Shown here: positions 1-64,000 of the stretch, piece by piece
Position numbering within the stretch: position 1 is the stretch's first letter
Layout: each line of letters opens with the position of its first letter
From: Candidatus Terrybacteria bacterium RIFCSPHIGHO2_01_FULL_43_35
Lineage (GTDB): Bacteria; Patescibacteriota; Minisyncoccia; Terrybacterales; GWB1-40-14
Length of the DNA stretch: 64,000 nucleotides
Assembly (NCBI GenBank): GCA_001822815.1
Contig: MHSR01000013.1
Location: 85,093 to 149,092 of the forward strand
Reading direction: 5' to 3'
Translations under genes and position numbers: made by a program
The notes under the pieces: generated by a model
Database searches by the model: none
What the model was told of the DNA's origin: nothing
Seen by the model: the letters and a program-made list of their open reading frames with translations, nothing else

Positions 1-207
1 GAAATCGAAGGCAATCCAGTAGCGCGTGTACTAATCAACAAGTTGGGGCCGGTTGGCGGATCGCTATTCTTGAAATCGTTTTTGATACCGCTTGTTTTCA
101 TAAATCTATATGTGGGATCGTCTTTGCTCCCTCTAGCTGCCTTGGCAATAGTCTTTGGGTTGGTGGCCACAAATAACTACCTCACTATTTGGCATCTCAA
201 ATTATAA
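1..207 (+). CDS. 3' end of a hydrophobic membrane protein (partial, start outside the window)
   Basis: Frame 1 is open from position 1 to a TAA near 205-207. It translates to a hydrophobic C-terminus (...FLKSFLIPLVFINLYVGSSLLPLAALAIVFGLVATNNYLTIWHLKL*). Confidence 0.3.
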   Translation, partial: EIEGNPVARVLINKLGPVGGSLFLKSFLIPLVFINLYVGSSLLPLAALAIVFGLVATNNYLTIWHLKL

Positions 208-280
208 TTATTTCCGTTGTGGTTATACTACAAATAGTCTTCTTCCCAAATTAATGGTGCTGTTTTAAATAAATGTGCAT

Positions 281-306
281 AAATGCGCTCAGAATGAGCG
301 CATTTT
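281..306. terminator. Hairpin AAATGCGCTCA-gaa-TGAGCGCATTT followed by a T-run, terminator-like
   Basis: Perfect 11-bp inverted repeat read directly from the sequence, followed by TTT. Confidence 0.4.
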
Positions 307-432
307 AGCTTACTGGGATTTCATTTAATCAACCGAATTAAATGCGGGGTTGCCATTTTTATTAAAACTGATAAGCTATCCTAAGATAAAAGGTGGCCGT
401 AACAACAAACCCCAAATTTTTTAGTTAAACTT

Positions 433-693
433 ATGCCCGTAACCACATCAGCAAAAAAGGCGCTTAGGCAATCAACCAAACGCCGGCAAGCAAACCAAAA
501 AAACAAACGCGCCGTAGATTCTGCCGAAAAACAAATCAAAAAGCTGGTTAAAACCGGCAAACGTCAAGAAGCCTTGCAATATCTGCCCAGGGCTTATAAG
601 GTTTTGGACAAGGCGGCCAAAAAAGGCGTTATCGAAAAAAATACAGCCGCACGAAAAAAATCACGGCTGGCCAAATTGATAAACCGCAGGTAG
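433..693 (+). CDS. rpsT: 30S ribosomal protein S20
   Basis: 86 aa, Lys/Arg-rich. The N-terminus AKKALRQSTKRRQANQKNK and the tail KGVIEKNTAARKKSRLAK are typical of S20. Confidence 0.9.
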   Translation: MPVTTSAKKALRQSTKRRQANQKNKRAVDSAEKQIKKLVKTGKRQEALQYLPRAYKVLDKAAKKGVIEKNTAARKKSRLAKLINRR

Positions 694-694
694 T

Positions 695-1642
695 TTAAGT
701 TGCCGCCACTAGCAGTGTTAAGGCCAGGCGCGCGTCAAACGCGCCTGTTTTTATAGCTAAATCATAATTAGCCAAGCGCTCAAAAACCGCCCCAATTTCT
801 GCTTGCGGCCATCTTTTAAGTTGCGCGGAGAGTTTATTGACTACGTATGGATGCGCTCCCAATATTTTTGCGGTGTTTAAGGGCAATCTTCCTGCTTGAT
901 TCAATGCGAAAAGCTGTGCAAGATATTCAAACTGTTTAACCAGTAAATAAAAAAGGCCGTTTACGTCTTCGCCTTTTGCCGCCAGCATTTCGAGTTCATA
1001 TAAAGCGCGCTGTTTGTTTTTCCCCAAGAAGTAATCTACGAACGGAAAAACACCGGAATCTATGCTAGCCGGAGTTATTTCTTCAACTATACTCAAGGTA
1101 ATTGTTTCTTTATTTGCACCGCTCCAAGAAGCCAACTTATGGCACTCGTTGCTTAGCATCCATAAATCTGGTCCGATCGTGTTGATTAAAAAAACCAAAG
1201 CTTCAGGGGTAATTTTTATGCCGCGAGCGGCAAAAAACTTTTTGATCCACAGTGTTATTTTATCCCGCTTCAAAAAGGCAAATTCCTGAACCTTACCGTG
1301 TGTTTTTAAAAGCGCTGGAAGCTGACTTTTGTTCTCGAGCTTTCCTTCATGGAAAACGACGATATTATCCGTAGACTTATCCAGTTTGAATTTGCCGATT
1401 AAACTTTCTAAATATTCATAAATATTCTTCTCGTTGCTGGCATTATTTACAACAATTAAACGGAACGGTGTAAATAATGACGGCGTCTCAAGCTCGTGCT
1501 CAATAACGCGTATATTGTCCTCGCCCGCATCAATACGCCGAAGATTCAACTGCTCTTTATAGAGACTGCGGGCGCGCGATATTATTTCATTAACCCTTGT
1601 CAGGCTACGAAATGTATCTTCACCGTATAAAAGATAAATCAT
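695..1642 (-). CDS. holA: DNA polymerase III delta subunit
   Basis: The N-terminus MIYLLYGEDTF is typical of HolA. Length (315 aa) fits, and the gene sits in the conserved rpsT-holA neighbourhood. Confidence 0.75.
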   Translation of the reverse strand: MIYLLYGEDTFRSLTRVNEIISRARSLYKEQLNLRRIDAGEDNIRVIEHELETPSLFTPFRLIVVNNASNEKNIYEYLESLIGKFKLDKSTDNIVVFHEGKLENKSQLPALLKTHGKVQEFAFLKRDKITLWIKKFFAARGIKITPEALVFLINTIGPDLWMLSNECHKLASWSGANKETITLSIVEEITPASIDSGVFPFVDYFLGKNKQRALYELEMLAAKGEDVNGLFYLLVKQFEYLAQLFALNQAGRLPLNTAKILGAHPYVVNKLSAQLKRWPQAEIGAVFERLANYDLAIKTGAFDARLALTLLVAAT

Positions 1643-1655
1643 ATTAGATTAGCAA

Positions 1656-2774
1656 TTAAGATACCGGCGTATAGGAGATGTTTGTTTTTTGATCGATGTA
1701 CTCCAGCCATATTTTACCTGGAACCAAAGGTATTTCTTGACCCTGCTCGTCCAGGAACAACAGACGGGCGGATAAATTATTGATGTCTTTATCCCAGGTC
1801 GCTTTAATCTCCTTTCCCGTGCGATAAATAATAGCCTCTCCCCTTCCGGTCACCTTGACATCATTATACTGCCCTTCAATTTGTCGTGACGTGGTCTTGA
1901 TAATAATTACGTTTGGGGACGCCACCTGCAAACCAGTATTTTTATCTACCTCTTTTGTTCCGCCTCTGAAACGAAGAAAGGTTTTTTTGTCAGGATCAAA
2001 AACCCATCTCACTGCAAATGTTCCGGGGTATTTAATATCTAGGTTAAACCACTGTTCTGCAAGTTCCGTTTGATCTTTATTGATCCTTTTATAACCATAA
2101 CCTGGATTTTGTAGAACCCGAAAGCTGGCACGCTGAGATGCGTCGCGAAGGCGCTGGAGGTTTGAAAATCCATTGTTGGGCGCTGCAATGCCCTTTTTCC
2201 TGTAATAAGCGCCAAATCGATTTTGGAGTGCGTCCAGATTATCTATAATTTTTTTCTTCAATTCATCAAGTGCGAAATGCGACCCGCCCCAATGAGCGAA
2301 AACAGCATCAAAAGCCGCTGCTAGAGGAATAAAATCATCCCTGGCGCTCCTAACAGATCCTATTTCTTTAGCATCGGTACATTGGAATAAAGCCAAAAAC
2401 CTATTAATGCCCCTGGTGATTACTGGCATTTCTATAACCACATCGGCTTGGCCTATACCGGATAGGGGCCTGGTCACGGCATCACCCGCCAGCATAACGC
2501 CAATTGGCCTCAAAAGATTTTTATTCTTATCTAAACCGTCTGGACAGTAGTCTCCGACCAGGGAATCATTTTTAACTTCTCCTATTGTCTGCCCCGCAGA
2601 CGCTGCTACGCCATACGTTTGTTCTAAACTATTATGTCTATTTAGTAGAGTATTCTCAAAAATTACATTGCGTTCAGTATTCGAAAGCATTATATATAAA
2701 TAAACAGCCGTAAGGCCAATTGTCAAAATGGCTATCAAAAACAGTGGTGCTGACTTTTTGATCCGCTTTGCCAT
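1656..2774 (-). CDS. DUF3048 (YerB-like) membrane-anchored protein
   Basis: N-terminal TM anchor. The segment RPIGVMLAGDAVTRPLSGIGQADVVIEMPVITRGINRFLALF matches the conserved DUF3048 core. Confidence 0.55.
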   Translation of the reverse strand: MAKRIKKSAPLFLIAILTIGLTAVYLYIMLSNTERNVIFENTLLNRHNSLEQTYGVAASAGQTIGEVKNDSLVGDYCPDGLDKNKNLLRPIGVMLAGDAVTRPLSGIGQADVVIEMPVITRGINRFLALFQCTDAKEIGSVRSARDDFIPLAAAFDAVFAHWGGSHFALDELKKKIIDNLDALQNRFGAYYRKKGIAAPNNGFSNLQRLRDASQRASFRVLQNPGYGYKRINKDQTELAEQWFNLDIKYPGTFAVRWVFDPDKKTFLRFRGGTKEVDKNTGLQVASPNVIIIKTTSRQIEGQYNDVKVTGRGEAIIYRTGKEIKATWDKDINNLSARLLFLDEQGQEIPLVPGKIWLEYIDQKTNISYTPVS

Positions 2775-2862
2775 AATGTAATGGGGTGGCTATTAAATAT
2801 CCTCGATCTTGCTCGACCGAGGATCTTATCTATTTTAACAAGAAAAAATAGTTTGCTTAAAA

Positions 2863-3279
2863 CTAACGCTTCGTGCTCAAAACATTCTTGATTTTTGTTA
2901 TTATTTCTCCAGGAGTAAAGTGAGCCTTAATTAGAAAATCCGTTGCCCCCAAGCTTAAACCTTTTTCAACATCTTCACGCTGCCCCAGGTTTGAAAGTAT
3001 GACCACGGGAATGGTTTGGCTGTCTGGCATTTCTCTTATTTTTTTCAAGACCTCAAAACCGCTCATGCCGGGGAGAATTAGATCAAGTAGAACAATGTCC
3101 GGTTTCTGTTCGGATAACTTGCGTAATCCGCTTTCGCCATCAACTGTCTGCATGACATCAAATTTTTCTTTCTCAAGTTTCTGGGCTATCAATTCGCGTA
3201 AAAAACGGTCATCTTCTATTAGCAAGACTTTAGCTATAGTAGCGTTGTCGTTTGCGTTAGTTGGTTGTTCATTGGCCAT
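2863..3279 (-). CDS. Single-domain response regulator (CheY-like receiver)
   Basis: Receiver motifs LLIEDD...DIVLLDLILPGMSGFEVLKKIR...PVVILSN...GATDFLIK with no output domain. It lies adjacent to a histidine kinase. Confidence 0.8.
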   Translation of the reverse strand: MANEQPTNANDNATIAKVLLIEDDRFLRELIAQKLEKEKFDVMQTVDGESGLRKLSEQKPDIVLLDLILPGMSGFEVLKKIREMPDSQTIPVVILSNLGQREDVEKGLSLGATDFLIKAHFTPGEIITKIKNVLSTKR

Positions 3280-3369
3280 AAGATTTTATTTTAAGTGAAT
3301 TATAACGCTTTTTTCATTATACAACAATTCTATAATCGCAGCAAACTCTGCAAATAAATTTGGGGTAGG

Positions 3370-4569
3370 CTATTCTATTTCGGGAACGAAACCGCTGTCT
3401 TTTTGTTTAAAGGGGATAGTGAAAGTAAACACCGACCCATGACCTTCTTGCGATTCCGCCCATATTTTACCGCCGTGTCGCTCTATTATATTTTTAACTA
3501 TGAAAAGTCCCAGTCCGGTCCCGGAACTTTGCATGCGAATAACGTTTGAAGCTCTGAAAAATTTAACGAATAATTTTTTGATCTCGTCTTTGGGTATGCC
3601 CACGCCAGTATCGGTTATTGAAACTCGAATTTCTTCTTCTAAGGCCTCGCTTTTAATCGTGATTTTCCCGCCGGCCAAAGTATAATTTATGGCGTTAGAC
3701 AGAAGATTATTAATTGCCAACCCAATTCTTTCTTCATCTATGGCAATTAGAGGAATGGGTGCGGGCGAGTGAATAAACTCTAGTTTAATGTTCTTGCCTA
3801 GAGCTATCAAATAAAATTCTTCCTTAACCGACTCAATGATTTTTTCTATGTATGCGCTCTTAAAGTTGTAGCCTATCCTGCCTTCCTCAATTCGAGAAAC
3901 ATCCAGAAGTTCATTAACTAAAGCAATCAATCTTTCGTTCGCGGTCGAGGCACGTTCTATGGCTTGCTTCTGTTCGGAAGTCATAGCCCCCCAATCCTCA
4001 TCCAAGAGCATCCTGAAGGTCCATTTTATTCCAGAAAGAGGGGCTCGGAGCTGGTGTGCGGCTATAGAAATAAATTCCGATTTGAGCTTATTCATTTTTT
4101 CTTCTTGCTCATTAGCCTTATCTATATATTCTGACATTTCATTAAAGTGCTGTGCCAGATCGCCGAATTCGTCGTGATTCCTTACCGGAACCCTTACGTT
4201 TCTTTTTCCTGCTGATAAATCTCCAAAAGCCTTACGCAAATCAAGTATGGGCTTGATAAAAGAGGTGCTTATTAAATAGGCAATTAGTATTAAACTGGAT
4301 GACGCCAGAAAAACAGCTAAAGTTATCAGTCCTACGAGCTCCAGGACTTTATCCAAATCGTCTTGGACCGAATGCCCTACCAACACGACACCTGAAAAAA
4401 TGATTGCTCGGAAAGCAGCCTCGTATGCTTGTATTGAGAAAAGCAGGGCAAAAATAAGTGGCAGTACGCCAAAAACCGTCACGGTAGCCAATATCTTTCC
4501 CGCTATTGAAAACCTGAATTTTTTGCTGTGCGTTTTTGGTTCTGGATATTTCGCTAGTTGTTCGTTCAT
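3370..4569 (-). CDS. Sensor histidine kinase (two TM segments, HAMP, HisKA, HATPase_c)
   Basis: H-box AAHQLRAPLSGIKW, N-box NLLSNAINYT, G-boxes DTGVGIP and GTGLGLFIVKNIIERHGGKIWAES. Confidence 0.85.
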   Translation of the reverse strand: MNEQLAKYPEPKTHSKKFRFSIAGKILATVTVFGVLPLIFALLFSIQAYEAAFRAIIFSGVVLVGHSVQDDLDKVLELVGLITLAVFLASSSLILIAYLISTSFIKPILDLRKAFGDLSAGKRNVRVPVRNHDEFGDLAQHFNEMSEYIDKANEQEEKMNKLKSEFISIAAHQLRAPLSGIKWTFRMLLDEDWGAMTSEQKQAIERASTANERLIALVNELLDVSRIEEGRIGYNFKSAYIEKIIESVKEEFYLIALGKNIKLEFIHSPAPIPLIAIDEERIGLAINNLLSNAINYTLAGGKITIKSEALEEEIRVSITDTGVGIPKDEIKKLFVKFFRASNVIRMQSSGTGLGLFIVKNIIERHGGKIWAESQEGHGSVFTFTIPFKQKDSGFVPEIE

Positions 4570-4576
4570 AAACTAA

Positions 4577-6790
4577 CTATTTCTTCCATAATAGCATGTC
4601 TCCCCAGCTTGACCCATACGAAACCGATACTTCAAGCGGCGCTTTCAGTTTAACTGCTTCTGTCATTGCCTTTATTATTTTGGGCGCCAAGTAATCCAAT
4701 GAATCCTGGTTAATTTCAAACAAAATCTCATCGTGAACTTGGAGCAGCATGTCCCCAGAATTTTCGTTTTCTTCAAGCGTCCTTGTACATTCCAAAAGGG
4801 CAAATTTCATAATGTCGGCAGCCGTGCCCTGAATGGGCATATTTACTGCGGCCCTCTCCCCTTGCGCGCGCATGACGGGGTTAGGCGACAAGGCTTCTGG
4901 TATAAACCGCTTGCGCCCAAACATTGTCTCAGCAAAACCCAGTTCCCGAGCTTTATTTTTGGTGTTTTGTATCCAAGTGGCTACATCCGGAAATTGACCG
5001 AAGTATTCGGCTATAAAATCCCGGGCTTCGTCATGGTTCATATCCGTTTCTTCTGCAAGCCTTTTGGAACCCATGCCGTAAAGAATTCCGAAATTCAACG
5101 TTTTAGCTCTACTCCGCATATCTGGTGTTACGTTTTCGATTTTCACATGGAATATTTTTGATGCGGTCAGTACGTGGATATCTTGGCCTAGAAGAAAGGT
5201 ATCAATCATTGTGCGGTCTCCGGAGAGATGCGCTATAACCCTAAGTTCTATTTGTGAGTAGTCAGCGGATAATAAAAAACGTCCTTTTGGCGCTATAAAA
5301 GCCTTACGTACGGCACGACCGTATTCCGATTTTATAGGAATATTCTGCAAATTTGGTTTCATGGAACTTATCCTGCCGGAAGATGTGCCCAACTGTAAAA
5401 AGGTGCTGTGTATCCTGCCGTCTGCAGGAGATATGGTCTTAGGTAAGGCATCTATATAAGTTGATAATAATTTTGCGATTTCTCGCCATGCCAGTATCTT
5501 TTCCACGAATGGATACCTGGTCTCTAGGCGTTTTAACTCACGGAAGGCTGTGGACGATTTGCCGCCTGTGGTTTTACGCAATATTCGCGCCTGGTTTCCG
5601 AGCATACCGACCAGGATATTTCTAACCTGATCGCTTGATGCGGGGTTAAATTCTTTTTTGGCTAATTCGAACAATTCTATTTCAATATCTTTCTTTTTCT
5701 TCTTGAATTCTTTGGAGATTTTTCTTAGATATTCTGGATCTATTAAAATACCTTTTTGGGTCATACGATCAAAAATTGGCACGAGGTCACGCTCCAATTT
5801 TGATATTGTACTTGAAAAAATTCCTGCCGCTTCAGCATTTTCAATCATCTCTAGTATTTCTTTTTTATTGTGACCGCTCTGTGTATTCTTATTATTGTTG
5901 TCTTGAAGCCTTTTTATAAGCGTAAGAAACCCCCATCTCGTGAACAGGTCTTTGGCCGCGGCGATTTCTGGCTCTTTCCACGCCAGATAGTCAAGAGAAA
6001 AAACTACGGGCGCGTCTTTTCTTATGGTAGCAAGGGTTCTTGCGGTTAAAATTTTACTTTTGTTGTTTAGCAGGGCATCTTTAAAACGTTTCAGTAATCT
6101 GATCCTCTTATCCTCACCTTTATCCATGGCGTCATATAAGCCTTCAAGTGAACCGAAATTTGACAGTAAAGAATGGGCGCTTTTATCACCCAACCCTCGG
6201 ATTCCAGCAATATTGTCTGATGAATCGCCGGCCAAAGCCTTGAAATCTGGTATGCGTTCAGGAATTGCACCAAATCTATTCAAAGCGTCTTGCGCCTGAA
6301 CACGCTGGAGCTCCGAAACTCCTTTCTTCAACGCCAAAACCGCGGTGCGATCGTTTATCAACTGCCATACGTCACGATCGCTGCTTAGAATAAGAATATT
6401 TAAATCTGGATAGTCTCTATATAGACTGGCGGCAACAGTACCAATTACGTCATCGGCTTCAAAACCTTCGGCGCTCAACATCGGAATTTTCAATGCAAAT
6501 AGCAAATCGGTTATTTTTGAAAACTGTTTTTTAAGATCGTCGGGCGGCTCGGGACGAGTAGCTTTGTATTCTGGGAATATTTCGTGTCTAAATGTCTTTA
6601 CCGGCGTATCAAGAGCGGCCAGGGCGTAATCTGGCTTAATCTCGGCAAGCACGCGTAGCAAAAGATTGGCTAATCCGTAAATAGCGCTTATGGGCTCGCC
6701 AGATGGTGTTGTCAACGGTGGCAGCGCATGCCAAGCTCGATGGAAAAGCGCGCTTATATCAATAATCAAAACTTGTTTTTTATTAGGCAT
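4577..6790 (-). CDS. polA: DNA polymerase I (5'-3' exonuclease plus polymerase domain; appears to lack a 3'-5' exonuclease domain)
   Basis: N-terminal FEN-like region (VLIIDISALFHRAWHA, EADDVIG). The polymerase motifs ADYSQIELRVIAHLS, KTLNFGILYGM and LLQVHDEILFE are present. Only 737 aa. Confidence 0.9.
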   Translation of the reverse strand: MPNKKQVLIIDISALFHRAWHALPPLTTPSGEPISAIYGLANLLLRVLAEIKPDYALAALDTPVKTFRHEIFPEYKATRPEPPDDLKKQFSKITDLLFALKIPMLSAEGFEADDVIGTVAASLYRDYPDLNILILSSDRDVWQLINDRTAVLALKKGVSELQRVQAQDALNRFGAIPERIPDFKALAGDSSDNIAGIRGLGDKSAHSLLSNFGSLEGLYDAMDKGEDKRIRLLKRFKDALLNNKSKILTARTLATIRKDAPVVFSLDYLAWKEPEIAAAKDLFTRWGFLTLIKRLQDNNNKNTQSGHNKKEILEMIENAEAAGIFSSTISKLERDLVPIFDRMTQKGILIDPEYLRKISKEFKKKKKDIEIELFELAKKEFNPASSDQVRNILVGMLGNQARILRKTTGGKSSTAFRELKRLETRYPFVEKILAWREIAKLLSTYIDALPKTISPADGRIHSTFLQLGTSSGRISSMKPNLQNIPIKSEYGRAVRKAFIAPKGRFLLSADYSQIELRVIAHLSGDRTMIDTFLLGQDIHVLTASKIFHVKIENVTPDMRSRAKTLNFGILYGMGSKRLAEETDMNHDEARDFIAEYFGQFPDVATWIQNTKNKARELGFAETMFGRKRFIPEALSPNPVMRAQGERAAVNMPIQGTAADIMKFALLECTRTLEENENSGDMLLQVHDEILFEINQDSLDYLAPKIIKAMTEAVKLKAPLEVSVSYGSSWGDMLLWKK

Positions 6791-6799
6791 AAAATACTG

Positions 6800-7264
6800 T
6801 TACTTATCAATGCCATCGATTGTTATAATCCTGGCGCTTGATTTTCTGACGTGTTCAAAATTTATATTTACTGCTTGGCTAGGTAGACTCCTACTAATTT
6901 TCTCAGCCCATTCTATTAAAATTACAGCGCTGGCATCATTAAATATATCTTTAAGGTCCAGATATTTAATTTCTTTTGAATTATGAATTCTATATAAATC
7001 TAAATGATAAAAAAATGCAAAAGTTTTTTTAGCCCGCGGTTTTATTCTATATCTACGCATCAAAACGAACGTTGGGCTCTGTATGCGACCCGTTATCCCC
7101 AAGCCGCGACCAAACCCTTGAGCAAAGATTGTTTTACCTGAACCAAGATTGCCGCGCAGGCATACTACCGTTGCATTTTTTGTCTCCGTGCGTTTGATCA
7201 ACTTTTGGGCGACGCGTTTTCCTATTGCGCGGGTTTTGATTTCACTTTTTGAAACAATACGCAT
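6800..7264 (-). CDS. tsaE: tRNA t6A biosynthesis ATPase TsaE (YjeE family)
   Basis: Walker A LRGNLGSGKTIFAQGF, then SPTFVLMRRY and LYRI motifs typical of TsaE. The ORF-track start at 7369 is probably an upstream extension; the internal Met (MRIVSK) at 7264 gives about 154 aa. Confidence 0.65.
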   Translation of the reverse strand: MRIVSKSEIKTRAIGKRVAQKLIKRTETKNATVVCLRGNLGSGKTIFAQGFGRGLGITGRIQSPTFVLMRRYRIKPRAKKTFAFFYHLDLYRIHNSKEIKYLDLKDIFNDASAVILIEWAEKISRSLPSQAVNINFEHVRKSSARIITIDGIDK

Positions 7265-7348
7265 GTTATTTATATAGTATACTGCCTGCATTGCGCCAAA
7301 TACACAAATACCTTGAGATAAAGGGCTGGGGGGCTTAATATAGAATAG

Positions 7349-9028
7349 ATGGTGAATGAATACCAACAAGATGATTTAAGTCGCGCGCGCGAGCAGAAAA
7401 TACATAAGTTACGGCGTCAGGAGGAGGAGCATTTAGCCCAAACGATAGCGTCTCAAGGTGGGTTGCCTTATAAGGATTTAACCTTAACGCCCGTTGATGG
7501 AACCGCCTTAACCATACTCTCTAAAGAAGAGGCTGAAAACGCCGGCGCAGTAATAATCTCAAGGAAAGATAGCGTTTTAACCGTGGCGGTAAAAAATCCT
7601 TCTTCGTTCGAGGTTAAAAACTTGCTGGAAAAGCTACGCAAAGAATCTTGGAGGCCGTCGGTTGTAGTTGTATCTCCATTTAGCTTTGAGCATGCTGTTT
7701 CATTTTTTGAACGTTTTGCTTATTTAAAGACAAATATAACCGGCGAAGTTACGGTTTCCTCTGACCTGATTAAAGAATTTCTATCTTCGATTACGGATAC
7801 GGAAACCTTGCGCAATAAAATCAATCAGGTTTCGCCCAAAGATACTTCTAAACTGTTAGAGTTAATTTTGGCCGGAGCAATGAAAGTTGATGCTTCGGAT
7901 ATACATATTGAGCCTCGTGACGCCGAAGCAATAATTAGACTACGCATAGATGGCATTCTTTATGATTTGTTTGGTATATTACCCGCGGCCTATCATTTTC
8001 TTCTTGAAAGAATAAAGCTGCTGTCTGGTTTAAAACTTAATATTACTGACAAAGGACAAGACGGTAGATTTTCCATTAACGCTGCTGACAATGAGGTTGA
8101 AATAAGAACGTCAACCTTGCCTGGGGAAAGGGGCGAATATGTTGTCATGAGGCTTTTAAACCCAACCAAACTCGTTTCGATTAACAAACTAGGACTCCGT
8201 AAAGATCTGCTCTTGGTTTTAAACAAAGAATTGAAGCGTCCCAACGGCATGATTTTGACCAGCGGTCCAACCGGTTCCGGGAAAACAACAGCTTTGGCAG
8301 CGTTCGTTAAATCAATATCCTCGGAACAAATAAAAATTATAACCATTGAAGATCCAATAGAATACCACCTAACCGGAGTTGAACAAACCCAGGTTGCTCC
8401 GGAAGATGGTTATGATTTTGCAAATGGCCTGCGCTCCATTGTCAGACAGGATCCAGATGTTATTCTGGTTGGAGAAATACGCGACAAAGAAACCGCTGAA
8501 ATAGCAGTTCAGGCAGCACTAACCGGGCATCTTGTATTTTCGACACTACATAGCAATGATGCCGCCGGCGCCATCCCGCGCCTTGTAGAATTAGGAGTAA
8601 ATCCAGAAAATATAGCTCCGGCTCTTAACCTAACAATGGCGCAAAGGTTAATACGAAAAATATGCAAAACTTGCGCTTCCGCAGAGAAGATCTCGTCCCA
8701 AGAACTAAAAAGTGTAAAGGTCGCTCTCGCCAATGTGCCCAAAGGCCTGGTAACCGTAGAAATTAATGAGCATTTGAAAATATTCAAGGCCAAGGGTTGT
8801 AAAGACTGCAACGGCACGGGTTATAAGGGACGAGTGGGAATTTTTGAACTTTTTTTACTTGATGAAACCATGAAGGCTTTTATAGCCAAAAACCCTGGCG
8901 TTTATGATATACATCTCAAGGCCCAAGAGCGTGGCATGGTGCCGATGCAACAAGATGGCATATTAAAAATCCTCGACGGCGTAACAACCTTAGAGGAAAT
9001 CGAGAGAATAACTGGCCCTATAGGTTGA
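7349..9028 (+). CDS. pilB: GspE/PilB-family secretion or type IV pilus assembly ATPase
   Basis: N-terminal T2SSE_N-like region. Walker A LTSGPTGSGKTT, Asp and His boxes, and a CXXC...CXXC zinc motif (CKTCAS...CKDCNGTG) are present. Confidence 0.85.
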   Translation: MVNEYQQDDLSRAREQKIHKLRRQEEEHLAQTIASQGGLPYKDLTLTPVDGTALTILSKEEAENAGAVIISRKDSVLTVAVKNPSSFEVKNLLEKLRKESWRPSVVVVSPFSFEHAVSFFERFAYLKTNITGEVTVSSDLIKEFLSSITDTETLRNKINQVSPKDTSKLLELILAGAMKVDASDIHIEPRDAEAIIRLRIDGILYDLFGILPAAYHFLLERIKLLSGLKLNITDKGQDGRFSINAADNEVEIRTSTLPGERGEYVVMRLLNPTKLVSINKLGLRKDLLLVLNKELKRPNGMILTSGPTGSGKTTALAAFVKSISSEQIKIITIEDPIEYHLTGVEQTQVAPEDGYDFANGLRSIVRQDPDVILVGEIRDKETAEIAVQAALTGHLVFSTLHSNDAAGAIPRLVELGVNPENIAPALNLTMAQRLIRKICKTCASAEKISSQELKSVKVALANVPKGLVTVEINEHLKIFKAKGCKDCNGTGYKGRVGIFELFLLDETMKAFIAKNPGVYDIHLKAQERGMVPMQQDGILKILDGVTTLEEIERITGPIG

Positions 9029-9137
9029 GATAAGAGCTGCCGGCGCAAAACTCTAGGCTTGGGAACCCAAGAGTAAAGAGTGTTCCCGTGGAGAAACTCA
9101 GTACGAAACCAAGCAACCCGACAAAAGAAAACCCCTA

Positions 9138-9188
9138 ACCCGTACCTACTAAATACCGACTACGCGTGCAGTATTTAGTAGGTACGGG
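9138..9188. promoter_or_regulatory. Perfect roughly 18-bp inverted repeat (CCGTACCTACTAAATAC ... GTATTTAGTAGGTACGG) in the pilB-ruvB intergenic region
   Basis: Read directly from the sequence. Loop CGACTACGCGTGC. No T-run follows, so it may be a terminator, an sRNA or a regulatory stem. Confidence 0.3.
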
Positions 9189-9264
9189 CTTCCAGCAGCT
9201 CGTAACTCAAACTATTTGTGGTATTTATAGTATATCAGAATAATTATAATTTGTCAAGCGCTTT

Positions 9265-10305
9265 ATGCCCTTACCCCCAGACGGACAACCCGTTGAAAAA
9301 GAAGAGGATTTTTTGGCCCAAACCCTCCGCCCGCAGACTTTTGTGGAGTATATAGGCCAACAAAAAACGAAAGATAATCTTTCGGTAGCTATCGGCGCTG
9401 CTCAAATAAGACGCGAGCCCCTAGAACATGTTTTAATTCACGGCCCGGCCGGTATCGGCAAAACAACTTTGGCGTATCTTATCGCTAAGGAAATGCGCTC
9501 CAGTTTAAGAGTAACCTCTGGACCGGCTATAGAAAAAGTGGGTGATCTTGCCGCGATACTAACGAATCTAGAAGCTGGAGACGTGCTTTTTATAGATGAA
9601 GTACATCGTCTCTCAAAACTAATTGAAGAGATACTTTACCCAGCTATGGAGTCACGGTCACTTGATATTGTGCTTGGTAAAGGCGGCGGAGCCAGAACTA
9701 TACAGTTGCCATTACCGCCGTTTACTTTGATTGCAGCGACAACGCGTATCGGTCTTCTATCCTCTCCCCTGCGTTCACGCTTTGGCTCTACTTTCCGTTT
9801 AGAGTTTTATTCCGAACAGGAAATAGAAGAGATTTTAAACCGTTCGGCGAAAATTCTTGGCGTGTCGCTGACGCCAGAAGCGAGCAAGAAATTAGCCGTC
9901 TCTTCGCGTTCAACGCCTCGCGTTGCCAATCGCTTACTGAAACGCTGTCGTGATCTGGCCCAAGTTGAGAAACACAATATCATAGATGAACAAATTGTCT
10001 CCCGGGCTTTGAAAATGCTGGAAATAGACGAGGTTGGTCTTGAATCTTCCGATCGGAAGATTTTACGTGTTTTAATAGAACATTTCAATGGTGGACCTGC
10101 CGGAATACAAGCCATAGCAGCTTCTTCTTCTGAAGAAGAAGAGACTATTTTAGAAGTCTTTGAGCCTTATCTTTTAAGAATAGGTTTCTTAACGCGCACG
10201 CCTCGCGGCAGAGCGGCTACCAAAGCCGCTTATAGGCATTTGGGTGTTAATTTTCCTAAAAAAATAGATGATGCCCGAGACCACAACAACGAATCTATGC
10301 TGTAA
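9265..10305 (+). CDS. ruvB: Holliday junction branch-migration helicase RuvB
   Basis: HVLIHGPAGIGKTTLA Walker A, IDEVHRL, the sensor arginine region, and a C-terminal winged helix. Confidence 0.9.
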   Translation: MPLPPDGQPVEKEEDFLAQTLRPQTFVEYIGQQKTKDNLSVAIGAAQIRREPLEHVLIHGPAGIGKTTLAYLIAKEMRSSLRVTSGPAIEKVGDLAAILTNLEAGDVLFIDEVHRLSKLIEEILYPAMESRSLDIVLGKGGGARTIQLPLPPFTLIAATTRIGLLSSPLRSRFGSTFRLEFYSEQEIEEILNRSAKILGVSLTPEASKKLAVSSRSTPRVANRLLKRCRDLAQVEKHNIIDEQIVSRALKMLEIDEVGLESSDRKILRVLIEHFNGGPAGIQAIAASSSEEEETILEVFEPYLLRIGFLTRTPRGRAATKAAYRHLGVNFPKKIDDARDHNNESML

Positions 10306-10310
10306 ACTAT

Positions 10311-10535
10311 ATGACAATTGGTGCATTTTTTATCTTTATTCTCTTTTCCGCAATCCTGTCTTTAGCCGCTATTATCATAGCATTACATTTTTGGCGCTAT
10401 GGCGTGCAGGGAGACAAATCCAAGCTTTTGAGCATGATTTTGATGCTTAGTTGTATTGTGTTTTTCGGTACGGCTCTGGTGATTTTTATTACGGTACCTT
10501 GGAACTTGCTTGAACAAATCGTAGGGGGAATATAA
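10311..10535 (+). CDS. Small two-TM membrane protein
   Basis: 74 aa with two hydrophobic helices, immediately upstream of the bPH gene. Confidence 0.4.
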   Translation: MTIGAFFIFILFSAILSLAAIIIALHFWRYGVQGDKSKLLSMILMLSCIVFFGTALVIFITVPWNLLEQIVGGI

Positions 10536-10540
10536 CCTGT

Positions 10541-11089
10541 ATGATATCTCTTCACGAAGGCGAAAAAATCTTATCCGTAAACAGAAAAGTATGGTTTGCC
10601 TTTGCGCCCATATATGGTTCTGCCATTGGCTTGATGACTATGCCTCTTATAGTATTGCCCTCAATCGGCGTTCTTCTTCCAATTAGCATAAATCAGCCGT
10701 TTCTTGGGGTGATGCTGCTGGTGGCGATATTTTGGATGTGGGCGGCGTGGATTTGGTTATTTTTGTCGCTACTTAATTACTATCTTGATATATTTATTTT
10801 AACTAATGAACGTATAATTCATATTGAGCAAAGGAGTCTTTTTAACCGGGTAGTTTCCGAAATACGTCTTTCGCGCGTTCAAGACATTACCATAACCATA
10901 CGAGGTTTTTTGCCCACGACGCTTAACTATGGAAATATACGCATACAAAGCGCAGCAGAAATACCAGAATTTGTGTTTACAGAGGTACGCTATCCAGAAA
11001 AACTGAAAGAATTGATAATGCAAGAACATCGCCACGCAGTTGCTCAAGAACATCTTTTGAGCAGACCGGTTAACCCTGCGACCAAATAA
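10541..11089 (+). CDS. Membrane protein with a bacterial PH domain (bPH_2/YdbT-like)
   Basis: Two to three TM helices, then ILTNERIIHIEQRSLFNRVVSEIRLSRVQDITI, which matches the bPH_2 pattern. Confidence 0.5.
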   Translation: MISLHEGEKILSVNRKVWFAFAPIYGSAIGLMTMPLIVLPSIGVLLPISINQPFLGVMLLVAIFWMWAAWIWLFLSLLNYYLDIFILTNERIIHIEQRSLFNRVVSEIRLSRVQDITITIRGFLPTTLNYGNIRIQSAAEIPEFVFTEVRYPEKLKELIMQEHRHAVAQEHLLSRPVNPATK

Positions 11090-11091
11090 GA

Positions 11092-11892
11092 ATGGCCCGC
11101 GCCGATTTTGCTTTCGTTTTTAAAAGCGGTTTTTCTTACAAGACTGTGGCTGCGTTTCTACTACCTGGTATGCGTAAGTCTACGCTTATTTTAATTTTTC
11201 TTTTGGTTGTGTTTCCGCTTTATGCCCTAGGCAATAGTGGTATTGTTATAACTGAAATAATGTATGATTTACCCGGGGCAGATACCGGACGTGAATGGAT
11301 AAAAATATTTAATACGAGCAACGTATCTTTAGATTTAACGGACTGGAAATTCGTAGACAGCAGTGGTTCCCATGGTATTAATTCCCCACCTATCAACGGA
11401 GGACAGGGATCAATAGTTATTAATGCGGGACAATTTGCGGTTTTGGCCGATAAGGCTGATTTGTTTCTCAAAGACCATCCTAGTTTTTCGGATACAGTCC
11501 TGGATACGGTATTACGTCTAAAGAATTCATCGGATGCAATAAGTTTAACCTTACCAGATGGCACAGTAGCTACAAGTGCATACTATACTTCAACCGGGGG
11601 CGCCGACGGAAACGGCAAAACCCTTATGTTAAATGCGGCTGGGGCATGGCAAGAGAATCCTACTGTGTACGCGACGCCCCTCCAAGACAACAGCATAAAA
11701 ATTGTGGACTATGCCAAACCTCCTGACACCGATGATGGTATTCACGCTCCGCATACCGCTTCTGCTACTGACGGGGCTATTTCCGGACAATCAAATTCTT
11801 GGCCCAAAGAAATTGCTGTATTTTTTGGCGCAGGGCTGCTGGGCTCACTTGGCGGTTTGATTATATTTATGTTAAGACGCTTCAGGCCTTAA
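11092..11892 (+). CDS. Lamin-tail-domain (LTD) surface protein with a C-terminal TM anchor
   Basis: GIVITEIMYDLPGADTGREWIKIFNTSNVSLDLTDWKF ... GQFAVLADKADLF is the LTD signature, and a C-terminal hydrophobic tail follows. The true start is probably MRKSTLILIF near 11170. Confidence 0.55.
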   Translation: MARADFAFVFKSGFSYKTVAAFLLPGMRKSTLILIFLLVVFPLYALGNSGIVITEIMYDLPGADTGREWIKIFNTSNVSLDLTDWKFVDSSGSHGINSPPINGGQGSIVINAGQFAVLADKADLFLKDHPSFSDTVLDTVLRLKNSSDAISLTLPDGTVATSAYYTSTGGADGNGKTLMLNAAGAWQENPTVYATPLQDNSIKIVDYAKPPDTDDGIHAPHTASATDGAISGQSNSWPKEIAVFFGAGLLGSLGGLIIFMLRRFRP

Positions 11893-11931
11893 TTTTAGAG
11901 TATAATAAAAATAATTATTAATATTACTTTT

Positions 11932-12657
11932 GTGTCGGGACATTCAAAGTGGTCGACAATCAAACATCAGAAAGAATCGCAGGATAAAAAACGCGGTCAA
12001 ATTTTCAGCAAGCTTGCTCGCGCAATTTCCATTGCCGCAAAAGACGGTGCAGACCCAGATAAAAACGCCAGGCTCCGCATGGAGATGGAGAAGGCACGAA
12101 AGTTCAACATGCCTAAAGACAATGTTACCAGGGCTATAGAACGCGGCAACGGCGCTACTGACGGAACAGCGCTTGAAAGTTTTACATACGATGCGTATGG
12201 GCCTGGCGGCGTTGCGCTTATTATCGAGGGGATATCGGATAACCGAAACAGGACCGCCGCTGAAATAAAGCGTATTTTAGCCGATCACGGAGGCAAAATG
12301 GCTGGAGAGGGTTCTGTAAATTGGATGTTTTCCCGTAGTGGAATTATCCGAACTTCTTTGCCAGAAGCCGCAAGCGCAAAAAAGGAAGCCTTATATTTAG
12401 ATATCATATCTGCTGGCGCAGAAGATATTATGGAAGCCGTCAACGGACTAAATATAATGGTGCCGGTCGAAAACATGGAGGCGGTGAAAAAAACTTTGTA
12501 TGATTACAATATTGAAATAGACGTTGTTTCTACAGAGTGGGTACCGAAGAACCGTGTTGTTGTGGCCGAAGACGATAAAAAACCCTTGGAAAGGCTTTTT
12601 GAGGCCCTGGATGAACACGATGATGTACAAGAGATATATTCTAATATGAAGGAATAA
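11932..12657 (+). CDS. yebC: YebC/PmpR family transcriptional regulator
   Basis: MSGHSKWSTIKHQK...KRGQIFSKLARAI is the canonical YebC N-terminus. Confidence 0.9.
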   Translation: MSGHSKWSTIKHQKESQDKKRGQIFSKLARAISIAAKDGADPDKNARLRMEMEKARKFNMPKDNVTRAIERGNGATDGTALESFTYDAYGPGGVALIIEGISDNRNRTAAEIKRILADHGGKMAGEGSVNWMFSRSGIIRTSLPEAASAKKEALYLDIISAGAEDIMEAVNGLNIMVPVENMEAVKKTLYDYNIEIDVVSTEWVPKNRVVVAEDDKKPLERLFEALDEHDDVQEIYSNMKE

Positions 12658-12801
12658 TTAATATGCCCAGTCATACAACTTCGACTGATCCGATTTCATC
12701 GAATCACAAACAACCGTTGAGGTTATAAAACTGGAAGTTATCTAATCAAATCAATTTCATAAAATTAGCCGAGTCTAATTGTCGAAGTTGATATACTGGG
12801 T

Positions 12802-13281
12802 ATGCGCATACTTGGCATTGATCCTGGAATAGCTACGACAGGGTGGGGTCTTATTGAAGTTGCCGATCATAAATTAAAGTGTCTTGATTTTGGCACCATA
12901 CAAACCTCCAAAAATCTCGGGTCCGCCGAAAGATTAAATACGATTGCTTTAGAGCTTAGTATTATTCTTGATAAATCTTCTCCGGACTTAGTTATTGTCG
13001 AGGAGATTTTTTTCGCTAAAAACCGAAAAACTGCTGTAGCGGTTGCACAGGCGCGCGGCGTAATTATGGCGGTCGCCCACGGACACGGAGAGGTGTTAGA
13101 AATGACACCGCTTCAGGTTAAACAATTTATCGCCTTTTCCGGAAAAGCTGGCAAGGAAAGGGTGGGTGTAATGGTTAAAAAATTTTTGGGTATGCGTAAT
13201 ATCCCCAAACCCGATGATGCGGCTGATGCCTTGGCCATAGCTGTGTGTGCGGCTTTTAACCGCAACAAAATACGTTTATAA
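12802..13281 (+). CDS. ruvC: Holliday junction resolvase RuvC
   Basis: MRILGIDPGIATTGWGLIE ... VEEIFF ... carries the catalytic D/E residues in RNase H-like fold positions. Confidence 0.9.
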   Translation: MRILGIDPGIATTGWGLIEVADHKLKCLDFGTIQTSKNLGSAERLNTIALELSIILDKSSPDLVIVEEIFFAKNRKTAVAVAQARGVIMAVAHGHGEVLEMTPLQVKQFIAFSGKAGKERVGVMVKKFLGMRNIPKPDDAADALAIAVCAAFNRNKIRL

Positions 13282-13285
13282 ACAT

Positions 13286-13318
13286 AAAAAGCCGCGCCAA
13301 AAGCGCGGTTTTTATTTT
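13286..13318 (+). terminator. Rho-independent terminator after ruvC
   Basis: GCCGCGCcaaaaGCGCGGT followed by TTTTTATTTT. Confidence 0.65.
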
Positions 13319-13346
13319 AGTTAAACAAATAATTCTACGGTTTGGG

Positions 13347-13508
13347 TTATTCGTCTCCGCCATCTGATTCTAGATCCTCTTCGTCGGACAGATCTTCATC
13401 TTCCGAATCCTCTTCCGTAGAATCGGCGTCGTCTACGGCCAAATCTCCCAAATCATCGTCTTCTGGAGCGTTGATGATTGTATTTTGATTAAAAATTTCT
13501 TCAAACAT
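13347..13508 (-). CDS. Small, highly acidic protein (53 aa)
   Basis: MFEEIFNQNTIINAPEDDDLGDLAVDDADSTEEDSEDEDLSDEEDLESDGGDE*. A strong SD (GGAGGTGA) sits 5 nt upstream of the ATG. It is not in the ORF track because it is under 60 aa. Confidence 0.4.
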   Translation of the reverse strand: MFEEIFNQNTIINAPEDDDLGDLAVDDADSTEEDSEDEDLSDEEDLESDGGDE

Positions 13509-13560
13509 ACTGCTCACCTCCCCTCAAAACAAAAGTTTAATGATGTTTTGATAAGATCAG

Positions 13561-13691
13561 CCTCGTTAGAAATTTACGGTAACTTTTCCGGTTAGAAAAG
13601 GTCGCGGCCTTTTCTAACTCCTTCTTGTTTTTTGCAAAGGCCAAAAAGTGTTCGCGGCCAAAATCCTTAATTTCTGTAAATTTCTAACGGG
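13561..13691. repeat. Family-B nested palindromic repeat (CGTTAGAAATTTAC ... GTAAATTTCTAACG outer IR; GTTAGAAAAGG-tcgcgg-CCTTTTCTAAC inner IR)
   Basis: Read from the sequence. It shares the CGTTAGAA/TTCTAACG core with elements at 52146, 53783, 57199 and 59737. Confidence 0.5.
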
Positions 13692-13729
13692 GTCAACGCC
13701 ATTATAAACAGGCAAGAGGCGGTGTCAAG

Positions 13730-14956
13730 TTATTTTTGGCTAGATCTAGGCTTTATTTTATAGGCTTTTTTCCCGTACTTCACAATATGTTCTTTTGTAA
13801 TATCAACTTGGGGGTAAGGATTATCTGTAGCGAGCTCTCCGTCTATATAAACCGCACGCTGGGAAATGAGACGCCTTGCTGCACTTGTTGTTGCCGTGGC
13901 TCCGCTGACAGAAAGAAAATGCGGTAAATCAAAAGTCTTCCCCTGATCTTCTGGGCCAATTTTTTCAGGGGTTCTTGTTGGTATCTTTTTTTCTTTGTTT
14001 ACTCGTATGAATTCGTCTTTAGACTTTTCTGCTTCTTCTTGACCCCATATCCATTCAACTATGGTATGTGCCAATAATTCTTTTTCGTCACGAGGATTTA
14101 TTTTTTTAGTCTTCATTGCGGCGCTAGCTCCATCTATTTCCTCCTGCGGTCTATCCGTCAGCAAGGTAAAATACGTAGATATCACATCGTCAGGGATAGA
14201 CATTATTTTACCGAATTGTTCCTGTGCCGCCTCGCTTAATCCTATCGTGTTGCCTAACGATTGCGACATTTTTTTCTTGCCGTCTGTTCCAGGAAGAACC
14301 TCGAGAGCGATAATACCTTGCGGTTCTTGGTTGTAAATTTTTTGCAGGTGTCTTCCGGCTAATTCATTGAAAATCTGGTCTGAACCAATCACGGTCAGGT
14401 CTGATTTAAGCATTACAGAATCATACCCCTGCAGGATCGGATATAAAAGCTCGTGTAGCGCCACCTCCTTGCCTTTTTTTATCCTTTCTTGGAACATGTC
14501 TCGTTCTAATATCTGCGCTGTAGTGAAATTAGCAAGAATAGAAAAAAGTTCTTCAAGCTTCATCGTATCGTACCATTCGCTATTGAAATGCACTTCTAGT
14601 TTTTCTGGATCGAGAATTCGTGAAATCTGCTCAACATATGAATCTGCAAGTTTTCTAACTTCGGCGGCGTTTCGCATGCCGCGTGATTCCATCCTGCCGG
14701 TCGGATCCCCGAAGCGCGCGGTAAAATCGCCCACAAGGAAAACTATCGTGTGGCCTAGATCCTGCAAGGCTTTCAGTTTACGGTATATAACTGCATAACC
14801 AAGATGAAGTTGGTTGCCGGTCGGATCAATACCGTGTTTTATGCGCAGTGGTCTGCCAGAAAGAATATTCTTTTCTATCTCATCCTCTTTGATCAGTTTT
14901 ACTACTCCCCTCTTCAAAATATCCTGCTGTTTTTTTCCCGTGATATTTTTGGTCAT
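13730..14956 (-). CDS. tyrS: Tyrosyl-tRNA synthetase
   Basis: Class I motifs HLGY (HIGH-like) and KMSQS (KMSKS). A C-terminal S4 RNA-binding domain is present (AARRLISQRAVYIDG). Confidence 0.85.
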   Translation of the reverse strand: MTKNITGKKQQDILKRGVVKLIKEDEIEKNILSGRPLRIKHGIDPTGNQLHLGYAVIYRKLKALQDLGHTIVFLVGDFTARFGDPTGRMESRGMRNAAEVRKLADSYVEQISRILDPEKLEVHFNSEWYDTMKLEELFSILANFTTAQILERDMFQERIKKGKEVALHELLYPILQGYDSVMLKSDLTVIGSDQIFNELAGRHLQKIYNQEPQGIIALEVLPGTDGKKKMSQSLGNTIGLSEAAQEQFGKIMSIPDDVISTYFTLLTDRPQEEIDGASAAMKTKKINPRDEKELLAHTIVEWIWGQEEAEKSKDEFIRVNKEKKIPTRTPEKIGPEDQGKTFDLPHFLSVSGATATTSAARRLISQRAVYIDGELATDNPYPQVDITKEHIVKYGKKAYKIKPRSSQK

Positions 14957-15097
14957 ATATACATAATATTAACACATTAATAACATTGCGGCGGTGTGTG
15001 CTTGGCCTGGTGGGACTTGTTAAATTTTGCTTTTTGACTGGCTGAGTATAATATTAATATGTCTAGATTTAAACCTTAGTGGGCTTGGCGGTGCGTT

Positions 15098-17635
15098 ATG
15101 AGAAAAACGGTTTATCTTAAAAGTTCGCGCAGGGCTTTATTGTTTTTATGGAGAAGGGCCGCGCTTTTGGTTAGAGGGTCAGTTTTATTATTGATTTTTG
15201 TCCTCATTATAACTGGTGGTATTTTTATATGGGCAGCGAGAAACCTTCCTCCGCCCGAAGCTTTTGCTTCGAGGCGTGTTAGCGAATCCACTAAAATTTA
15301 TGATCGCACGGGAACGGTGCTTCTTTATGACGTTCACGGAAACGAAAAAAGGACCGTTGTGCCGCTGGATCAAATACCTATTTTTGTACAGCAGGCGTTT
15401 GTAGTTACAGAAGATGACCAATTTTACAGCCATATAGGCATAGATATTCAAGGAATAGGTCGGTCTTTTATTAAAAATTTGACTAACCAAGACATTCAAC
15501 AGGGTGGTTCAACCATCACCCAACAGCTGATACGTAACGCGATTCTAACTCCTGAAAAAACGTTTGGCAGAAAAATTAAAGAGATAATTTTATCGTTTGA
15601 AATAGAAGCTAGATATTCTAAAGATGAAATTTTGGATTTTTATTTGAATCAGATACCATTTGGTTCAAATGTCTACGGGGTTGAAGCGGCCAGCGAGGTA
15701 TACTTGGGCAAGAAGGTAAACGATTTGTCTATAAGCGACAGCGCCATAATAGCCGCTCTGCCAAAAGCACCTACCTATTACTCTCCTTGGGGATCTAACA
15801 AAGAAAGGCTGTTGGAGAGAAGAGATTTTATATTGAAGCGCATGGCTGATAAAAATGTTATAAATCGGGACGAGCTTGCCGTAGCCTTAGCAGAAAAACC
15901 CACCTTTTTGCCACCTAAAAACAACATACGTGCTCCTCATTTTGTTTTTGAGGTTCGAGAACAACTAGAAAAACAGTTTGGTAAGGATGTCGTGGAGGAA
16001 GGAGGATTAAAAGTAATAACCAGTATAGATCTTAATCTACAGGATATAGCCGAGGAGATCGTTTCGCGCAATGCTTACCGGAATGAAAAACAGTGGCGCG
16101 CAACCAATGCGGCGCTTGTGGCCATCGATCCTTTATCTGGTGAGGTTTTGACGATGGTGGGCTCAAGAGATTATTTTGATCTAGCCCACGATGGCAATGT
16201 TAACGTTACGACAAGACTTAGACAACCTGGTTCTTCTTTTAAACCAATAGTTTATGCCTCGGCTTTTAAACGGGGCTTTACTCCAAATACTGTACTTTTC
16301 GATGTATCTACGGAATTTGCGGCAAGTGGAGCTACGTCCTATCGCCCCGATAACTATGACGGTGCATTTCGTGGACCTGTAACAATGCGCACCGCCTTAG
16401 CTAACTCCCTTAACATACCGTCCGTAAAAACGCTATATCTAGCAGGCATTGCAGAAAGCATAGAAACGGCTAAGGATCTTGGGATAACAACGTTAAGCGA
16501 TGCGGATACTTACGGCTTGGCTTTAGTTTTGGGCGGAGCAGAAGTAAAATTACTGGAAGAAACTTCTGCTTTTGGTGTTTTTGCTACAGAAGGAATGAAG
16601 GCTTCTCCTGCCATTATACTCCGCATCGAAGACAATCGTGGTAATACGTTGTTTGACTATAAGCCTCGCCCAGTAAGAGTTTTGGATCAACAAATAGCCA
16701 GAAATATTACTGATATTTTATCCGATAACCAAGCTCGATCTCTGGTTTTTGGATTATCGACTCCTTTAATACTTGGCGATAGACCGGTTGCCGCAAAAAC
16801 CGGCACAACACAAGACTTTAGGGACGGTTGGACGGTAGGTTATACCCCATCTTTGGTAGCTGGAGTTTGGGTAGGAAATAATGACAACACGCCTATGAAA
16901 AAAGGCGCCGATGGCGTTGTCGTTGCCGCACCAATATGGAACGACTTCATGACTAAGGCATTAAAAAATAAATCGACCGAATCTTTTAACAGGCCAGATC
17001 CGATTATCACCGGCAAACCAATATTAGATGGTAATTTTGTTGTAGAAACTCCGGTTAGAATAGATCGTGTTTCTGAGAAAAGAGCCACATCGGCAACGCC
17101 ACTAGAATTTGTTGAAGAGCGTTTATTCCGTGAGGTTCACTCGATACTTTTTTGGGTTGACAAAAACGATCCTCAGGACAATACTCCAAAATCACCATCG
17201 GATGATCCTCAATATGACAACTGGGAAACGGCTGTACAAAATTGGGTCGCGGCCAATAAAAACGCTTTGGGCGTTTTGGGTCCCCCTCCGAACGATTTCG
17301 ATGATACTCACACGCAAGAACGCGCTCCTAAAATATCTTTCCTCACCCCAAAGGAAAATTCGTCTGTAGCCAGCTATCAACGTTTGCCGGTAGAAATATC
17401 GGTTGATGCGCCTTTCGGAATAAACCAAGTTTTGGTATTAACAGATGGTTCTGTTGTGGGACGCCTTTTTGAAAGTTCTTTAGGGACAACTCTAAAAGGC
17501 AGTTTTTATCCGCAGTGGAAAAAAGACGATATCACGCCCGGAGATTTCCAAGAGAAAGAACACCTTGTCACTGTTAGGGCTTTTGATCGCGTCGGGAATG
17601 TGGGCGAGACAACGATTTCTGTTTATCTGCAATAG
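15098..17635 (+). CDS. Class A penicillin-binding protein (glycosyltransferase GT51 plus transpeptidase)
   Basis: GT51 motifs (QQAFVVTEDDQFYSHIGIDI, GGSTITQQL). Transpeptidase motifs SSFKP, SLN and KTGT are present. N-terminal TM anchor and a C-terminal extension. Confidence 0.85.
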   Translation: MRKTVYLKSSRRALLFLWRRAALLVRGSVLLLIFVLIITGGIFIWAARNLPPPEAFASRRVSESTKIYDRTGTVLLYDVHGNEKRTVVPLDQIPIFVQQAFVVTEDDQFYSHIGIDIQGIGRSFIKNLTNQDIQQGGSTITQQLIRNAILTPEKTFGRKIKEIILSFEIEARYSKDEILDFYLNQIPFGSNVYGVEAASEVYLGKKVNDLSISDSAIIAALPKAPTYYSPWGSNKERLLERRDFILKRMADKNVINRDELAVALAEKPTFLPPKNNIRAPHFVFEVREQLEKQFGKDVVEEGGLKVITSIDLNLQDIAEEIVSRNAYRNEKQWRATNAALVAIDPLSGEVLTMVGSRDYFDLAHDGNVNVTTRLRQPGSSFKPIVYASAFKRGFTPNTVLFDVSTEFAASGATSYRPDNYDGAFRGPVTMRTALANSLNIPSVKTLYLAGIAESIETAKDLGITTLSDADTYGLALVLGGAEVKLLEETSAFGVFATEGMKASPAIILRIEDNRGNTLFDYKPRPVRVLDQQIARNITDILSDNQARSLVFGLSTPLILGDRPVAAKTGTTQDFRDGWTVGYTPSLVAGVWVGNNDNTPMKKGADGVVVAAPIWNDFMTKALKNKSTESFNRPDPIITGKPILDGNFVVETPVRIDRVSEKRATSATPLEFVEERLFREVHSILFWVDKNDPQDNTPKSPSDDPQYDNWETAVQNWVAANKNALGVLGPPPNDFDDTHTQERAPKISFLTPKENSSVASYQRLPVEISVDAPFGINQVLVLTDGSVVGRLFESSLGTTLKGSFYPQWKKDDITPGDFQEKEHLVTVRAFDRVGNVGETTISVYLQ

Positions 17636-17927
17636 TTATTATAATTTCCTTTACTGGCGTTTTTGGAAAGCGCACCTCTAGCGCTTTTTTTATCTTATCG
17701 CTTAACAGGTAGACTTGCGCCGCCCACTGCGCATTCGGGGCGCTTATAATGAGTTTATGGTTTCGGAACTGTTTTATTGTTACGCTATATTTTATTTTTT
17801 TATTTTCGGAAAACTCCTTTTTTAAGATACTTGTAGCCGCCTCTTCAATATTTTTTTCGTTTAGTTTTTCTCGCACCCCCAAAGCTTCTACTCTTCTGGG
17901 TAGTAAGGTCTTGATGTTCGTAAACAT
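17574..17927 (-). CDS. DciA/DUF721-like small protein downstream of dnaN
   Basis: 117 aa basic protein immediately after dnaN. Called on position and size only; the sequence match is weak. Its 3' end overlaps the convergent PBP gene. Confidence 0.35.
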   Translation of the reverse strand: MFTNIKTLLPRRVEALGVREKLNEKNIEEAATSILKKEFSENKKIKYSVTIKQFRNHKLIISAPNAQWAAQVYLLSDKIKKALEVRFPKTPVKEIIITIADKQKSLSRPHSRRDQKP

Positions 17928-17952
17928 GATAATAACCTCTCGAAGCTTTATT

Positions 17953-19065
17953 TTATAGCTTAATCGGCATCAAAAGATAAAGTTGTTTGTTTTCTTCTTT
18001 TTCTGGTCTTATCATTCCTGGTTTGTTTTCTCCGCACAAGTAAAACGTGATGTTCTCGTCTTTAAAACCTTCTAGTCCGTCAATCAGATATTTTGAATTA
18101 AACACCGCGTTGACGCTTTCTCCTTTTGCGCTTTTGGTTTCTACTTTAGTTTCCAATACCCCTTTGTTTGGATCTTCACTTTTGATTTCTATTGTTTTTG
18201 CTTCGGTTTTAAAGGATAAATGGATATCATTTAAACGACTGGTTAATATATTAGCGGCTCGTACCTGATTTAAAAAAACTTCTCTAGCAACAACGAAAGT
18301 GGTTTTTGTTTCTTGGGGAATTATGTGTTTGTAATTAGGATAATTACCGTCTATAAGCCGTGAAACAAGGCTGGTTTTTCCAGCTCTAATTTCGATGTGG
18401 TTCTTATCCAACAAGAAATTTATTTTACTTTCTTGAACCGCTGAAAAAATTCTTATTATTTCTTGGGCGCATTGAAGGGGTATAATATACTGGCCCTCTT
18501 TCTGCTCCTTATTTATATCAATTTTTCTCTCCCCTAATCTAAACGTGTCCGTCGCCACAAGTGTTAAGTTCCCGTTAGAAAAATCTAAAAAAAGGCCGGA
18601 AATTTCGGGCCTAGATTCAGATACGGCAATAAGTGGCAGTAGAGATTGTAGATTAGACAAAAGAGAGCTTTTCTCTATTTCGTTTTGGTTCTCTTCGTTA
18701 ATTTTCGGAAGAAGTGGAAATTCGTCCCCGTCTTCGTGTTTAATCTTAAAGTTAAGTGCACCGTTTTCTATATACAGAAAAAGGGTCTGTTTTGTTGTGT
18801 AAAGATGTATTGGTTCGTTTGCGAATGTACTGGAAACGTCGCTTAAAATTTTTGCTGGAACGGCTACGCTACCCTTTGTTTTGATTTTTGCTGGAACGAT
18901 AGTAAAAGCCCCTAGTTCAAGATTAGTTGATTGAAAAGATAATCCAGAATCCTCCGTTTTTATTAGTATATTTTGTAAAATTGGTAGAGTAGCGTGTTTA
19001 TTCCAAATACGTTCAACAACACGAAGACCCTCCCTAAAATGTTCCGGTAAACACGTAATATCCAT
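17953..19065 (-). CDS. dnaN: DNA polymerase III beta sliding clamp
   Basis: 370 aa with a three-domain clamp-like pattern, located directly downstream of dnaA. Confidence 0.85.
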   Translation of the reverse strand: MDITCLPEHFREGLRVVERIWNKHATLPILQNILIKTEDSGLSFQSTNLELGAFTIVPAKIKTKGSVAVPAKILSDVSSTFANEPIHLYTTKQTLFLYIENGALNFKIKHEDGDEFPLLPKINEENQNEIEKSSLLSNLQSLLPLIAVSESRPEISGLFLDFSNGNLTLVATDTFRLGERKIDINKEQKEGQYIIPLQCAQEIIRIFSAVQESKINFLLDKNHIEIRAGKTSLVSRLIDGNYPNYKHIIPQETKTTFVVAREVFLNQVRAANILTSRLNDIHLSFKTEAKTIEIKSEDPNKGVLETKVETKSAKGESVNAVFNSKYLIDGLEGFKDENITFYLCGENKPGMIRPEKEENKQLYLLMPIKL

Positions 19066-19213
19066 AATTAGTTCTTCTATATAATTCTAACGATTATTAG
19101 TAGCCAGCTTTAAACAGGAAGTGATTAAATAGTTTAAAATATAAAGGAAATTTAAAAAAACATTCTGAATAACTTGCGGATAACCGGTTCTTCACCAGCT
19201 CCTTTAGATTGTA

Positions 19214-20590
19214 TTACTCGTGTAAACGTAATCTTTCTTTTATAGTATTAATTTCATCAAAAATTTGGCCGTTCGTCCTACGTTCCTCCTCGATCTTTTC
19301 GCAGGCATGCATGACCGTAGTGTGGTCACGGCCGCCGATTTTACGTCCGATAAAAGGATAAGAATTCCTAAGTTCTTCTCTTAGGATATACATGGTTACC
19401 TGACGAGGTCGAACAACCTCTTGACGGCGACTCTTCTCTAGAATCTCGCGCTCTTCTATGTCATAAAAATCAGCCACAACCCGGATAACATCACGCCATG
19501 AACACTTCTTTTGAACTTTTATTGTACCGGACAAAAGTTTGTGTATTTCGTTTGGCGATATGTCTACTTGTCCACTAGTAGCTGAAACTCCTTTAACCAT
19601 GGCAACTCTATTTAAGGCTCCTTCAAGCTCGCGTATATTTTTTTGTATTATGTTAGCGATAGCCGTAAGGGTTTGTTCCGACAGCAATAATCCCCTTTCT
19701 ACGGATTTTGTTTTCAAAATAGCCATTCGTGTTTCAAAATCCGGAGGGGTTATATCAGCTATCATCCCCCCTTCGAAACGCGATCTCAGCCTTTCCTCAA
19801 GAGTGGGAATGGCTTTAGGCGGTCTGTCTGAGCTGAAAACCACTTGTTTGTTTTCTGTTGATAAGGCGTTAAAAGTGTGGAAAAGTTCTTCTTGAGTCCG
19901 TTCCTTACCGGCTATGAATTGAATATCATCTATAATCAAAACATCTAATTGCCGATATTTTTCTTTAAATTCGTCTATAGTTCGGTTTTTAATCGAGGAA
20001 ACAAAATCGTTGGTGAATTTCTCACAGCTTATGTACCGTATTTTTAAACCAGCGCGTTTTTTCATGAGCGCATTACCAACAGCTTGTAAAAGATGCGTTT
20101 TCCCTAGCCCCACTCCGCCATAAATAAACAAAGGATTATAAACCATACCAGTTCTTTCAGTCACTGCTTTTGCTGCCGCGTGAGCCAACTCGTTGAATTG
20201 TCCGATAACAAAACCATCAAAAGTATAGCGCGGGTTCAAATTAGTTTCGCGGTCAACTTGAGAATGTTGCAGGGGCAGAGAAAGAATGCTGGGAGCAGAG
20301 GCTGGATTTTTGGCAGCATGCGATACCCCGTTTTCTCTGTGTTGAGTTTTGCCTACGACGAATTGAATATCTCTTATCTCATTATCTTTTGTGCGCAAAG
20401 ATTTTAATATAGGCTTTCTATATTTGGTTTCTAGCCATTCTTTGGCAAAGGCATTTGGTACGCTCACCACCGCCAAGCCATCTTTTTTGTCGTAAAGAAC
20501 CGTTTTTTGGAACCAGGTAATAAAATTAGCCCTTGAAAGAGATAATTCTAATTCTCCTAGCACAAGCTGCCATAGATCATCTTTGGTCAT
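19214..20590 (-). CDS. dnaA: Chromosomal replication initiator DnaA
   Basis: Walker A GGVGLGKTHLLQA, box VII, and a C-terminal DNA-binding helix. Confidence 0.9.
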   Translation of the reverse strand: MTKDDLWQLVLGELELSLSRANFITWFQKTVLYDKKDGLAVVSVPNAFAKEWLETKYRKPILKSLRTKDNEIRDIQFVVGKTQHRENGVSHAAKNPASAPSILSLPLQHSQVDRETNLNPRYTFDGFVIGQFNELAHAAAKAVTERTGMVYNPLFIYGGVGLGKTHLLQAVGNALMKKRAGLKIRYISCEKFTNDFVSSIKNRTIDEFKEKYRQLDVLIIDDIQFIAGKERTQEELFHTFNALSTENKQVVFSSDRPPKAIPTLEERLRSRFEGGMIADITPPDFETRMAILKTKSVERGLLLSEQTLTAIANIIQKNIRELEGALNRVAMVKGVSATSGQVDISPNEIHKLLSGTIKVQKKCSWRDVIRVVADFYDIEEREILEKSRRQEVVRPRQVTMYILREELRNSYPFIGRKIGGRDHTTVMHACEKIEEERRTNGQIFDEINTIKERLRLHE

Positions 20591-20866
20591 ACAAATAAAA
20601 TAATACTAATTATTGATTCTTGTTTGCAGAAACCATTATAGATCATCCGCAGAAAACCACGACAACCCCTCAAGAGCCTGTTTTTGTGCACACTCTGTGG
20701 ACAATATATGGAAAACCAAACCAGCGCTGTTATCTATAAATAAAGGTTATATCAAAAGCAAGAAAAAAGCCAGTTTTATAACAAGAAGTAAAATTAGTCC
20801 GGTTTGACCAACTCAAAACACGTGGTAGTATAAAAAAGTTTTATTGTTAACAAAGGAACTTAAAAT
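20591..20866. other. Putative oriC region between divergent dnaA and rpmH
   Basis: AT-rich. DnaA-box-like 9-mers TGTGGACAA (about 20694) and TTATCTATA (about 20730) are present. A further TGCGGATAA lies in the dnaN-dnaA spacer (about 19166). Confidence 0.4.
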
Positions 20867-21001
20867 ATGCTGACACGCTTTCCCAAAAAATCCAAAAAAA
20901 GAAAAAAACACGGTTTTCGTAAAAGAATGCGAACTCCCGGCGGCCGCAAAACCATATCCCGAAGAAGAGGCAAAAAAAGAGCTAAACTCACAGTTAAATA
21001 A
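20867..21001 (+). CDS. rpmH: 50S ribosomal protein L34
   Basis: MLTRFPKKSKKRKKHGFRKRMRTPGGRKTISRRRGKKRAKLTVK, 44 aa. Not in the ORF track because it is under 60 aa. Canonical rpmH-rnpA-yidD-yidC-jag order. Confidence 0.85.
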   Translation: MLTRFPKKSKKRKKHGFRKRMRTPGGRKTISRRRGKKRAKLTVK

Positions 21002-21024
21002 AAGCACGGCTTAGCAAATTTAGT

Positions 21025-21372
21025 ATGTTAGCTAAAAGATACCGCATTCCCAAAATAGATCTGAAGAAAGTCTTTGTAAGCAAAAATAAAGTTTTCTATA
21101 AAAACATAAACATTAATTTTGCAGCAAATAAACTTTCGCATCCCCGCTTTGCCGTATATGTTAATATGAACAAATCTATCAAAGGAGCTGTCGGGCGTAA
21201 TAGAGCAAGGCGAATTTTGTTTGACGAAATAGCCAAAAACCAGAAAATATTTGTTAGCGGGTTTGATGTTTTGGTTAAAGCGCGTATGGGAACTGCCAGA
21301 GAGCAAAAAGAAACCAGAACTAATCTAGATCACGCTCTAAAACTAATTACAAACAAAAACCCAAATGTTTAA
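21025..21372 (+). CDS. rnpA: RNase P protein component
   Basis: 115 aa basic protein following rpmH; [10 protein letters not shown] ... GRNRARRIL motif. Confidence 0.8.
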
Positions 21373-21616
21373 TTTTTTTGAGACCTTTTTTAAAACCACA
21401 ATTATTTCCGTGATAGTTTGGTATAGAGAATTCTTGGGCAATAGTAAAATTATCGGTGTTATCGCGCCATTCCCGTGCAGATTTTATCCAACATGCTCTC
21501 AATACGCGCAGGAAGCCATAACAAAAAAAGGTTTATTAAAAGGAGGTTTCATGTCCTTTAAACGTATTCTGCGTTGTCACCCTCTTGCTCGCGGGGGCTA
21601 TGATCCGGTAATTTAG
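21365..21616 (+). CDS. yidD: Membrane protein insertion efficiency factor YidD
   Basis: [12 protein letters not shown]...G ... RILRCHP motif. Confidence 0.8.
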
Positions 21617-21625
21617 ATTTTCAAA

Positions 21626-22366
21626 ATGGATCCAATATATTTATTCCACGAAATATTATATAAGCCCATATTTAATGCGTTAATAGGCTTATATGTTTTA
21701 TCTCCGATTAGGGATTTTGGCTTGGCCATAGTTATTTTAACCATATTGACCAGGTTGTTTTTCTATCCCATGTCCAAAAAGGCGGCTTATTCGCAAAAGT
21801 TAATGGCGCAGATACAGCCGCAGCTCAAAGAGATACAAGAAAGACATAAAGATAATAAGGAACGCCAAAGTAAGGCCATGATGGAGTTTTATCAGACAAA
21901 AAAATTCAATCCCTTTTCCGGTTGTGTGCCCATACTAATACAATTGCCGGTTTTATTCGCGCTTTTTGCGGTTTTTAAAAACGGTCTTGACCCCCAATCA
22001 TTTAAAGATCTTTATTCATTTATACCTAATCCAGGAAGCATAAATGATACAGCGTTTGGAATCTTAAAGCTAACAAGCCCCACGCCTTTCATTCTTGCTA
22101 TTGCGGCCGGATTCGCGCAGTATGTGCAGTCGGCTATGATGCTGGTTAAAACGCAAAATAAAACCGCAAAAAGCGGCGATAGCAAAATGGACATGAATCA
22201 GATTATTTCGATACAAGCCAAGTACATATTTCCCATCTTTACTGTATTTATCGCACTAAAATTTCCAGCTGGTCTGGGATTATACCTATTGGCCACAACT
22301 CTAGTCTCAATAGTACAGCAATATTTTATCAACAAAACGCTTGCCAAAGAACAAATCCCATCCTAA
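21626..22366 (+). CDS. yidC: Membrane insertase YidC/Oxa1 (short form)
   Basis: 246 aa, five TM helices. The LYPM-like and QQ...Q regions (YPMSKKAAYSQKLMAQIQPQLKEIQ) are present. Confidence 0.8.
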   Translation: MDPIYLFHEILYKPIFNALIGLYVLSPIRDFGLAIVILTILTRLFFYPMSKKAAYSQKLMAQIQPQLKEIQERHKDNKERQSKAMMEFYQTKKFNPFSGCVPILIQLPVLFALFAVFKNGLDPQSFKDLYSFIPNPGSINDTAFGILKLTSPTPFILAIAAGFAQYVQSAMMLVKTQNKTAKSGDSKMDMNQIISIQAKYIFPIFTVFIALKFPAGLGLYLLATTLVSIVQQYFINKTLAKEQIPS

Positions 22367-22403
22367 TATTTATAAGACCGGAGAAAAAGACTAAGCTAAA
22401 TAT

Positions 22404-22856
22404 ATGGATTTAACTTTGGATATAAAAAACAAAATAGAAAAACTTCTTAACGCCGGAGGTATTCCAGCGGAAGTTTCTGTTTCTCCCACCAACGAAACTG
22501 CGTTCTCGGTGTTTCTATCTATTAATGATGAAGCTGGTCAGTTTATCGGCCGCGGAGGAGAAAATTTAGACGCTATTGAGCATTTGATAAGACTGGTTGT
22601 GAACAAAAATGCGACAGAGCCAGCCAGAATTTTTGTTGATATAAACGGCTACAAAGAAAGACGAGCCTCTATTTTGCGTGAAAAAGCAAGGACCATTGCA
22701 GACGAAGTAAGATTGCGCGGCACTACCGAAAGTTTAGAACCCATGAGTTCCTTTGAGCGACGCATTATTCACCTGGAACTGGCCGGAAGAGGAGATATTG
22801 TAACAGAATCCGTTGGCGAAGAGCCATATCGGAAAGTCATAATTAAGCCAGCTTAA
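22404..22856 (+). CDS. jag: Jag/KhpB RNA-binding protein (KH plus R3H domains)
   Basis: GRGGENLDAIEHL (KH) and SFERRIIHLEL (R3H). Confidence 0.75.
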   Translation: MDLTLDIKNKIEKLLNAGGIPAEVSVSPTNETAFSVFLSINDEAGQFIGRGGENLDAIEHLIRLVVNKNATEPARIFVDINGYKERRASILREKARTIADEVRLRGTTESLEPMSSFERRIIHLELAGRGDIVTESVGEEPYRKVIIKPA

Positions 22857-22863
22857 AAAATAA

Positions 22864-22897
22864 GCCCAGCCCCAATTTTTAAAAAATGGGGCTGGGC
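22864..22897 (+). terminator. Terminator hairpin GCCCAGCCCCA-N-TGGGGCTGGGC
   Basis: Perfect 11-bp stem around an A/T loop. The same stem sequence recurs near 57062 and 57270. Confidence 0.6.
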
Positions 22898-22905
22898 AAG
22901 CGCAC

Positions 22906-24348
22906 ATGGTAAAAATTAATACCATAGCCAGTAATGTTTTTGTAGCAGGCGGCGGCCGAGTAATCGGCGGCCTTTTTGCTTTCGGTTCAATAGTTTTAAT
23001 AACAAGAGTTTTAGGACCGCAAAAATTTGGAGAATATTCCACTGTCCTGGCCTTCCTGTATATTTTCAACGCTTTAGCCGATTTCGGTCTGTACGCTTAT
23101 TTAATAAGGGAAATAGCCAGAAGAAACGATAGTGAAAAAGAGATTATCGGTCACGTTTTGTCGCTACGCATGGCTATTCTTGTTTTGTCGTTGGCAGCCG
23201 GTATTATAATCGGCCACCAAATACCCTATGACCATGCGATAAAAAACGGTTTTTTTGTCGGTGCCATTTCTTATTTTTTCTTATCCTCATCCCAGGTTTT
23301 GATGGGTGTTTTCCAGAAATATCTGGTTATTTGGCAGGTAGCCTGCGCAGAAATTACATCTCGCTTTATCCAGTTAGCGCTTTTTGTGTACCTATTTCTG
23401 AATAAAGATAGTAGTGTCATGCTATTTCTTTACGCCCTGGCTCTCGCATCTTTTACCAATTTTGTTTTAACCTGGTGGTTTGCGACAAGACACGTTAAAT
23501 TCATCTTGTCCATAGATATTCATAGATGGGGGGAAATAATAAAAGAAAGCCTCCCGATAGCCTTAGCTCTTATATTCACACTAATTTATTTCCGCCTAGA
23601 CACAGTTTTACTGTCTTTGTTTAAGCCGGCAGAAGATGTGGGTATATATAATATCGCCTATAAACTGCTGGAAAATATAATATTTTATCCCTCAATGTTG
23701 GTGGGTCTTATCATGCCCATTTTATCAAAAGAGGCCTTTGTAAATCCCGAGCGCTTCAAAACCGTCTTCCAGCGCACGGTAAAAATTTTGTTTATAGGAG
23801 CTCTTCCTATGCTGGTTGGCGGATGGCTGCTGGCGCCAGAAATAGTAGGACTTCTTGGCGGAAAACTTTTTATTGATGCGGCGGCTCCGTTTAAAATTCT
23901 TCTAGCCGCTACGTTTTTTATTTTCTTCGGCACCCTCCTAGGAGCTGCCGTGATAGCTTTGGGTAAACAAAAAGAAGCCATCCCGGTATATTTCGGTGCG
24001 ATGCTTTTCAATGTAACCGCCAACCTTTTGTTTATACCAAAATTTAGCTATATGGCCACTTCCATTACCACGCTTCTAACCGAGTTTTTTGTGGTTGCTG
24101 GGCTCGTTTTTTTGGTAAGAAAGACCGTTGTTTGGCCGCAAAAACTATTTGTGATCAAAGTGTTTGTGGCCGCTGTAATCATGGGCGGTTTAATATTTGT
24201 TTTGCGGGATGCAACAAAAAGTACGCCGAGTATTTATACGCTGGCCATTTTTATTCCGTTATCCTTTTTGATTTATGGCTTGAGCCTGTTGGTCCTCCGT
24301 GCACTCAACCGCGAAGAAATAAAATTTTTCTTCGGTAAAGCCGAATAG
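22906..24348 (+). CDS. Polysaccharide flippase (Wzx/MOP superfamily)
   Basis: 480 aa, about 12-14 TM helices, with a PST-family-like N-terminus. Confidence 0.7.
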   Translation: MVKINTIASNVFVAGGGRVIGGLFAFGSIVLITRVLGPQKFGEYSTVLAFLYIFNALADFGLYAYLIREIARRNDSEKEIIGHVLSLRMAILVLSLAAGIIIGHQIPYDHAIKNGFFVGAISYFFLSSSQVLMGVFQKYLVIWQVACAEITSRFIQLALFVYLFLNKDSSVMLFLYALALASFTNFVLTWWFATRHVKFILSIDIHRWGEIIKESLPIALALIFTLIYFRLDTVLLSLFKPAEDVGIYNIAYKLLENIIFYPSMLVGLIMPILSKEAFVNPERFKTVFQRTVKILFIGALPMLVGGWLLAPEIVGLLGGKLFIDAAAPFKILLAATFFIFFGTLLGAAVIALGKQKEAIPVYFGAMLFNVTANLLFIPKFSYMATSITTLLTEFFVVAGLVFLVRKTVVWPQKLFVIKVFVAAVIMGGLIFVLRDATKSTPSIYTLAIFIPLSFLIYGLSLLVLRALNREEIKFFFGKAE

Positions 24349-24352
24349 AAAT

Positions 24353-25648
24353 ATGATTATCGCAATTTTTTTACTATTTGCCATGCTCCCCTTTTTGCCA
24401 GCTTTAGCCGTAGACGTAATATATATACCTGTCATAAGAATATTGGCGCCACTCTTGGCCGCCATCTGGCTTATCAAGGGGCTTATAGACAAAAAAGTAA
24501 TCTTACCGTTTTCTCTTCCGGCAATATACCTGGTTTCATTTTTGGTATTTTCGGGCTTCTCAATTCTGTGGTCAGAAAACCCGCTTTTGGGCATTCGTAA
24601 ACTGGTTCTATGGATATCCATTTTCCCCTTAAGCGCGGTATTTTTTAGCGCCATAAGCCAAGGCGATAATAAGGAAAAACTAATAAAAGGGTTATCTTTT
24701 TCAGCAGCAGTTTTGAGCATTTTTGCCGTTATCCAATTTACGTTTCAGTTCGTAATAAACCCCGAAGTTATAAACGTTTTTTTGGCCGAAAAAATAACGC
24801 CTCTTTTCGTGGGCATGCCAACCGCAGAAGTAATAAGAAGCAATTCAAGTTGGTTCGTTGATATAGGCGGGAAAACCATTTTGAGAGCCGTAGCGAATTT
24901 CCCAGATCCGCATACTCTTGCCTTATTTTTGGGTTTAGCCTGGCCGTTTGTTGTTAGTCAAGCCATTTTTTCTAATGAAAGGAAAGAAAAAGCTACCTAT
25001 GCTATTTTTTCTGCTGCGATAACAGCGGCGATTATATTTACTTTTTCGCGCGGTGCCTACCTGGCATTGCTCATTTCGGCAGTAAGTCTAACGATTTTTG
25101 CCAGAGCGGCTATAGCCGCCTCTAGCAAAAAAACCAAAATCCTTACCTTTATAGTAGCGGTTCTCGCGCTCATGGTAGTTGGCCCGCTTGCTGGTCCGCG
25201 TTTGGCGAGTTCTTTTGATACCAGCGAAGGCTCAAACTACGCCAGGCTTTTAATTTGGCAGGGCGCGTTTGATGTTTTTGAGCAACATCTCTTATTTGGC
25301 GTAGGTTTGGGCAATTATGCTCTGACGCAAGACGAATTTGTTTCCAGTCGCTCCCCTATTAACGCGCACAATACCTATTTGGAAATAGCAAGCGAACTCG
25401 GGCTATTCGGTTTGTTGTTGTGGACCAGTATTTTCATATCCAGCTTTTTTATACTATTGAAGAAGCAAGACCCGCAAAATAATAAATATATTTACCCGGC
25501 TATAGCCGCCATGATTTTTTACCTGGCACACGGATTATTTGAAACGAATATTTATTCTCCGCAAGGACTTGTTCTATTGACGTTTATTTTATCCTTGGTG
25601 ATGTGGCTGCATGTGAAGCAGAAAGAAACAAGATTTTTTAACACGTAA
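24353..25648 (+). CDS. O-antigen ligase/polymerase-like (Wzy_C) membrane protein
   Basis: AHNTYLEIASELGLFGLL matches the Wzy_C motif; multi-TM. Confidence 0.7.
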   Translation: MIIAIFLLFAMLPFLPALAVDVIYIPVIRILAPLLAAIWLIKGLIDKKVILPFSLPAIYLVSFLVFSGFSILWSENPLLGIRKLVLWISIFPLSAVFFSAISQGDNKEKLIKGLSFSAAVLSIFAVIQFTFQFVINPEVINVFLAEKITPLFVGMPTAEVIRSNSSWFVDIGGKTILRAVANFPDPHTLALFLGLAWPFVVSQAIFSNERKEKATYAIFSAAITAAIIFTFSRGAYLALLISAVSLTIFARAAIAASSKKTKILTFIVAVLALMVVGPLAGPRLASSFDTSEGSNYARLLIWQGAFDVFEQHLLFGVGLGNYALTQDEFVSSRSPINAHNTYLEIASELGLFGLLLWTSIFISSFFILLKKQDPQNNKYIYPAIAAMIFYLAHGLFETNIYSPQGLVLLTFILSLVMWLHVKQKETRFFNT

Positions 25649-25649
25649 A

Positions 25650-26987
25650 ATGGATATCATCATAACTCAACCAATTTACACAACACTTATTTTTGTAGCT
25701 ATTGCTGCGGTGGGTTTTATCGCCGCCATTAAACCGGAGCGCGGTTTTACAGCGGTTATTTTTTTGACCCCGTTTTACATTCTGCGCGTAAGGAATTTAT
25801 CAATACCCACCAACGGCCTTGAGCTTTTAATTATTGCCGCAGTTATAGGCTGGGCATTTTATTGTTTACGCAACAAAAAGATGTTTTTTACTGCGGATAT
25901 AAAAATATTGGCATTAAGCGGTTTTATAATAGCTGGCGCGGTACTCTCGGCATTGGCAAGCGAGCCTGCCTTGCGTTTGCCGAGCTTAGCTATTTTCCGC
26001 GCATTTATTTTCGAGCCCATTATTTTTGCCTTGGCTCTGCAGGCGGCCATAAAACAAAAAATATTCTCAAGCTCATCAATCATTAGGGCCTATGTTTTTT
26101 CAGCCAGTTTTGTCGCTTTGCTTAGTTTGGCTGGCGCCTTGCTTAATCATTTCAACAACTCTTTATTCGAAGGATTTTTAACTTATGATGGCCGGCTCAA
26201 GGGGTTTTACCTATCCCCAAACCATCTGGCCATGTATTTGGCACCAGCAGTGCCATTGGTTATAGCACAAGCGGTAAGCCGTCTCATGTCTGCAAGGGAT
26301 CCCTCCACACGCATAAGCCGTTCCGGCAAGGGGTTCTTGACCTTAATGACACTCGCCGGCCTACCGCTCGCAGATATTTTTTTAGCAAGTATTATTTTAA
26401 GTGCTTTATTTTTAACCAAATCTTTCGGCGCTATCGCAGCCACCGCTATTGGTTTATGGTTCTTTGCCACCATCTATTTTAAAAATAGGCGTAAGTTATG
26501 GCTTGAAGTAAGCGCGGTGCTGGTTTTGCCGCTTTTGTTTTTAGTAGCAAAAGAAGCGCAGGTTCTTTTCGTGGATCCAGAGCGCTCATCTTTGGCCTCG
26601 CGTTTGATGATATGGCGTTCGGCTTTAACAATATTGCGCGATCACCATATTTTTGGAATAGGGCCAGGCAATTTCCAAGAATATTATCTGGCGTATCAAA
26701 AATATTTTTCGCCATATCTTGAATGGGCCGTCCCGCAACCGCACAATTTGCTTTTAGCTTTATGGTTGCAAACCGGCATTTTGGGCGTGATCGGCTTCGT
26801 GTGGCTTATATTTAATCGTTTTAAAAAATTAGTCAACCGGTTGAAGTCTGACCTCAACCAATCCGATAAAATAATAACCGCCGCAGTTGTTTCCGCGGTG
26901 GTTATAATACTTATGCACGGTTTGGTTGATACAACTATTTGGAAAAATGATTTGGCGACAATGTTTTTCGTACTGCTAAATTTATAA
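25650..26987 (+). CDS. Second O-antigen ligase/polymerase-like (Wzy_C) membrane protein
   Basis: PHNLLLALWLQTGILGVIGF matches the Wzy_C-type motif; multi-TM. It is a tandem paralog of the preceding gene. Confidence 0.65.
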   Translation: MDIIITQPIYTTLIFVAIAAVGFIAAIKPERGFTAVIFLTPFYILRVRNLSIPTNGLELLIIAAVIGWAFYCLRNKKMFFTADIKILALSGFIIAGAVLSALASEPALRLPSLAIFRAFIFEPIIFALALQAAIKQKIFSSSSIIRAYVFSASFVALLSLAGALLNHFNNSLFEGFLTYDGRLKGFYLSPNHLAMYLAPAVPLVIAQAVSRLMSARDPSTRISRSGKGFLTLMTLAGLPLADIFLASIILSALFLTKSFGAIAATAIGLWFFATIYFKNRRKLWLEVSAVLVLPLLFLVAKEAQVLFVDPERSSLASRLMIWRSALTILRDHHIFGIGPGNFQEYYLAYQKYFSPYLEWAVPQPHNLLLALWLQTGILGVIGFVWLIFNRFKKLVNRLKSDLNQSDKIITAAVVSAVVIILMHGLVDTTIWKNDLATMFFVLLNL

Positions 26988-26991
26988 GAAT

Positions 26992-27831
26992 TTAAGGCTG
27001 ACGGCAGAATGGCAAAACTAAGCCTTGAGCGCCGCCTTCCCATACGCAGCCAACGGCCTCACAAGCCGCCTTGCCTTGATTAGTGCAGGCGGTGCAACTG
27101 GATATAGAACAAGTGGGTGTAATTGCTCCGCCACCGCCGGAAGAAGTTCCTTGAGGAGCGCAACAATACACATCATGGAAGGCCTCTACGTATCCAGTTG
27201 TAGAATTGGTGGTATAGCTTCGTTCTATAGCGCATTCGGTGCGGATGCCACCGCATGTATTGGCGTTACATACGGAATTCGCCTCATCCACACTTACATT
27301 ATCCATAAGCTTACCGCATTCTGAACGCTGACTGGGACATTTGGCGCCATAAGCATTATCTGCTGTAGGCAGGGTTATTGTTGCAAAATTCACCAAGCTA
27401 CCATTTATGGCAGCTAAAATGATGTAGGAACTCAAAAGCAGGACCAGTCCAAGAATGGCGTTGGTTATCCTTTCCTTGGCTTCGTTTTGAGAAGTTGAAT
27501 TGCCCGCACCTGCGGCATATTGGATGCCTGCGACAACCATCATTACCAAAGCAAGGAAACCGGCAGAGCCTACGCCCAGCTTGAATACATAGACGATTAG
27601 ATCCGGAAGGCTGCCGGTGTTTGTGCCAATTGTTGGATTAAAAGAACCAATAATAGGCAAGCCAAGTCCTTTTTCAAACGGGATACCTTGGTTCGGGTCG
27701 TTTATGGTGCATATCGTGGCGGCATTGCTTGTTTGAGCAAAGTAAAAAACCGAAAAGAAAACAATTAAACCTAACATTAAAAGCGCGAATTGCGATCTAA
27801 TCCTCACATTTTTCAAGATAAATTTAACCAT
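26992..27831 (-). CDS. VirB2/TrbC-like pilin candidate with a Cys-rich C-terminal domain
   Basis: Signal peptide, then two hydrophobic helices separated by a short loop (FLALVMMVVAGIQYAAGAGN ... ILGLVLLLSSYIILAAI). The C-terminal roughly 120 aa carries more than 14 Cys. It is the last gene of the T4SS-like operon. Confidence 0.4.
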   Translation of the reverse strand: MVKFILKNVRIRSQFALLMLGLIVFFSVFYFAQTSNAATICTINDPNQGIPFEKGLGLPIIGSFNPTIGTNTGSLPDLIVYVFKLGVGSAGFLALVMMVVAGIQYAAGAGNSTSQNEAKERITNAILGLVLLLSSYIILAAINGSLVNFATITLPTADNAYGAKCPSQRSECGKLMDNVSVDEANSVCNANTCGGIRTECAIERSYTTNSTTGYVEAFHDVYCCAPQGTSSGGGGAITPTCSISSCTACTNQGKAACEAVGCVWEGGAQGLVLPFCRQP

Positions 27832-27854
27832 ATAAGTTTTATTGCAAGTTTGTA

Positions 27855-28409
27855 TTAAAAACCAAGCGCGTGGCCGATATTGGTCAAAGCATCGCCTATA
27901 AAACCGGCTACGCCGCCGACAGTCCCTACAACAAGCAGAATGATAATGATAAATGGAACAAACAGCATCATTATACCGAATACTAACCCTCCAATTATCA
28001 AAAACGGCACCAAGAAGCCTAAAGCCAGAGGATTACTTAAGAGGCGCTTAACCACGTGTCTTAAAACGAAGCCTTGCGGAGTGAATTGTTTTACGCCGGA
28101 AGTTGCGGCGTCTATTACTGCGCCAATACCCTGTTGACGCAGACTCTGTATGCGCGAGTGCCGCAGACCAGAACTTCTTTGATCTTCGTTGTCTTGAGGT
28201 GCCGTAGCCTTGGACGCAACGCGTTTGGCCACCTGCCTTAAGGCAAATCCTTGCGGAGTGAATTTTTTCACGCCCCCCGTTGCCGTATCTATAGCCTTAT
28301 TAATACCTTGCTGGCGCACGGCTTGAAGGCGCGCGCGGCGCAATTGTGCCTGGCGTTGCATTTCCACGTCTTGAGTTCCATCCATATTTAAAGCTGCTTC
28401 TTCGGCCAT
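27855..28409 (-). CDS. Membrane protein with two roughly 40-aa tandem repeats and a C-terminal double TM
   Basis: RRARLQAVRQQGINKAIDTATGGVKKFTPQGFALRQVAKR is repeated as RHSRIQSLRQQGIGAVIDAATSGVKQFTPQGFVLRHVVKR. Two TM helices follow. Confidence 0.5.
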   Translation of the reverse strand: MAEEAALNMDGTQDVEMQRQAQLRRARLQAVRQQGINKAIDTATGGVKKFTPQGFALRQVAKRVASKATAPQDNEDQRSSGLRHSRIQSLRQQGIGAVIDAATSGVKQFTPQGFVLRHVVKRLLSNPLALGFLVPFLIIGGLVFGIMMLFVPFIIIILLVVGTVGGVAGFIGDALTNIGHALGF

Positions 28410-28494
28410 ATGTACTAATTATAATATTTAAAACCTTTATAAGATATAGGACTTACACGTTTGCTTTTTTGAACGGATTAAGATAGCGATGTTT

Positions 28495-30306
28495 TTAACT
28501 GTTTGGGCTACGGCTTTGTTTTAACGCCACCAACTGCTCCGGATCCGATGTTATTATCTTATCTTCGGTATATGAAGCCACTACTTTTATGGCCACATGT
28601 TTCAAGCCGGCGAAAAACAGCCCCTCCCCCACCGCGGCTTCCAATAGAAGATATTTTTCTTCATCCGTCAGGTTAAAGGCTTGTTTTACCGCCTCAATTG
28701 TCGCGGGAGATTGTTTGAACAATATTTGCAGAGAGGAATTGGTAATTAAAGGCTGGCCGTATTTTGAATTCAGGAAATCGTTGACGTCCTGCGTTATTGT
28801 GGACAGGCCCAAGTAATATTTGCGCGCTCGCTTGGCTATGGAATAAAGGAAAGATCCGCCGTCTTCATGTTGCATTACCCACCAGGCCTCATCCACAACC
28901 AGCATGCGTTTCTTTAGAGATCCGCGCACCACGTTCCATATATGGTGCAAAATCATGTACATGGCTATAGGCCTTAAAGAATCCTCAAGATCGCGGATGT
29001 TGAAGACCACAAGATTATTGTTCAAATCGAGATTTGAAGGTTGATCAACGAACCCGGCGCTCGTGCCTTCAGTGAATTTTTTTAGCCGCGCGGCTAATTC
29101 GTCTCCGCCAACCAAACTTTCCAATACGGTAATGAAATCCTTTAAAACCGGTGGGTTAATGTTTTTAAAATCGCTCTCCGGAGTTATGTTGCGTGAGGCG
29201 TATGTTTCTTCCACTGCCGTGTCCATCAAGGCTTCTTGAGTTTCGTTTATGGTCCCAAGCATTATTCTTAGCAAGCCCGTAAGCTCAAGAAGATGCGAGC
29301 GGAAAATATCGGCTTGGGATTCGCCCTCAACAACCCGCGGCAAATCAAAGGGATTAATTTTATTCTGGCTGGTCAAAGAAATTTTAAAATAACTTCCGCC
29401 CACGGCCTCGGCTAAGCGTTCATACTCGTTTTCGGGATCAATAATAATTACGTCAACGCCCACCATAAGCGAGCGCAATATTTCTAGTTTCATGGCATAG
29501 GATTTTCCTCCGCCAGATTGGCCAAATATCACTGTATTGGCATTGGGCAGACTGAAACGATCAAAAATAACCAGAGAATTGTTATGCCGGTTAACGCCAT
29601 ACATTATCCCCTTATCCGTCGTTAAATCAAAAGAAACAAAAGGGAAAATTGTCGCCAGCGATTCAGAATCCAGGTTGTTTGTAATATTCAACCAATCCTC
29701 GTTGTAAGGGAATGCCGATTTTAAGGCCTCGCTCTGTTGAAATACGGCTGGCTTGGCATAAACCAATTTTCCTTCCAGGAGAGACCTTAAGACCGTTTCC
29801 TGTTTATCAAGCTCTTCGGGTGTTTTGCTCCACACTGTTATATAAAGCGAGAACTGAAAAAGATGACTTGAGGCTTGTTGTAATTTGTCCCTTAATTCTT
29901 CAACGTCTTCATAAGCCGTTTCCAGTATTGGATCACGCACGAGACCTTTTTCCTCTTCTATGGCTATCTGTGATTCTACCTCAGCAACTTTTTTGCGCAG
30001 TTTTTTAAGTATCATTCCGGTATCAATAGGATGTATGTGCATAGAAATATCCATGACCGCATCCATGTTTATTATCGGCGCAAACCAGTTAGTGGATAGA
30101 TACCGGGGATAGGTGAATATAAAAAACGTCCGGCAGTAGCGCTCCCCTACCTTAATAAAATTCTGACCAAATTCCAGAGCCGCTGGCGCCACCAGATCTT
30201 TTAGGGTGGTAATGCCGCGGGCAAAAACCTGACCGGCCTCGGCGAGAATGCGCTCGGTTTCTTGAGAAGACGGCGTTTTTTGTTTTTTAGAAGATAAAAT
30301 AGACAT
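28495..30306 (-). CDS. virB4: VirB4/TrbE-family T4SS ATPase, C-terminal roughly 600-aa fragment (ATPase domain)
   Basis: Walker A VIFGQSGGGKSY and Walker B VVDEAWWVM. The N-terminus (LKDLVAPAALEFGQNFIKVGERYCRTF...) continues the VirB4 fold after the N-domain encoded separately at 30701-31363. Confidence 0.85.
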   Translation of the reverse strand: MSILSSKKQKTPSSQETERILAEAGQVFARGITTLKDLVAPAALEFGQNFIKVGERYCRTFFIFTYPRYLSTNWFAPIINMDAVMDISMHIHPIDTGMILKKLRKKVAEVESQIAIEEEKGLVRDPILETAYEDVEELRDKLQQASSHLFQFSLYITVWSKTPEELDKQETVLRSLLEGKLVYAKPAVFQQSEALKSAFPYNEDWLNITNNLDSESLATIFPFVSFDLTTDKGIMYGVNRHNNSLVIFDRFSLPNANTVIFGQSGGGKSYAMKLEILRSLMVGVDVIIIDPENEYERLAEAVGGSYFKISLTSQNKINPFDLPRVVEGESQADIFRSHLLELTGLLRIMLGTINETQEALMDTAVEETYASRNITPESDFKNINPPVLKDFITVLESLVGGDELAARLKKFTEGTSAGFVDQPSNLDLNNNLVVFNIRDLEDSLRPIAMYMILHHIWNVVRGSLKKRMLVVDEAWWVMQHEDGGSFLYSIAKRARKYYLGLSTITQDVNDFLNSKYGQPLITNSSLQILFKQSPATIEAVKQAFNLTDEEKYLLLEAAVGEGLFFAGLKHVAIKVVASYTEDKIITSDPEQLVALKQSRSPNS

Positions 30307-30700
30307 TTAGCTAAAATTTCTAATTACTAATTTCTAATTGACCTAAGCAACTCTCAAGATACAAGATACAATAACCAGACAAATCACAATAATCAAAAGT
30401 TCAAATTCCAAAGCTCATCCTTCGACTCTACTCAGGATGACCCTGAACGGAAACGAATGGGTCAAATGACAATTCATGGATTCGACTTCGCTCACCATGA
30501 CCCTGAGTAGAGTCGAACGGGTCAATGCTTAAAATTCAAAGGCTTAAAACCGTTTTTGTGCCTTAGTCATTTAGGCTTGAATTGAAATTTAGATTTTGGC
30601 ATTTGGGTATTGTCTGTATCTTGGGTCTTGGTTATTCGCAACATTTTTGTCATTAGACATAGGGATTTGATTAGAAATTAAGAATTAGAAATTAGACATT
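30307..30700. mobile_element. Family-A MITE-like palindromic element (394 bp) inserted between the two halves of virB4
   Basis: Terminal inverted repeats AAATTTCTAATTACTAATTTCTAATTGACCTAAG (30314-30347) and its reverse complement at 30664-30700. Internal sub-palindromes are present (TCGACTCTACTCAGG / CCTGAGTAGAGTCGA). Related copies lie at 37451, 45858 and 56991. AT-rich, no ORF. Confidence 0.6.
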
Positions 30701-31363
30701 TTAAGCTTCTGCATTCAATGCGGCCATATCGGGTACTCCGCCAGTCTCTTCCTTCTCTGGATTATACAGGCCCCAAATTAGTTCTATTAGTTCTTCGGTG
30801 GTAAGCATGGTTGACCTAGAGCCCAAACCGCGCAAGCCTTGTTCAACAAATTCTACCCGTTGCACAAGTTGATTGCGAAACTCGTGGAATTTTGCGGCAT
30901 CTATAAAAAACTCTTTTCTGGACGCGGGCAGTAAGGTGGATTTAATACTGCCCAAGGGGCCGGTGTCTTTGGCCGCCGCGGCTTCAAGCGCAAAGGGCAC
31001 TATAACATAATAGGTTTTAGACATTATGGATACGGTTTCCACAAAAGAGCGTATGAATTCAATATATTCTTGGGTTTGGATCTTTAAGAGTTCATTTTCT
31101 TGGGCGGCCTCTAACTGCGAAAGAGTTGATAAATAGCCGGATATATTTAGGCGGCGCGAATGGACAAAAATCTGTAGATTAAAGTCCAGTGAGTTTAGAA
31201 AATTCTGGAAACCGTATATTATAGCCTCCTGTTCGTCTTGAGACTTCAGGCCAAAATTGGTTGCCGAAACCATTAAAATGGCTCGCAAAGAGCCGTCTTT
31301 TAACACAATGACATCGTCGCGTATTTGTTCAAATTGTAGGAAAGATTGAGTGGAAGAAGGCAT
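30701..31363 (-). CDS. virB4: VirB4 N-terminal domain encoded as a separate ORF
   Basis: FEQIRDDVIVLKDGSLRAILMVSATNFGLKSQDEQEAIIYGFQNFLNSLDFNLQIFVHSRR aligns position by position with the N-domain of A. tumefaciens VirB4 (...DHIVLLEDGSIMSIARIDGVAFELEEIEMRN...). 220 + 603 aa approximates one full-length VirB4. Confidence 0.7.
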   Translation of the reverse strand: MPSSTQSFLQFEQIRDDVIVLKDGSLRAILMVSATNFGLKSQDEQEAIIYGFQNFLNSLDFNLQIFVHSRRLNISGYLSTLSQLEAAQENELLKIQTQEYIEFIRSFVETVSIMSKTYYVIVPFALEAAAAKDTGPLGSIKSTLLPASRKEFFIDAAKFHEFRNQLVQRVEFVEQGLRGLGSRSTMLTTEELIELIWGLYNPEKEETGGVPDMAALNAEA

Positions 31364-31395
31364 ATGCCGTCGTTGCCCGCGAGCTCGCTCGCGGT

Positions 31396-31453
31396 TGCAA
31401 CGACGTGCATCCTAAGGAGCGAAGCGACGAGGGACTACCTTAATAAAAAATTC
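31396..31453 (-). repeat. 58-bp leader repeat, copy 1 (upstream of the VirB4-N gene)
   Basis: TGCAACGACGTGCATCCTAAGGAGCGAAGCGACGAGGGACTACCTTAATAAAAAATTC, versus copy 2 at 31926-31983 with 6 mismatches. An adjacent 38-bp hairpin (31368-31405) reaches to 5 nt from the start codon. Confidence 0.6.
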
Positions 31454-31479
31454 AAGTTTTTAGTTTTAATTTTAAAATT

Positions 31480-31899
31480 TTAGGATTTACGTACTTGAGT
31501 ATCTACATCTAGCGCCGTGGCCAACTCCTTTATTTTCTGCACGGTGAGTCCTTCGCCGCCAGCCCGCCTAGATGCGTCAAAAGGAGACTTTTTGTGTTCA
31601 CGTATCTTTATTCGCGGATTTTCTTTGTGCCATATATAGTTTTTTGGATTTACGGCAAATTTCAGCGCGGCAAATAAAAAAGTTCCGAAAGACCGCTCGT
31701 TGATTTTCACGAAAGCGAAGCAAACGCCAGCAACGACGCAAAAGAAAGCCAGCATTTTCCCAACAGGATTTTTTAACAAAACAAATAACAAAGCGGCAGA
31801 AATACCGGCCGTGCCCAAATCAATAGCCTGCCATAATGTCAGACCAGCCACAACCTTATCCTGCACGTCAATAAATTTTGGAACTTTAGCTTGCGCCAT
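31480..31899 (-). CDS. VirB3/PrgI-like small two-TM protein
   Basis: 139 aa with an N-terminal KVPKFIDVQDKVVAGLTLWQAI motif, then two TM helices. Sits directly upstream of virB4 (canonical VirB3-VirB4 order). Confidence 0.5.
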   Translation of the reverse strand: MAQAKVPKFIDVQDKVVAGLTLWQAIDLGTAGISAALLFVLLKNPVGKMLAFFCVVAGVCFAFVKINERSFGTFLFAALKFAVNPKNYIWHKENPRIKIREHKKSPFDASRRAGGEGLTVQKIKELATALDVDTQVRKS

Positions 31900-31925
31900 G
31901 GTTGCTCCCGAGCAACGCGAGGGAA

Positions 31926-31983
31926 TGCAACCATGTGCATCCCGAGGAGCGAAGCGACGAGGGACTACCTTAATAAAAAATTC
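31926..31983 (-). repeat. 58-bp leader repeat, copy 2 (upstream of the VirB3-like gene)
   Basis: TGCAACCATGTGCATCCCGAGGAGCGAAGCGACGAGGGACTACCTTAATAAAAAATTC. A CATGGTTGC...GCAACCATG hairpin (31897-31935) includes the start codon. Confidence 0.6.
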
Positions 31984-32651
31984 TATAAGCTCGGCTTGTT
32001 GCCCACATCTTTCAGATTAACCGTATTACCTTCTAACTGCGGTCCGGAGTTGTCAATTTGGGGAGGCGCGGGGGGCGTTAGAGTAACGTGCGGCACATCG
32101 GGCTGTGGAGAATAAAAGCTTTTTGTTGGGGGCGGTGCGCCGCTTATTTGTTCCGTGGGCGGCGATGATGGCTTCGTGTAAAGAGCGTCTATTGATGCGT
32201 TTGGCATTGGCGGCAACGGCACACCCGCAGGCCGTGTTGATGGTGGTGGGAGCGGAGGCGACACTGGCGCGGGTTTTGTTTGTTGGGTCCGCGCCTCAAC
32301 CGATGTTTTTTGAACTGACGACGCGCCTGACGAAGTTATGCCATATAAAGAGATCAACTCTGATTTTACCGGTTGGAAAACCGCGGACGATATCTCTAAA
32401 GCCAAGGCTTTAGCCATTTCAATATTAAGATGTTCGGTTTCAACTATATTTCTTACCAAAAGATTTGGATGCAGTTCGCCAAGTAATACCATGCCCACAA
32501 GTCCGGAATATACGTAAACACGTTCTTCAACACCATGCCTTTGACACGCCGCGTAAATATCGTCGCCGGTTTTTGGAGCAAGCAAAATATCTTTGACCCG
32601 TTTGGGCAAGCGATGATATAACAATTGAAATGATGTGGTTGAAGTTTCCAT
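31983..32651 (-). CDS. Hypothetical protein with a globular N-domain and a proline-rich tail
   Basis: The C-terminal half is PAPVSPPLPPPSTRPAGVPLPPMP...PPAPPQ low complexity. No recognizable domain. Confidence 0.5.
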   Translation of the reverse strand: METSTTSFQLLYHRLPKRVKDILLAPKTGDDIYAACQRHGVEERVYVYSGLVGMVLLGELHPNLLVRNIVETEHLNIEMAKALALEISSAVFQPVKSELISLYGITSSGASSVQKTSVEARTQQTKPAPVSPPLPPPSTRPAGVPLPPMPNASIDALYTKPSSPPTEQISGAPPPTKSFYSPQPDVPHVTLTPPAPPQIDNSGPQLEGNTVNLKDVGNKPSL

Positions 32652-32656
32652 AATTT

Positions 32657-34702
32657 TTATTTATTCTCTTCTTCCTGCCGTTTTGTCAGTCTTTCTAAAT
32701 GGTCAGCGGCCTCATTCGGCGTTCTGAGCTGTTTTACGGGTCCAGCTTTTACGGCCTCAACTATTCTGCCGCCAACTTTATTGAGTTGCGACTGCAATAA
32801 TTGCGTATCAAAACCGGCTCCGGCTATGGCGGGATTCCTAACTAGATAGTCAAATGTTGGCGCATTGGCTTTGTAGGCTCTGGCCAGGTATTCCTCGTTC
32901 TCTGAAAGCTTTTTTATGGCAGCGATTAGTTGTGGTGTAGCATGTCCTGCATCCACCATTTGGCCGATTCCATTGCCAGTTATTCTGGTCATTAACACCT
33001 CAGCAAATTCAGAAGCCCCAGTGATATTACCGGCTGCGTCTTTTTCAATGAGCGCATTTCCTGGGATTTGCCTTGCGTTAGCAGGAGCGGCCAGGTTATA
33101 ACTGCCAGGACGAGCCTCCATCATCTTTTCATAGGCGACCATGCGACTCTTTTTATCTGTGGTATCAACTCCATAAAACGGACTTGTTCTATCCTTACTT
33201 AAGAGTTCTAAAGCCAAAGCTGGGTTTGCCCCCACAATAGAGCCTTCTTTTCCAATCTTCCTCAGATAACCGAACGAATTCGTAAAGTCGTCACCCCTTA
33301 AGGGTCTTTTTTCGGCTAAGGCAATTAAGGCACCGGCTTTTTCGCGTCGGTCCGTCATACTGCTTAAGCGATTCTCGATACTCTGAACAGCGCGAGGTCC
33401 AAGAGAAGCCTCTTTTCTGTATTTTTCCGCATGTTCTCCCACGGCCGCTTCATCGGCTCGCATGCCGCCGCGCAATGGAGCAGAAATCGCTCCTCCAAAA
33501 ACCGGGATGCGCTCAATGCGTCCAGCGACGCCAGACCTTAGGCCATAAGTTCTATCCTTAATTTCTCTTCCCACTCCCCTACGCACAGCTCTTGCGCCGG
33601 CAATGGTCGGAGCGGCTACGAGGCCCGTGACCAAGCCTGCGGCAACTCCTCCGGCTTGGCCAGACATCTTTTTTGAAATAGCCATGCCTTGCGATAAGAA
33701 AATAAAGACCGTGATAAACTGCAATATATTTTTACCCACAAGCAGAAGCGGAGTTATGGCTTCATTGGTTAGGGTGTAATTGGTTGCGGCAACAAATATT
33801 TTGGTGTCGGGATCGTTCAGATAAGATACCAGCCATGTTGTAAGCCAAATAAAGAACGTGCCGAATACGCCAAACAGTGACCAGGTAATCAATTGATTCA
33901 TCCAATCTTGGAAGAAGCCCTTAGTTCTAGGCAGGACAAGTGAGATCATGGCTAAGGGCGAAACTATAAGAATGGTCCACAAGATGACAATGCGCATCAC
34001 AAAAAGTATGGCCAAAAACAATAGCAGGAAAAAGGTTGCGGCCGCAAATACTATTGAGAACATCAGGTTTGCTACTTTCAGCCAAGTGCCGGGTATCTGC
34101 GCCCCGGAAGGCGTATTTATTTGTAAATCCCCTACCCGCAAAGCGCTGGCCAATACCTCGCCGATGTTCTTGTTGGTGCCAAAGCCGTTGGCAATGAAAA
34201 AGCCCATGATGACGTTAGCGAAGTTTATAACCATCGCGCCCAAAAACAAACTGAAGTTTACCAATATGGCGGCTATCAGGAACTGCGGCATCAGCTTCCT
34301 TAAATTATAGTCCGGAAGACCAAGTATAGTGCCGAAAGCGATCACAACCAAAATAAACGCAAAAAACATGTTCACTAAATCTCTAACCACGCCCCAGCCA
34401 GTGCGCACCATGTCGTTGTCAAAGTAGCCCATGTAGCGGTTAACATCTACAACCACGAAAGTTAGCAGAGCGCCCGCAAGTGTTACAAACCAAATAAATA
34501 TTTCCAATATTAATCCTAAAATGAAAGCGATTATCTGGCCTATTAAATCGCAAAGGTCAACGCCGATAGGGCCTACGCCAATAAAACATTGGGCAGAAGC
34601 CGCTTGAGGGGCCAAAACACCGCCGGCAATAACCAAAATCAACAACATTACTGCCATTTTGCCCCTATTAAATTTTATTTTTTTAAATGACGTTGAGTGC
34701 AT
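32657..34702 (-). CDS. VirB6/TrbL-like polytopic membrane protein with a large C-terminal soluble domain
   Basis: Signal/TM, then at least six TM helices over about 350 aa, then a roughly 300-aa hydrophilic domain. Position relative to VirB3/VirB4 fits VirB6. Confidence 0.55.
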   Translation of the reverse strand: MHSTSFKKIKFNRGKMAVMLLILVIAGGVLAPQAASAQCFIGVGPIGVDLCDLIGQIIAFILGLILEIFIWFVTLAGALLTFVVVDVNRYMGYFDNDMVRTGWGVVRDLVNMFFAFILVVIAFGTILGLPDYNLRKLMPQFLIAAILVNFSLFLGAMVINFANVIMGFFIANGFGTNKNIGEVLASALRVGDLQINTPSGAQIPGTWLKVANLMFSIVFAAATFFLLLFLAILFVMRIVILWTILIVSPLAMISLVLPRTKGFFQDWMNQLITWSLFGVFGTFFIWLTTWLVSYLNDPDTKIFVAATNYTLTNEAITPLLLVGKNILQFITVFIFLSQGMAISKKMSGQAGGVAAGLVTGLVAAPTIAGARAVRRGVGREIKDRTYGLRSGVAGRIERIPVFGGAISAPLRGGMRADEAAVGEHAEKYRKEASLGPRAVQSIENRLSSMTDRREKAGALIALAEKRPLRGDDFTNSFGYLRKIGKEGSIVGANPALALELLSKDRTSPFYGVDTTDKKSRMVAYEKMMEARPGSYNLAAPANARQIPGNALIEKDAAGNITGASEFAEVLMTRITGNGIGQMVDAGHATPQLIAAIKKLSENEEYLARAYKANAPTFDYLVRNPAIAGAGFDTQLLQSQLNKVGGRIVEAVKAGPVKQLRTPNEAADHLERLTKRQEEENK

Positions 34703-34706
34703 ATTT

Positions 34707-36623
34707 TTATCGACAGGCGCTTATATCAAAAGGATTAAAGATGCCTGTATCGGTAGCCTTTTGGATCATCCAAATTTTAATCACACATTGCCAGTCGGAA
34801 ATATTTGGATAATAAGTACTCGGATTGTTTATATCGTATCTTTTCGACTCATATAGTTCCAAAACTCTGTCAAACCAATCATTGGTAGAGAAATCCACAC
34901 CAATTTTGGGGTCGCCCAAATTATCATAAACATCTCTTCTCGGCCTGGTTGGAGCAAAATAATTGTAATCTTGAAGTTTATAATTATAACCCAGAGAAAC
35001 GGTCGGACTATCATCTTCAAAGGGAGCCGGCAGACCAGATCCGACACGATCTTCAACCGGGGCGGTACTTGCGGCGTCTGGCGAAATTAATCGTTGATCT
35101 GGAGCAGAACGGAATTTAGCACTCGGTTTTAACCATGCGTCTATTAGTGTGCAGAAATTTGTTCCGTCAGGGTTGGTGTTGCAAACACCCCGCGTGTTAT
35201 TTGCATTAGCGGGATTGGTTTCGCCGCTATTGCTGGCAACTCGATATCTGTCCAAGATTGTTTTTGGTGTGCCTTGTGGTTCGGCTTGAGGATCCAAATA
35301 AACAAAACCCTGTCCAGCCAGATCAAATTGCGCCTGTGTGGCCGCCTGCATTTTTTGCAGCAAAATTACCGCCGGAGAAATAACATACTCTGTATTCATA
35401 GCAAAGGAATTTGTATTCCAAAAGAACAGTCCAGGATCAACAGATCCTTGAGTGTCTGTGACGTAGAGATATTCTGGACGGAGTCCCTGTCCGGCAAGAT
35501 ACTCCAATTGCCGTACTTGTTTGGCTTCGTTTACAATTCTGTCTATCTGCGTCTTTGCTCCTTCACGCACGCTTTCCAAAGAATTTGCCGGCAGGGTCAT
35601 TTTTTGTAGCTCTTCAAAGCGGACGTCGTTTCTATTTACCAAGCTTTTATCAAGCGTCGGCAAGTTCATTAGCTGGCGTATAAGGATTTGTCCTTGTGCA
35701 GAGTTTATGTCTATGTCGTGGAGCTCTACATCCTTGGTCGCTGTTTCGATATTTTCTCCGCGAGTTATTTCAAATACGCGTTCGCAAATTGGCTTGACAC
35801 GATTAAAATTTTGGTCATCAAAAAGGCCGGCTATAAAAGGATCTTCGTTTTCTATTCCACTGCCATATTGATACCAATGACCATAGTGGTTCAATACGCC
35901 CAGTTCCTTTTTAAGATTTCTTAAATTTTCTATGCTTTCTGATGTTGAGTAAGGATTCTTTACTGCATAAGTACTTTTAGGATCGGCGCCATTGTTGCCA
36001 AACAAAAAGTCTTGTTGATCCCATATCAAATAGTTTATGTAGCAAGCCGCAAAAGCCCGCCCCCTGTTTACCGGCTCACCAAAAATGAACTCAAACGGAT
36101 CGTGTATTATTCGAGGCCCTTTTAGCGGTGATATCGTGGGGGCCGCGCCATTGCTTCCTGCGCCCTCGGCACCAGCAAGTTTTTTATCGGCAATGTCATA
36201 AGCCAAACCAAAATCTTGCAATTCCTTTAGCGACTCTTGATAAAGTTTGTTCACGTCTTCGCGCGCTTTCTCAATTTTGGTTAGCTCAAAAGAAGCGGTA
36301 AAGTCTTCTTGGCGGTTGGCCAAGGTATTAAAAAGGTCGGCCATGAAACTTTCAAGGCTTGTTTCAAATTTTGTTCCGGCATCCTGATTTACCACGTAAA
36401 CTGGAACAGCGGCGAGAGCAGGTCCCACACTTTCAAAAATAAAAATAAATATAAGCGTGGATAAGCCAAAAACACGCGTCAGGCGCGCAAGAATTTTATG
36501 GACTGCAGATTTTTTCATGGGAACTGATTGGCGCGCAGAAATATTTTTCTGCGCGGCTCTGGAAATAAAAATTAAATTTATTTCTGCGAGACAGAGCAGC
36601 GGAGAAAAATTTGCCACCAACAT
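34707..36623 (-). CDS. Large secreted or surface protein of the T4SS-like operon, no recognizable domain
   Basis: A signal peptide begins at the internal Met (MKKSAVHK..., about 36518). Several Cys near the C-terminus. Confidence 0.5.
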   Translation of the reverse strand: MLVANFSPLLCLAEINLIFISRAAQKNISARQSVPMKKSAVHKILARLTRVFGLSTLIFIFIFESVGPALAAVPVYVVNQDAGTKFETSLESFMADLFNTLANRQEDFTASFELTKIEKAREDVNKLYQESLKELQDFGLAYDIADKKLAGAEGAGSNGAAPTISPLKGPRIIHDPFEFIFGEPVNRGRAFAACYINYLIWDQQDFLFGNNGADPKSTYAVKNPYSTSESIENLRNLKKELGVLNHYGHWYQYGSGIENEDPFIAGLFDDQNFNRVKPICERVFEITRGENIETATKDVELHDIDINSAQGQILIRQLMNLPTLDKSLVNRNDVRFEELQKMTLPANSLESVREGAKTQIDRIVNEAKQVRQLEYLAGQGLRPEYLYVTDTQGSVDPGLFFWNTNSFAMNTEYVISPAVILLQKMQAATQAQFDLAGQGFVYLDPQAEPQGTPKTILDRYRVASNSGETNPANANNTRGVCNTNPDGTNFCTLIDAWLKPSAKFRSAPDQRLISPDAASTAPVEDRVGSGLPAPFEDDSPTVSLGYNYKLQDYNYFAPTRPRRDVYDNLGDPKIGVDFSTNDWFDRVLELYESKRYDINNPSTYYPNISDWQCVIKIWMIQKATDTGIFNPFDISACR

Positions 36624-36631
36624 CCAAGATT

Positions 36632-37399
36632 TTACGGAAGAACATCCGGTGGCAGATAGAAATTATACGTGTTTTCAAGGTTCTTGATTTCCGCAATGAT
36701 ACCCTCGGATTCCACGGCTATTTTTGAGTGTTCACCAGAATTCCATAAATTCAGCACATCTTCTGAATTTGAACCGGCGATATTTTTTAAGAACAAAATA
36801 TATTGCTTAATAAGCGCGAGGCTGTGTTCGTGAACTGCGGCGGCCTGCGAAGGAGGCGTTATGGCGCGGAGGGCTTGCAGTTGTCTTTCGTATTCGGAGA
36901 TAACTTCATTTAACGCCTCTTTTTGGCCCTTGGCCGCAAGGGCCAACGCTATTTTTATGGTGTCGGGATTATTGCCGCCAAAATCTATGGCCGAAGAGGC
37001 AACGAAGTATTCATAAAGTGAGCGAGCCGGTTCAGTTTTAGGTATCGGACTTTGAGTTTGCGGTTCCTGGTCGCCGGTTTGGGCCGTACCGTTCAGTATA
37101 GCGTCATCACTTTTGTTTAGGGCGTCCAGAAGGCCAGCCATAAAAGGTCTATATGTTCCCGGTATCGTGTTTTGTGGGTGCGTAGCGTTTTGGTTTGGCG
37201 CGTCAAACACCGATGTCAAAAAACTTGAAATAGACAAACCACCTTTCGGCTTCATTATAACACCGCTAGGATTTTTTGCTGATGTGGATAAGTGGCTTAT
37301 GGGAAAACTATTTCCAAAAGCAAAAAATCCCGCAAGCAACGGGATAGTTATAACCAGCAGGAGCTTGAGAAACCGATATAAAAAGACGCCTTTTAGCAT
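36632..37399 (-). CDS. Secreted/anchored protein, paralog 1 of a three-gene tandem family
   Basis: N-terminal TM. The C-domain (ALALAAKGQKEALNEVISEYERQLQAL...) resembles the C-domains of the proteins at 37644 and 38792. Confidence 0.5.
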   Translation of the reverse strand: MLKGVFLYRFLKLLLVITIPLLAGFFAFGNSFPISHLSTSAKNPSGVIMKPKGGLSISSFLTSVFDAPNQNATHPQNTIPGTYRPFMAGLLDALNKSDDAILNGTAQTGDQEPQTQSPIPKTEPARSLYEYFVASSAIDFGGNNPDTIKIALALAAKGQKEALNEVISEYERQLQALRAITPPSQAAAVHEHSLALIKQYILFLKNIAGSNSEDVLNLWNSGEHSKIAVESEGIIAEIKNLENTYNFYLPPDVLP

Positions 37400-37450
37400 A
37401 TTAAGTACTTAGCGAAAAGCGTAAAGCGCAAAACGTAAAATGCGGTTTCA

Positions 37451-37581
37451 AATTGACCTAATTACTCTAATTGATCTAAACAACGTCTAATGCCAAAATT
37501 TCTAAACGCGCATTTTGGTCATTGGTGCTTGGATATTGGGGCTTGCTTAGGTCAATTAGAAATTAGAATAATTAGAAATTT
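37451..37581. repeat. Family-A short palindromic element (TIRs only)
   Basis: AATTGACCTAATTACTCTAATTGATC ... GCTTAGGTCAATTAGAAATTAGAATAATTAGAAATTT. The right arm is the reverse complement of the left TIR at 30314-30350. Confidence 0.5.
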
Positions 37582-37643
37582 ACAGCGGTTTTTAACTTTA
37601 CACTGTTATTTTACGTCTTTCGCTTTAAATTTTACATTTATTG

Positions 37644-38579
37644 TCATGGCGCCGGCTGTTGTTCTCCGCTGGTTGGGGGGTTTTGAACTGCTGGTGGATT
37701 ATATTTTTCCTCCAGGCCTAAACGTATTCTTTCCAAAGCATAACCTTGTTGGACCAAGTCCCCTCCCCAGCGCACGTCACGCATAAGTTTTACCGGATCG
37801 GTATTAATTTCATACAGGTCGGCGAAAAGCTCCCGCAGACCTTTGAACAAACCAAGATAGCCCTTTTGGAGATCAACGGCTTCCTTGGGCGTCTGCAGGT
37901 TGCGGATATGTTGTTCGGTTTCGTTTATGCCGGCCAACACTTTTTCTACCACGTCCGCTTTTTGTTCCTGCACCACGCTTTGGGCAATGTCAAAATAAGA
38001 CGCAGTTTCGGCAGGAAGCTGGATAGTTGAAAATTCTTTAAGGTAATTTTTTACCGCGTCGGTACCATCGGCCGCGGATATATTTATGTCGCGGTCGGAT
38101 ATTTCAGGCAGGATAAAAGCATCCATCTTTTTTTCAGTCAAGAATTTTTCTATCTGTTTTTCGTCAAGCCGCGGATCATTGTCTCCGGTTTTGGTCTGGA
38201 GCCAGGAAAAATATTGGACAGTTAAGTTAGAGGCAAGTTTTGTATTTTCATCGACGCGCGCACGGCCAGACAGTGTGGGGTCATAACCATTTTTAACCTC
38301 ATCACCATCTTTGTATCTGTCGCCGTCGGTGTCTGGATTATTGGGATTCGTTCCGTAAATTAATTCCTTGGCGTCGGATAAGCCATCGCCATCTTCATCG
38401 TGTAAAAAAGAAGCCGCCGAACCAATGGCCGGCTGGTTTACGGGCGAGTTTGAAAATATGGAGGCTTTGAGATTGCGCACAAAATTGCCGTGCCAAAAAG
38501 CCGAGCCGCCATATATGGCCAAGCCCAACATTAAGAGATAAAAACCAGGTTTTATTAATTTACGAAAAAAGCGGCGCAT
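37644..38579 (-). CDS. Secreted protein, paralog 2, with DxDGDG calcium-binding-type (thrombospondin type-3-like) repeats
   Basis: HDEDGDGLSDAKELIYGTNPNNPDTDGDRYKDGDEVKNGYDP, with an N-terminal TM. Confidence 0.6.
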   Translation of the reverse strand: MRRFFRKLIKPGFYLLMLGLAIYGGSAFWHGNFVRNLKASIFSNSPVNQPAIGSAASFLHDEDGDGLSDAKELIYGTNPNNPDTDGDRYKDGDEVKNGYDPTLSGRARVDENTKLASNLTVQYFSWLQTKTGDNDPRLDEKQIEKFLTEKKMDAFILPEISDRDINISAADGTDAVKNYLKEFSTIQLPAETASYFDIAQSVVQEQKADVVEKVLAGINETEQHIRNLQTPKEAVDLQKGYLGLFKGLRELFADLYEINTDPVKLMRDVRWGGDLVQQGYALERIRLGLEEKYNPPAVQNPPTSGEQQPAP

Positions 38580-38791
38580 ATTCTGTTTTAAGTATGGACC
38601 GCTTTAAATGTTTAGGCAAGCCGGGTAGTGATCCCGCCGTTGCGGGATTGATAACCTGACACGAGACTATTTTTGATTTTGGGCAAATAGGACAGCGTTT
38701 ATTTACAAAACAATAAATTTTGAGATAAAAAATCAGCAGTTTTTAAAAGCCGCCGCCTAACGCCACGGTATTTAAACTTTATATTCGTTGT

Positions 38792-39754
38792 TTAGAAAAG
38801 AGGCTTGGAAAAGTGGGGTGGATAAATATACATGTAAATAACATCCTCGTATTTTTCAAGAAATTCTTTGAGCCATTCGGCCTCTTTTACTAACATAACC
38901 GGATCATTTTGGCTAGCGTTGATTTCACTTAGTATGTCGTGCACGGTTTTGATGTAAGCAAGATCCCGTTCTTGGGTCATTCTTGCATAGCCTCGGGTAT
39001 TCTGCAGTGCGTTAAATGTCGCCTGCGCCGTAGTTATCATTTGTTCCAGTTGATACCGCTTATTTAGGTCTTCAAGGGAAATAATAAATAGATTTACATC
39101 GCCGCCGGCCTCATCGAGTTTTGTATTTGCCTCATAAATATAATTAACCAATTCCTCTGGCAGAGGCGCAGATGAATAGCGTTTTTCTAGATATTGGAAC
39201 AGCTCTTCATCTGACGGCGTAGTATTCTGTAATATTACCTTGGCGGACTCTTCAGCGCTTAGCTCTTGTAATATAACATGGTCAAGCCCTTTTTCCTTCA
39301 GAAAATCATCTACTTCTGTTTTGGTCAGGGTCAGATTATTCAAGGATGATTTTTGGCGTTTCCAGTCGTAAAACTGCACGGTTAAATTTGTAATCAATTT
39401 TGCATTATCTGATATGTTTCCGCCCTTAACCGCAGGATCTTTTCCTTGCGTTATGTCTTCGTAATCAGATATGCCATTTTGGTTAGTATCTTTATTTTCC
39501 GGATTGGTGCCATAAATTGATTCTTGATAATTCGTTAAACCATCGCCATCATCATCGCGGAACAAATCTGAGGATTGAAAACCCGCAGGTTTTTCCAGCT
39601 TCGGAGTTGGCGGCGCGGGTTGGTTATACGATGTTTGTTGTTGCGGGGCTTGATGTTTGTAATTAGGACTTAAAATAAAACTCACGGCAAAAACGCCTAA
39701 TAATATAAATATACTTATTAAGCCAATCTTTAATTTTTCAGGAAGTTGGAGCAT
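38792..39754 (-). CDS. Secreted protein, paralog 3, with DxDGDG calcium-binding-type repeats
   Basis: FRDDDGDGLTNYQESIYGTNPENKDTNQNGISDYEDITQGKDP. Same architecture as 37644-38579. Confidence 0.6.
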   Translation of the reverse strand: MLQLPEKLKIGLISIFILLGVFAVSFILSPNYKHQAPQQQTSYNQPAPPTPKLEKPAGFQSSDLFRDDDGDGLTNYQESIYGTNPENKDTNQNGISDYEDITQGKDPAVKGGNISDNAKLITNLTVQFYDWKRQKSSLNNLTLTKTEVDDFLKEKGLDHVILQELSAEESAKVILQNTTPSDEELFQYLEKRYSSAPLPEELVNYIYEANTKLDEAGGDVNLFIISLEDLNKRYQLEQMITTAQATFNALQNTRGYARMTQERDLAYIKTVHDILSEINASQNDPVMLVKEAEWLKEFLEKYEDVIYMYIYPPHFSKPLF

Positions 39755-39767
39755 GGATTTTTCAGAA

Positions 39768-41057
39768 CTATAAACAGCTTTTGCCGTTGCAGTTTCTAAG
39801 AGCCTTAATCATTTCTATCGAGTTAGTATTCGGCCATATGACACTGTAGTACTTAGTATGATTCATTATGGTTTTGCCCAAAGAGTCGGGCTCTTCGCGA
39901 TCAGTTAGACCAAGAGCATGGCCGACTTCGTGGTTGATAAGCCACCTTGAGCAGCCGTTTAAATAACGAAAACAGCTTCCTCCGCCAGCAAAGGCAATTC
40001 TGTTCCAATCGTAATCGCGGTGCGTAATTTCCGTGCTGCCGCATATATTATTGTACGTACCCATCTTTTGGGAAAATGATATACATCCGCCAACGACTTG
40101 GTAAGCCAACGTACAATTAGGGTCGTTAATCAACGCAATATCTGTCGCAGATGACTTGTACGTGTCAAAACTAAAGTTTACGCCGCTTTTTTCCCAGCCG
40201 CGTGAATCAGTCAGTGTATCTATCACAAAATTCCTTTGAGTCGTAGTCATGTTAATCAATGACACGCGGATGTCGTTGCCGTGTATGGCTCGTATGTGCG
40301 TACTGCCGCGAGTTTTGCCGCCCTTGGGATCGTTGATACAGCTATTGGAAGTATAATTAGGATAATAAGGATTAAACACTTTTTCATAGCCCGAAAATAC
40401 GAACTGGTAATAATCATTATGTGGCGAGCCAAAAGACGGGAAACGTCCGTCCGTATACCTGTCCAGAGTGTCAAATTCGCATTGGCTACTTTGGCACGTG
40501 GCCACACTGCATGATTGTCCTTGGCTAGTGCACCCATCTTGATTTGTGCAGGTATTTGTGGCGTTTGGTATTAACGCACAGGTGCCAGATACGCAGCCCA
40601 AGTAATTTCCGACCACCGGATTATATTGGCAAATACCAGATATGCACGTGCCTAGTGAACAGCTAGAATTGACGCAGTCTGCGTCTATTGTGCAGGTGGT
40701 TGTAGGCGGCGGACTTATATCTGGGCTTGATTGTCCGCAACCACAGGTTTGGGTGATTGAATCCCACAGATAAGCCGTTCCGAATCCGCCAACAGCCGCA
40801 CAAGCATCTCTACATGTGTCACAGCTGTCGGCAGGGAATTCTGGGCCGAGAAAAGGTTCGGTAGATAAAGTTAAGTCGCCGCATTCTTCGCCCAGCGTAG
40901 TGTCGACAGCTTGAACAGAGAATTTAGTTTCAACCGCCTTTCTTAAAGAAAAAGGCGAGTTATAAGACTGCAACGCAAAGGCCGCGGCTATGATTAGCAT
41001 GGAAAGCAATCCAAATATCCACCATTTTTTTATTATTCTGCCCCTTATTTTAATCAT
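39768..41057 (-). CDS. Membrane-anchored Cys-rich zinc metalloprotease (metzincin/snapalysin-like, HEXXHXXGXXD)
   Basis: N-terminal TM. An EGF-like Cys-rich middle region (about 30 Cys). C-terminal HEVGHALGLTD followed by a Met-turn-like TIMNH. Confidence 0.6.
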   Translation of the reverse strand: MIKIRGRIIKKWWIFGLLSMLIIAAAFALQSYNSPFSLRKAVETKFSVQAVDTTLGEECGDLTLSTEPFLGPEFPADSCDTCRDACAAVGGFGTAYLWDSITQTCGCGQSSPDISPPPTTTCTIDADCVNSSCSLGTCISGICQYNPVVGNYLGCVSGTCALIPNATNTCTNQDGCTSQGQSCSVATCQSSQCEFDTLDRYTDGRFPSFGSPHNDYYQFVFSGYEKVFNPYYPNYTSNSCINDPKGGKTRGSTHIRAIHGNDIRVSLINMTTTQRNFVIDTLTDSRGWEKSGVNFSFDTYKSSATDIALINDPNCTLAYQVVGGCISFSQKMGTYNNICGSTEITHRDYDWNRIAFAGGGSCFRYLNGCSRWLINHEVGHALGLTDREEPDSLGKTIMNHTKYYSVIWPNTNSIEMIKALRNCNGKSCL

Positions 41058-41086
41058 TTATAGCGGTTAAGCTTCTGATATTACTA

Positions 41087-41890
41087 TTATAGCTTAATTT
41101 CCGCGGCAAGACATTCCCAGTTTCGCACCGAAAGTTCTTGGGCGCGGGCAGTGGTTTTTATACCGTAATGCGTAAAACAATCATCTATTGTTTGACTATC
41201 CAATTTTAAAGCCCGTTTTAAATTTGCGCGCAGTTGTTTTCTGGGATGCGCAAAGCCGGCACGCACAACGGTAAAAAATTTTGCAGATCCTTTTTTTGGC
41301 GGAATTGACTCACCAACCTTTATTTTTATTATGGCAGAATCAACCCCAGAAGGCGGCCAAAAATTATCCGGTAGGATATTATTAATTAGTATTTCGGGTG
41401 TGCCATAGTATTGGACCGATACAGCAAGTAGACTCATGCGTGGCGGTTGAGCGCAAATTCTTTCAGCAATCTCTTTTTGCAGCATCAAGAGTATTTCGGT
41501 GGGCGGATTTTTGCTTTCCAAGGCATGTCGTAGAAATCGTCCAGTTATCCAATAGGGTATATTTGATACTATGCGCCAAGGCGCTTTGCTTTGAGAATAC
41601 GGCAAAGCGTCAAGTTTAAGAACGTCCCCCTCAACAATTTTTACGTTTTTAAAGCCTCTTAGTGCATCCTTTAAAACCAGCACTAATTCAGGATCTTTTT
41701 CGATAACCGTCACCTCTTTTGCTCTTCGCGCAAGTTCTTGAGTGAGCGTGCCCGCTCCCCCGCCGACCTCTAATATACGGTCGGTTTTTTTAATGTCAGC
41801 GGCCTCAATTATTTTTTCGAGAATTGTTGATGAAACCAAAAAATTCTGCCCCCAGCCCTGGCGCGGAGTTATGCCGTGTTTGGCAAACAA
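41087..41890 (-). CDS. rsmA: 16S rRNA adenine dimethyltransferase RsmA/KsgA
   Basis: QNFL...ILEVGGGAGTLT SAM motif and NIPY motif. Confidence 0.85.
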   Translation of the reverse strand: MFAKHGITPRQGWGQNFLVSSTILEKIIEAADIKKTDRILEVGGGAGTLTQELARRAKEVTVIEKDPELVLVLKDALRGFKNVKIVEGDVLKLDALPYSQSKAPWRIVSNIPYWITGRFLRHALESKNPPTEILLMLQKEIAERICAQPPRMSLLAVSVQYYGTPEILINNILPDNFWPPSGVDSAIIKIKVGESIPPKKGSAKFFTVVRAGFAHPRKQLRANLKRALKLDSQTIDDCFTHYGIKTTARAQELSVRNWECLAAEIKL

Positions 41891-41987
41891 CCGTTTAAGT
41901 ATTTTAATGTCGGTTAAATCCAGAAGTTTAGGTTTTAGCGTAGAGGGTTTAGGGTTTAGTTACTATACCCCCAACCCTAACCGCTAA

Positions 41988-42995
41988 CTAAAGTAGTTGT
42001 TCCACTCTCACCGGTATAATCCCTCTATAAAGAGGAGAAAGCATTTTGAAAGCCGTGGCTTCAAGATCAATTATGCGGCCCGGGATAGTTGGTCCGTAAT
42101 CGTTTATTTTCACTATCACTGATTTGTTATTATTCAAATTGGTCACGCGTACAAAAGATTTTCTTGGGTATGTTGTGCTGGCAGCGTATAATCCCGGGAA
42201 TGCGTTATACCAACTGCCCAAAGCCTCGTCTACCCTGCCTATTACTATTTTTGTGCCGCGCAATTCTTCTTGCGTTTGAGGTTTTTCCAAAACAGTCGAG
42301 CTAAGCATTTTTTTCTTGATTATTCGCCCGTCCTCTTTTAATATTTCGAAAGCCGCACTCTTTTTGCCAAGCACCCCCGGTTTTATTATTGTAATTTTGC
42401 CGTAGGAGTTTTGGGGATCATCCGAGGCAATATGGTCAAAGGGTATGTCTAAAATTTCCGTAGTAGTTTCTAAAGAACGCCTTTTTATTTTTACGGTTAA
42501 TTTTTGTTTTATACTCGTTTCTTCTGCGGGCGTTATAATATCAAGCTCTCCAAGTTTGATTCCCTGTTCTGTTATGAATCCGCCTACAGTGTTTGCGTGT
42601 GTGAGGGCTTCGCGCTTTACGTCGTCATCTATGATGCTAATTACCGTTGCGTGATCAATAAAAATATTTTCGTTTGCGGAGATTTCCGCGTCGGGAGACT
42701 GGCTGATGATGTCGCCATCTTGTGCCGACAAACCCAAGACTGCTAGGGCATCGCGCACCGAAGAATCAGTTGGTACGTCAATCCTGTAGTTTATTCCTTC
42801 CTCTATTATGTTGATCTGAACAGTGTCGGATCCCGACTCTTTACTCTGATTAGCCAAACCAATCCCATCTTGGGCCCTGGCTTGGGATCCGGTTTGGCCT
42901 ATAAGCAGCTGCAGGCCAGTAAACATTCCGGCAAGAAAGAGAGCTAAACGCATAAAAACACTTATATAATAAGAAATATCTAATAATTCCGCCAA
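41988..42995 (-). CDS. Cell-wall-binding protein with G5 and RlpA-like double-psi beta-barrel domains (YabE-like)
   Basis: The C-terminus SWYNAF...VRVTNLNNNKSVIVKINDYGP...GRIIDLEATAF matches the RlpA/3D DPBB motif. The preceding segment is G5-like. Confidence 0.6.
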   Translation of the reverse strand: MAELLDISYYISVFMRLALFLAGMFTGLQLLIGQTGSQARAQDGIGLANQSKESGSDTVQINIIEEGINYRIDVPTDSSVRDALAVLGLSAQDGDIISQSPDAEISANENIFIDHATVISIIDDDVKREALTHANTVGGFITEQGIKLGELDIITPAEETSIKQKLTVKIKRRSLETTTEILDIPFDHIASDDPQNSYGKITIIKPGVLGKKSAAFEILKEDGRIIKKKMLSSTVLEKPQTQEELRGTKIVIGRVDEALGSWYNAFPGLYAASTTYPRKSFVRVTNLNNNKSVIVKINDYGPTIPGRIIDLEATAFKMLSPLYRGIIPVRVEQLL

Positions 42996-43076
42996 TATTT
43001 ATCTTACCCTATCTGTTGACAGACCGCTACTTGCGGAGTTAGGCTGGTTGGTAGCGGCCTTAAGTGGCCTTTTTTC

Positions 43077-44270
43077 ATGAGTGATACCGAAAAACAAGGC
43101 AATCTTCTAAATCTAGGCAACATAAACACCCCCAGCAAATCAAAAACCCGCATGGCTTTCTTGCCAAAGCTGTTTTTGAGGTGGTTGGGCAGACGTATTT
43201 CCGGCGGTGCATTAGTTTCGTTGGTTGCCCTTGGTTTATTTGGCGGCAGTTATCTTGCACCCAACGGCCAAAGTTTTTTGTTTGCATCGGATATTGATAC
43301 TTCGGGCGGTTCTTATATTGAGGAAGTAGATGTGGATGCCTTAACTGTTTCGCTAGAGCCCTACCCATTTATGCTGCCAGGGCCGGCTTTTTCAGATGAA
43401 TTCGGCTTGTTAGATTATGATGATGAGCTTGATGAAACCTACGTTCAGGATTTTCTCGTCGCCTACCTTTCGCCGTCTAACTTTCCGACTATTGGTTCAG
43501 ATCGGCGAACAATAGTCCAGCATACGATTCGTGATGGAGAGACTCTATCATTTATAGCCGCGTCTTGGGGCGTTAGTATAGATACGCTTAAATGGGCAAA
43601 TAAAATTTCCGATCCAAACTTATTGCAACCAGGAGCGGTGTTAGATATTCTTCCGGTTTCTGGAGTCGCCCATGTCGTGAGAAGCGGAGATACCGCCTCG
43701 GGCGTAGCGACAAAATATAAAGCCGATCAAGCAGCCATAATAGCGTTTAATGCCCTTCTGGCAGACGGCGCTCTTCGTGTCGGAGATGTAATCATTGTTC
43801 CCAACGGACTAATGCCTCAAGCACCGCGTCCTATTGTGCCAAACATTACTGCTCCTCGTTTTGCGGGAAATATACAAACAGCAGGTTATTTCATTGCGCC
43901 GACAACAGGAAGAAATTTTGGGCGTCGACACGCAAACAACGGCGTTGATATTGCAAATCAGTGCGGCACACCTATCTATGCCGCGGCCGCGGGCAAAGTT
44001 ATAAAAGTCGCCTTTACGGACAGCGCAAAAAGGAACGCCAATGGAGGTTATGGCAGCAATGTGGTGATTAGCCATCCAAACGGTACACAAACTCTTTATG
44101 CCCACCTACTTAAAGGTAGCGGTCAGATAACAGTCGGACAGGAAGTTGTCCAAGGACAATTGATATCTCTAATCGGTGGTAGGCCTGGCTTGCCGGGTGC
44201 CGGAAGGTCTACGGGCTGCCATTTGCATTTTGAAGTTCACGGCGGCACCAACCCATTTATAAGACGCTAA
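43077..44270 (+). CDS. LysM-domain M23 family peptidase
   Basis: Two LysM-like segments. M23 motifs HANNGVDIA...GYG..V.ISHPNGTQTLYAHL and HLHFEVH. Confidence 0.8.
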   Translation: MSDTEKQGNLLNLGNINTPSKSKTRMAFLPKLFLRWLGRRISGGALVSLVALGLFGGSYLAPNGQSFLFASDIDTSGGSYIEEVDVDALTVSLEPYPFMLPGPAFSDEFGLLDYDDELDETYVQDFLVAYLSPSNFPTIGSDRRTIVQHTIRDGETLSFIAASWGVSIDTLKWANKISDPNLLQPGAVLDILPVSGVAHVVRSGDTASGVATKYKADQAAIIAFNALLADGALRVGDVIIVPNGLMPQAPRPIVPNITAPRFAGNIQTAGYFIAPTTGRNFGRRHANNGVDIANQCGTPIYAAAAGKVIKVAFTDSAKRNANGGYGSNVVISHPNGTQTLYAHLLKGSGQITVGQEVVQGQLISLIGGRPGLPGAGRSTGCHLHFEVHGGTNPFIRR

Positions 44271-44327
44271 CCATTGCGCAAAAACAATTCGTAAAAGCGC
44301 CCCGAAACTGTGGGGCGTTTTTGTTGC

Positions 44328-45857
44328 TTAATCAGTGTCATTGTGTCTATAGTGTACGGCTTCGGCTATATGTCCAGGGCCTATATTCTCTTCGCCAGCC
44401 AGGTCAGAGATGGTGCGCGCCACCTTCAATATTCTGTTGTGACCGCGCGGCGAAAGATGAAACTTATCGTGAGCTCTTTTTAATATTTGCTCGCTTTCAC
44501 GATTTAATTTACAAAAGGAGTTTATTTGTCTGGTGCTCATCTCGGCATTGGTGTGTATTTTTGAAGCTGAAAATCTTTCTTCCTGAAGTTTCCGCGCCAC
44601 AATGACGCGCAAGCGTATATCTTGAGAAGATTCGCTGTCGCTTCCACGCAGTTTTTCAAAAGAAACGCGCGGTACCGAAACATTAATATCAATTCGGTCC
44701 AGTATTGGCCCGGAAATTTTCCTTTTGTACTTCATTATGTCGCCCGAGCTGCAAACACACGGAACTTCTTGATCGCCCAAATTTCCGCATGGGCATGGGT
44801 TTTGAGCCGCAACCAAAGAAAAGCGAGCTGGAAACAAAACCGTTTCCTTGGCTCGGGCCACCGTGACCTCGCCGTCCTCAAGAGGTTGTCTTAGGGCTTC
44901 TAAAATAGAACGAGGGAATTCAGGAAATTCATCCAGAAATAAAACTCCGCGGTGCGCTAAACTTATTTCTCCTGGCCTCGGGCTTGTTCCGCCGCCGATT
45001 ATAGACACTAATGACGCCGAGTGATGAGGAGTTCTAAATGGTCTCTCCAGTATCAAAGGGCGTTCTGCGTGCAGTAGCCCAGCAACACTCCATATCTTAG
45101 TGACTTCAAGTGTTTCGTCTTCTGACATGGGCGGCAAGATAGTCGGCATAGCCCTGGACAGTATTGTTTTTCCTGAACCGGGAGAGCCGTGTAATAGAAT
45201 ATGGTGGCCGCCCGCGGCAGCAATTTCCAGCGCCCGTTTGGCCTGCTCCTGTCCGCGTATAAAACCCATATCAAAATCTGATTTTAATACTCCAGCAAAG
45301 TTCTTGGGTATGCCGTCCCCTACTTCAACTGCCGCAGCAGTATTTTTTTCTAACTTTAAAACTAAATCTTTAAGAGAATCAGAAGCAATTATTTTTAAGT
45401 CTTTAACTAGAGAGGCTTCAGCTTTATTTTCTTTGGGTATAACAAGGATCAAATCGTGCCTTTGTGCATATATGGCCATAGCTAATACTCCTTGCACGGA
45501 ACATAAAGAACCGTCCAAAGCCAATTCTCCGGCAAAAACAAGATCGGGTCTGGCTTTAAAATTAATTTGGTCGGATGCAATCAAAAAGGCCACGGCTATG
45601 GGCAAATCAAAAGCCGGTCCTTGTTTTTTGAGGTCTGCCGGCGCCAAATTAACTATTATTTTTCGGTTAAATCTTTGCGGCGGCTTAGCCCCGCTGGCCT
45701 TTACGGCCGCGCCAACTCTTTCGCGAGACTCTTCAACGGCCTTATCCGCCAGGCCAACAATACGGAAATTATGCAACCCCGGATCCAAATCGATTTCTAC
45801 CCTCACGGGTTTGACGTTAAGCCCAACCACGCTTAAGCTTGATACTTTATTCGCCAT
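44328..45857 (-). CDS. comM: YifB/ComM Mg-chelatase-like AAA+ ATPase
   Basis: HILLHGSPGSGKT Walker A, a C-terminal ChlI-like domain, and an N-terminal Lon-like domain. True start at MANKV (45857); the ORF-track extension to 45935 runs into the repeat element. Confidence 0.85.
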   Translation of the reverse strand: MANKVSSLSVVGLNVKPVRVEIDLDPGLHNFRIVGLADKAVEESRERVGAAVKASGAKPPQRFNRKIIVNLAPADLKKQGPAFDLPIAVAFLIASDQINFKARPDLVFAGELALDGSLCSVQGVLAMAIYAQRHDLILVIPKENKAEASLVKDLKIIASDSLKDLVLKLEKNTAAAVEVGDGIPKNFAGVLKSDFDMGFIRGQEQAKRALEIAAAGGHHILLHGSPGSGKTILSRAMPTILPPMSEDETLEVTKIWSVAGLLHAERPLILERPFRTPHHSASLVSIIGGGTSPRPGEISLAHRGVLFLDEFPEFPRSILEALRQPLEDGEVTVARAKETVLFPARFSLVAAQNPCPCGNLGDQEVPCVCSSGDIMKYKRKISGPILDRIDINVSVPRVSFEKLRGSDSESSQDIRLRVIVARKLQEERFSASKIHTNAEMSTRQINSFCKLNRESEQILKRAHDKFHLSPRGHNRILKVARTISDLAGEENIGPGHIAEAVHYRHNDTD

Positions 45858-46058
45858 AGCATAAATTAAAAAGTAAAATGCTAATTGAAAATTTAAGAAA
45901 CAATTACCAAGAAACAAGATACAGACAATTTCCAATATTCAATAACCAATAATCAACTTTATGTTTGAATTTTGGAATTTGGGTATTGTAATTTGTCTGG
46001 TTATTGTTTCTTGTGTCTTGGTTATTATGACTTTTAATATTTAATTTTTGATCTGCGC
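45858..46058. repeat. Family-A-related palindromic element (inner arms)
   Basis: CAAGAAACAAGATACAGACAA...AATAACCAATAATCAA / TTTGGGTATTGT...TGTCTGGTTATTGTTTCTTG. Shares inner-arm words with 30350-30420 and 30570-30640. Confidence 0.45.
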
Positions 46059-46421
46059 CTATTTACAGTTCCCGCAAAGTTCCGCCTCCGGAGAAGCATT
46101 AAGACGCTTTATCGGAATGTCCTTTTTGCAATTCAAACATTTCCCGTACGCGTTCTTTTGGATGCGCGTTAGGGCACGTCTTATCGCGCGCAATCTTTCT
46201 TCTAAAATGGTTTCGGCTGAAAGCCTCGTACCGTATTCTTCAACGGCCGAGACTTGCGCGTCTTCATCCTGCCCGTCGCCAAAGTTCGGAAAACGCGAGG
46301 TAAACTCTCCCGAGCCACCCTTGTTTTTTGTGGCAAAAGAAGCCAGCGTTTCGGAAATGCGCCTTTCTTCAGAAAGCAGTTTATTCTTGAAGTTTTCTAT
46401 ATCCTGTTTAGCTAGAGGCAT
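46059..46421 (-). CDS. dksA: DksA/TraR-family C4 zinc-finger protein
   Basis: Coiled-coil N-terminus. The four-Cys finger CLNCKKDI...CGNCK is at the C-terminus. Confidence 0.7.
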   Translation of the reverse strand: MPLAKQDIENFKNKLLSEERRISETLASFATKNKGGSGEFTSRFPNFGDGQDEDAQVSAVEEYGTRLSAETILEERLRAIRRALTRIQKNAYGKCLNCKKDIPIKRLNASPEAELCGNCK

Positions 46422-46439
46422 ACCAGGTAGTAGAAGTTC

Positions 46440-46960
46440 GACTATAATATGTTGCCGAATTTCTAGTTAATGATTAGTGTTATAACGAATTAATGGTTAG
46501 AATTAAGTATCACGAAATCGATTGTTCGCCTTCGGCGAACGGTCGAACTTTCACTACCTGGCATAAGAAGCAAAACACTTTGAATATAGTTATTATTACC
46601 ATACAAAAAAAGCTCCGCAAGGGAGCCGAAGGTACTGAAGATATTGAAGTACCGAAGGTGCTGAGCTCATCGAAGCATTACCGAAAAGTTTCTTAGGGGC
46701 GCTAGACGCCCCAGTTTAATTTGGGCGGAGCGCCCCTAATGGAGTTGGCCTTTTCCTCGATTATGGAGGAAATTTCCGCGATTATAGCGGGGTTTGGCTC
46801 GAATGAGCCGAAGGCCTATGTGCAGGCAAGTCCGCAGACTTTTCTGCGAGTGTTTTTAGCCCTTCGAAAAATCTCAGGGTCAAGACCTGGCCGATTGCCG
46901 GGTTTTAAGGTCCTAAACTGCGGAGCAATCCGCTAGGCGTTAACACCTATTATACCACGC
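46440..46960 (+). ncRNA. Candidate structured non-coding RNA of unknown identity
   Basis: About 570 bp with no credible ORF. Contains a UUCG-tetraloop hairpin (GTTCGCcttcgGCGAAC, about 46534), a GNRA-type hairpin (GCTCCgcaaGGGAGC, about 46611), GGGGCGctaGACGCCCC and GGGCGgagCGCCC. It contains AAGTCCG and CGGAGCAA segments reminiscent of RNase P RNA P4/P15 regions, but the order does not fit the RNase P consensus. Confidence 0.3.
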
Positions 46961-47014
46961 TATGAACCCGCGCCAAATGGCTAGATGTGGATAATTGAAA
47001 GCGCGTAATCCTGG

Positions 47015-48511
47015 TTATTTGCCAAGTAGATCTAACAGAGCGAACATTGATATTCGTGATGTTCCAAAAAGAAACATGGTGTCGCTGAACGCATAGTCTA
47101 TGGTGAGATTAGGATCGGGCAAATTTAAATATCTTATAGGTATGCTGCGCGAGTCGTTTTGTAAGAATGGCGCTGATTCTTGCTGTGCGGGTGAGCCCAT
47201 AGCCGATAAAAGAGGCCTAGTATCTTGATACATTGTTGATTCCCAATTTTGCGCGGCATGCAACGCATCGTTTTTATTTTTAATCGGGATAGCAAAGCCC
47301 AATCTTTTACCTTCGCTTTGGGTATAAGTGAATATAGTAAATTTGTTCTCATCCAAGGCACTTTCTAAAGTATCTGGTATGGTTACGCCCAAAGCGGAAC
47401 TATATTCCGAAAAGGTTAAATAACGCTTTTCGGTGTCGTTTTCCACCTTAACCAGCAGTCTGGTGAAAATTCCTTGCGTGCCTGGAGCCTGTAGCGTATT
47501 AAGGATAGTGCTGTTGGCTTCGCTTAATTGTCTTATGGTTAAAGTAATATCCGAAGATACCGGTATAATGCTTTCCGGGATTGGTGGGTTGGGTATTTCT
47601 TGTTGCGGGGGTGGGGTGACGACGATTGAACCCGTCTTTTGGGATCCGTTTGAAACAAAGATAAAATATAAGGCAACTGCGGCAACGGCAATAAAAACAA
47701 TAAACCCAACGATTATGATTATTTTTGCCGGAATTTTGCGGCCGGTTTTTAGCGCAGATTCAGACTGATTTGCTGGTTCGGCCATCTGCATCGCCACTTC
47801 TTGTCCCAAGCTCAATATATCGTGCTCCTTTACTGGATGCGGCGCCGGTATAGGCCTTGTTCTTGGCAGTACTTCTTTTCGTGTCGGCCCACTCATTTCC
47901 GGTGGAATGGCACTCGTTAAAATAGAAGGCGTTTCTTTATAATCTTTTTTTATGGTTTTTTCTTCAACGGTGCCGGCATCTTTTTTAATTTCCGCAAGTT
48001 CGGTGAGCTTTTCTGTTTCGGGTAAGCTTGTCTGCATCCTTCCAGACGATTCAAGTCCAAGTACGTCAAACTCTGGGATATTTTTCAATTCCGATATTGA
48101 AATTGGTGGCGACGTTTCTTTTTTGAATGGCACTGCTGGCTCTTCTTGCGGTTTGGATTTCTCGGCCAAAGCTCCTTGTAAGTCTGCCCGCGGCTCGGTT
48201 GTTTGGCCTAAACTTAAACTAAGATCAGCCAATGAATGAGCCTTTTCACCTTCAAGTCCCGGGCCCTGTTCCTCTTTGGTTGTTTGGGGTTTATTAAACT
48301 CCAGAGACTCAATTCTTTCCCCTGGTTTTGAAACGCCTTCTTCCCTTTGCCAAATATTAGCCGGTTCTTGAGGAGCTACCTTGGGCGCATAAAATTGTCG
48401 CGGTTTATATTCTCCGCGTTGGATCATAGCAATATCTTTCTGCATTGTGCGTATAGGATCTTCTTCTCTTTCTTCAACCGTATTTTTCGCTGGAACGGCG
48501 GCAGGGTTCAT
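47015..48511 (-). CDS. Hypothetical single-pass membrane protein with a long disordered N-terminal region
   Basis: Central TM IIIIVGFIVFIAVAAVALYFIFV. No recognizable domain. Confidence 0.5.
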   Translation of the reverse strand: MNPAAVPAKNTVEEREEDPIRTMQKDIAMIQRGEYKPRQFYAPKVAPQEPANIWQREEGVSKPGERIESLEFNKPQTTKEEQGPGLEGEKAHSLADLSLSLGQTTEPRADLQGALAEKSKPQEEPAVPFKKETSPPISISELKNIPEFDVLGLESSGRMQTSLPETEKLTELAEIKKDAGTVEEKTIKKDYKETPSILTSAIPPEMSGPTRKEVLPRTRPIPAPHPVKEHDILSLGQEVAMQMAEPANQSESALKTGRKIPAKIIIIVGFIVFIAVAAVALYFIFVSNGSQKTGSIVVTPPPQQEIPNPPIPESIIPVSSDITLTIRQLSEANSTILNTLQAPGTQGIFTRLLVKVENDTEKRYLTFSEYSSALGVTIPDTLESALDENKFTIFTYTQSEGKRLGFAIPIKNKNDALHAAQNWESTMYQDTRPLLSAMGSPAQQESAPFLQNDSRSIPIRYLNLPDPNLTIDYAFSDTMFLFGTSRISMFALLDLLGK

Positions 48512-48664
48512 ATTGTTTAGTATATCACGGAATTTATGGGTATAACCATTAAGTTATATAGTATGATTCTTGGTTCAAAGTCCGATAAAATACCGCCCGA
48601 CTTCTAAGATATTAGAAGCCAGGCGTACACCATAAACTTTAGCCTTTAATTTTTTAATATTTTT

Positions 48665-50902
48665 CTAGTGTCTTTGGAAACGATGCGGTCCTCTGCCACG
48701 TCGGTCGTCCCGACCACGGTTTTGCCCTTGGGGGTTGCGCGGGCGGAAGCGATCAGCTTCTTGTGTAAAGGCCCCGCTTAATTTTCTTTCCGGCATAAAA
48801 GAGTCCTGCGGTTTCAGGTTAACCCTTCCCTGGCTATCTATTTCTTCTACTTCCACGGGCATTTTATCCCCTGTTTTAACCAGCTCTTCGGCGCTGCGGA
48901 CACCCCAGGCGGCTATTTTTGAATTGTGCACTAAGCCTTCTTGGCCCGGAGCTATTTCAACCATGATTCCAAAGGGGAACATTCTCGTTACCGTGCCATC
49001 GAATTTTTCACCCGGCATGATTTCTCTGGTTAAGTCATTTATCCAGTTTAATGCTTTTTCCGCCGAAACTGGATCTTTGCCGGTTATGTAAATTTTCCCG
49101 GTTTGTTCTATATCTATCTGCGTGCCGGTTTGTTCCGTGATAGTATTTATCATTTTACCGCCAGGTCCTATTACATCGCGGATCTTATCCGGATTTATCA
49201 TAAGCGTGAGTATTCTCGGAGCGTAAGCGGATAAGCTTGGACGCGGCTCCGGCAATGCTTGAGACATAACATCCAATATTTTTAGACGCGCCTCTTTGGC
49301 TTGCGCAAAGGCGGCTTCAAGCATTTCTAACGTGGCTCCTTCAATTTTTACATCCATTTGCACTGCGGTTATGCCATCCCGGGTTCCGGCCACCTTGAAA
49401 TCCATATCACCGTAGTGGTCTTCCGGGCCCTGTATATCAGTAAGCACCTTCCAGTGGCCTTGGCTATCGGTCATCAGGCCCATGGCTATACCCGCGGCCA
49501 TTTTTTTGATGGGCACGCCGCCGTCCATTAAAGCAAGACAGCCGGCGCATACCGAAGCCATAGAGGAAGATCCGTTTGATGACAATATTTCTGAAACTAT
49601 CCTTATAGTATAAGGGAAATCATCTTTATCCGGAATAAGGGGCGCTAAAGCTTTTTCGGCCAGCATGCCGTGGCCGATTTCTCTTCGGCCTGGGCCGCGG
49701 AAAAAACCAGTCTCGCCCACAGAAAACGGCGGAAAATTGTAGTGGAGCATAAAGCGCTTCTTGCGTTCGCCCTCCATAGTTTCTATCAGCAGTTCGTCGG
49801 AAGGTGCGCCTAAAGTTAGCGCGGCCAGCGACTTGGTGTTACCGCGCGTAAATAATGCCGATCCGTGTATGCGAGGCAAGATTCCCACCGAAGATGAAAG
49901 TTCGCGCAATTCGTCTAAAGCGCGGCCATCCGGCCTCTGGTTGCCATTAATAATTTTTTCATGGACGATTTTATCAGTTTCTTCTTCCAGAACCGCCAAA
50001 GCGCTGCGTATATCAATATTTTCTTCAGAAACTTTTTGCAAAAGCGCCTTTTTTAATTCATCCATTTTTCTCGCGCGTTCAAGCTTATCTATTGAAGTGT
50101 CAAACATGACCTCCCCAAGTTTTTTACCCAAAAAAGACAATACAAAATCTTTGGTTTTTTCGTCTGGTTCGGCGAGAATAACCGAGGCCTTATTCGGTTT
50201 GACGGTTTTAACTATTTCTTCCTGTAAGGTAAATAGTTCTTGCATCGCTTTCTGCGCGACAGTTATGGCTTCTACGGCTTCCTTTTCGCTTAATTCGTAA
50301 AGGCCACCCTCAAGCATGTTTATGCGCTCGCGCGTTCCGGCAACGACCAAATCCAGGGAACTTGAGCTTCTTTCTGCCGTTGTTGGAAACATTATCCAAT
50401 TACTTTCGCTGTCTCGGCCTATGCGTATTCCGGCTATTGGACCACCCCACGGAATATCAGAGGTGCTTAAAGCCAAAGAAGCGCCTATTATGCCCAACAC
50501 ATCAGGATCATTTTCGTAATCGTAAGAAAGGGTTGTGGCCACAACCTGCACTTCATTGCGCATGAATGCTGGGAAAAGAGGTCTGATTGTTCGATCAACA
50601 AGACGAGCCGATAACACGGCTTCATCTGACGGGCGGCCCTCGCGTTTCATAAAACGCGAGCTTTTTATTTCACCGGCGGCGTAATATTTTTCTTCAAACT
50701 CCACCATAAGCGGGAAAAAATCAATGCCCTCGCGGGGGGTTTTGCCCATGACTGCGGTGACCAAAACTATCGTGTCTCCGCACTGTATTAGAGCCTCGCC
50801 GCTGGCTTGTTCGGCAAGATGAGGTAGGGATACTTTTATTTCTTTTCCGCCGATATTCGCGCGGAAAGTTTTTATTTCCTTCATGAAATTGAGCTCTGGC
50901 AA
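48665..50902 (-). CDS. pnp: Polyribonucleotide nucleotidyltransferase (PNPase)
   Basis: Two RNase PH domains, a KH domain (GPGGKMINTITE) and an S1 domain, downstream of rpsO. The true start may be the internal MKEIK. Confidence 0.9.
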   Translation of the reverse strand: MPELNFMKEIKTFRANIGGKEIKVSLPHLAEQASGEALIQCGDTIVLVTAVMGKTPREGIDFFPLMVEFEEKYYAAGEIKSSRFMKREGRPSDEAVLSARLVDRTIRPLFPAFMRNEVQVVATTLSYDYENDPDVLGIIGASLALSTSDIPWGGPIAGIRIGRDSESNWIMFPTTAERSSSSLDLVVAGTRERINMLEGGLYELSEKEAVEAITVAQKAMQELFTLQEEIVKTVKPNKASVILAEPDEKTKDFVLSFLGKKLGEVMFDTSIDKLERARKMDELKKALLQKVSEENIDIRSALAVLEEETDKIVHEKIINGNQRPDGRALDELRELSSSVGILPRIHGSALFTRGNTKSLAALTLGAPSDELLIETMEGERKKRFMLHYNFPPFSVGETGFFRGPGRREIGHGMLAEKALAPLIPDKDDFPYTIRIVSEILSSNGSSSMASVCAGCLALMDGGVPIKKMAAGIAMGLMTDSQGHWKVLTDIQGPEDHYGDMDFKVAGTRDGITAVQMDVKIEGATLEMLEAAFAQAKEARLKILDVMSQALPEPRPSLSAYAPRILTLMINPDKIRDVIGPGGKMINTITEQTGTQIDIEQTGKIYITGKDPVSAEKALNWINDLTREIMPGEKFDGTVTRMFPFGIMVEIAPGQEGLVHNSKIAAWGVRSAEELVKTGDKMPVEVEEIDSQGRVNLKPQDSFMPERKLSGAFTQEADRFRPRNPQGQNRGRDDRRGRGPHRFQRH

Positions 50903-51070
50903 CCGTCACCCACAAAGGAGTTCGTGAAAACCAAGTGCGCTTGTAGTAAAGACGACATGGTCATCTTTTTCTCAAGCATTGGCAGGGAATAAGAGTAAAA
51001 GGCACTTTTAAGTATTTGAATGCGCTTTACTCCAATTCCCTCGCGTTCACGGGCTTAGTTAATTTGAGCC

Positions 51071-51619
51071 CTAGATCCTATTGCGATTGGCAATGCGCTT
51101 AGAGCGATTACTAATAGATATTAAGAACTTTGAATTTTGTCCAAGATCCAAGAAATCATCAGCCGCCTCCTTTAGTTTTGCTGAAGCCGAGCGGCCAAAG
51201 GCAGCAACTTCTACCTGTACTCCCTTTTGCATTTTTAGAAATTCAACCAACGGGATAAAATCTCCGTCCCCTGTAATCAGTATTATCGCGTCAACCAAAT
51301 TTGATAAACGTATAGCATCCACCGCTAGCCCAACGTCCCAGTCGGCCTTCTTCATTCCGCCGGCAAAAATCTGTAAATCCTTACTCTTGACCTCAAAGCC
51401 AGCCTTGACCAATGCGTCAAAAAAGGCCTGTTCTTCGTCCATTTCGCCAGCCTTGACTACATAGGCCAGTGAACGTACCAAAAGACGGCCGGCAACGGCT
51501 TCTTCCAGGAGAGCTTTAAAATTAACTCTCGAAGAGAAAAGGTGCTTGGCAGAATGATATAAGTTCTGTACATCGACAAGTACGGCAACCCGCTGGTTTG
51601 GATGTTTAATTACAGTCAT
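51071..51619 (-). CDS. NYN-domain (LabA/DUF88-like) protein
   Basis: VAVLVDVQNLYHS...ILITGDGDFIPLV matches the NYN/PIN-like pattern. Confidence 0.7.
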   Translation of the reverse strand: MTVIKHPNQRVAVLVDVQNLYHSAKHLFSSRVNFKALLEEAVAGRLLVRSLAYVVKAGEMDEEQAFFDALVKAGFEVKSKDLQIFAGGMKKADWDVGLAVDAIRLSNLVDAIILITGDGDFIPLVEFLKMQKGVQVEVAAFGRSASAKLKEAADDFLDLGQNSKFLISISNRSKRIANRNRI

Positions 51620-51883
51620 TTATTTTAGGCCCAATTTCTTAACCAACGAATTGTAACGCTTCTCATCCTCGTCTTTTAGATAGTTAAGAAGGCGTCTTCT
51701 TTTTGCAACCATCTTCAACAATCCGCGGCGAGAATGATTATCCTTTACGTGGTTTTTTAAGTGGCTACTTAGCCGATCTATTTCTTCGCTCAAAATAGCA
51801 ATTTGTACCTCGCTTGAGCCGGTGTCGGTATCATGTATTTTAAATTTTTTGATAATATTATCTTTTTGTCTAGTAGTTAACAT
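51620..51883 (-). CDS. rpsO: 30S ribosomal protein S15
   Basis: 87 aa; [29 protein letters not shown] is canonical for S15. Confidence 0.9.
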
Positions 51884-51973
51884 ATCGAATGAAGCATAGC
51901 ATAAATATTGCGTATTGAAAACCCCGCGAAAAAGCTTTTGTACAAGGATAAATTATGTCGTACAATATAACCA

Positions 51974-53032
51974 ATGATTAACCGCGGCCCCATAAGCGAA
52001 TTAAAAAAACAGTTTCTTGAATATATAGAAGTAGAAAAAGGCCGTTCAGCCAAAACCGTAGAGAATTATGACCATTATTTGGAGCGGTTTTTCACTTGGC
52101 TTGTTGAAAATGTGAAGCCCCGTACCGAACGAAGTTCTGGTACTGGGGTTTCACGTGAAACCCCGTTAGAGGTCTCGCCCGCGCTTGCGCGCCCGCGAGA
52201 GTCTGCGGGGCGGGCCGCCTCTAACGAGGTGGAACCCCCTGTAGAAAAGCCTACTCTTTCAGATCTAACAGAAGAAAAGGTTAGAGCGTTTCGTGTGTGG
52301 CTCAACCGGAAATCGTTATCCAAACAGACACAGAATTATCACGTAATCGCACTGCGCATGTTCCTTAAGTTTCTTGCCCATAAAGGCATTGATGCTTTGT
52401 CCGCGGAACGTTTGGAGCTTGCTAAAACAGGCGCAAGGGAGGTTGATTTTCTTGAAGGTGAGGATTTGGAACGCATGCTTAGTGCGCCAAAAGGCAATGA
52501 TTTGCGCGCGTTGCGCGACCGAGCGATATTAGAAACCCTTTTCTCCACCGGCATGCGTGTTTCAGAGCTATGCGCCTTGGACATAGATCACATCAATATT
52601 GAAAAAGGAGAATTTGCTGTACGCGGGAAGGGCGATAAAATTAGGCCGGTTTTTCTATCGTATCACAGCAGAGAAACAATAAGGGATTACATGAACGCCC
52701 GCGCCGTAATAGTGGAAAAAGCCTTGTTTGTAAGGGTACCTCGTGGTAAGAATTCATTAAATAATGGTAATAATTTTACGCGCTTGACACCAAGATCGGT
52801 TCAGCGGTTGGTTCAACACTACGCGCAAAAAGCCGGCATAGTTGGTAAACACGTAAGCCCGCACACATTAAGACACTCTTTTGCCACCGATCTTTTGAGA
52901 AACGGCGCCGATTTGCGTTCGGTACAAGAAATGTTGGGACATTCTTCCATAACGACTACGCAAATATATACGCACGTCACAAACCCACAGCTAAAAAAAG
53001 TGCACGAAAAGTTCCACAAAGATCCTGAATAG
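51974..53032 (+). CDS. xerC: Tyrosine recombinase XerC/XerD family, with a roughly 40-aa repeat-derived insertion in the N-terminal core-binding domain
   Basis: C-terminal catalytic RHSFATDLLRNGADLRSVQEMLGHSSITTTQIYTHV. The N-domain is interrupted by a GC-rich segment encoding ...GTGVSRETPLEVSPALARPRESAGRAASNEVEPP... Confidence 0.85.
   Translation: MINRGPISELKKQFLEYIEVEKGRSAKTVENYDHYLERFFTWLVENVKPRTERSSGTGVSRETPLEVSPALARPRESAGRAASNEVEPPVEKPTLSDLTEEKVRAFRVWLNRKSLSKQTQNYHVIALRMFLKFLAHKGIDALSAERLELAKTGAREVDFLEGEDLERMLSAPKGNDLRALRDRAILETLFSTGMRVSELCALDIDHINIEKGEFAVRGKGDKIRPVFLSYHSRETIRDYMNARAVIVEKALFVRVPRGKNSLNNGNNFTRLTPRSVQRLVQHYAQKAGIVGKHVSPHTLRHSFATDLLRNGADLRSVQEMLGHSSITTTQIYTHVTNPQLKKVHEKFHKDPE
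52146..52230. repeat. Family-B GC-rich palindromic element inserted in-frame within xerC
   Basis: GGTTTCACGTGAAACCCCGTTAGAGG-(GC-rich core)-CCTCTAACGAGG. The first 45 bp are near-identical to 53783-53827. GC content is sharply higher than in flanking coding DNA. Confidence 0.55.
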
Positions 53033-53107
53033 AACAAGTAATTAAGATGTGTTCTACTAACCCGTAAGCAAAAAATGTTTCACGTGAAACATAAGCACTC
53101 TATATTA

Positions 53108-53128
53108 TAGTAAAACCCCGCAAGCTAT
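53108..53128. terminator. Bidirectional terminator hairpin CCCCGCAagctatgTGCGGGG between xerC and the Nudix gene
   Basis: 7-bp GC stem with a T-run on the minus strand (downstream of the Nudix stop). Confidence 0.5.
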
Positions 53129-53142
53129 GTGCGGGGTAATTC

Positions 53143-53718
53143 TTAAAGGCCTTGCTCAAGGAACATTTTGGCTCTTACGTAGGCGACAAAGAGATCGCTT
53201 TTGTACACTGGGTACATCCTACTGTCTTCTTTGGCCGCTATCCGAGCCTCTTTTCCGCTCTCGTATAGAGCGACTATTTCCTCTACCGGTACTACAACAG
53301 CTTGTTCTACCGGAACAGGATCGAAGTCCTTATCGCGCGAGTGGTCAACCCAGCCGCTTTGGTTTGTGGCCTTTGCGTCTCTGCCGTTGTAATAGATCTT
53401 GGCGTGGTTATCGCCAGAAAGTATTACGTGGAGCAGATCTCGATCTTCTACTGTGATAGCTAAGCCGGTTTCGTGGCCAACTTCGCGAATGGCTCCTTCA
53501 GTCGGCAATTCATTGTCGTGCATTTTGCCGCCCGGCAGGCCAAAACCACGACGTTTTGTGCCCACGAATTGGCCAGTGCTTGCAGAGATGATCGGCTCTT
53601 CCTGGTTGAGAACAAAAACGATTCCTGGTTCCTTGATCTTCTTCAAGAGTATAACCGTTTTCACGGTTATTTCGTAGCCAGAGCGCACCAGATTTTCTGC
53701 TTGCGCCTGAAGACTCAC
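53143..53718 (-). CDS. NUDIX hydrolase
   Basis: Nudix box GKMHDNELPTEGAIREVGHETGL (GX5EX7REUXEEXGU). Confidence 0.8.
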   Translation of the reverse strand: MSLQAQAENLVRSGYEITVKTVILLKKIKEPGIVFVLNQEEPIISASTGQFVGTKRRGFGLPGGKMHDNELPTEGAIREVGHETGLAITVEDRDLLHVILSGDNHAKIYYNGRDAKATNQSGWVDHSRDKDFDPVPVEQAVVVPVEEIVALYESGKEARIAAKEDSRMYPVYKSDLFVAYVRAKMFLEQGL

Positions 53719-53782
53719 AGCGTTCTCCTTTAAGTTTGAGGAACGATATTCATACTATAGCACATCTCTTACAAAAAAGCAA

Positions 53783-53930
53783 GGTTTCACGTGAAACCCC
53801 GTTAGAAATCTCGCCCGCACTTGCCCCGTTAGAGGCCCTCTTTTGGGAGGCAGTCACCCTTGACGATTTGCCTCTAACGGGGCTTGCGCGCCAGCGAGGA
53901 CCTTTGGGGCAGGCTGTTTCTAACGGAGTG
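53783..53930. repeat. Family-B nested palindromic element
   Basis: GGTTTCACGTGAAACCCCGTTAGAAATCTCGCCCGC ... CCCCGTTAGAGG-36 bp-CCTCTAACGGGG ... TTTCTAACGGAG. The 104-aa ORF called across it (53736-54050) is probably spurious. Confidence 0.5.
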
Positions 53931-54022
53931 AGACCATATCGTTTCCACCTTTCGCTTAATGACTTTACAACAAAATATAAAATGCTATGCTATACAAAAA
54001 TTAAAGAAGGAGGCACCTTAAA

Positions 54023-54271
54023 GTGCCGATGTGGATGTCTGCAGCCGTAAAGGCATTTATCGCCGCCAATGCCGCTGGTGATGAGGAGTTAAAGCGAGAT
54101 ATTCAGGCAGAACGATCTCGCATCGAACAGCAACTACAGATCGCGCAGGGTTATCGAAATACGCTCGAAGTAACGGAGCGTGACCTAGATGAATTTATGA
54201 GAAGGGTTGAATGGGTGATGGAACACCCAAATTGTCTTGGATTTTCAAGCTGGATCAGTCACCAATGGTGA
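54023..54271 (+). CDS. Small hypothetical protein (82 aa)
   Basis: GTG start 9 nt after a strong SD (AAGGAGG). Predicted helical; no recognizable family. Confidence 0.45.
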   Translation: MPMWMSAAVKAFIAANAAGDEELKRDIQAERSRIEQQLQIAQGYRNTLEVTERDLDEFMRRVEWVMEHPNCLGFSSWISHQW

Positions 54272-54283
54272 GTGAATCCGATA

Positions 54284-54359
54284 TGGTGCGCCCGGAAGGA
54301 TTCGAACCCTCGACAGTCTCCTTAAGAGGGAGCTGCTCTACCAACTGAGCTACGGGCGC
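54284..54359 (-). tRNA. tRNA-Lys (anticodon CTT), CCA encoded
   Basis: Folded by hand: acceptor GCGCCCG/CGGGCGC, D-arm TAGCTCAGTTGGTAGAGC, anticodon loop CTCTTAA, T-arm GAGGGTTCGAATCCTTC, 3' ACCA. Confidence 0.75.
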
Positions 54360-54396
54360 ATATAAGCCGCTTTCGTTTTTGGCGAATGAGCGGCGT

Positions 54397-55065
54397 TTAA
54401 CTATATCCCGGGCCTGTTTCAAGCAGGTCGACGTTTATCCTGTTTATCCAGATGTTATGCAGTTTATGTTTGAATTGCCACAAGTCGCCGTTATTTGCGA
54501 TTAGGCAGTCGGGCGAGACTTCTTTCAGGCAATCATTAACACGTTGCCCGTTTTCGTCTTGGCCGTACCCTTTGTCACGCCGGTCCAACTGGCGGAAATC
54601 TTTAAGTGCTATTGCCCCGCCGTCGCGTTCTTCTTCGCGCTTTTTAAAACGTTTGAAGCGTATCAGCTGGTTGGCCGTGACACCAATGAACACACACCGA
54701 TTGTCGGTAGCGCGTCTTATCTCTTGCATTTCGCCAGGGTTTCTCACGCCATCAATAATGACAAAATTGTTGTAGTCTTGACCGTTTTCGAGAGCCATTT
54801 CCAAAACCATTTTCGCCAAGGCGCCGGAGCCGTGAGTAGCGCGTAATTCATCCCCGATGTCTTGAAGAAGATTGGTGGTCGGATTTTCAACGCCGCGTTG
54901 GCGGGCAATTTCCCGCAACGGATCAGATAATCTGAAAATTTGGAATTCAAAACTGCCGGCAAATGGATTAGTTGCTATTTGTTGAAAATATCTGGCAGCC
55001 TCGCTTTTTCCAGCCGCCTTTTGGCCTATTAGGGCTATTGCAAAGCCAATCTGTTTTCCTGACAT
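54397..55065 (-). CDS. P-loop nucleotide kinase-like protein (CoaE/AAA_17-like)
   Basis: Walker A IALIGQKAAGKSE near the N-terminus and NMP-binding-like IIDGVRNPGE. Family assignment is uncertain. Confidence 0.5.
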   Translation of the reverse strand: MSGKQIGFAIALIGQKAAGKSEAARYFQQIATNPFAGSFEFQIFRLSDPLREIARQRGVENPTTNLLQDIGDELRATHGSGALAKMVLEMALENGQDYNNFVIIDGVRNPGEMQEIRRATDNRCVFIGVTANQLIRFKRFKKREEERDGGAIALKDFRQLDRRDKGYGQDENGQRVNDCLKEVSPDCLIANNGDLWQFKHKLHNIWINRINVDLLETGPGYS

Positions 55066-55307
55066 GGACTCACCCCAAATTTAAAAAGAACTTATCCTTA
55101 ATTTAAGGATAAATTGTGCATATTGCAATAGCAAAATTTTATACTGCGTCCCCACGAGGATTCTCCCGACGTTTCAGTCGGGATCCTCCGATGGAGTCCG
55201 ATACTCGGCCTTATGCGGAGTCATCGGACCGACTTCTAGCTTTAAAATTTATAAAATAGTGCGTCGGGAGAACCCATAACCTTCTGGTCCGACCCAGCCA
55301 CTTCCAG

Positions 55308-55379
55308 TGCCCCCGGGAGGATTCGAACCCCCAACAACAGTTCCGAAGACTGTTGTGATATCCATTTCACCACAGGGGC
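55308..55379 (-). tRNA. tRNA-Arg (anticodon TCG), no encoded CCA
   Basis: Hand fold: acceptor GCCCCTG/CGGGGGC, D-arm GTGA...TCAC, anticodon stem ACAGT/ACTGT with loop CTTCGGA, T-arm GGGGGTTCGAATCCTCC. Confidence 0.75.
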
Positions 55380-55483
55380 AGAGGAAGGAGCTGGGCTATC
55401 CATTGAGCTAAGGGCGCATATTATATACCTTTAAAATACTTGTGCCGTATACAAAAGTCAAAATTTGTTAAAAGTATCAGAAC

Positions 55484-56992
55484 ATGATTAAGTATAATTG
55501 TATGCGAGAAAATAAAACAGTTTTGGAAGAAATAAAAGTGCCGGATAAGATTCAGCTGCCAAAAGAAGTTAAAGAGACGATGCAAAAGCTGGATAAAGGC
55601 GGCTTTAAGGCTTTTGTTGTGGGCGGGTGTCTGCGCGATATATTATTGAGCCGCGATCCCAAGGATTGGGATATAGCCACCAATGCCGAGCCAGAACAGA
55701 TTCAAGAGATTTTTCCGGATTCATTTTACGAAAATACTTTCGGCACAGTCGGCATAAAAACAGATTCAAAAAAAGAAGAGCTGAAAGTAATTGAAGTCAC
55801 TACTTTCCGCATCGAAAGTGATTATACCGACAAGCGCCATCCCGATTCGGTGCATTTTGCGAAAACCATTGAGGAGGATTTATCGCGCCGCGATTTTACC
55901 ATTAACGCCATGGCTTGGGATGGCAAAACGCTTATTGACCCTTATGGCGGACAAAAAGATCTTAAAAAAAGGACTATAAGGACTGTTGGCGATGCCGATC
56001 GGCGTTTTCAAGAGGACGCCCTAAGGCTTATGCGCGCTATACGCTTTGGCTCCGAGCTCAATTTTGTTTTGGATAGCAGGACAGCCGAATCCATGCACGA
56101 TCATGCCGGCTTGCTGGAGTTTATTTCTAAGGAGCGCATAGGAGACGAATTCCGCAAATTAATCATGACTACGCACGCGGCACGCGGCATAGAACTTTTG
56201 CGCGATTTAAAAATGCTAAAGTTTGTTTTGCCTGAACTTGAAGAAGGTTGGGATGTTGATCAGAATAAGCATCATATTTATACGGTGTGGGAGCATAATG
56301 TACGTGCCTTGCAATATGCTACCGAACAAGGATATTCTTTTGACGTGCGCTTGGCGGCGTTGCTTCACGATGTGGGCAAACCAAGAAGTAAGCGCGGCAC
56401 CGGTCCGGATTCAACTTTCTACGGCCATGAAGTTATCGGTGCCAAGCTTGCCGCGCGGGCCCTGGAGCGTCTGCACTTTTCTAAAAAAGAAATAGAAAAA
56501 ATATCTTTGCTGGTGCGCGCACATATGTTTAATTATGATCCAAATGTTGTCACCGACGCTTCAGTAAGAAGGCTTATAGCCAAAGTAGGGGAGGAGAACA
56601 TAAAAGATCTGGTTCAAGTGCGTGAAGCTGACCGCATAGGCTCAGGCGTCAAAAAAGCCGTGCCTTATAAGCTTAGGCACTTTATGTTCAGGATTGAGAA
56701 AGTTCTGGCCAAACCGGTTTCGCGCAAGACCATGAAGCTTGATGGAAATGAGCTTATGACTGTCTTGAAACTTGAGGCAGGACCGCGCGTGGGCGCAATT
56801 TTGGAAGCATTATTTGAAGAAATTTTAGATGATCCAGGGCGCAATAAGAAAGATTACCTTGTTGCGCGGGCAAAAGAATTAAATGAGATGTCAGATAAAG
56901 AACTTGGGGCCTTGCGCAAAAAAGCACAGGATAAGTACGCCTCAGTTCTTGAATACGAGGAAGGATTGATGAAAGACAAATATGGCGTATAA
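55484..56992 (+). CDS. cca: CCA-adding tRNA nucleotidyltransferase with HD domain
   Basis: Pol-beta NT motif FVVGGCLRDILL...DWDIAT. HD domain LLHDVGK...H...D. Confidence 0.85.
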   Translation: MIKYNCMRENKTVLEEIKVPDKIQLPKEVKETMQKLDKGGFKAFVVGGCLRDILLSRDPKDWDIATNAEPEQIQEIFPDSFYENTFGTVGIKTDSKKEELKVIEVTTFRIESDYTDKRHPDSVHFAKTIEEDLSRRDFTINAMAWDGKTLIDPYGGQKDLKKRTIRTVGDADRRFQEDALRLMRAIRFGSELNFVLDSRTAESMHDHAGLLEFISKERIGDEFRKLIMTTHAARGIELLRDLKMLKFVLPELEEGWDVDQNKHHIYTVWEHNVRALQYATEQGYSFDVRLAALLHDVGKPRSKRGTGPDSTFYGHEVIGAKLAARALERLHFSKKEIEKISLLVRAHMFNYDPNVVTDASVRRLIAKVGEENIKDLVQVREADRIGSGVKKAVPYKLRHFMFRIEKVLAKPVSRKTMKLDGNELMTVLKLEAGPRVGAILEALFEEILDDPGRNKKDYLVARAKELNEMSDKELGALRKKAQDKYASVLEYEEGLMKDKYGV

Positions 56993-57121
56993 ATTTCTAA
57001 TTTTTAATTTCCAATTTCTAATTATTCTTAAAAATAAATTGAAGACTGTGTCATGGTGTACCCAGCCCCAATTCTTAATTAGAGCTGGGCAGCAGTATGT
57101 CCTGGCACGCATTAAAAAACT

Positions 57122-57192
57122 CGGAGATTAGTATACCGGTAGTACGCACGCTTCGGGTGCGTGAAGACCGGGTTCGATTCCCGGATCTCCGA
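57122..57192 (+). tRNA. tRNA-Pro (anticodon CGG), no encoded CCA
   Basis: Hand fold: acceptor CGGAGAT/ATCTCCG (C1:G72 as in tRNA-Pro), anticodon stem CACGC/GCGTG with loop TTCGGGT, T-arm CCGGGTTCGATTCCCGG. Confidence 0.85.
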
Positions 57193-57336
57193 CTAAAAAT
57201 TTCTAACGAGGCAAGGGTGCGCTTGTCCTGAGCATATTGAAGGATAAAGACCGAGTTCTTCCGCCCAGCCCCAGTTTGAAAAAATAACAAACTGGGGCTG
57301 GGCGGGATTGCTGTTTGTTTCCAATCGTTCCGACGA

Positions 57337-57365
57337 GACTTCGGAACTTTTGGACAAACATGGAA
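57337..57365 (+). terminator. Hairpin GTTCCGAcgagactTCGGAAC plus TTTT
   Basis: 7-bp stem followed by a T-run. A second long hairpin (GCCCAGCCCCAGTTT...AAACTGGGGCTGGGC) lies at about 57270-57310. Confidence 0.45.
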
Positions 57366-57467
57366 GATTCTCGGCGCCCCGACCCAGTTTTTAATCAAGA
57401 CCGATTTCTACTTAGGCGAATGCAGTTAAAACAAGTGTGTCCAAGCCATTGAACCATTACGGTGATA

Positions 57468-57495
57468 TTGACAAAATAATTAGGCATGTTATAAT
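57468..57495 (+). promoter_or_regulatory. Consensus sigma70-type promoter (TTGACA-16 nt-TATAAT)
   Basis: -35 TTGACA at 57468-57473 and -10 TATAAT at 57490-57495, read from the sequence. A roughly 195-nt GC-rich structured leader follows before the Fic-like gene. Confidence 0.55.
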
Positions 57496-57690
57496 GTAAT
57501 AGCGCTACCAACCCCCATGGGCGAGTCGTGGTCACCGTAAGGGTTGAGCGCCGTGAAATAGGGGGGGGCGGCAAGAAATATAAAATGTCGCCCCCTCCAC
57601 CTTCTTTGAATATCGGTTGGGCGCTCCGTAGTTGCGGGGCGCTTTGTTATTGGTATTGAACGCTTTTTCATAACAGGGTAATCTTGGGTT

Positions 57691-58242
57691 ATGGAGGACG
57701 AGCAAAGACATTACGACCCAAAGGAGGTCACGGAATCAAAGATTCACGAAATAAACTTTCCCGAAGGTCTTTCAGAAAAGGACATTGAATTGATCGTTGC
57801 GCAATGCAAACATCAGGGCGCCACGAGCTCCGAACAAGTTAAGGGCTTTGCCGAGGCCTATAAAGAAGCAAAGGAAACCGCTTTTGATTCTGAGAGGTTG
57901 GAATCTATAACCGCTGAAGAGGTAAGAGAGCTTATTTTGCGGTTTGGCGAGCTGACAGAAAATATTAAAAACAAAAACGGGTTCCGTACTGTTCCCGCCA
58001 GGTTCAAAGATTTTTCTTTTGCTTTGCCGCCGGATCTCATAGAAAGAGCGATAAGCAATTTTTCTCAAGCGTATGCCGAAGGACTTTTAGCATCGGAAGA
58101 ATACTATCTAATTTTTGAAGAGATACATCCGATGCTCGATGGTAACGGAAGGATAGGGGATCTACTTTGGAAAATAGATGTTACCCGCAAGACTAAACAT
58201 TGGCCGCAAGAATTGCCACCGGATGTTTTTGGCCCAAAATAA
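57691..58242 (+). CDS. Fic/Doc-family-like protein (HPxxDGNGRxG motif)
   Basis: HPMLDGNGRIGDLLW resembles the Fic active-site motif HPFx(D/E)GNGRxxR. 183 aa. Confidence 0.45.
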   Translation: MEDEQRHYDPKEVTESKIHEINFPEGLSEKDIELIVAQCKHQGATSSEQVKGFAEAYKEAKETAFDSERLESITAEEVRELILRFGELTENIKNKNGFRTVPARFKDFSFALPPDLIERAISNFSQAYAEGLLASEEYYLIFEEIHPMLDGNGRIGDLLWKIDVTRKTKHWPQELPPDVFGPK

Positions 58243-58394
58243 TACCAACAAAGGTGATTTTGATGGATAACCGTATTCGTCCCGCAGGATTTCCGGGCCT
58301 ATAGTAAAGTGTATGGGTAGTCTCGCTATCGCGGGATTGCGTCCAGCCCCAAGCTTTGGAGCTGGACGGGAACATTCGCCCCGCATAAGTTTTT

Positions 58395-58468
58395 GGGGAT
58401 ATAGTAAAGTGGTATTACGGCGCATTCGCATTGCGCAGGCCCGGGTTCGATTCCCGGTATCTCCACCA
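58395..58468 (+). tRNA. tRNA-Ala (anticodon CGC), CCA encoded
   Basis: Hand fold: acceptor GGGGATA/TATCTCC with the G3:U70 Ala identity pair, anticodon stem GCGCA/TGCGC with loop TTCGCAT, T-arm CCGGGTTCGATTCCCGG, 3' ACCA. Confidence 0.85.
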
Positions 58469-58506
58469 ACAGATCCCGCGTATATCAAATATGTTATATT
58501 TAAATT

Positions 58507-59085
58507 GTGGCCAACCCAGAACTCATTAAATATTTAAAAGATAACGCGAGTTTGCCGCGAGAACAAATTTGGGCGCAATTGCGCAAGGCAGAATGGCCGG
58601 ATAGTGAAATTCAGGCCGCCGAAGACGTAATTGCTTCGGAGGGAGGTAATGTGCCAAACAAGGTTTTAAAAGCGGCGACGGCGGGTGCCAAAACATCAAA
58701 ATCGCACCGATTGCCAAGAATAATATTTGTGTTGCTGGGACTGACGGTTATACTCCTTTCGGCTGTTTTCGCGACTATGCCTCTGCAACGTTCTGCGGCG
58801 CAAAAAGCGCAAAGAGACGCGCAACGTGAACGTGACATGTCTACTATTAAACTTGCTATAGAATCTTATTACAGCAAAAATGGCGTTTACCCAGCTACGT
58901 TAGAAGAACTATTAAAAGAGCATATTATAGGTTTTATACCCAACGATCCTTTAGCCAGCACTAATTACACTAATTACATGTATGATGTCACTGCGGATGA
59001 GAAACATTATAGTCTTTGTGCTGTTTTTGAAACTGCACATAAGGGCACAAATTGTTTGTGGACCGATGCAATAATTATAAATTAG
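58507..59085 (+). CDS. Pilin-fold (type IV pilin/pseudopilin-like) membrane protein with a non-canonical N-terminus
   Basis: After a single TM, RDAQRERDMSTIKLAIESYYSKNGVYPATLEEL...IPNDP matches the pilin alpha1-C/αβ-loop pattern. A roughly 60-aa cytoplasmic N-domain replaces the G-FTLIE prepilin leader. Confidence 0.5.
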   Translation: MANPELIKYLKDNASLPREQIWAQLRKAEWPDSEIQAAEDVIASEGGNVPNKVLKAATAGAKTSKSHRLPRIIFVLLGLTVILLSAVFATMPLQRSAAQKAQRDAQRERDMSTIKLAIESYYSKNGVYPATLEELLKEHIIGFIPNDPLASTNYTNYMYDVTADEKHYSLCAVFETAHKGTNCLWTDAIIIN

Positions 59086-59126
59086 TTTAAATGCGCTACC
59101 GCTAGTATGTATACAAAAAGAAACCC

Positions 59127-59151
59127 CTAGATATCAGGGGTTTTTATAACA
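59127..59151 (+). terminator. Rho-independent terminator AAACCCCTagatatcAGGGGTTTTT
   Basis: GC stem plus T-run downstream of the pilin-like gene. Confidence 0.55.
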
Positions 59152-59178
59152 CCTCTATCTATTTGTGGAAGCTAGTCG

Positions 59179-59745
59179 ATGAGCTATGCTTTAATGGGTA
59201 AGAAAGGACAGGTCAAAACGTCATATATGACAAAGAAAATAAGTAAAAAGGAACAGGATTTTATGCGCTCGTATGACGCTCATGCGGACGCGTTATTTCG
59301 GCACTGCTATTTTCGCGTATATGACCGTGAGCGAGCTAAAGAGCTAGTGCAGGAAACATTTATGCGTGCCTGGGAGTATGTGGTCAAAGGGCATAAAGTA
59401 CAAAATCTTCGCGCTTTCCTCTATCGAGTCGCAATAAACCTTATTATTGACGAATCGCGAAAGAATAAACCAGTCTCTTTGGATGAACTAGCTCAAAGTG
59501 GATTTGATGTAGCAAGCGAAGAGTATGAAATGCTGCACACGAAAATAGATGCCTCTAGCGCCGCAGCATTGTTTAAAAACTTGGACGACAAACATCGCGA
59601 GGTTATAATTTTACGTTATTTAGACGGGTTTAAGCCCAAAGAAATAGCCCGGATGCTTAATGAATCTGAAAACGTGGTTTCGGTGCGCCTGCACAGGGCC
59701 ATTAAACAAATTTCAGGCACGTTTACCGCACATGAATCCCGTTAG
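59179..59745 (+). CDS. ECF-type RNA polymerase sigma-70 factor
   Basis: Region 2 (ALFRHCYFRVYDRERAKELVQETFMRAWEY) and region 4 HTH (ILRYLDGFKPKEIARMLNESENVVSVRLHRAIKQI). Confidence 0.8.
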   Translation: MSYALMGKKGQVKTSYMTKKISKKEQDFMRSYDAHADALFRHCYFRVYDRERAKELVQETFMRAWEYVVKGHKVQNLRAFLYRVAINLIIDESRKNKPVSLDELAQSGFDVASEEYEMLHTKIDASSAAALFKNLDDKHREVIILRYLDGFKPKEIARMLNESENVVSVRLHRAIKQISGTFTAHESR

Positions 59746-59940
59746 AAGCCGCGATCGCAAAGGATTAGCAATAAACCCCGTTAGAAAGTTATTTTTGAAA
59801 CTTTTATAGGGAATATTATAATTGATGTGTTTGTGATGCGAGCTTTCTAACGGGGTAAAAATATCTATGTCATATATATAGTATCCATACAAATAATTTT
59901 GCAGATTGAGATCATTGATCGCGATCTGCTTCTAACGGGA
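59737..59940. repeat. Family-B nested palindromic element spanning exactly from the sigma-factor stop codon to the next start codon
   Basis: Outer IR TCCCGTTAGAAGC (59737-59749, containing the TAG stop) and GCTTCTAACGGGA (59928-59940, abutting the ATG). Inner IR CCCCGTTAGAAAG (59777-59789) and CTTTCTAACGGGG (59843-59855). Also GCGATCGC...GATCGCGATC sub-palindromes. Confidence 0.55.
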
Positions 59941-61157
59941 TGAATAACAATCTCCAAAAATTAATAAACGAAGCTAAGCTTTGGGGCTTAACCGTCGAAG
60001 AGCGAAACGGCATTCGCCGAAACCTACTTGCTTTTATGGAGAGCAATCCGCAAGGCGTTCACGGTTTTGGCGCCGAAGCCAGGGTTTCAAACTGGCACGT
60101 CTTATTTACTGCCAAGCCCGTAGCGCTGTTTTTGAGTATTATTTTAATACTGACTGGTAGTACTAGCTTGTCTTTTGCCGCCGAAAACTCTTTACCAGGA
60201 GAAATACTTTATCCAGTCAAGGTAAACATAATCGAAGAAGTACGTTCTGCCCTGGCCTCATCGACTGAAACAAAGGCCAAGTGGGAAAGTGAGCGTATGG
60301 CCGTAAGGCTTGAAGAAGCTGAAGCATTGGCTAACAATGGCCAATTAACCCCCAAGCTCAGAGCAGAGATAGAATATAATTTTGAAAAACACGCTCAGCG
60401 GGTTGATGAGCATGTGGCCAAGCTTGAGGATGAAGGTAACGTTCGGGCCGTAGCCCAGGTTTCATCAAATCTTGAAGTGTCGCTGGAAGTGCACCAAGCT
60501 ATTTTAGAGAACCTTGCCGACCAGGAAAGCGCGGCAGAAGAAATTGATAACGGCGTCATAGGGCAGAGCGAAGAGCTTCTTATCAAAATAGAAGAGAAGA
60601 AAGATTTTGCTTCCTTAGATAGACAGGACAGCGAAGAAAAGGTTTACGAACAACCAACGGACGCCGCTGAAGCTACCGCCCAGGCTGGCTTGCAAGAAGC
60701 CGAGAAGCGAATAGTTCAAGTGCAGGATTTTATATACAATGATAATAAAAGTTCAAAATCCAGCGCAGATTTTTCTTTGATGGAACGCTCGCGAGCCCGT
60801 CTCCTTTCAGCCAAACAAATTTTAGATGACGGTAAGGTTAAGCTGGAGGCCAAAGATTACGCCGAAGCCTTCGTTTTGTTCCAAGCCGCAGACAGGGCAG
60901 CTAGACGAGCCCAATTAATAATGGAGACAAAAAACAATCTTGATATAGAAATTGAGTTGGATGACGATCCAACGGTTTTAGATGAGAATGAATCAAACGC
61001 AAAGACTGAAACCGATAACAACAGTGAAGTAAATGCCGTTGTCGGAGATCCGCCATCTTCGGAAGAGTCCTCAGGGAGCATTTCTAATCAAGACGCCACG
61101 GCGAATAATGAAGATCAACCAGTCGAAGAAGCGTCGCCGGTAATCAGTCTTCCGTAA
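59940..61157 (+). CDS. Single-pass membrane protein downstream of the ECF sigma gene; putative anti-sigma/DUF5667-like partner
   Basis: About 55-aa cytoplasmic N-domain, a TM (VALFLSIILILTG), then a helical extracytoplasmic domain and an acidic tail. Assignment is by genomic context. Confidence 0.4.
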   Translation: MNNNLQKLINEAKLWGLTVEERNGIRRNLLAFMESNPQGVHGFGAEARVSNWHVLFTAKPVALFLSIILILTGSTSLSFAAENSLPGEILYPVKVNIIEEVRSALASSTETKAKWESERMAVRLEEAEALANNGQLTPKLRAEIEYNFEKHAQRVDEHVAKLEDEGNVRAVAQVSSNLEVSLEVHQAILENLADQESAAEEIDNGVIGQSEELLIKIEEKKDFASLDRQDSEEKVYEQPTDAAEATAQAGLQEAEKRIVQVQDFIYNDNKSSKSSADFSLMERSRARLLSAKQILDDGKVKLEAKDYAEAFVLFQAADRAARRAQLIMETKNNLDIEIELDDDPTVLDENESNAKTETDNNSEVNAVVGDPPSSEESSGSISNQDATANNEDQPVEEASPVISLP

Positions 61158-61356
61158 CCGGATTTGAATTTACAGCTAAACACGGAAGAACCAGCGAATT
61201 AAATAATAATAGTAAGGCGGATGCAATAACCCGTGTTAAGGCGAGGGGTTTTTGTTTATCCGTCCTACTTTAATTAAGATCCAGGCTTGGTGAGCCAACC
61301 TTTCGCAGCTTATTAGAGCGCTATAGTGTTATAATATAGTAGATGTAAATTGAACG

Positions 61357-62949
61357 ATGATTGCAATACTCAAAAATAAAATCTTTTTTATCGCCGGCGG
61401 TATTGTGCTGTTGGGTTTTATCGTGTTTTTGGGCATGGGTAGCAAGAAGGAAACGCCGTATGTTTTTACAAACGTGCAGCGCGGGACTTTAGTTGAGCGC
61501 GTTTTTGCTTCCGGCGAAGTTAAATCTTCAGAAGAACTGTTCCTCTCTTTTGTGGCCGGCGGGAAAGTTAAATCTGTCACCGTTAATGTGGGGGACCATG
61601 TAGAGGAAGAACAAGAGCTGGCGCGTCTTGATACGACCTCTCTTGAGGCGCAGGTGAGACAGACCAGCTCCGCACTGGCTAGCGCGCAGGCCAATCTTAA
61701 TAAGGCAATAGCCGGTCCGTCTAAAGAAGAGATAGCTGTAGCGCAAAGCGCTGTTGATTCTGTCCAAACCGCGCTTTCAAATGCCCAGAAAAGCGCTGAT
61801 GACGCGCTTGTCAAGACGTATAGCGACGCCGTTGATATCCTGCAGAATGTGCGCCTAAAAAGCGATGCGGCAAATCAGGCCATGAATAATTTTTATGACC
61901 TGGTCTGCGACTATAAATGTTTCAAGAAATTTAGCGTTTTTATAGTTTCTGATGCAGCACGCCTTAAAGCCGAAGATCAAAAAATAATATCCGACAGCGC
62001 ATTGAACGATATTAAAACAGCCATAAACTTTATCACCCACGCGTCTACACAAGAGCAGATAGATACAGCCATCGCCGATGTTAAAACAAGTCTTGAGTCC
62101 ATTCGTTTAGCCTGTAGTTATACGTATGACGCCTTGCAGACAGACGCCGACAAAACCACAGTAAAAACAGCTTGGACGGATCTGAATACCGTCATCGCCC
62201 AAATCAACTCGCAGGAACAACTTATTATTTCTACCAAGAATACAAATTATGCCAGTATAACCAGCGCCCAAGCTCAACTTGCCACGGCCAAGGCAGAATT
62301 AGATCTGAAAACGGCACCGGCGCGTGACGTCGATTTAGCCGCCTTACGTGCCCAAGTTTCTCAAGCTCAAGCGAATTTAGATTCCGCTAAATATAATTTA
62401 GATAACGCCATACTTGTTGCGCCGGCCCAAGGCGTCATTACTAAAGCCAACATTAAAAAAGGTGAGACGGTTGTAGCCGGCAGCGTGGGCATATCCATGC
62501 TGACCGACGCGCCATTTGCCGTTGAAGCCGACGTTCCTGAAGCCGATATTGCCAAGATTTCTATAGGCGATCCCTTAAAAATAACTCTGGACGCTTTGCC
62601 TGTAGTAAATCTCAGCGGGAAAGTTTTTTCTATAGACCCGGGCCCCAAAATAATCGGCGGGGTCGTGACTTACAGGATTAAGGCCAGCATAGATAATGCC
62701 GAGCAAAGGGTAAGAGCTGGCATGACCGCAAATTTGGATATTGAGACGGCGCGGATCGACAATGTTCTGTTCGTTCCTCAAAGGGCCGTCATAGAAAAAG
62801 ACGCCAAGTCTCAAGTGCGTGTCTTGGTAGGTGGTCAAATAAAAAATATAGAAGTAAAGACCGGTATACGTTCTTCCGAAGGTACGATTGAAATAAAATC
62901 TGGTTTGGAAGAAAGCCAGGAAATTATAAATTATATCAAACAGAAATAG
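61357..62949 (+). CDS. HlyD/MacA-family periplasmic adaptor (membrane fusion protein) with a long coiled coil
   Basis: N-terminal TM, biotinyl-lipoyl-like GEVKSSEELFLSFVAGGKVKSVTVNVGDHVEEEQELARLD, long helical hairpin, beta-barrel and MP domains. Confidence 0.7.
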   Translation: MIAILKNKIFFIAGGIVLLGFIVFLGMGSKKETPYVFTNVQRGTLVERVFASGEVKSSEELFLSFVAGGKVKSVTVNVGDHVEEEQELARLDTTSLEAQVRQTSSALASAQANLNKAIAGPSKEEIAVAQSAVDSVQTALSNAQKSADDALVKTYSDAVDILQNVRLKSDAANQAMNNFYDLVCDYKCFKKFSVFIVSDAARLKAEDQKIISDSALNDIKTAINFITHASTQEQIDTAIADVKTSLESIRLACSYTYDALQTDADKTTVKTAWTDLNTVIAQINSQEQLIISTKNTNYASITSAQAQLATAKAELDLKTAPARDVDLAALRAQVSQAQANLDSAKYNLDNAILVAPAQGVITKANIKKGETVVAGSVGISMLTDAPFAVEADVPEADIAKISIGDPLKITLDALPVVNLSGKVFSIDPGPKIIGGVVTYRIKASIDNAEQRVRAGMTANLDIETARIDNVLFVPQRAVIEKDAKSQVRVLVGGQIKNIEVKTGIRSSEGTIEIKSGLEESQEIINYIKQK

Positions 62950-62998
62950 GTCAGCGCCATCGCCGACGAATTTAGTATCAGCTAATACGATTTGCGGT

Positions 62999-63679
62999 AT
63001 GCTTATCGATGTAAGAAACCTAATCAAGGTTTATGGTTTAGAAGATAGCAAAACACACGCCTTACACGGCGTTTCTTTCACCATTGATAACGGCGATTTC
63101 GTTGCCATTATGGGGCCTTCGGGTTCGGGCAAATCAACTCTTTTGCACATCTTGAGTTTTCTGGACAGGCCCAGCGGAGGCCAATATTTTTTTGAGGGTA
63201 AGGCTATTGAAGACCTTTCGGATGAGGATCTTGCGCGTGTGCGTAATAAAAAAATGGGTTTTGTTTTTCAGTCGTTTAACCTTTTACCCAGAAGGAGCGT
63301 TTTAGACAATGTGGTTTTGCCGCTTATATATGCCAACGTGGGGCAAAGAGAACGTGAAAACAGAGCCCGGAGTTTAATTAAAGACGTGGGTCTGGAGCAT
63401 AGAATATTTCATTTATCCAATCAGCTGTCGGGAGGGGAGGGTCAGCGAGTTGCAATTGCCAGAGCTCTGGTTAATGAACCAACGGTAATTTTTGCCGATG
63501 AGCCGACCGGTAACCTCGATTCGATTTCCGGCAGACAGGTGATGACTTTACTCGAGCAATTACATGATCGCGGTCACACCGTTGTCTTTGTTACCCATGA
63601 TCAAATGATAGCCGATCATGCAAAAAGAATAATACGTTTGAGGGATGGGAGAATAGAAAGCGACTCGATAATAAAATAA
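62999..63679 (+). CDS. ABC transporter ATP-binding protein (MacB/LolD/FtsE-like)
   Basis: Walker A GPSGSGKST, signature LSGGEGQRVAIARAL, Walker B VIFADEPTGNLD, H-loop. Confidence 0.85.
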   Translation: MLIDVRNLIKVYGLEDSKTHALHGVSFTIDNGDFVAIMGPSGSGKSTLLHILSFLDRPSGGQYFFEGKAIEDLSDEDLARVRNKKMGFVFQSFNLLPRRSVLDNVVLPLIYANVGQRERENRARSLIKDVGLEHRIFHLSNQLSGGEGQRVAIARALVNEPTVIFADEPTGNLDSISGRQVMTLLEQLHDRGHTVVFVTHDQMIADHAKRIIRLRDGRIESDSIIK

Positions 63680-63684
63680 AAATT

Positions 63685-64000
63685 ATGCTTATACGCGATC
63701 TCGCACGCATTGCTATGGGTGGCCTGACGGTAAATATAGGCCGCTCTATGTTGACGATTTTAGGTATTGTGATAGGCGTGGCCTCGATAATCCTTATAGT
63801 TTCTGTCGGGAACGGGGCGCAACGGCTTATATTAAGCCAGTTTGAGGGTATAGGTTCCAGAGTTCTAGTTATACAGCCCGGAAGACAGCCCCAAGGGCCA
63901 TCCGATTTTTTTGAATTTTTCACCGATTCTTTAAAAGAGCGGGATGTAAAAGCATTAACTGTTCGTGGGAGCGTCCCAGGCATAGTTGATGTGGCGCCTG
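63685..64000 (+). CDS. ABC transporter permease (MacB/FtsX-like), 5' partial at the window edge
   Basis: MLIRDLARIAMGGLTVNIGRSMLTILGIVIGVASIILIVSVGNG... is the typical MacB N-terminal TM1 plus periplasmic-domain start. It continues beyond the window. Confidence 0.6.
   Translation, partial: MLIRDLARIAMGGLTVNIGRSMLTILGIVIGVASIILIVSVGNGAQRLILSQFEGIGSRVLVIQPGRQPQGPSDFFEFFTDSLKERDVKALTVRGSVPGIVDVAP

Follow-up and report, generated by a model that had tools for sequence, protein, structure and literature searches.

The REP/BIME and REPIN elements of proteobacteria are short palindromes outside genes in which covariation preserves a hairpin; they are copied within a genome and undergo mosaic or concerted evolution. 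They occur in tens to hundreds of copies, lie mostly 3' of genes, are linked to RAYT transposases and can affect the mRNA stability and translation of flanking cistrons. The Correia (NEMIS) repeats of Neisseria and the ERIC/IRU repeats of enterobacteria are transcribed intergenic fold-back sequences of 100-155 bp, abundant and strain-variable in presence, which carry terminal inverted repeats and TA duplications. As RNA, their hairpins serve as substrates of RNase III or change the expression of adjacent genes. Stable start-codon helices between cistrons, with possible alternative pairing upstream, are known from the initiation regions of ermC-type attenuators and phage T7 intercistronic RNase III sites. 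The T7 intercistronic hairpins are substrates of RNase III, as are the stems of 23S IVS.

According to a 2025 survey, which does not address T4SS/PrgI regulation, T4SS are widely retained in the reduced genomes of Patescibacteria, and PrgI is essential for epibiotic growth in one cultured member (PMC12102498). Here we describe a duplicated fold-back element among the T4SS genes of a contig from an uncultured groundwater bacterium, Candidatus Terrybacteria, of which a stretch of 64,000 nt (hereafter the window) was analysed. These genes lie on the minus strand (Table 1). Gaps of 4-8 nt separate the upstream T4SS genes, and three junctions are expanded, to 83, 116 and 394 nt. More than 50 genomes keep the order PrgI-VirB4N-VirB4C, the genes often being 2-4 nt apart, and in over 3000 homologues VirB4-N is a gene of its own. 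Because 10 independent assemblies of the Candidatus Terrybacteria genome (ENA/NCBI/JGI) carry the same locus, with the same PrgI and the same gene spacing, the repeat is not an assembly artefact; base-by-base comparison of L100, L102, L103 and L104 with L101 gave zero differences over 650 nt.

Table 1. Features of the T4SS region, in the order in which they are met along the minus strand.
Feature	Position	Strand	Remarks
geneA	31983..32651	-	222 aa; Pro-rich C-terminus; without Pfam match
Copy 2, T/A-rich head GAATTTTTTATTAAGGTAG	31965..31983	-	identical in copy 1
Copy 2, hairpin 1	31940..31964	-	TCCC[TCGTCGCTTCGCTCCTC]GGGA; about -6.7 kcal/mol
Copy 2, hairpin 2 (subtype A)	31893..31940	-	ATGC-A-CATGGTTGC..TCCC..GGGA..GCAACCATG-GC; covariance model R1
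PrgI/VirB3-like gene	31480..31899	-	139 aa; PF12666
Spacer, PrgI stop to copy 1	31454..31479	-	26 nt; AT-rich
Copy 1, T/A-rich head	31435..31453	-	identical to copy 2
Copy 1, hairpin 1	31410..31434	-	stem weakened, CG->TA (TCCC...AGGA)
Copy 1, hairpin 2 (subtype B)	31364..31410	-	ATGC-A-CGTCGTTGC-AA-CCGCGAG CGAG CTCGCGG-GCAACGACG-GCAT; covariance model R1
VirB4 N-terminal gene (VirB4-N)	30701..31363	-	220 aa; TraC-like, PF26593
Junction VirB4-N to VirB4 ATPase	30307..30700	-	394-nt spacer
VirB4 ATPase part	28495..30306	-	603 aa; TraG P-loop/AAA_10

Two 58-nt segments (31396-31453 and 31926-31983, read as 31453->31396 and 31983->31926) form a direct repeat ahead of the VirB4-N and VirB3-like genes that is identical at 54 of 58 positions (93%), as the original prediction had it; the exact 38-nt core occurs twice in the window and in none of 100 shuffles. 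Base 1 of copy 2 is the G of the geneA stop codon TAG (31985-31983). A related contig, L005, matches the head of copy 2 at 16 of 25 positions (read by eye). Each copy runs from a T/A-rich head through a small, weak hairpin (hairpin 1) and GCAC to a 47-nt hairpin of about 19 bp on the start codon (hairpin 2). The ATG of PrgI (31899-31897) lies within the 3' arm of hairpin 2 in copy 2, and that of VirB4-N (31363-31361) directly 3' of hairpin 2 in copy 1. Hairpins near both start codons had been predicted and are indeed there, with the copy-1 region folding at -38.2 kcal/mol (z -3.26; 0/200 shuffles) and the copy-2 region at -30.9 kcal/mol (z -1.77; 8/200 shuffles); hairpin 2 of copy 1 has a predicted fold of -33.4 kcal/mol. 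Covariance model R1 scores hairpin 2 of copy 2 at 70.5 bits (E 1.8e-14) and that of copy 1 at 71.5 bits (E 1e-14).

The relation between the two copies differs from the one first proposed. A hairpin does follow each 58-nt block, but the block itself already contains the 5' arm of hairpin 2. Copy 1 had been read as copy 2 plus an inserted GC-rich palindrome; both large hairpins, however, are 47 nt long (31410-31364; 31940-31894), and their apices differ by substitution. In its apex copy 1 belongs to a subtype of its own, with 87% identity to the copy on a third relative, L065, and only 68% to copy 2; this and the equal lengths show the reading of an invading palindrome to be wrong. A recent duplication, also proposed, fares better: the exact 38-nt tract shared by both copies indicates recent copying or gene conversion.

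Hairpin 2 is found upstream of PrgI in two related lineages (L005; L002/L074), its orthologous occurrences being those of L005, L001-L004, L074, L084 and L093. On L065 it precedes an unrelated nucleotidyltransferase gene, and the module is thus not specific to the T4SS. The leader was not found in L006, L095 or any relative at <=59% identity. A covariance model returned two copies in the 64-kb window, one per related contig and no further match in about 1.5 Mb of other loci. In a comparison that spans five independent lineages only, the RNAalifold consensus comprises 19 pairs, five of them with double compensatory changes; 94.7% of hairpin-2 alignment cells are paired versus 84.7% in shuffles, and the covariation score (0.347 versus 0.140) was reached by 0 of 500 shuffles, which confirms covariation across homologous loci. 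Sliding the pairing register drops the paired fraction to 26-47%.

Identity among the PrgI-leader orthologues is 61-70% in the hairpin-2 region, 60-65% in PrgI coding DNA and 34-43% at third codon positions; hairpin 2 is conserved like coding DNA, at a divergence where third codon positions approach saturation. In the NJ tree (L002,(window,(L005,(L095,L006)))) the leader maps to the base of the clade. Hairpin 2 is shown by these comparisons to be the selected unit: the geneA-PrgI junction has kept it, with compensatory substitutions, from the common ancestor of the Terrybacteria-related clade onwards. What is kept upstream of orthologues (L005, L002/L074) is therefore hairpin 2, and the 58-nt block, for which such conservation had been anticipated, is not itself the conserved unit. 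The element behaves as a conserved PrgI cis-leader, lying upstream of orthologues with structure-preserving substitutions. The T-rich head and the expanded form of hairpin 1 are peculiar to the lineage, and both copy 1 and L002 have a degenerate hairpin 1.

Hairpin 2 precedes three unrelated genes, in one orientation throughout and with its 3' base 0-7 nt from the ATG. In copy 2 and L005 the 3' arm encloses the start codon; in copy 1, L002 and L074 the start codon comes directly behind the arm, and in L065 the two share 2 nt. The element is dispensable: neither L006 nor L095 has it, and in relatives the orthologous PrgI-VirB4N junction is 2-3 nt, the 26-nt spacer that precedes copy 1 being missing there. 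Some blocks of sequence are invariant, namely GGATGCAC, TTGCA, a bulged A and GGCAT, and simple occlusion does not explain them.

An SD-like motif stands before 1 of 52 genes; the genome is essentially Shine-Dalgarno-less, and its starts are otherwise open and AT-rich. Among folds of the -60..+12 region of the 52 large ORFs, VirB4-N ranks first (-34.5) and PrgI third (-28.8), the median being about -11. Pairing probabilities over -15..+6 are the highest of the 52 for VirB4-N and PrgI, at 0.80 and 0.84. In predicted folding, hairpin 2 thus places the two initiation regions among the most structured of this genome without Shine-Dalgarno sequences.

Our tentative best explanation, to which we give a probability of roughly 45%, is that the repeat is a clade-specific fold-back leader that occludes translation starts or serves as a processing site. 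The element is real and of a broadly familiar kind, and it probably throttles expression. Upon transcription of the T4SS operon, hairpin 2 would form in the mRNA and bury the start codon and some 45 nt before it, so that translation of PrgI and VirB4-N would be uncoupled from the upstream cistron; in relatives the genes are 2-5 nt apart. Translation would then be throttled, or would depend on opening or cutting of the stem, for which RNase III-type cleavage of the two-turn helix seems the most plausible route. Copy 1 may have originated when a member of the family came to occupy the PrgI-VirB4N junction in the window lineage, its 5' 38-58 nt later being homogenised with copy 2 through gene conversion. 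Hairpin 1 would be a passenger in decay, derived from an intergenic hairpin family of very wide occurrence.

That family is defined by a conserved GAGCGAAG(Y)CGA loop on a variable, covarying stem, and hairpin 1 of both copies belongs to it; to our knowledge, it has not been described. The loop of hairpin 1 is the reverse complement of GAGCGAAGCGA, which stands on the plus strand in both copies, and L065 has the canonical TGAGCGAAGTCGAA. The exact loop 17-mer has 111 matches in IMG/VR, with covarying stems. The hairpin-1 loops of both copies, L005 and L065 match, in reverse orientation, the conserved loop (C)TGAGCGAAG(T)CGAA(GG) of the family, and their stems vary and covary as the family's do. 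The family itself ranges over phage contigs and genomes of great diversity, many of them high-GC, and contigs that carry it are without hairpin 2. On the antisense strand the hairpin-1 loop contains GCGAAGC, and d(GCGAAGC) is an unusually stable DNA mini-hairpin.

A serious rival, if on the whole an unlikely one, holds that the element is a selfish or neutral palindromic intergenic repeat of the REP/REPIN, MITE or PATE type, selected only to form an ssDNA hairpin that serves its own propagation and tolerated at stop/start junctions, any effect on expression being incidental. Presence that varies among close relatives, the newly occupied junction in the window lineage and the mosaic build of copy 1, whose 5' half nearly equals copy 2 and whose apex is 87% that of L065, all agree with such a repeat, as does a hairpin-1 loop from a family so numerous in IMG/VR and with GCGAAGC on its antisense strand. 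Other palindromic inserts stand at neighbouring junctions in the window and in related operons; L006, L095 and the window (30582-30636/45958-46026) have type-2 AT-rich inverted repeats, and in L020, L099 and L059 the inserts are IVP or PDDEXK_3 genes with inverted word repeats on their flanks. Because the hairpin is strand-symmetric and in all six sequences the antisense strand folds at least as stably as the sense strand, and far more so in L002 (-23.0 versus -19.1) and L074 (-29.6 versus -19.4), a DNA-level or antisense function would fit at least as well as a sense leader.

Low copy number (two in 64 kb, one per relative contig), strict orientation and ATG docking in all three gene contexts, and retention at one locus across a divergence that has brought third codon positions near saturation all weigh against a selfish repeat. 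Comparison by eye of filled and empty junctions (window versus L005/L002/L006) reveals at most an ambiguous AT repeated and no evident target-site duplication, and the two hairpins of the leader are not terminal inverted repeats of each other. A Pfam scan of about 28 ORFs yielded no transposase and no RAYT/Y1 transposase. BLASTN of copy 2 and of the hairpins at 30410-30535 against 72,556 plasmids gave no match, and a VirB4-N search of genome contigs returned relatives at <=50% identity only, none with the leader. A metagenome scan with a 36-bit pattern gave 31 matches, by estimate about the number expected by chance, four of which are real (L065, L074, L084 and L093). The same pattern in a viral scan matched L110, whose contig equals that of the chance match L068 in length and is taken to be the same one.

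A mechanistic sub-variant of the fold-back leader, and in itself a distinctly improbable one, is that hairpin 2 is an RNase III-type processing or IVS-like site, at which the two-turn helix is cut in the polycistronic mRNA, separating the cistrons, leaving protective hairpin ends and freeing the start codon. A stem of 19-20 bp, interrupted by conserved bulges and by internal loops that are small and symmetric, would suit this, although the sense stem of the L002 lineage is poor (-19 kcal/mol, two mismatches). The adjacent 394-nt spacer points the same way: its predicted fold is a single nested giant hairpin (-114.9 kcal/mol, z -7.7) whose base joins the stop and start codons, and its flanks resemble those of 23S_rRNA_IVP inserts in relatives. 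The spacer also contains two further pairs of GAGCGAAGTCGA-type hairpins and an AT-rich inverted-repeat element, and represents the same phenomenon as the PrgI and VirB4-N leaders with a different element.

At similarly long odds, hairpin 2 could stand for a novel kind of translational gate, recognised in trans, in CPR bacteria that lack Shine-Dalgarno sequences; the invariant GGAUGCAC box, the bulged A, an AW bulge and the GGCAU foot on the AUG would be its recognisable features. A conserved RNA-binding protein or nuclease could open or cut hairpin 2 to license initiation; cutting would possibly yield a leaderless 5'-AUG mRNA, and the gate would be portable between genes as a cassette.

Very unlikely, in our estimate, is a regulated switch, either a thermosensor or a ligand-, protein- or ribosome-responsive attenuator, that would work through the alternative pairing GGATGCA-N6-TGCA(W)(T)CC, a competitor of hairpin 1 and of the 5' arm of hairpin 2. 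Read by eye from the alignment, this alternative helix of 7-8 bp could be formed by each of the six sequences, without a mismatch in L005, and it would account for the invariance of GGATGCAC, TTGCA and CC; all its positions are invariant, however, so that covariation is lacking. In copy 2 the alternative fold is nearly isoenergetic with the two-hairpin fold (-30.0 versus -30.9), and L065 has an upstream ORF of 26 codons that runs across the element and terminates in ATGA at the gene start. Against this, hairpin 2 is far stabler than the competing helix in copy 1, L065 and L005. A thermodynamic switch under the control of hairpin 1 was rejected as a general mechanism, since hairpin 2 is much the stabler in most copies. 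A conserved leader peptide or N-terminal extension of PrgI was rejected as well, the reading frames being inconsistent, as was sequestration of a Shine-Dalgarno in a genome without them. The thermosensor that had been suggested is unlikely because SD-like motifs are so rare here and the hairpins, at -18 to -33 kcal/mol, are very stable; ROSE and fourU motifs are lacking. Nor is the element a terminator or, as also suggested, an attenuator, because no U-tract follows either hairpin on either strand. An intrinsic terminator scan of 26500-38000 found none at 31364-31453 or 31893-31983; the sense strand has a T-run 5' of the hairpins and the antisense strand an A-run 3' of them.

The least credible proposal is a cassette that acts as DNA operator or promoter, be it a palindrome bound by protein or a T/A-rich head that contains a -10 element, for although invariant TGCA-containing boxes lie one helical turn apart (by eye) with an AT-rich head just upstream, a consensus scan found no promoter in the element and only chance-level counts in the region, the head has no A2/T6 -10 hexamer, and covariation that is nested in several layers across 47 nt typifies a nucleic-acid hairpin and not a dimer operator.

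Rfam 15 at the gathering threshold returned four tRNAs only from the whole window, and a permissive search (E<=10) of 30200-32100 gave chance miRNA/snoRNA matches, none on the element. A full-text literature search with literal DNA motifs and typical spurious translations returned only irrelevant primer matches. An integron attC site was rejected, since the arms GTTGCAW / GCAAC misfit the GTTRRRY core (RYYYAAC / GTTRRRY expected), as were integron cassettes, given the fixed PrgI-VirB4N-VirB4C order.

Covarying start-codon hairpins are a testable candidate for post-transcriptional control of a T4SS in a Shine-Dalgarno-less genome that seems to favour open or leaderless starts. The locus is also a small, clean example of palindromic inserts colonising operon junctions in CPR genomes; were the element only a selfish repeat, its value would be descriptive. 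A trans-recognised gate together with the 394-nt fold-back, if true, would suggest a general way in which reduced genomes tolerate or exploit fold-back inserts in translationally coupled operons.

Compared with the described systems, the leader element shares with REP/BIME and REPIN the covarying extragenic hairpin, the copying within a genome and the mosaic or concerted evolution, but it was seen at low copy number, is always docked at a start codon in one orientation, and was seen with no RAYT. Like Correia and ERIC it is an intergenic, presumably transcribed fold-back repeat of variable presence; it differs in being about 90 nt long, bipartite, without visible target duplication and confined to one CPR clade. 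Its start-codon helix between cistrons and possible upstream pairing recall the ermC-type and T7 hairpins, although it lacks both an SD that could be sequestered and a conserved leader peptide, and any switching or cleavage would be putative. In comparison with 23S rRNA IVS it is much shorter, without an ORF and unrelated in sequence, whereas long fold-back inserts of the IVS kind, with PF05635/PF13366 passenger genes, occupy the same operon junctions in L020, L099 and L059, and the 394-nt spacer of the window itself has IVS-like flanks.

The type IV secretion system (T4SS) cluster that carries the element is chromosomal, and its PrgI protein matches, at 100% identity, P0121 of Terrybacteria RIFCSPLOWO2_01_FULL (GCA_001822905.1, contig MHSX01000014.1). 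A stand-alone gene of ~220 aa for the VirB4 N-terminal part (VirB4-N) is the norm among >3000 homologues. The upstream T4SS genes are spaced by 4-8 nt and the three junctions that follow are 83, 116 and 394 nt long; intergenic structure and regulation are unmentioned in a 2025 survey of Patescibacteria T4SSs (PMC12102498).

Positions of the features discussed, in window coordinates or those of the named related locus
Feature	Locus	Position	Strand	Pfam
geneA, upstream of PrgI	window	32651..31983	minus	
58-nt direct repeat, copy 2 (before PrgI)	window	31926-31983	minus	
PrgI/VirB3-like	window	31899..31480	minus	PF12666
58-nt direct repeat, copy 1 (before VirB4-N)	window	31396-31453	minus	
VirB4 N-terminal TraC-like gene (VirB4-N)	window	31363..30701	minus	
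VirB4-N to VirB4 ATPase gap, 394 nt (spacer)	window	30307-30700	minus	
VirB4 ATPase	window	30306..28495	minus	
Small gene, then T4SS pilin, after VirB4 ATPase	window		minus	
Hairpin-1 loop family	window	30415-30530		
AT-rich inverted-repeat element	window	30582-30636, 45958-46026		
AT-rich inverted-repeat element	L006	637-740		
AT-rich inverted-repeat element	L095	2807-3000		
Perfect 11-bp hairpin	window	22866-22900		
parS-like sites	window	52145-52236, 53781-53935		
XerC/D-type tyrosine recombinase ORF	window	51974-53032		
Cumulative GC-skew minimum	window	~52000-54000		
23S_rRNA_IVP gene	L020	5509-5986		PF05635
23S_rRNA_IVP gene	L099	470-918		PF05635
PDDEXK_3 gene	L059	2477-3000		PF13366
26-codon upstream ORF	L065	6548-6628		

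The direct repeat is identical at 54 of 58 positions and has an exact 38-nt core that no shuffle reproduced, bearing out the duplicated segment of the original prediction. The same locus occurs in ten places in independent assemblies; base-by-base comparison of four of them shows no difference over 650 nt. On the coding strand, each copy runs from a T/A-rich head (GAATTTTTTATTAAGGTAG) through a weak hairpin 1 of -5 to -7 kcal/mol, TCCC[TCGTCGCTTCGCTCCTC]GGGA, and TGCAC to hairpin 2, a 47-nt structure of 19-20 bp. The start-codon hairpins proposed earlier also stand: in copy 2 the PrgI ATG lies inside the 3' arm of hairpin 2, and in copy 1 hairpin 2 terminates in GCAT with the VirB4-N ATG immediately next. 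The GC-rich palindrome thought to be inserted in copy 1 does not, as hairpin 2 is 47 nt long in both copies and the apex alone differs. The outer stems of the two copies carry two compensatory differences, ATGGTTGC/GCAACCAT versus GTCGTTGC/GCAACGAC.

Support for the element as a real, selected structure is good; its function is putative. Structure prediction and covariation across homologous loci, in an alignment of six sequences from five lineages, favor hairpin 2: RNAalifold yields 19 pairs, and double compensatory changes occur in 5 of these. In a fixed-structure test, 94.7% of cells pair (84.7% in shuffles), both-side changes fall in 12 cells against 4.2 expected, and the covariation score of 0.347, versus 0.140, is reached by 0/500 shuffles; all slid registers are only 26-47% paired. 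Among PrgI-leader orthologues, the hairpin-2 region is 61-70% identical, equal to PrgI coding DNA (60-65%), with third codon positions at only 34-43%; both the sequence and the structure of hairpin 2 are therefore under purifying selection. A covariance model of hairpin 2 (R1) gives the two window copies 71.5 and 70.5 bits, finds no further match in an unfiltered search of the 64-kb window, and over ~1.5 Mb of other loci recovers the known members alone.

Folding of positions -60..+12 around the starts of all 52 large ORFs of the window ranks VirB4-N first (-34.5 kcal/mol) and PrgI third (-28.8), against a median of ~-11, and the same two starts have the top pairing probability over -15..+6. 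The second most structured start region belongs to the gene at 22906, where the perfect hairpin GCCCAGCCCCA-N12-TGGGGCTGGGC ends 5 nt upstream of the ATG; no U-tract lies 3' of it. GGAG, GAGG, AGGA or AAGG occurs within -18..-4 in just 1/52 genes, as the GGGAG within copy-2 hairpin 2, and Shine-Dalgarno sequences are therefore essentially not used by this organism. A -10-like TAnnnT box ends 2-12 nt before the ATG in ~14/52 genes (e.g. tgaTATACTaaacaatATG at 48511), suggesting that leaderless mRNAs are probably common. Placing a stable helix on the start codon departs strongly from the usual start-site design of such a genome.

The thermosensor first envisaged, as a Shine-Dalgarno-masking type, is dismissed by the lack of such sequences and by helices of -18 to -33 kcal/mol, and the attenuator by the absence of a terminator consensus match in the element. 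Nor does the element contain a promoter consensus or match an Rfam family; an attC site is rejected on wrong core sequences and fixed synteny.

The helix is conserved and covarying, has one orientation and is docked on the start codon every time, in three gene contexts, and start sites elsewhere in the genome are open. We tentatively place first, with a probability of about 0.45, the family of RNA-level explanations, in which an mRNA helix would block or gate initiation, or be processed. Hairpin 2 would form in the mRNA and block or gate PrgI and VirB4-N initiation, thereby breaking the tight coupling of the relatives' genes.

Close relatives were found via VirB4-N and PrgI homologues. A single leader, upstream of PrgI only, is present in L005 (VirB4-N 79% identical), in the L001-L004 lineage (75%) and in its variant L074, all loci from related genomes or metagenomes with a PrgI-VirB4-N gap of 2-3 nt. 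L006 (VirB4-N 77%) lacks the leader, having just a 2-nt gap, and carries a distinct insert at the PrgI/VirB4-N junction, an AT-rich inverted repeat of 102 nt; in L095-L098 an element of this type stands upstream of PrgI in the leader's stead. Relatives of <=59% identity (51 GTDB genomes and L058-L063) lack the leader; at these junctions they have lineage-specific word-repeat hairpins of their own and, in some cases, small inserted genes. A neighbor-joining tree of PrgI and VirB4-N, (L002,(window,(L005,(L095,L006)))), is explained most simply by a PrgI leader that the clade's ancestor already had, with loss on the L095/L006 branch; copy 1 is confined to the window lineage.

The 23S_rRNA_IVP and PDDEXK_3 genes between PrgI and VirB4-N are small, selfish-looking and flanked by inverted word repeats. 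In L059, PrgI, VirB4-N and the VirB4 ATPase part are each preceded by one of three similar leaders built of TCGCGAAT/ATTCGCGA words, so that duplicated leaders before consecutive T4SS genes recur with unrelated sequences. The AT-rich inverted-repeat element (..AACCAAGA.CAAGATACAGACAAT...ATTGTTTCTTGTATCTTG..), the second dispersed one, occupies T4SS junctions that vary by relative and an unrelated intergenic site in the window.

A pattern scan across metagenomes produced 31 matches, by estimate about the chance number, of which 4 are genuine: three of the L002 lineage and L065, a contig of a more distant relative syntenic with window 57.5-60.5 kb. The L065 element, ATCC[TTCGACTTCGCTCA]GGAT-GCAC-hairpin 2-GGCATG, follows an intrinsic terminator and immediately precedes a nucleotidyltransferase gene (PF00483). 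Hairpin 2 of L065 shares 87% identity with that of copy 1 and 75% with that of copy 2, the copies being 68% identical to each other there, so hairpin 2 has two subtypes, A (copy 2, L005, L002) and B (copy 1, L065). Copy 1 is a mosaic, with a subtype-B hairpin and 5' 38-58 nt almost identical to copy 2, and this make-up favors gene conversion within the family over a simple tandem duplication. An upstream ORF in L065 (MLVKSFDFAQDARGCNRSRSSQATTA) crosses the whole leader, and its end overlaps the start codon of the nucleotidyltransferase gene in ATGA; it has no counterpart in the window copies and, with frames inconsistent, a conserved upstream ORF was rejected.

In reverse complement, the hairpin-1 loop reads GAGCGAAGCGA; its minimal form, ATCCC-GCTTCGC-GGGAT, occurs in L005 and the canonical TGAGCGAAGTCGAA in L065. 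Four further window occurrences of the motif all lie in the 394-nt spacer. The exact 17-mer CTGAGCGAAGTCGAAGG has 111 IMG/VR matches, capping unrelated, covarying stems in very diverse genomes; hairpin 1 is therefore a member of a very widespread family (GAGCGAAG-loop hairpins), no description of which was found in Rfam or the literature searched. Family members, whose loop (C)TGAGCGAAG(T)CGAA(GG) is conserved and whose stems vary and covary, form tandem units with GG/CC stem swaps in the spacer, and in IMG/VR (L111-L190) often sit immediately 5' of a start codon or at the tip of terminator-like stems. The hairpin-1 stem has decayed in copy 1 and L002, so hairpin 1 is probably not the selected part.

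Variable presence between relatives, the mosaic copy 1 and further fold-back inserts at adjacent junctions speak for the main rival, a DNA-level selfish palindromic repeat. The GCGAAGC core of hairpin 1 is a known stable DNA mini-hairpin, and the antisense strand folds equally well or better in 6/6 sequences (clearly better in L002 and L074). Low copy number, strict ATG docking in a single orientation and long retention at one locus speak against such a repeat, which is a serious rival but less probable than the RNA-level family.

Among RNA-level explanations, processing of RNase III type would be a plausible way of opening the hairpin-2 gate. A two-turn helix with small internal loops, the shape of hairpin 2, is typical of RNase III substrates, and the adjacent spacer forms a single nested giant hairpin (-114.9 kcal/mol, z -7.7) with IVS-like flanks; TTTCTAAT/ATTAGAAA word repeats make up its outer arms and resemble the flanks of the L099 23S_rRNA_IVP insert. 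Scored on its own, this variant is improbable. The giant stem begins 12 nt past the stop codon, ends 15 nt ahead of the next ATG and encloses no ORF. Improbable as well is a switch via the alternative helix GGATGCA-N6-TGCA(W)(T)CC, which is possible in all members and would account for the invariant boxes, but lacks covariation and in most cases falls far short of the stability of hairpin 2.

Elsewhere in the window, two GC-rich palindromic repeats of ~90 nt have a parS-like site (GGTTTCACGTGAAACC) at their head. One of them, the first, lies inside the recombinase ORF, whose match to the N-terminal domain is split into two stretches, suggesting an in-frame insertion. The GC-skew minimum adjoins these sites, so the replication origin probably lies inside the window, ~20 kb from the T4SS cluster; CPR T4SS loci are reportedly often near the origin, in agreement with this placement.

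The element cannot be filed in a named family, save for hairpin 1 among the GAGCGAAG-loop hairpins; it is new, clade-restricted and of a familiar kind. In its working it would be most like the transcribed intergenic fold-back repeats REP/BIME, Correia and ERIC, and likewise like intercistronic hairpins that occlude start sites or are processed by RNase III.

What the first reader, a model, noticed from the sequence alone, without database searches (positions are those of the whole stretch)
37451..37581. Family-A AT-rich MITE-like elements at four loci with modular structure
The long element splitting virB4 (30307-30700) has TIRs that reappear alone as a 130-bp mini-element between two T4SS paralog genes (37451-37581). 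Its inner arms reappear without TIRs between comM and dksA (45858-46058). A TIR fragment (AAATTTCTAATTTTTAATTTCCAATTTCTAATT) starts at the stop codon of cca (56991-57034). This modularity suggests an active or recently active non-autonomous element family, with a deletion or recombination series.
Basis: seen in the sequence. Interest (0 to 1): 0.55.

Follow-up and report, generated by a model that had tools for sequence, protein, structure and literature searches.

The report
Gene-less copies of an intervening-sequence element
The four AT-rich repeats are real and are short, gene-less copies of a palindromic element common in ultra-small (CPR) bacteria, whose full-length form carries the same small gene found inside ribosomal-RNA "intervening sequences"; this suggests those long-puzzling insertions belong to a much larger family that also colonises the gaps between ordinary genes.

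Summary
All four loci share modules far beyond chance, and a profile built only from other organisms' elements finds the ends of three of them.

- The 394-bp element did not split virB4. The gene is two ORFs across the whole clade, and the two closest relatives (86% and 83% aa) have an empty 4-41 nt junction. The element is a later insertion between a stop and a start codon.
- These are not classical MITEs. There is no target-site duplication (58 elements equal the null) and no transposase.
- Each terminus is an array of about four CTAATT cores spaced 7 or 9 nt apart. The same arrays flank a ~120-aa gene of Pfam 23S_rRNA_IVP (four-helix bundle, S23p/Avd-like) in every 430-560-bp family member found. 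They also flank 4 of 4 IVP genes picked by protein homology alone.
- Short copies keep the polar "ATG-side" and "3'-side" ends of the long form, so they are internal-deletion derivatives.
- The window carries two complete minis (one with a nested GC-rich hairpin), one array-less palindrome and one solo array.

How the elements move is unknown. Processing of the transcribed hairpins by RNase III is plausible but untested. I rate this a new variant of a known kind, of moderate interest.

The parts
30307..30700 (.). Composite palindromic element filling the whole gap between the stop codon of the VirB4 N-half ORF and the start codon of the C-half ORF
   Evidence: RNA fold z -6.5 and -7.2. Both ends are hit by the independent end-profile. 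The element is absent at this junction in relatives L007/L009, L254 and L010-L013.
30313..30346 (+). Left terminal array, four CTAA(TT) cores: AAAATTT-CTAATTA-CTAATTT-CTAATTGAC-CTAA
   Evidence: E 1.6e-9. Same unit repertoire as the metagenome family.
30347..30411 (+). Left inner arm (A/C-rich, ~7-nt periodic: CAAGATA CAAGATA CAATAAC CAGACAA...)
   Evidence: I1: 81% complementary to 45964-46020.
30412..30581 (.). Nested GC-rich double hairpin in the apical loop (core 30421-30525). It belongs to a different hairpin family (GTCATCCTGAG...GTCGAAGGAT type).
   Evidence: (D18, I6), and (the same motif class in L124, L164, L225, L243, L247, L251).
30582..30669 (+). Right inner arm (G/T-rich complement of the left inner arm)
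   Evidence: D1 and I4.
30670..30700 (+). Right terminal array (ATTAGAAATTAAGAATTAGAAATTAGACATT). On the gene strand it reads AATGTCTAATTTCTAATTCTTAATTTCTAAT.
   Evidence: I19, 92%; E 6e-10.
37450..37581 (.). 132-bp ORF-less mini element between ORF 37644-38579(-) and ORF 36632-37399(-). The left array 37450-37479 is degenerate (3 cores); the right array 37547-37581 has 4 cores.
   Evidence: I3; z -3.5 and -4.0; E 7e-15 and 3e-14. The ends are polar: the left end ACAACGTCTAATGCC is a decayed ATG-type end, and the right end GCAAGCCCCAATATCC is a 3'-type end.
45859..46058 (.). 200-bp palindrome made of inner-arm sequence only (arms 45894-45956 and 45965-46027, 8-nt loop), between the dksA/TraR-type gene stop (46059) and the comM start (45858)
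   Evidence: I1, I2, I4; z -4.6 and -4.3. Not detected by the end-profile.
56991..57034 (+). Solo terminal array (AAATTT-CTAATTT-TTAATTT-CCAATTT-CTAATTATTCTTAA) that begins inside the cca stop codon and has no inverted partner
   Evidence: I7, I20; z -1.45, not significant; E 0.002.
30701..31363 (-). VirB4/TraC N-terminal-domain ORF (220 aa); context, not part of the element
   Evidence: (PF26593 TraC-like).
28495..30306 (-). VirB4 ATPase C-terminal ORF (603 aa); context, not part of the element
   Evidence: (P-loop_TraG, AAA_10, DUF87).

Best explanation
The four loci are gene-less, partly decayed members of a palindromic selfish-element family that is widespread in CPR/Patescibacteria.

The full-length form is a ~450-bp cassette. 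It consists of an array of ~4 CTAATT cores (7- or 9-nt spacing), then 'CTAA-NNN-ATG', a ~120-aa four-helix-bundle gene of Pfam 23S_rRNA_IVP, a short 3' segment, and an inverted AATTAG array. The IVP family also includes the ORF of 23S rRNA intervening sequences (S23p) and the DGR accessory protein Avd.

The minis are internal-deletion derivatives. They keep the two arrays and the first and last 20-60 nt of internal sequence, which pair with each other.

In this genome they were inserted into very short operon junctions: virB4-N/virB4-C, two T4SS-linked genes, dksA-like/comM, and after cca. They did not disrupt any ORF. One of them later received a nested GC-rich hairpin of another family in its apical loop.

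Shown:
- family membership;
- insertion relative to relatives;
- the link to IVP-bearing long forms;
- absence of target-site duplication and of a transposase;
- intergenic placement hugging gene ends.

Inferred:
(a) The arrays are the cis-acting site, recognised as a repeated core motif by a protein. The pentameric IVP is the obvious candidate, which would let minis be mobilised in trans.
(b) When co-transcribed with the operon, the elements fold into 40-60-bp imperfect hairpins. These would be cut by RNase III as rRNA intervening sequences are, separating the flanking cistrons without harming them.

The enzymatic step that moves the DNA is unknown.
For: Repeats are real and non-random.

Insertion:
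- The junction in the 86% relative is a 41-nt spacer. In the 83% relative it is TAA-ATAT-ATG, and in the 63-69% relatives it is 5-10 nt. None carries an element.

Family:
The first returned about half Patescibacteria of many classes.
- 65 elements have an inverted partner, with length modes of ~90-180 bp and ~430-560 bp.

Link to IVP:
- PF05635 hits with E 3.6e-10 to 6.4e-26 inside L015, L091, L028 and L034.
- An IVP ORF lies in every element of the 430-560-bp class, including one frameshifted (L216); a separate locus, L246, carries a partial IVP copy.
- PDB 2RLD is matched at 2.6e-10.
- 4 of 4 IVP genes chosen by protein homology alone are flanked by the arrays.

Deletion-derivative model:
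- The long form has polar ends (CTAA-AAAATGACCAAT... versus CTAA-TCAAATCCCAAT...). Both types recur at the two ends of many minis, and in decayed form in the window mini.

Selection:
- IVP pN is 0.13-0.30 against saturated pS of 0.6-0.77, yet the arrays at both ends stay recognisable.
- Cores per array peak sharply at 4 (85 of 122).

Dispersal:
- Whole minis 88-90% identical lie in unrelated flanks.

Context:
- Median distance is ~12 nt to a stop and ~16 nt to a start. 24 of 35 lie between co-directional genes.

Precedent (PMC4990558):
- The Coxiella 23S IVS is 428 nt with a 28-bp terminal stem and an S23p ORF preceded by 2-3 tandem heptamers.
- RNase III cuts at the first repeat.
Against: - No IVP gene is present in the 64-kb window, and the rest of the genome could not be searched, so an in-genome source is not shown.
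- There is no polymorphism among six assemblies of this species, so there is no sign of current activity.
- Against the RNA-hairpin part: stems show no excess of G:U over A:C on the transcript of the flanking genes (104 vs 146).
- The two arms of one element do not mirror each other in spacer sequence or unit length more than arms of different elements (8.4% vs null 13.4%; 51% vs 54%).
- None of the ~260 loci has the element inside an rRNA gene.
- The comM-dksA copy has no arrays and is linked to the family only through inner-arm similarity to the long element.
- Both large locus sets were ascertained with seeds taken from the arrays. Only the 4-of-4 test and the unselected second end of each element are free of that bias.
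Confidence: 0.72

Rival explanations
1. Classical MITEs: non-autonomous deletion derivatives of an insertion sequence, moved by a DDE-type (or other) transposase that binds the terminal inverted repeats and makes a fixed-length target-site duplication.
For: - Inverted termini, small size, no ORF, many copies, and presence/absence against relatives.
- The long window copy is flanked by a 9-bp direct repeat, TAGACATTT (30300-30308 and 30693-30701). The mini is flanked by a 7-bp repeat, GCGGTTT (37442-48 and 37585-91).
Against: - Across 58 elements, the longest direct match between flanks equals the null under three window definitions. By that null, the window's 9-mer has p~0.017 and the 7-mer p~0.18.
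- The 9-mer overlaps an array-like unit and the native start codon.
- Every long element with these termini encodes IVP, never a transposase.
- The termini are arrays of interchangeable units, not a fixed TIR.
Confidence: 0.08
2. Host-selected cis-regulatory RNA modules rather than selfish DNA. On this reading the arrays and hairpins are kept because they organise operon expression, for example as RNase III processing sites, translation re-initiation pads next to start codons, or binding arrays for an RNA-binding protein (as proposed for the TAACTGA heptamer arrays of Beggiatoaceae).
For: - Elements hug stop and start codons.
- In long forms the last core is followed by NNN-ATG.
- IVP genes are co-oriented with the upstream host gene in about 15 of 17 cases, plus 4 of 4 in the unbiased set.
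- Core motifs are conserved while synonymous sites are saturated.
- PMC4679880 reports heptamer arrays a few nt upstream of start codons in other phyla.
Against: - Close relatives run the same operon junctions with 4-41 nt and no element.
- The same mini occurs in unrelated contexts.
- No sigma-70 promoter or intrinsic-terminator consensus is present.
- There is no G:U enrichment on the sense transcript.
- Only 22 of 122 arrays close all three reading frames with their core TAAs.
Confidence: 0.15
3. Locally generated simple-sequence repeats: heptamer arrays and hairpins that arise in place by replication slippage and palindrome formation in AT-rich spacers, without transfer between sites.
For: - The sequence is low-complexity with 7-nt periodicity.
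- The same heptamer also occurs as pure tandem runs in unrelated phyla (L061, L127, L016, L098).
- Heptamer copy number varies between Coxiella strains (PMC4990558).
Against: - 57-nt inner arms are 81% alike at loci 15 kb apart.
- Whole elements 88-90% alike lie in unrelated flanks.
- Array length is fixed at ~4 cores rather than open-ended.
- The ends are polar and homologous to the ends of the IVP cassette.
- An independent profile detects the window copies at E down to 7e-15.
Confidence: 0.04
4. A self-splicing intron, intein-like or programmed-bypass element that interrupts a single virB4 gene and is removed at the RNA or protein level.
For: The 394-bp highly structured insert sits exactly between two halves of a protein that is a single ~790-aa chain in other Parcubacteria.
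Against: - Both halves are complete ORFs with their own stop and start codons.
- The two-ORF arrangement exists without any insert in relatives at 63-86% identity.
- There is no Rfam intron match at the gathering or E<=1 thresholds.
- The reading frames of the two halves do not join across the proposed empty site.
Confidence: 0.01

Closest known systems
23S rRNA intervening sequences (IVS) carrying an S23p / 23S_rRNA_IVP ORF (Leptospira, Coxiella, Brucella, Xanthomonas; PMC4990558)
   Same: - A ~430-450-nt unit with terminal inverted repeats that form a long stem.
- An internal ~120-aa four-helix-bundle ORF of the same Pfam family.
- Tandem short repeats immediately upstream of the ORF's ATG.
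- ORF-less and decaying versions exist.
- Sporadic, horizontally patchy distribution, with an unknown mobility mechanism.
   Different: - These elements lie in spacers between protein-coding genes (and between tRNA genes, as in L206), not in rRNA helices. None of ~260 loci was inside an rRNA gene.
- The repeat unit is CTAATT with 7/9-nt spacing, in arrays of ~4 at both ends, whereas Coxiella has GACAGAT x2-3 at one end.
- RNase III cleavage is untested here.
- There are many copies per lineage.
Bacterial MITEs co-transcribed into mRNAs and processed by RNase III, such as the Neisseria Correia/NEMIS elements (from general knowledge; reviews PMC2229807 and PMC10969869 were listed but not read)
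   Same: - Elements of ~100-150 bp with inverted ends, sitting in operon spacers.
- They fold into hairpins when transcribed.
- They vary in presence or absence between relatives.
   Different: - Correia elements have a TA target duplication and fixed 26-bp TIRs. No duplication was found here, and the termini are motif arrays.
- The long partner here encodes IVP, whereas Correia elements have no known autonomous partner.
Heptamer tandem repeats of cyanobacteria (STRR) and the TAACTGA arrays of Beggiatoaceae, Cyanobacteria and Bacteroidetes (PMC4679880)
   Same: - Intergenic arrays of 7-nt units, often a few nt upstream of start codons.
- A patchy distribution across phyla that suggests horizontal spread with no known mechanism.
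- The first scan also hit Nostoc, Bacteroidota, Sulfurovum and uncultured Gammaproteobacteria.
   Different: - Those are described mainly as direct-repeat arrays. Here the arrays come in inverted pairs that bound a cassette, with a fixed size of ~4 cores and mixed 7/9-nt units.
- No association with IVP genes is mentioned in that paper (one search found no 'S23' or 'four helix').
Avd, the accessory protein of diversity-generating retroelements (same Pfam family; PMC10053308 holds the accession PF05635 (paper not read), and the Avd-PF05635 link is from general knowledge)
   Same: It is a homologous small four-helix-bundle protein. From general knowledge, it forms a pentamer and acts together with nucleic acid and a polymerase.
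   Different: No reverse transcriptase, template repeat or variable repeat was seen next to the IVP cassettes inspected. A retro-mobility role is pure conjecture.

Membership tests
IVP-cassette palindromic elements (the family defined here) | Terminal arrays of ~4 CTAATT cores at 7/9-nt spacing, in inverted orientation at the two ends | tested here: met
   Met for the long element (30313-46 and 30670-700) and the mini (37450-79 and 37547-81): profile E 7e-15 to 1.6e-9. One array only at 56991-57034 (E 0.002). Not met by the comM-dksA copy.
IVP-cassette palindromic elements (the family defined here) | Polar internal ends homologous to the 5' (ATG-side) and 3' ends of the IVP cassette | tested here: inconclusive
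   The window mini has a decayed ATG-type end (ACAACGTCTAATGCC) and a 3'-type end (GCAAGCCCCAAT). Both inner ends of the long element look 3'-type. This was judged by eye and by regular expression, not by a statistical test.
IVP-cassette palindromic elements (the family defined here) | Internal 23S_rRNA_IVP gene (full-length form) | tested here: not met
   tblastn with four IVP proteins finds nothing in the window. The window copies are ORF-less derivatives.
23S rRNA intervening sequence (IVS) | Located inside an rRNA helix (23S helices 9, 25 or 45) | tested here: not met
   All four window loci lie between protein-coding genes or beside a tRNA gene. No rRNA is present in the window.
23S rRNA intervening sequence (IVS) | Terminal complementary sequences that form a long stem | tested here: met
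23S rRNA intervening sequence (IVS) | Optional S23p/IVP ORF preceded by short tandem repeats | tested here: met
   Met in family members elsewhere, but not in the window copies.
23S rRNA intervening sequence (IVS) | Excised from the transcript by RNase III without re-ligation | not testable with these tools
MITE (miniature inverted-repeat transposable element) | Terminal inverted repeats, small size, no ORF, multiple copies | tested here: met
MITE (miniature inverted-repeat transposable element) | Target-site duplication of fixed length | tested here: not met
   58 elements under three window definitions all match the null.
MITE (miniature inverted-repeat transposable element) | Parent autonomous element with the same termini that encodes a transposase | tested here: not met
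   The parent-like long form encodes only IVP.
REP/BIME elements mobilised by RAYT (IS200/IS605-like) transposases | 20-40-bp GC-rich palindromes with a GTAG or CGTC head | tested here: not met
   The sequences are AT-rich arrays without such heads. The comparison criterion comes from the PMC3733652 abstract.
Group I/II intron or intein in virB4 | Conserved catalytic RNA structure, or an in-frame protein-splicing domain that restores one ORF | tested here: not met
   No Rfam match, and the ORFs are separate in relatives that lack the insert.

The most novel reading that the evidence does not exclude
rRNA 'intervening sequences' may be only the visible tip of a large class of IVP-encoding palindromic mobile cassettes that colonise any transcribed spacer. 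On this reading the pentameric four-helix-bundle IVP protein (homologous to DGR Avd) is the element's own mobility or maintenance factor. It would act on the ~4-core CTAATT arrays and also mobilise ORF-less minis in trans. This would be a transposition-like system with no recognisable transposase and no target duplication.
Probability: 0.2. Interest if true: 0.8.

Novelty: new variant of a known kind. Interest (0 to 1): 0.58.

Why it matters
- IVSs and their S23p/IVP ORF have been known since about 1990, yet neither their origin nor the protein's function is understood (PMC4990558).
- If the elements seen here are the same kind of object, the IVS becomes one niche of a very abundant family: at least 7993 IVP protein clusters matched at E<=1e-10, many from CPR bacteria.
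- The family offers natural long, short and decayed forms, an orientation bias, and hundreds of insertion sites. That makes the questions 'what does IVP bind?' and 'how do IVSs move?' testable by comparison and by simple biochemistry.
- On the practical side, these elements explain many broken contigs, and possibly some spurious small ORFs, in CPR assemblies.
- They also warn against reading a structured insert between two gene halves as the cause of a gene split.

Tried and rejected
- **blastn self-comparison** to find inverted partners missed most of them. I replaced it with local alignment.
- **Wobble test** for an RNA-level stem gave no G:U excess on the host transcript, and if anything the reverse.
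- **Insertion into the loop of a pre-existing hairpin:** only 2-3 of 58 flanks are complementary, against 0.3-1 expected.
- **Arrays as universal three-frame stop signals:** only 22 of 122 arrays close all frames with their core TAAs.
- **Promoter or terminator function:** no consensus sites in the elements.
- **Rfam,** at both gathering and E<=1 thresholds, gave only sub-threshold chance miRNA-like hairpin hits.
- **An orthologous long-versus-mini pair:** L225/L257 have unrelated flanks, and L193/L246 share a flank but L246 looks rearranged or chimeric.
- **Elements inside rRNA genes** among the fetched loci: none. L237 has one ~550 nt upstream of the 16S gene.
- **Strain polymorphism** in the window elements: none.
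- **Literature searches** for the array sequences, for PF05635/S23p outside rRNA, and for MITE or palindromic elements in CPR found no prior description in the held library. That library lacks most subscription journals.

Full report
**Source and setting.** The window is part of contig MHSX01000014.1 of GCA_001822905.1, a groundwater CPR/Parcubacteria genome. The same sequence was assembled independently in several samples. The region holds a CPR-type type IV secretion operon on the minus strand (PrgI-like, TraC-like, VirB4 ATPase and T4SS pilin genes). It also holds comM, a dksA/TraR-type zinc-finger gene, cca and four tRNA genes.

**Checking the observation.** All four loci are as described.
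The outer array plus the start of the inner arm is shared by 30327-30377 and 37516-37566 (82% over 51 nt).
- Inner arms are shared by 30355-30411 and 45964-46020 (81% over 57 nt), and by 30582-30636 and 45902-45956 (73%).
- The array alone is shared by 30670-30701 and 56991-57022 (84%).
- The core 12-mer is about nine-fold over-represented in the window (13 matches against 1.5 expected).
- The three palindromes fold far better than shuffled controls (z -3.5 to -7.2). The solo array does not (z -1.45).
- A profile HMM built only from element ends found in other metagenomes detects both ends of the mini (E 7e-15 and 3e-14), both ends of the long element (6e-10 and 1.6e-9) and the cca array (0.002). 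It does not detect the comM-dksA palindrome. The observation therefore stands, including the statement that one copy lacks the termini.

**virB4 was not split by the element.**
- A search with the joined halves shows that the ~600-aa C-terminal ORF on its own is the rule in a whole clade at 60-86% identity, including Giovannonibacteria. Single ~790-aa proteins appear only at ~50% identity.
- In relatives the two ORFs are adjacent: 5 nt apart in L012/L013, 8-10 nt in L010/L011, TAA-ATAT-ATG in L254 (83% aa), and a 41-nt plain spacer in L007/L009 (86% aa).
- In the window, 394 bp sit exactly between the stop codon (30701-30703) and the start codon (30304-30306). The element is a later insertion into a pre-existing junction.
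- No intron model matches it.

**What the termini are.**
- They are not a fixed inverted repeat. They are arrays of a CTAATT core, read AATTAG on the other arm.
- The cores are separated by 1 nt (7-nt unit) or 3 nt (9-nt unit; GAC, AAC, ATT, GCT, ACT, GAT).
- Arrays have 2-5 cores with a sharp peak at four (85 of 122).
- The two arms of one element share spacer sequence and unit length no more often than arms of different elements (8.4% against a null of 13.4 +/- 2.4%; 51% against 54%). In the array region the core motif is conserved, not base pairing.

**The family outside the window.**
- A degenerate array pattern hit at least 120 stretches in species-representative genomes. About half were Patescibacteria of many classes. 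The rest were Bacteroidota, Sulfurovum, uncultured Gammaproteobacteria, Chloroflexia, Nostoc and others.
- An 18-mer of the window's array subtype hit at least 120 metagenome stretches.
- Of the metagenome hits, 65 have an inverted partner. Lengths fall into two classes, ~90-180 bp and ~430-560 bp, plus a few longer.

**The long form carries an IVP gene.**
- Every element of the 430-560-bp class contains a ~120-aa ORF of Pfam PF05635, 23S_rRNA_IVP. The best hits have E 6.4e-26 to 3.6e-10, and PDB 2RLD is matched at 2.6e-10.
- The ATG follows the last core as CTAA-NNN-ATG.
- One long element (L216) is frameshifted, and a further locus (L246) holds a partial copy.
- The loci above were ascertained through the arrays, so I ran an unbiased test. 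Four IVP genes were chosen by protein homology alone (P0138, P0172, P0203, P0167). All four have a four-core CTAATT array upstream and a three- to four-core AATTAG array downstream.
- The IVP family is very large: at least 7993 protein clusters at E<=1e-10, the named ones being CPR bacteria. Many sit on contigs under 2 kb, as expected for a repeat that breaks assemblies.
- Between copies, pN is 0.13-0.30 while pS is saturated at 0.6-0.77. The gene is therefore maintained by selection, and the arrays have stayed recognisable over the same divergence.

**Minis are deletion derivatives.**
- The long form is polar. The end next to the ATG reads CTAA-(A/T)AAATG(A/T)CCAAT..., and the other end, read inward, reads CTAA-TCAAATCCCAAT....
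- These two sequences are largely complementary and extend the stem beyond the arrays.
- Many minis carry one end of each type (L140, L155, L203, L207, L217, L250 and others).
- The window mini has ACAACGTCTAATGCC (an ATG-type end with ATG mutated to ACG) at its left end and GCAAGCCCCAATATCC (3'-type) at its right end.
- The long window element is the same kind of mini with a 170-bp GC-rich double hairpin nested in its loop. That module belongs to another hairpin family (GTCATCCTGAGCG...GCGAAGGATC) seen at other CPR loci. A related GC-rich hairpin is present or absent between two otherwise identical contigs (L141/L239).

**Evidence bearing on mobility.**
- For: the empty junctions in relatives, and whole minis 88-90% identical in unrelated flanks (L130/L141, L157/L213, L189/L253).
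- Against a classical mechanism: the flanks of 58 elements show no direct repeat beyond the null under three window definitions.
- The window's own flanking repeats (9-bp TAGACATTT, 7-bp GCGGTTT) have p~0.017 and ~0.18 by that null. The 9-mer overlaps an array-like unit and the native start codon.
- No transposase accompanies the arrays anywhere I looked.
- Six assemblies of this species are identical across the elements, so nothing shows current activity.

**Context and orientation.**
- Elements are intergenic and tight against genes, with a median of ~12 nt to a stop and ~16 nt to a start.
- 24 of the 35 with both neighbours called lie between co-directional genes.
- IVP genes point the same way as the upstream host gene in about 15 of 17 array-ascertained cases and in 4 of 4 unbiased ones.
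- The few minis whose polarity can be read are mostly antisense (7 of 8). The window mini is antisense too. That would fit loss of the ORF where it cannot be expressed, but the numbers are small.

**RNA level.**
- The hairpins are long enough to be RNase III substrates, and the Coxiella IVS gives a direct precedent. It has a 28-bp terminal stem, tandem heptamers before the S23p ATG, and an RNase III cut at the first repeat (PMC4990558).
- My tests do not add support, however. G:U pairs are not enriched on the host transcript (104 against 146 A:C), the arms do not co-vary, and no promoter or terminator consensus is present.
- I therefore hold the processing step as plausible (about 0.4), not shown.

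**Comparison with what is known.**
- The closest known objects are the S23p-bearing 23S rRNA intervening sequences. The window elements fail the defining location test (they are not in rRNA) and lack the ORF. They are best described as ORF-less relatives of an IVS-like cassette living in mRNA spacers.
- They resemble MITEs in form but fail the duplication and transposase tests.
- They share the heptamer-array habit with cyanobacterial STRR and Beggiatoaceae TAACTGA repeats (PMC4679880). That paper does not mention an IVP link.
- I found no description of IVP cassettes with such arrays outside rRNA, or of their miniature forms, in the searchable library. That library omits most subscription journals, so prior description cannot be excluded.

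**Verdict.** I rate it a new variant of a known kind, of moderate interest. It ties an ordinary-looking repeat to the unresolved biology of IVSs and the IVP/Avd protein family and makes that biology testable. The mobility mechanism and any RNA processing remain unproven.

Noticed in passing
window 31396-31453 and 31926-31983: A 58-nt direct repeat (93%) lies in the minus-strand leaders of the TraC-like N-half gene and the PrgI-like gene. It contains a GC-rich hairpin-like motif (GTCCCTCGTCGCTTCGCTCCT.GGGAT). Relatives have 2-nt or overlapping junctions at these places (L254, L012), so these are probably further insertions in the T4SS operon.
   Followed up: partly
window 52145-52236 and 53781-53935: Another repeat family (GGTTTCACGTGAAACCCCGTTAGA... 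followed by a GC-rich stretch; up to 93% identical over 42 nt), with a weaker third copy near 59735-59787.
   Followed up: no
window 22864-22897, 57060-57090, 57263-57300, 57376-57397: Hairpins that share the stem sequence CCCAGCCCCA...TGGGGCTGGG. They look like terminators with a conserved stem. One flanks the solo array after cca, and two lie around tRNA-Pro.
   Followed up: no
L239 1377-1486 versus L141 7301-7329: Two contigs with 100% identical flanks differ by a ~110-nt GC-rich double hairpin (GTCATTCCCG...CGGGAATCC and ATCCCCGATCAGGTCGGGGATGAC). It is present in one contig and replaced by 29 nt in the other. This is a presence/absence polymorphism of the GC-rich hairpin class that also nests inside the window's long element.
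   Followed up: partly
window 28195-28246 (inside ORF 27855-28409) versus L003 12061-12086: A strain variant of the same species differs by 26 nt within a 72-nt internal repeat of the 184-aa ORF downstream of virB4 (repeat copies at 28044-28115 and 28221-28292). Gene calling dropped that ORF in L003.
   Followed up: no
window 28495-31363 and loci L007-L013, L254: VirB4 is encoded as two adjacent ORFs (a ~220-aa TraC-like N domain and a ~600-aa ATPase) throughout a Parcubacteria clade that includes Giovannonibacteria. Other Parcubacteria encode it as one ~790-aa ORF. A recent survey of CPR T4SS (PMC12102498) does not contain the word 'split'.
   Followed up: partly
L034 3593-4041 (Sulfurovum); also L016, L017, L098 (Acidobacteriota, Chloroflexia): Outside CPR the same heptamer occurs with the arms swapped (AGAAATT array first, AATTTCT array second). 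In Sulfurovum this arrangement flanks an IVP gene. In Chloroflexia and Acidobacteriota the two arrays lie 80-140 nt apart with no ORF between them.
   Followed up: partly
L206 ~12602-12819: A 217-bp mini element sits between what appear, judged by eye, to be the 3' end of one tRNA gene and the 5' end of the next. If so, the family also occupies spacers of non-coding RNA operons.
   Followed up: no

What the first reader, a model, noticed from the sequence alone, without database searches (positions are those of the whole stretch)
46440..46960. ORF-free 570-bp gap with UUCG and GNRA hairpins: candidate structured ncRNA
Between dksA and a membrane-protein gene the + strand shows several stable stem-loops typical of structural RNAs: GTTCGC-CTTCGG-GCGAAC, GCTCC-GCAA-GGGAGC, GGGGCG-cta-GACGCCCC and GGGCG-gag-CGCCC. 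Short matches to RNase P RNA conserved segments (AAGTCCG; CGGAGCAA) occur, but not in canonical order. The ORFs called here (67 and 71 aa) have no support. It could be a divergent RNase P RNA, an SRP or 6S-like RNA, or a novel CPR ncRNA.
Basis: partly seen in the sequence, partly recalled or inferred. Interest (0 to 1): 0.55.

Follow-up and report, generated by a model that had tools for sequence, protein, structure and literature searches.

The report
New structured RNA gene beside dksA
The gap holds a real, conserved, highly folded non-coding RNA gene of about 340 bases that matches no known RNA family, but it lies on the opposite strand to the one proposed, is not RNase P, SRP, 6S or tmRNA, and is seen only in one small group of groundwater Terrybacteria.

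Summary
The gap (window 46422-47014, 593 bp) is real and has no supported ORF. It holds two separate things.

(1) A conserved structured RNA gene on the MINUS strand, about 46942 to 46605 (about 340 nt; 264-275 nt in relatives). It has a conserved TGnTATAAT promoter and an invariant TTATCCACA box 30-31 nt upstream of the -10. Its hairpins are supported by compensatory and G.U changes. Two hairpins carry invariant YAUAAUC loops. It ends in a hairpin plus U7.

(2) An unrelated ~140-bp inverted-repeat insertion (46423-46561) directly upstream of the dksA start codon.

Rfam (4227 families, E up to 10) and ARAGORN find nothing in the RNA here or in its homologues, so RNase P, SRP, 6S and tmRNA are rejected. 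The RNA lies upstream of, and co-oriented with, a clade-specific dksA-like gene in every lineage where that region could be read.

Best reading, at moderate confidence: a stand-alone RNA forming a module with dksA. Main rival: a cis-acting leader that attenuates dksA transcription. Function is unproven and there are no expression data.

The parts
46986..46994 (-). Invariant TTATCCACA box (identical to the DnaA-box 9-mer), 30-31 nt upstream of the RNA's -10 hexamer. Candidate regulator site.
   Evidence: Invariant in window, L012, L016, L026, L013, L054 and L028, while the flanking sequence diverges. Only 2 perfect copies occur in 64 kb.
46949..46976 (-). Promoter of the RNA: -35 TTGGCG (46971-46976), 16-nt spacer, extended -10 TGG-TATAAT (46949-46957).
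   Evidence: Scan hit with 10 of 12 matches and TG. The same promoter is found in L013 (TTGAAT-16-TATAAT, TG) and L028 (TTGGCG-16-TATAAT, TG). TGnTATAAT is invariant in all lineages.
46603..46948 (-). Structured RNA gene, modelled from the first base after the -10. The predicted start is near 46941-46944 and the predicted 3' end is in the U tract 46605-46611.
   Evidence: nhmmer finds one copy per locus, E 1e-64 to 1e-84 in relatives. Fold z = -5.8. 96.2% of cells are paired and 6 pairs changed on both sides. No Rfam match.
46935..46948 (-). 5' hairpin H1 (AGGUG-UUAA-CGCCU).
   Evidence: A small hairpin can be drawn at this position in each lineage with a different sequence, e.g. AGGU-AUU-ACCU in L028. 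RNAfold itself calls it only in the window and L028.
46920..46933 (-). Hairpin A (GCGGA-UUGC-UCCGC). The overlapping segment GCUCCGCAG (46918-46926) is complementary to the terminator loop plus 3' arm.
   Evidence: Invariant stem. Alternative partners are listed. The terminator state and the 5'-3' helix state are nearly isoenergetic.
46885..46903 (-). Hairpin C (ACC-C-GGC / AAUCG loop / GCC-A-GGU). Its loop and 3' arm can instead pair with GCGGAUUGC (alternative helix P2).
   Evidence: Pair 55-65 is GC/AU/GU, with A.C in the L012 group. P2 pair 22-58 is UA/UG/CG.
46854..46884 (-). Window-specific extra hairpin (insertion 1).
   Evidence: Absent from all relatives.
46833..46848 (-). Hairpin D (CGCAGA-AAAG-UCUGCG), with a variable loop.
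   Evidence: Pairs 109-118, 110-117 and 111-116 change AU/GU, GC/GU and GC/AU/GU. The G.U pairs would be A.C on the plus strand.
46814..46827 (-). Hairpin E (GCCUG ... YAGGC), with a variable loop of 4-7 nt.
   Evidence: Folds in every lineage. G.U variants occur in the window and in L028.
46796..46809 (-). Window-specific extra hairpin (insertion 2, GGCUC-AUUC-GAGCC).
   Evidence: Absent from relatives.
46776..46790 (-). Hairpin F: CCGC-[UAUAAUC]-GCGG, with an invariant heptaloop YAUAAUC.
   Evidence: The base pair at the foot of the stem is C-G, U-A, A-U or G-C in four lineages, read from the sequences. The loop is invariant.
46752..46772 (-). Hairpin G: UUUCCUC-[CAUAAUC]-GAGGAAA, with the same heptaloop, 7-8 nt after F.
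   Evidence: Pair 187-201 is UA/CG/GC and pair 189-199 is UA/UG.
46693..46739 (-). 3' domain H: an 11-bp outer helix (UUAGGGGCGCU/AGCGCCCCUAA) plus a 5-bp inner helix (CGCCC/GGGCG).
   Evidence: Pairs 224-278 (UA/GC) and 226-276 (GC/AU) changed on both sides; pair 225-277 is AU/GU.
46627..46692 (-). Linker. It is short and A/U-rich in relatives; the window carries an extra ~47 nt with hairpins.
46605..46626 (-). Terminator-like hairpin GCUCC-CUUGC-GGAGC followed by U7.
   Evidence: Terminator scan hit on the minus strand. CUCCCUUGCGGAG plus the U tract is invariant. The hairpin alone is -8.8 kcal/mol here but only -3.7 to -4.3 in relatives.
46589..46620 (-). Possible dksA promoter overlapping the terminator: TTGCGG (46615-46620), 16-17 nt, TAATAA/TAATAT/TACTAT.
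   Evidence: Read from the aligned sequences. The consensus scan does not call it, because the -35 matches only 3 of 6. Inference only.
46423..46561 (.). It is inserted directly before the dksA ATG.
   Evidence: Inverted repeat I1. Present in the window and in L012/L053/L055. The site is empty in L016, L026, L013, L054 and L056. No other copy in the window or in fetched loci.
46059..46421 (-). dksA-like gene (120 aa, C4 zinc finger), the constant downstream partner of the RNA.
   Evidence: PF01258, 29.3 bits against a cutoff of 24.9. It lies downstream of the RNA in all lineages.

Best explanation
The gap encodes a previously undescribed, clade-restricted structured RNA on the minus strand. 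It is about 340 nt here and has a core of about 265 nt in relatives.

Shown:
- It has its own conserved extended -10 promoter, preceded at a fixed distance by an invariant TTATCCACA box.
- It is a string of hairpins whose stems change by compensatory and wobble substitutions while some loops are invariant.
- The window copy has three extra peripheral hairpins.
- It ends in an invariant hairpin plus U7, 22-53 nt before the dksA start wherever no mobile element intervenes.
- In every lineage where the upstream region could be read, it sits upstream of and co-oriented with the same clade-specific dksA-like gene.

Inferred:
- It is released as a stand-alone RNA.
- The 5' segment GCUCCGCAG pairs with UUGCGGAGC at the 3' end to form a 9-bp closing helix that abuts the U tract.
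- The twin hairpins F and G present two identical YAUAAUC loops at fixed spacing. These would be the recognition surface for a partner, most simply a dimeric protein.
- dksA is started from a weak promoter (TTGCGG-N16/17-TAATAW) that overlaps the RNA's terminator, so the two genes are coupled.

The inverted-repeat element at 46423-46561 is an unrelated insertion in the dksA 5' region.
For: - Conservation: the DNA alignment is nearly invariant in blocks across relatives with 70-72% ComM identity and 58-70% DksA identity.
- Family size: 7 distinct full-length sequences in 4 deep lineages, plus partial copies.
- Not coding: no conserved ORF, frame-breaking indels, no Pfam match.
- Strand: promoter hits with TG in the window, L013 and L028. 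The minus-strand terminator is called in the window. There are 19 G.U cells against 12 A.C cells, and half of the A.C cells come from one misaligned column. L054 and L058 add further G.U changes.
- Structure: 96.2% of cells paired against 37-45% when partners are slid. 6 pairs changed on both sides (14 of 500 shuffles reach this). 0 of 500 shuffles reach the covariation score.
- Stability: fold z-scores are -5.8, -6.0 and -4.2.
- Stand-alone reading: the linker before the terminator is unconserved, A/U-rich and tolerates a 47-nt insertion. The 5' segment is complementary to the terminator's loop and 3' arm, not to its 5' arm as in classical antiterminators (plus general knowledge of attenuators). 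A -35/-10-like pair with constant 16-17 nt spacing overlaps the terminator in all lineages.
- Linkage: in L028 the upstream neighbour differs, but the RNA still precedes dksA.
Against: - There are no expression data, so the 5' and 3' ends are predictions.
- There are only four deep lineages, so covariation is modest. The tool's own caveat is that related sequences can beat the shuffles without any structure.
- In all relatives the local terminator hairpin is only 4 bp (-3.7 to -4.3 kcal/mol) and is not called by the scan, so termination may be leaky.
- The putative dksA promoter has a poor -35 and was not detected by the scan.
- Strict adjacency to dksA fits a cis-acting leader equally well.
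- The partner of the YAUAAUC loops is unknown.
- Two mutually exclusive helices (hairpin C and P2) each have one covarying pair. That is what a switch would show.
Confidence: 0.5

Rival explanations
1. The RNA is a cis-acting leader (a riboswitch-like or protein-dependent attenuator) of dksA. Transcription starts at the conserved promoter, and the ~265-nt structured leader decides whether RNA polymerase stops at the U7 tract or reads into dksA. One concrete version: the local 4-bp hairpin is too weak to terminate, so efficient termination needs the 9-bp long-range helix between GCUCCGCAG and UUGCGGAGC. The availability of the 5' segment (hairpin A versus helix P2 with the C loop) would then be set by an effector.
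For: - The RNA is always upstream of and co-oriented with dksA, even where the upstream neighbour has changed.
- Where nothing is inserted, only 22-53 nt separate the U tract from the ATG.
- The local terminator is weak in relatives.
- The terminator state and the 5'-3' helix state are nearly isoenergetic in all lineages, ddG -1.0 to +3.4 kcal/mol.
- Two mutually exclusive helices each carry a covarying pair.
- Insertions between the U tract and the ATG are tolerated. That fits transcriptional control, not translational control.
Against: - No known riboswitch or leader family matches.
- The linker between the structured body and the terminator is unconserved and tolerates a 47-nt insertion, which is unusual for an expression platform.
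- The complementary 5' segment targets the terminator's 3' arm and lies about 230 nt upstream, which is kinetically unfavourable for a classical antiterminator.
- A promoter-like -35/-10 pair for dksA overlaps the terminator.
- The distribution is very narrow for a metabolite sensor.
Confidence: 0.3
2. It is a divergent housekeeping RNA (RNase P RNA, SRP RNA, 6S RNA or tmRNA).
For: - The size (265-346 nt) is in the range of RNase P RNA, tmRNA and large SRP RNA.
- The variable peripheral hairpins resemble expansion segments.
- Short words AAGTCCG and CGGAGCAA occur on the plus strand.
Against: - No Rfam family reaches even E = 10 in the 751-nt search of the gap, or in L028, L025 and L054.
- ARAGORN finds no tmRNA.
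- The RNase-P-like words are on the non-transcribed strand. AAGUC is the variable loop of hairpin D (AAAG, AAAC, UAAU, CAUG in different lineages).
- There is no P4, CR-I or CR-V sequence on either strand.
- The fold is multi-branched, not the 6S rod.
- Housekeeping RNAs are universal, whereas this one is found only with a clade-specific dksA. The next-closest ComM relatives have neither the gap nor dksA at this place.
Confidence: 0.03
3. The conservation is at the DNA level (operator or binding-site arrays, or a small protein) rather than in an RNA.
For: - F and G are 21-bp-spaced direct repeats on DNA (family D2).
- A DnaA-box-like 9-mer is conserved.
- Gene callers placed 65-67-aa ORFs here.
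Against: - Stem positions change to different Watson-Crick pairs rather than keeping a consensus half-site, and G.U wobbles are tolerated on one strand only.
- The ORFs are not conserved and are broken by indels.
- Conservation is bracketed exactly by a promoter and a hairpin plus U7.
Confidence: 0.04

Closest known systems
Orphan large structured bacterial ncRNAs found by comparative genomics (e.g. raiA motif RNA, OLE, ROOL, GOLLD)
   Same: - More than 250 nt and multi-hairpin.
- Conserved loops with covarying stems.
- Tolerates peripheral hairpin insertions.
- Conserved gene neighbourhood.
- No known biochemical function.
   Different: - No sequence or structure match to any of them in Rfam 15.
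- Much narrower distribution: one Terrybacteria-related clade.
- Different neighbour, a dksA-like gene.
Transcription-attenuating leaders and riboswitches with terminator expression platforms (T-box and similar)
   Same: - Lies in front of, and co-oriented with, one gene family.
- Ends in a hairpin plus U tract 22-53 nt before the start codon.
- Contains mutually exclusive helices.
   Different: - No T-box sequence or specifier architecture, and no Rfam hit.
- Unconserved linker before the terminator.
- The competing strand pairs with the terminator's 3' arm and lies at the far 5' end.
- No leader is known for dksA (literature search).
6S RNA / Ms1 (RNA polymerase-binding RNAs)
   Same: - Stable, promoter- and terminator-bounded RNA with 5'-3' pairing.
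- The loops read YAUAAU followed by CG, which resembles a -10 hexamer plus a G+C-rich discriminator.
- The neighbour is an RNA-polymerase-binding factor.
   Different: - No rod with a central bubble.
- No Rfam 6S hit.
- The -10-like sequences are in 7-nt hairpin loops, not in an open bubble.
- The resemblance is by eye only.
rRNA intervening sequences (IVS) / MITE-like inverted-repeat insertions (for the separate element at 46423-46561)
   Same: - Long terminal inverted repeats forming a stem of about 20 bp.
- Present or absent between close relatives at one site.
- In L028 the same site holds an IR-flanked gene of the 23S rRNA IVS protein family.
   Different: - Not in an rRNA gene.
- Only one copy in the 64-kb window and in fetched loci.
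- No clear target-site duplication.

Membership tests
Bacterial RNase P RNA (Rfam RNaseP_bact_a/b and relatives) | Match to the family covariance model | tested here: not met
   No hit at gathering score. No hit at E up to 10 in window 46350-47100, or in L028, L025 and L054.
Bacterial RNase P RNA (Rfam RNaseP_bact_a/b and relatives) | P4 helix built from the conserved CR-I (GGAAAGUCCGGGC-like) and CR-V (ACAGAAYCCGGCUUA-like) strands | tested here: not met
   By inspection of alignments A4 and A6. The only AAGUC is on the plus strand and corresponds to the variable loop of hairpin D. No CR-V-like sequence occurs on either strand.
tmRNA | tRNA-like domain plus tag reading frame | tested here: not met
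   ARAGORN finds only 4 tRNAs elsewhere in the window. No Rfam hit.
SRP RNA (small or large bacterial) | Match to the covariance model | tested here: not met
   No Rfam hit at E up to 10.
SRP RNA (small or large bacterial) | Helix 8 motif with a GNAR tetraloop | tested here: not met
   By eye only, from the loops printed: no conserved GNAR-capped helix. The loops that could qualify vary between lineages.
6S RNA | Match to the covariance model; a single rod with a large central bubble | tested here: not met
   No Rfam hit. MFE and centroid folds are multi-branched in three lineages.
Stand-alone bacterial small RNA gene | Own promoter | tested here: met
   Extended -10 promoter hits in the window, L013 and L028. 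TGnTATAAT is invariant in all lineages. This is a consensus match only, not measured.
Stand-alone bacterial small RNA gene | Efficient intrinsic terminator at the 3' end | tested here: inconclusive
   Called in the window (6 pairs, U7). In relatives the local stem is 4 bp, -3.7 to -4.3 kcal/mol, and is not called. A 9-bp long-range helix could substitute.
Stand-alone bacterial small RNA gene | A discrete transcript of the predicted size | not testable with these tools
   No transcriptome data are available.
Riboswitch / transcription-attenuating leader | Located in the 5' region of the regulated gene, on the same strand, in all members | tested here: met
   Upstream of dksA in all lineages where the region is readable.
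Riboswitch / transcription-attenuating leader | Mutually exclusive terminator and antiterminator helices supported by covariation | tested here: inconclusive
   Alternative pairings exist and are nearly isoenergetic. However, the strands involved are invariant. Only the hairpin C versus P2 alternative has one covarying pair each.
Riboswitch / transcription-attenuating leader | Effector binding that changes read-through | not testable with these tools
   Needs in-line probing or in vitro transcription.
MITE / IVS-like inverted-repeat element (46423-46561 only) | Terminal inverted repeats | tested here: met
   23-nt arms, 87% complementary.
MITE / IVS-like inverted-repeat element (46423-46561 only) | Presence/absence polymorphism at an otherwise conserved site | tested here: met
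   L012 and L016 differ by a clean insertion of about 125-130 bp. The site is empty in five lineages.
MITE / IVS-like inverted-repeat element (46423-46561 only) | Multiple copies in the genome | tested here: not met
   Only the two arms of this one copy match in the 64-kb window and in fetched loci. The rest of the genome was not available.
MITE / IVS-like inverted-repeat element (46423-46561 only) | Target-site duplication | tested here: inconclusive
   TATG flanks both ends in the window, but this is not clean in L012.

The most novel reading that the evidence does not exclude
The RNA is an RNA-polymerase/sigma decoy that works with the neighbouring DksA-like secondary-channel factor. Its two invariant hairpin loops (YAUAAU followed by CGCG or CGAG) would present single-stranded copies of a -10 hexamer plus a G+C-rich discriminator, the promoter class that DksA destabilises. 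That would let the RNA titrate or reprogramme the holoenzyme by a route architecturally unlike 6S RNA. A DnaA-box-like site would control its synthesis.
Probability: 0.05. Interest if true: 0.85.

Novelty: new member of a known kind. Interest (0 to 1): 0.5.

Why it matters
Structured RNAs longer than 250 nt with conserved architecture and no known function are rare, and several have turned out to be ribozymes, large riboswitches or RNP scaffolds. This one comes from the Candidate Phyla Radiation, where almost nothing is known about non-coding RNA or about transcription control. It is locked to a DksA-like RNA-polymerase-binding factor.

If it is a leader, it would be the first RNA-based control of a dksA-family gene. 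It might also be an example of a terminator built from a long-range helix. If it is a trans-acting RNA, its twin invariant loops give a direct handle for pull-downs.

Its value is limited by the narrow distribution (one clade, about 4-6 lineages) and by the lack of any expression or biochemical data.

Tried and rejected
- Ten loci carrying the identical DksA were 100% identical in the gap and useless for covariation.
- The metagenome pattern scan (ATAATCGCG-N4-14-CTCYATAATYGRG) gave 26 loci. Only 6 contain the RNA by nhmmer, all from the same clade. The rest are chance matches, mostly from gut metagenomes. The viral scan gave 0.
- L027 (DksA 63% identical) has only 138 nt upstream and no detectable homology to the RNA, so it is uninformative.
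- The nearest outgroup ComM loci, L059 and L060, lack dksA and the gap.
- Replication origin was rejected: only a single box, no cluster and no skew switch.
- Small protein was rejected.
- T-box was rejected: the GGUACC-like word in L013 is not conserved and lies at the wrong end.
- Helix J (GGCC x GGCC, enclosing F and G) against hairpin E could not be resolved. E is preferred because its stem is kept while its loop varies.
- Four literature searches found nothing on such an RNA.

Full report
**Observation**

The gap lies between the dksA-like gene (46059-46421, minus strand) and a 498-aa gene with no Pfam family (47015-48511, minus strand). It is 593 bp long. The gap folds much better than shuffled sequence on both strands: z = -7.2 (+) and -9.0 (-). 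The 67-aa and 71-aa ORFs have no Pfam match and are not conserved in relatives.

**Known families**

- cmscan against all 4227 Rfam families finds only four tRNAs elsewhere in the window.
- At E up to 10 it finds only noise in 46350-47100.
- It finds nothing over the homologous RNAs in L028, L025 and L054.
- ARAGORN finds no tmRNA.

RNase P, SRP, 6S and tmRNA are therefore not supported.

**Relatives**

The window comes from a Candidatus Terrybacteria genome (the source's name for P0121; assembly GCA_001822905.1). Ten contigs with the identical DksA are identical in the gap. More distant relatives were reached in three ways:

- ComM homologues at 70-72% identity.
- DksA homologues at 58-70% identity.
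- One DNA-pattern scan of metagenomes.

The gene order S15 - NYN - PNPase - unknown protein - gap - dksA - comM is kept.

The gap aligns with long invariant blocks. nhmmer finds one copy per locus, E = 1e-64 to 1e-84. There are 7 distinct full-length sequences in four deep lineages: the window; L012/L016/L026; L013/L054; and L028. Partial copies add L056 and L058. The next-closest ComM relatives have neither dksA nor the gap at this place. Viral contigs have none.

**Strand and boundaries**

Conservation starts at an invariant TTATCCACA box (window 46986-46994). It continues 30-31 nt downstream with TGnTATAAT (46949-57). It ends with CUCCCUUGCGGAG plus U7 (46605-46626).

The promoter scan calls this promoter, with TG, in the window, L013 and L028. 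The terminator scan calls the minus-strand hairpin plus T-run in the window.

In the proposed helices there are 19 G.U cells, which are valid only on the minus strand. There are 12 A.C cells, and six of them come from one misaligned column. Independent G.U substitutions occur in hairpins D, E, G, H and in the terminator.

**Structure**

On alignment A6, a model of eight helices (A, C, D, F, G, H-outer, H-inner, T) gives the following:

- 96.2% of cells are paired, against 37-45% when the 3' partners are slid by 1-3 columns.
- Six pairs changed on both sides; 14 of 500 shuffles reach this.
- 0 of 500 shuffles reach the covariation score.

The clearest cases:

- The foot of hairpin F is C-G, U-A, A-U or G-C in four lineages (sequences).
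- Hairpin G pair 187-201 is UA/CG/GC.
- Helix H pairs 224-278 and 226-276 changed on both sides.
- Hairpin D has a variable loop and three pairs that vary.

Hairpins F and G carry the same invariant heptaloop YAUAAUC, 7-8 nt apart. The window copy has three extra hairpins (46854-84, 46796-809, and within 46627-92). These sit at peripheral positions, in the manner of expansion segments. The core RNAs fold with z = -6.0 (L013), -4.2 (L028) and -5.8 (window).

With four deep lineages this is supportive, not conclusive.

**Alternative pairings**

The 5' segment around hairpin A can pair in four ways:

- With itself: GCGGA/UCCGC.
- With the loop of hairpin C (helix P2, 8 bp plus a G.G mismatch; pair 22-58 is UA/UG/CG).
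- With CUGCGGA after hairpin D (7 bp).
- As GCUCCGCAG with UUGCGGAGC, the terminator loop plus 3' arm (9 bp, ending at the U tract).

Forcing either the local terminator or the 5'-3' helix gives nearly equal energies in all lineages, ddG -1.0 to +3.4 kcal/mol.

The local terminator hairpin is -8.8 kcal/mol in the window. It is only 4 bp and -3.7 to -4.3 kcal/mol in all relatives, and the scan does not call it there.

**Relation to dksA**

Where nothing is inserted, the U tract is 22-53 nt from the dksA ATG. A -35/-10-like pair, TTGCGG-N16/17-TAATAW, overlaps the terminator in every lineage. This is my own reading of the sequences; the scan does not call it.

In L028 the upstream neighbour is a DUF5615 gene instead of the 498-aa gene, yet the RNA still precedes dksA. 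The RNA and the dksA-like gene therefore form a conserved module.

**Second feature**

Window 46423-46561 is a ~140-bp element with 20-23-nt terminal inverted repeats.

- It is present at the same site in L012, L053 and L055.
- The site is empty in L016, which is otherwise almost identical to L012, and in L026, L013, L054 and L056.
- The loop of the inner hairpin differs between the two carriers.
- No other copy exists in the window or in fetched loci.
- L028 carries, at the same place, a 23S-rRNA-IVS-protein gene flanked by 23-nt inverted repeats.

This is a separate insertion, IVS- or MITE-like, at an apparent hot spot in the dksA 5' region. It is not part of the conserved RNA.

**Interpretation**

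Shown: a conserved, non-coding, structured element on the minus strand. It is bracketed by promoter-like and terminator-like signals, matches no described family, and is linked to dksA.

Favoured reading (about 0.5): a stand-alone RNA. The reasons are:

- The unconserved, insertion-tolerant linker before the terminator.
- The 5' segment targeting the terminator's 3' arm rather than its 5' arm, which makes a closing helix more natural than an antiterminator.
- The plausible separate dksA promoter.

On this reading the twin invariant loops on F and G are the likely recognition surface for an unknown partner.

Main rival (about 0.3): a transcription-attenuating leader of dksA, possibly using the long-range helix as the real terminator. 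It is favoured by the strict adjacency, the weak local hairpin, the near-isoenergetic alternative states, and covarying pairs in two mutually exclusive helices.

Housekeeping RNAs and DNA-level or protein-coding explanations are each below 0.05.

The most novel reading not excluded is an RNA polymerase/sigma decoy: the loops read like a -10 hexamer plus a G+C-rich discriminator, next to a DksA-like factor. This rests on resemblance only (about 0.05).

**Novelty**

This is a new RNA family within the familiar class of orphan structured bacterial RNAs. It is restricted to one CPR clade. Interest is moderate (0.5): a real and fairly large new structured RNA in a poorly understood phylum, but with narrow distribution and no functional data.

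Noticed in passing
window 46423-46561; L012 5497-5626; L028 1189-1786: The short stretch between the RNA's U tract and the dksA start codon has taken insertions flanked by inverted repeats in three lineages. The window and L012 carry a ~140-bp ORF-less element. L028 carries a 23S-rRNA-IVS-protein (PF05635) gene flanked by 23-nt inverted repeats. Five other lineages have an empty site. It looks like an insertion hot spot for IVS-like elements outside rRNA.
   Followed up: partly
window 46986-46994 (-): A perfect DnaA-box 9-mer, TTATCCACA, is invariant at a fixed 30-31 nt upstream of the RNA's -10 hexamer in all lineages. It is one of only two perfect copies in the window (the other is at 37283-37291). 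There is no cluster and no GC-skew switch, so it looks like a regulator site rather than an origin.
   Followed up: partly
window 46776-46790 and 46752-46772 (-): The two invariant hairpin loops read YAUAAU followed by CGCG or CGAG. That is a -10 hexamer plus a G+C-rich discriminator written in RNA, next to a DksA-like gene. On DNA they are direct repeats spaced 21 bp apart.
   Followed up: no
L016-L022, ComM gene (e.g. L016 3594-4349 and 4401-5126): In the L016 lineage the ComM/YifB gene is called as two ORFs (251 + 241 aa) in several independent assemblies. This suggests a real frameshift or split gene.
   Followed up: no
L027 1-138: A more distant DksA homologue (63% identity) also has a hairpin plus T6 (GACCCCCTTGTCGGTTTTTT) about 30 nt upstream of its start, with a similar CCCTTG core. 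The contig is too short to tell whether a diverged version of the RNA precedes it.
   Followed up: partly
window 47015-48511 (-): The 498-aa upstream neighbour has a single hydrophobic helix, matches no Pfam family, and is conserved in size only within the clade (498-512 aa; split or shortened in L012).
   Followed up: no
L029-L050 (human-gut metagenome contigs): About 20 gut-metagenome contigs match the 22-base twin-loop pattern with an identical 33-nt span but have no similarity to the RNA by nhmmer. This is probably one recurrent, unrelated sequence in a gut organism.
   Followed up: no
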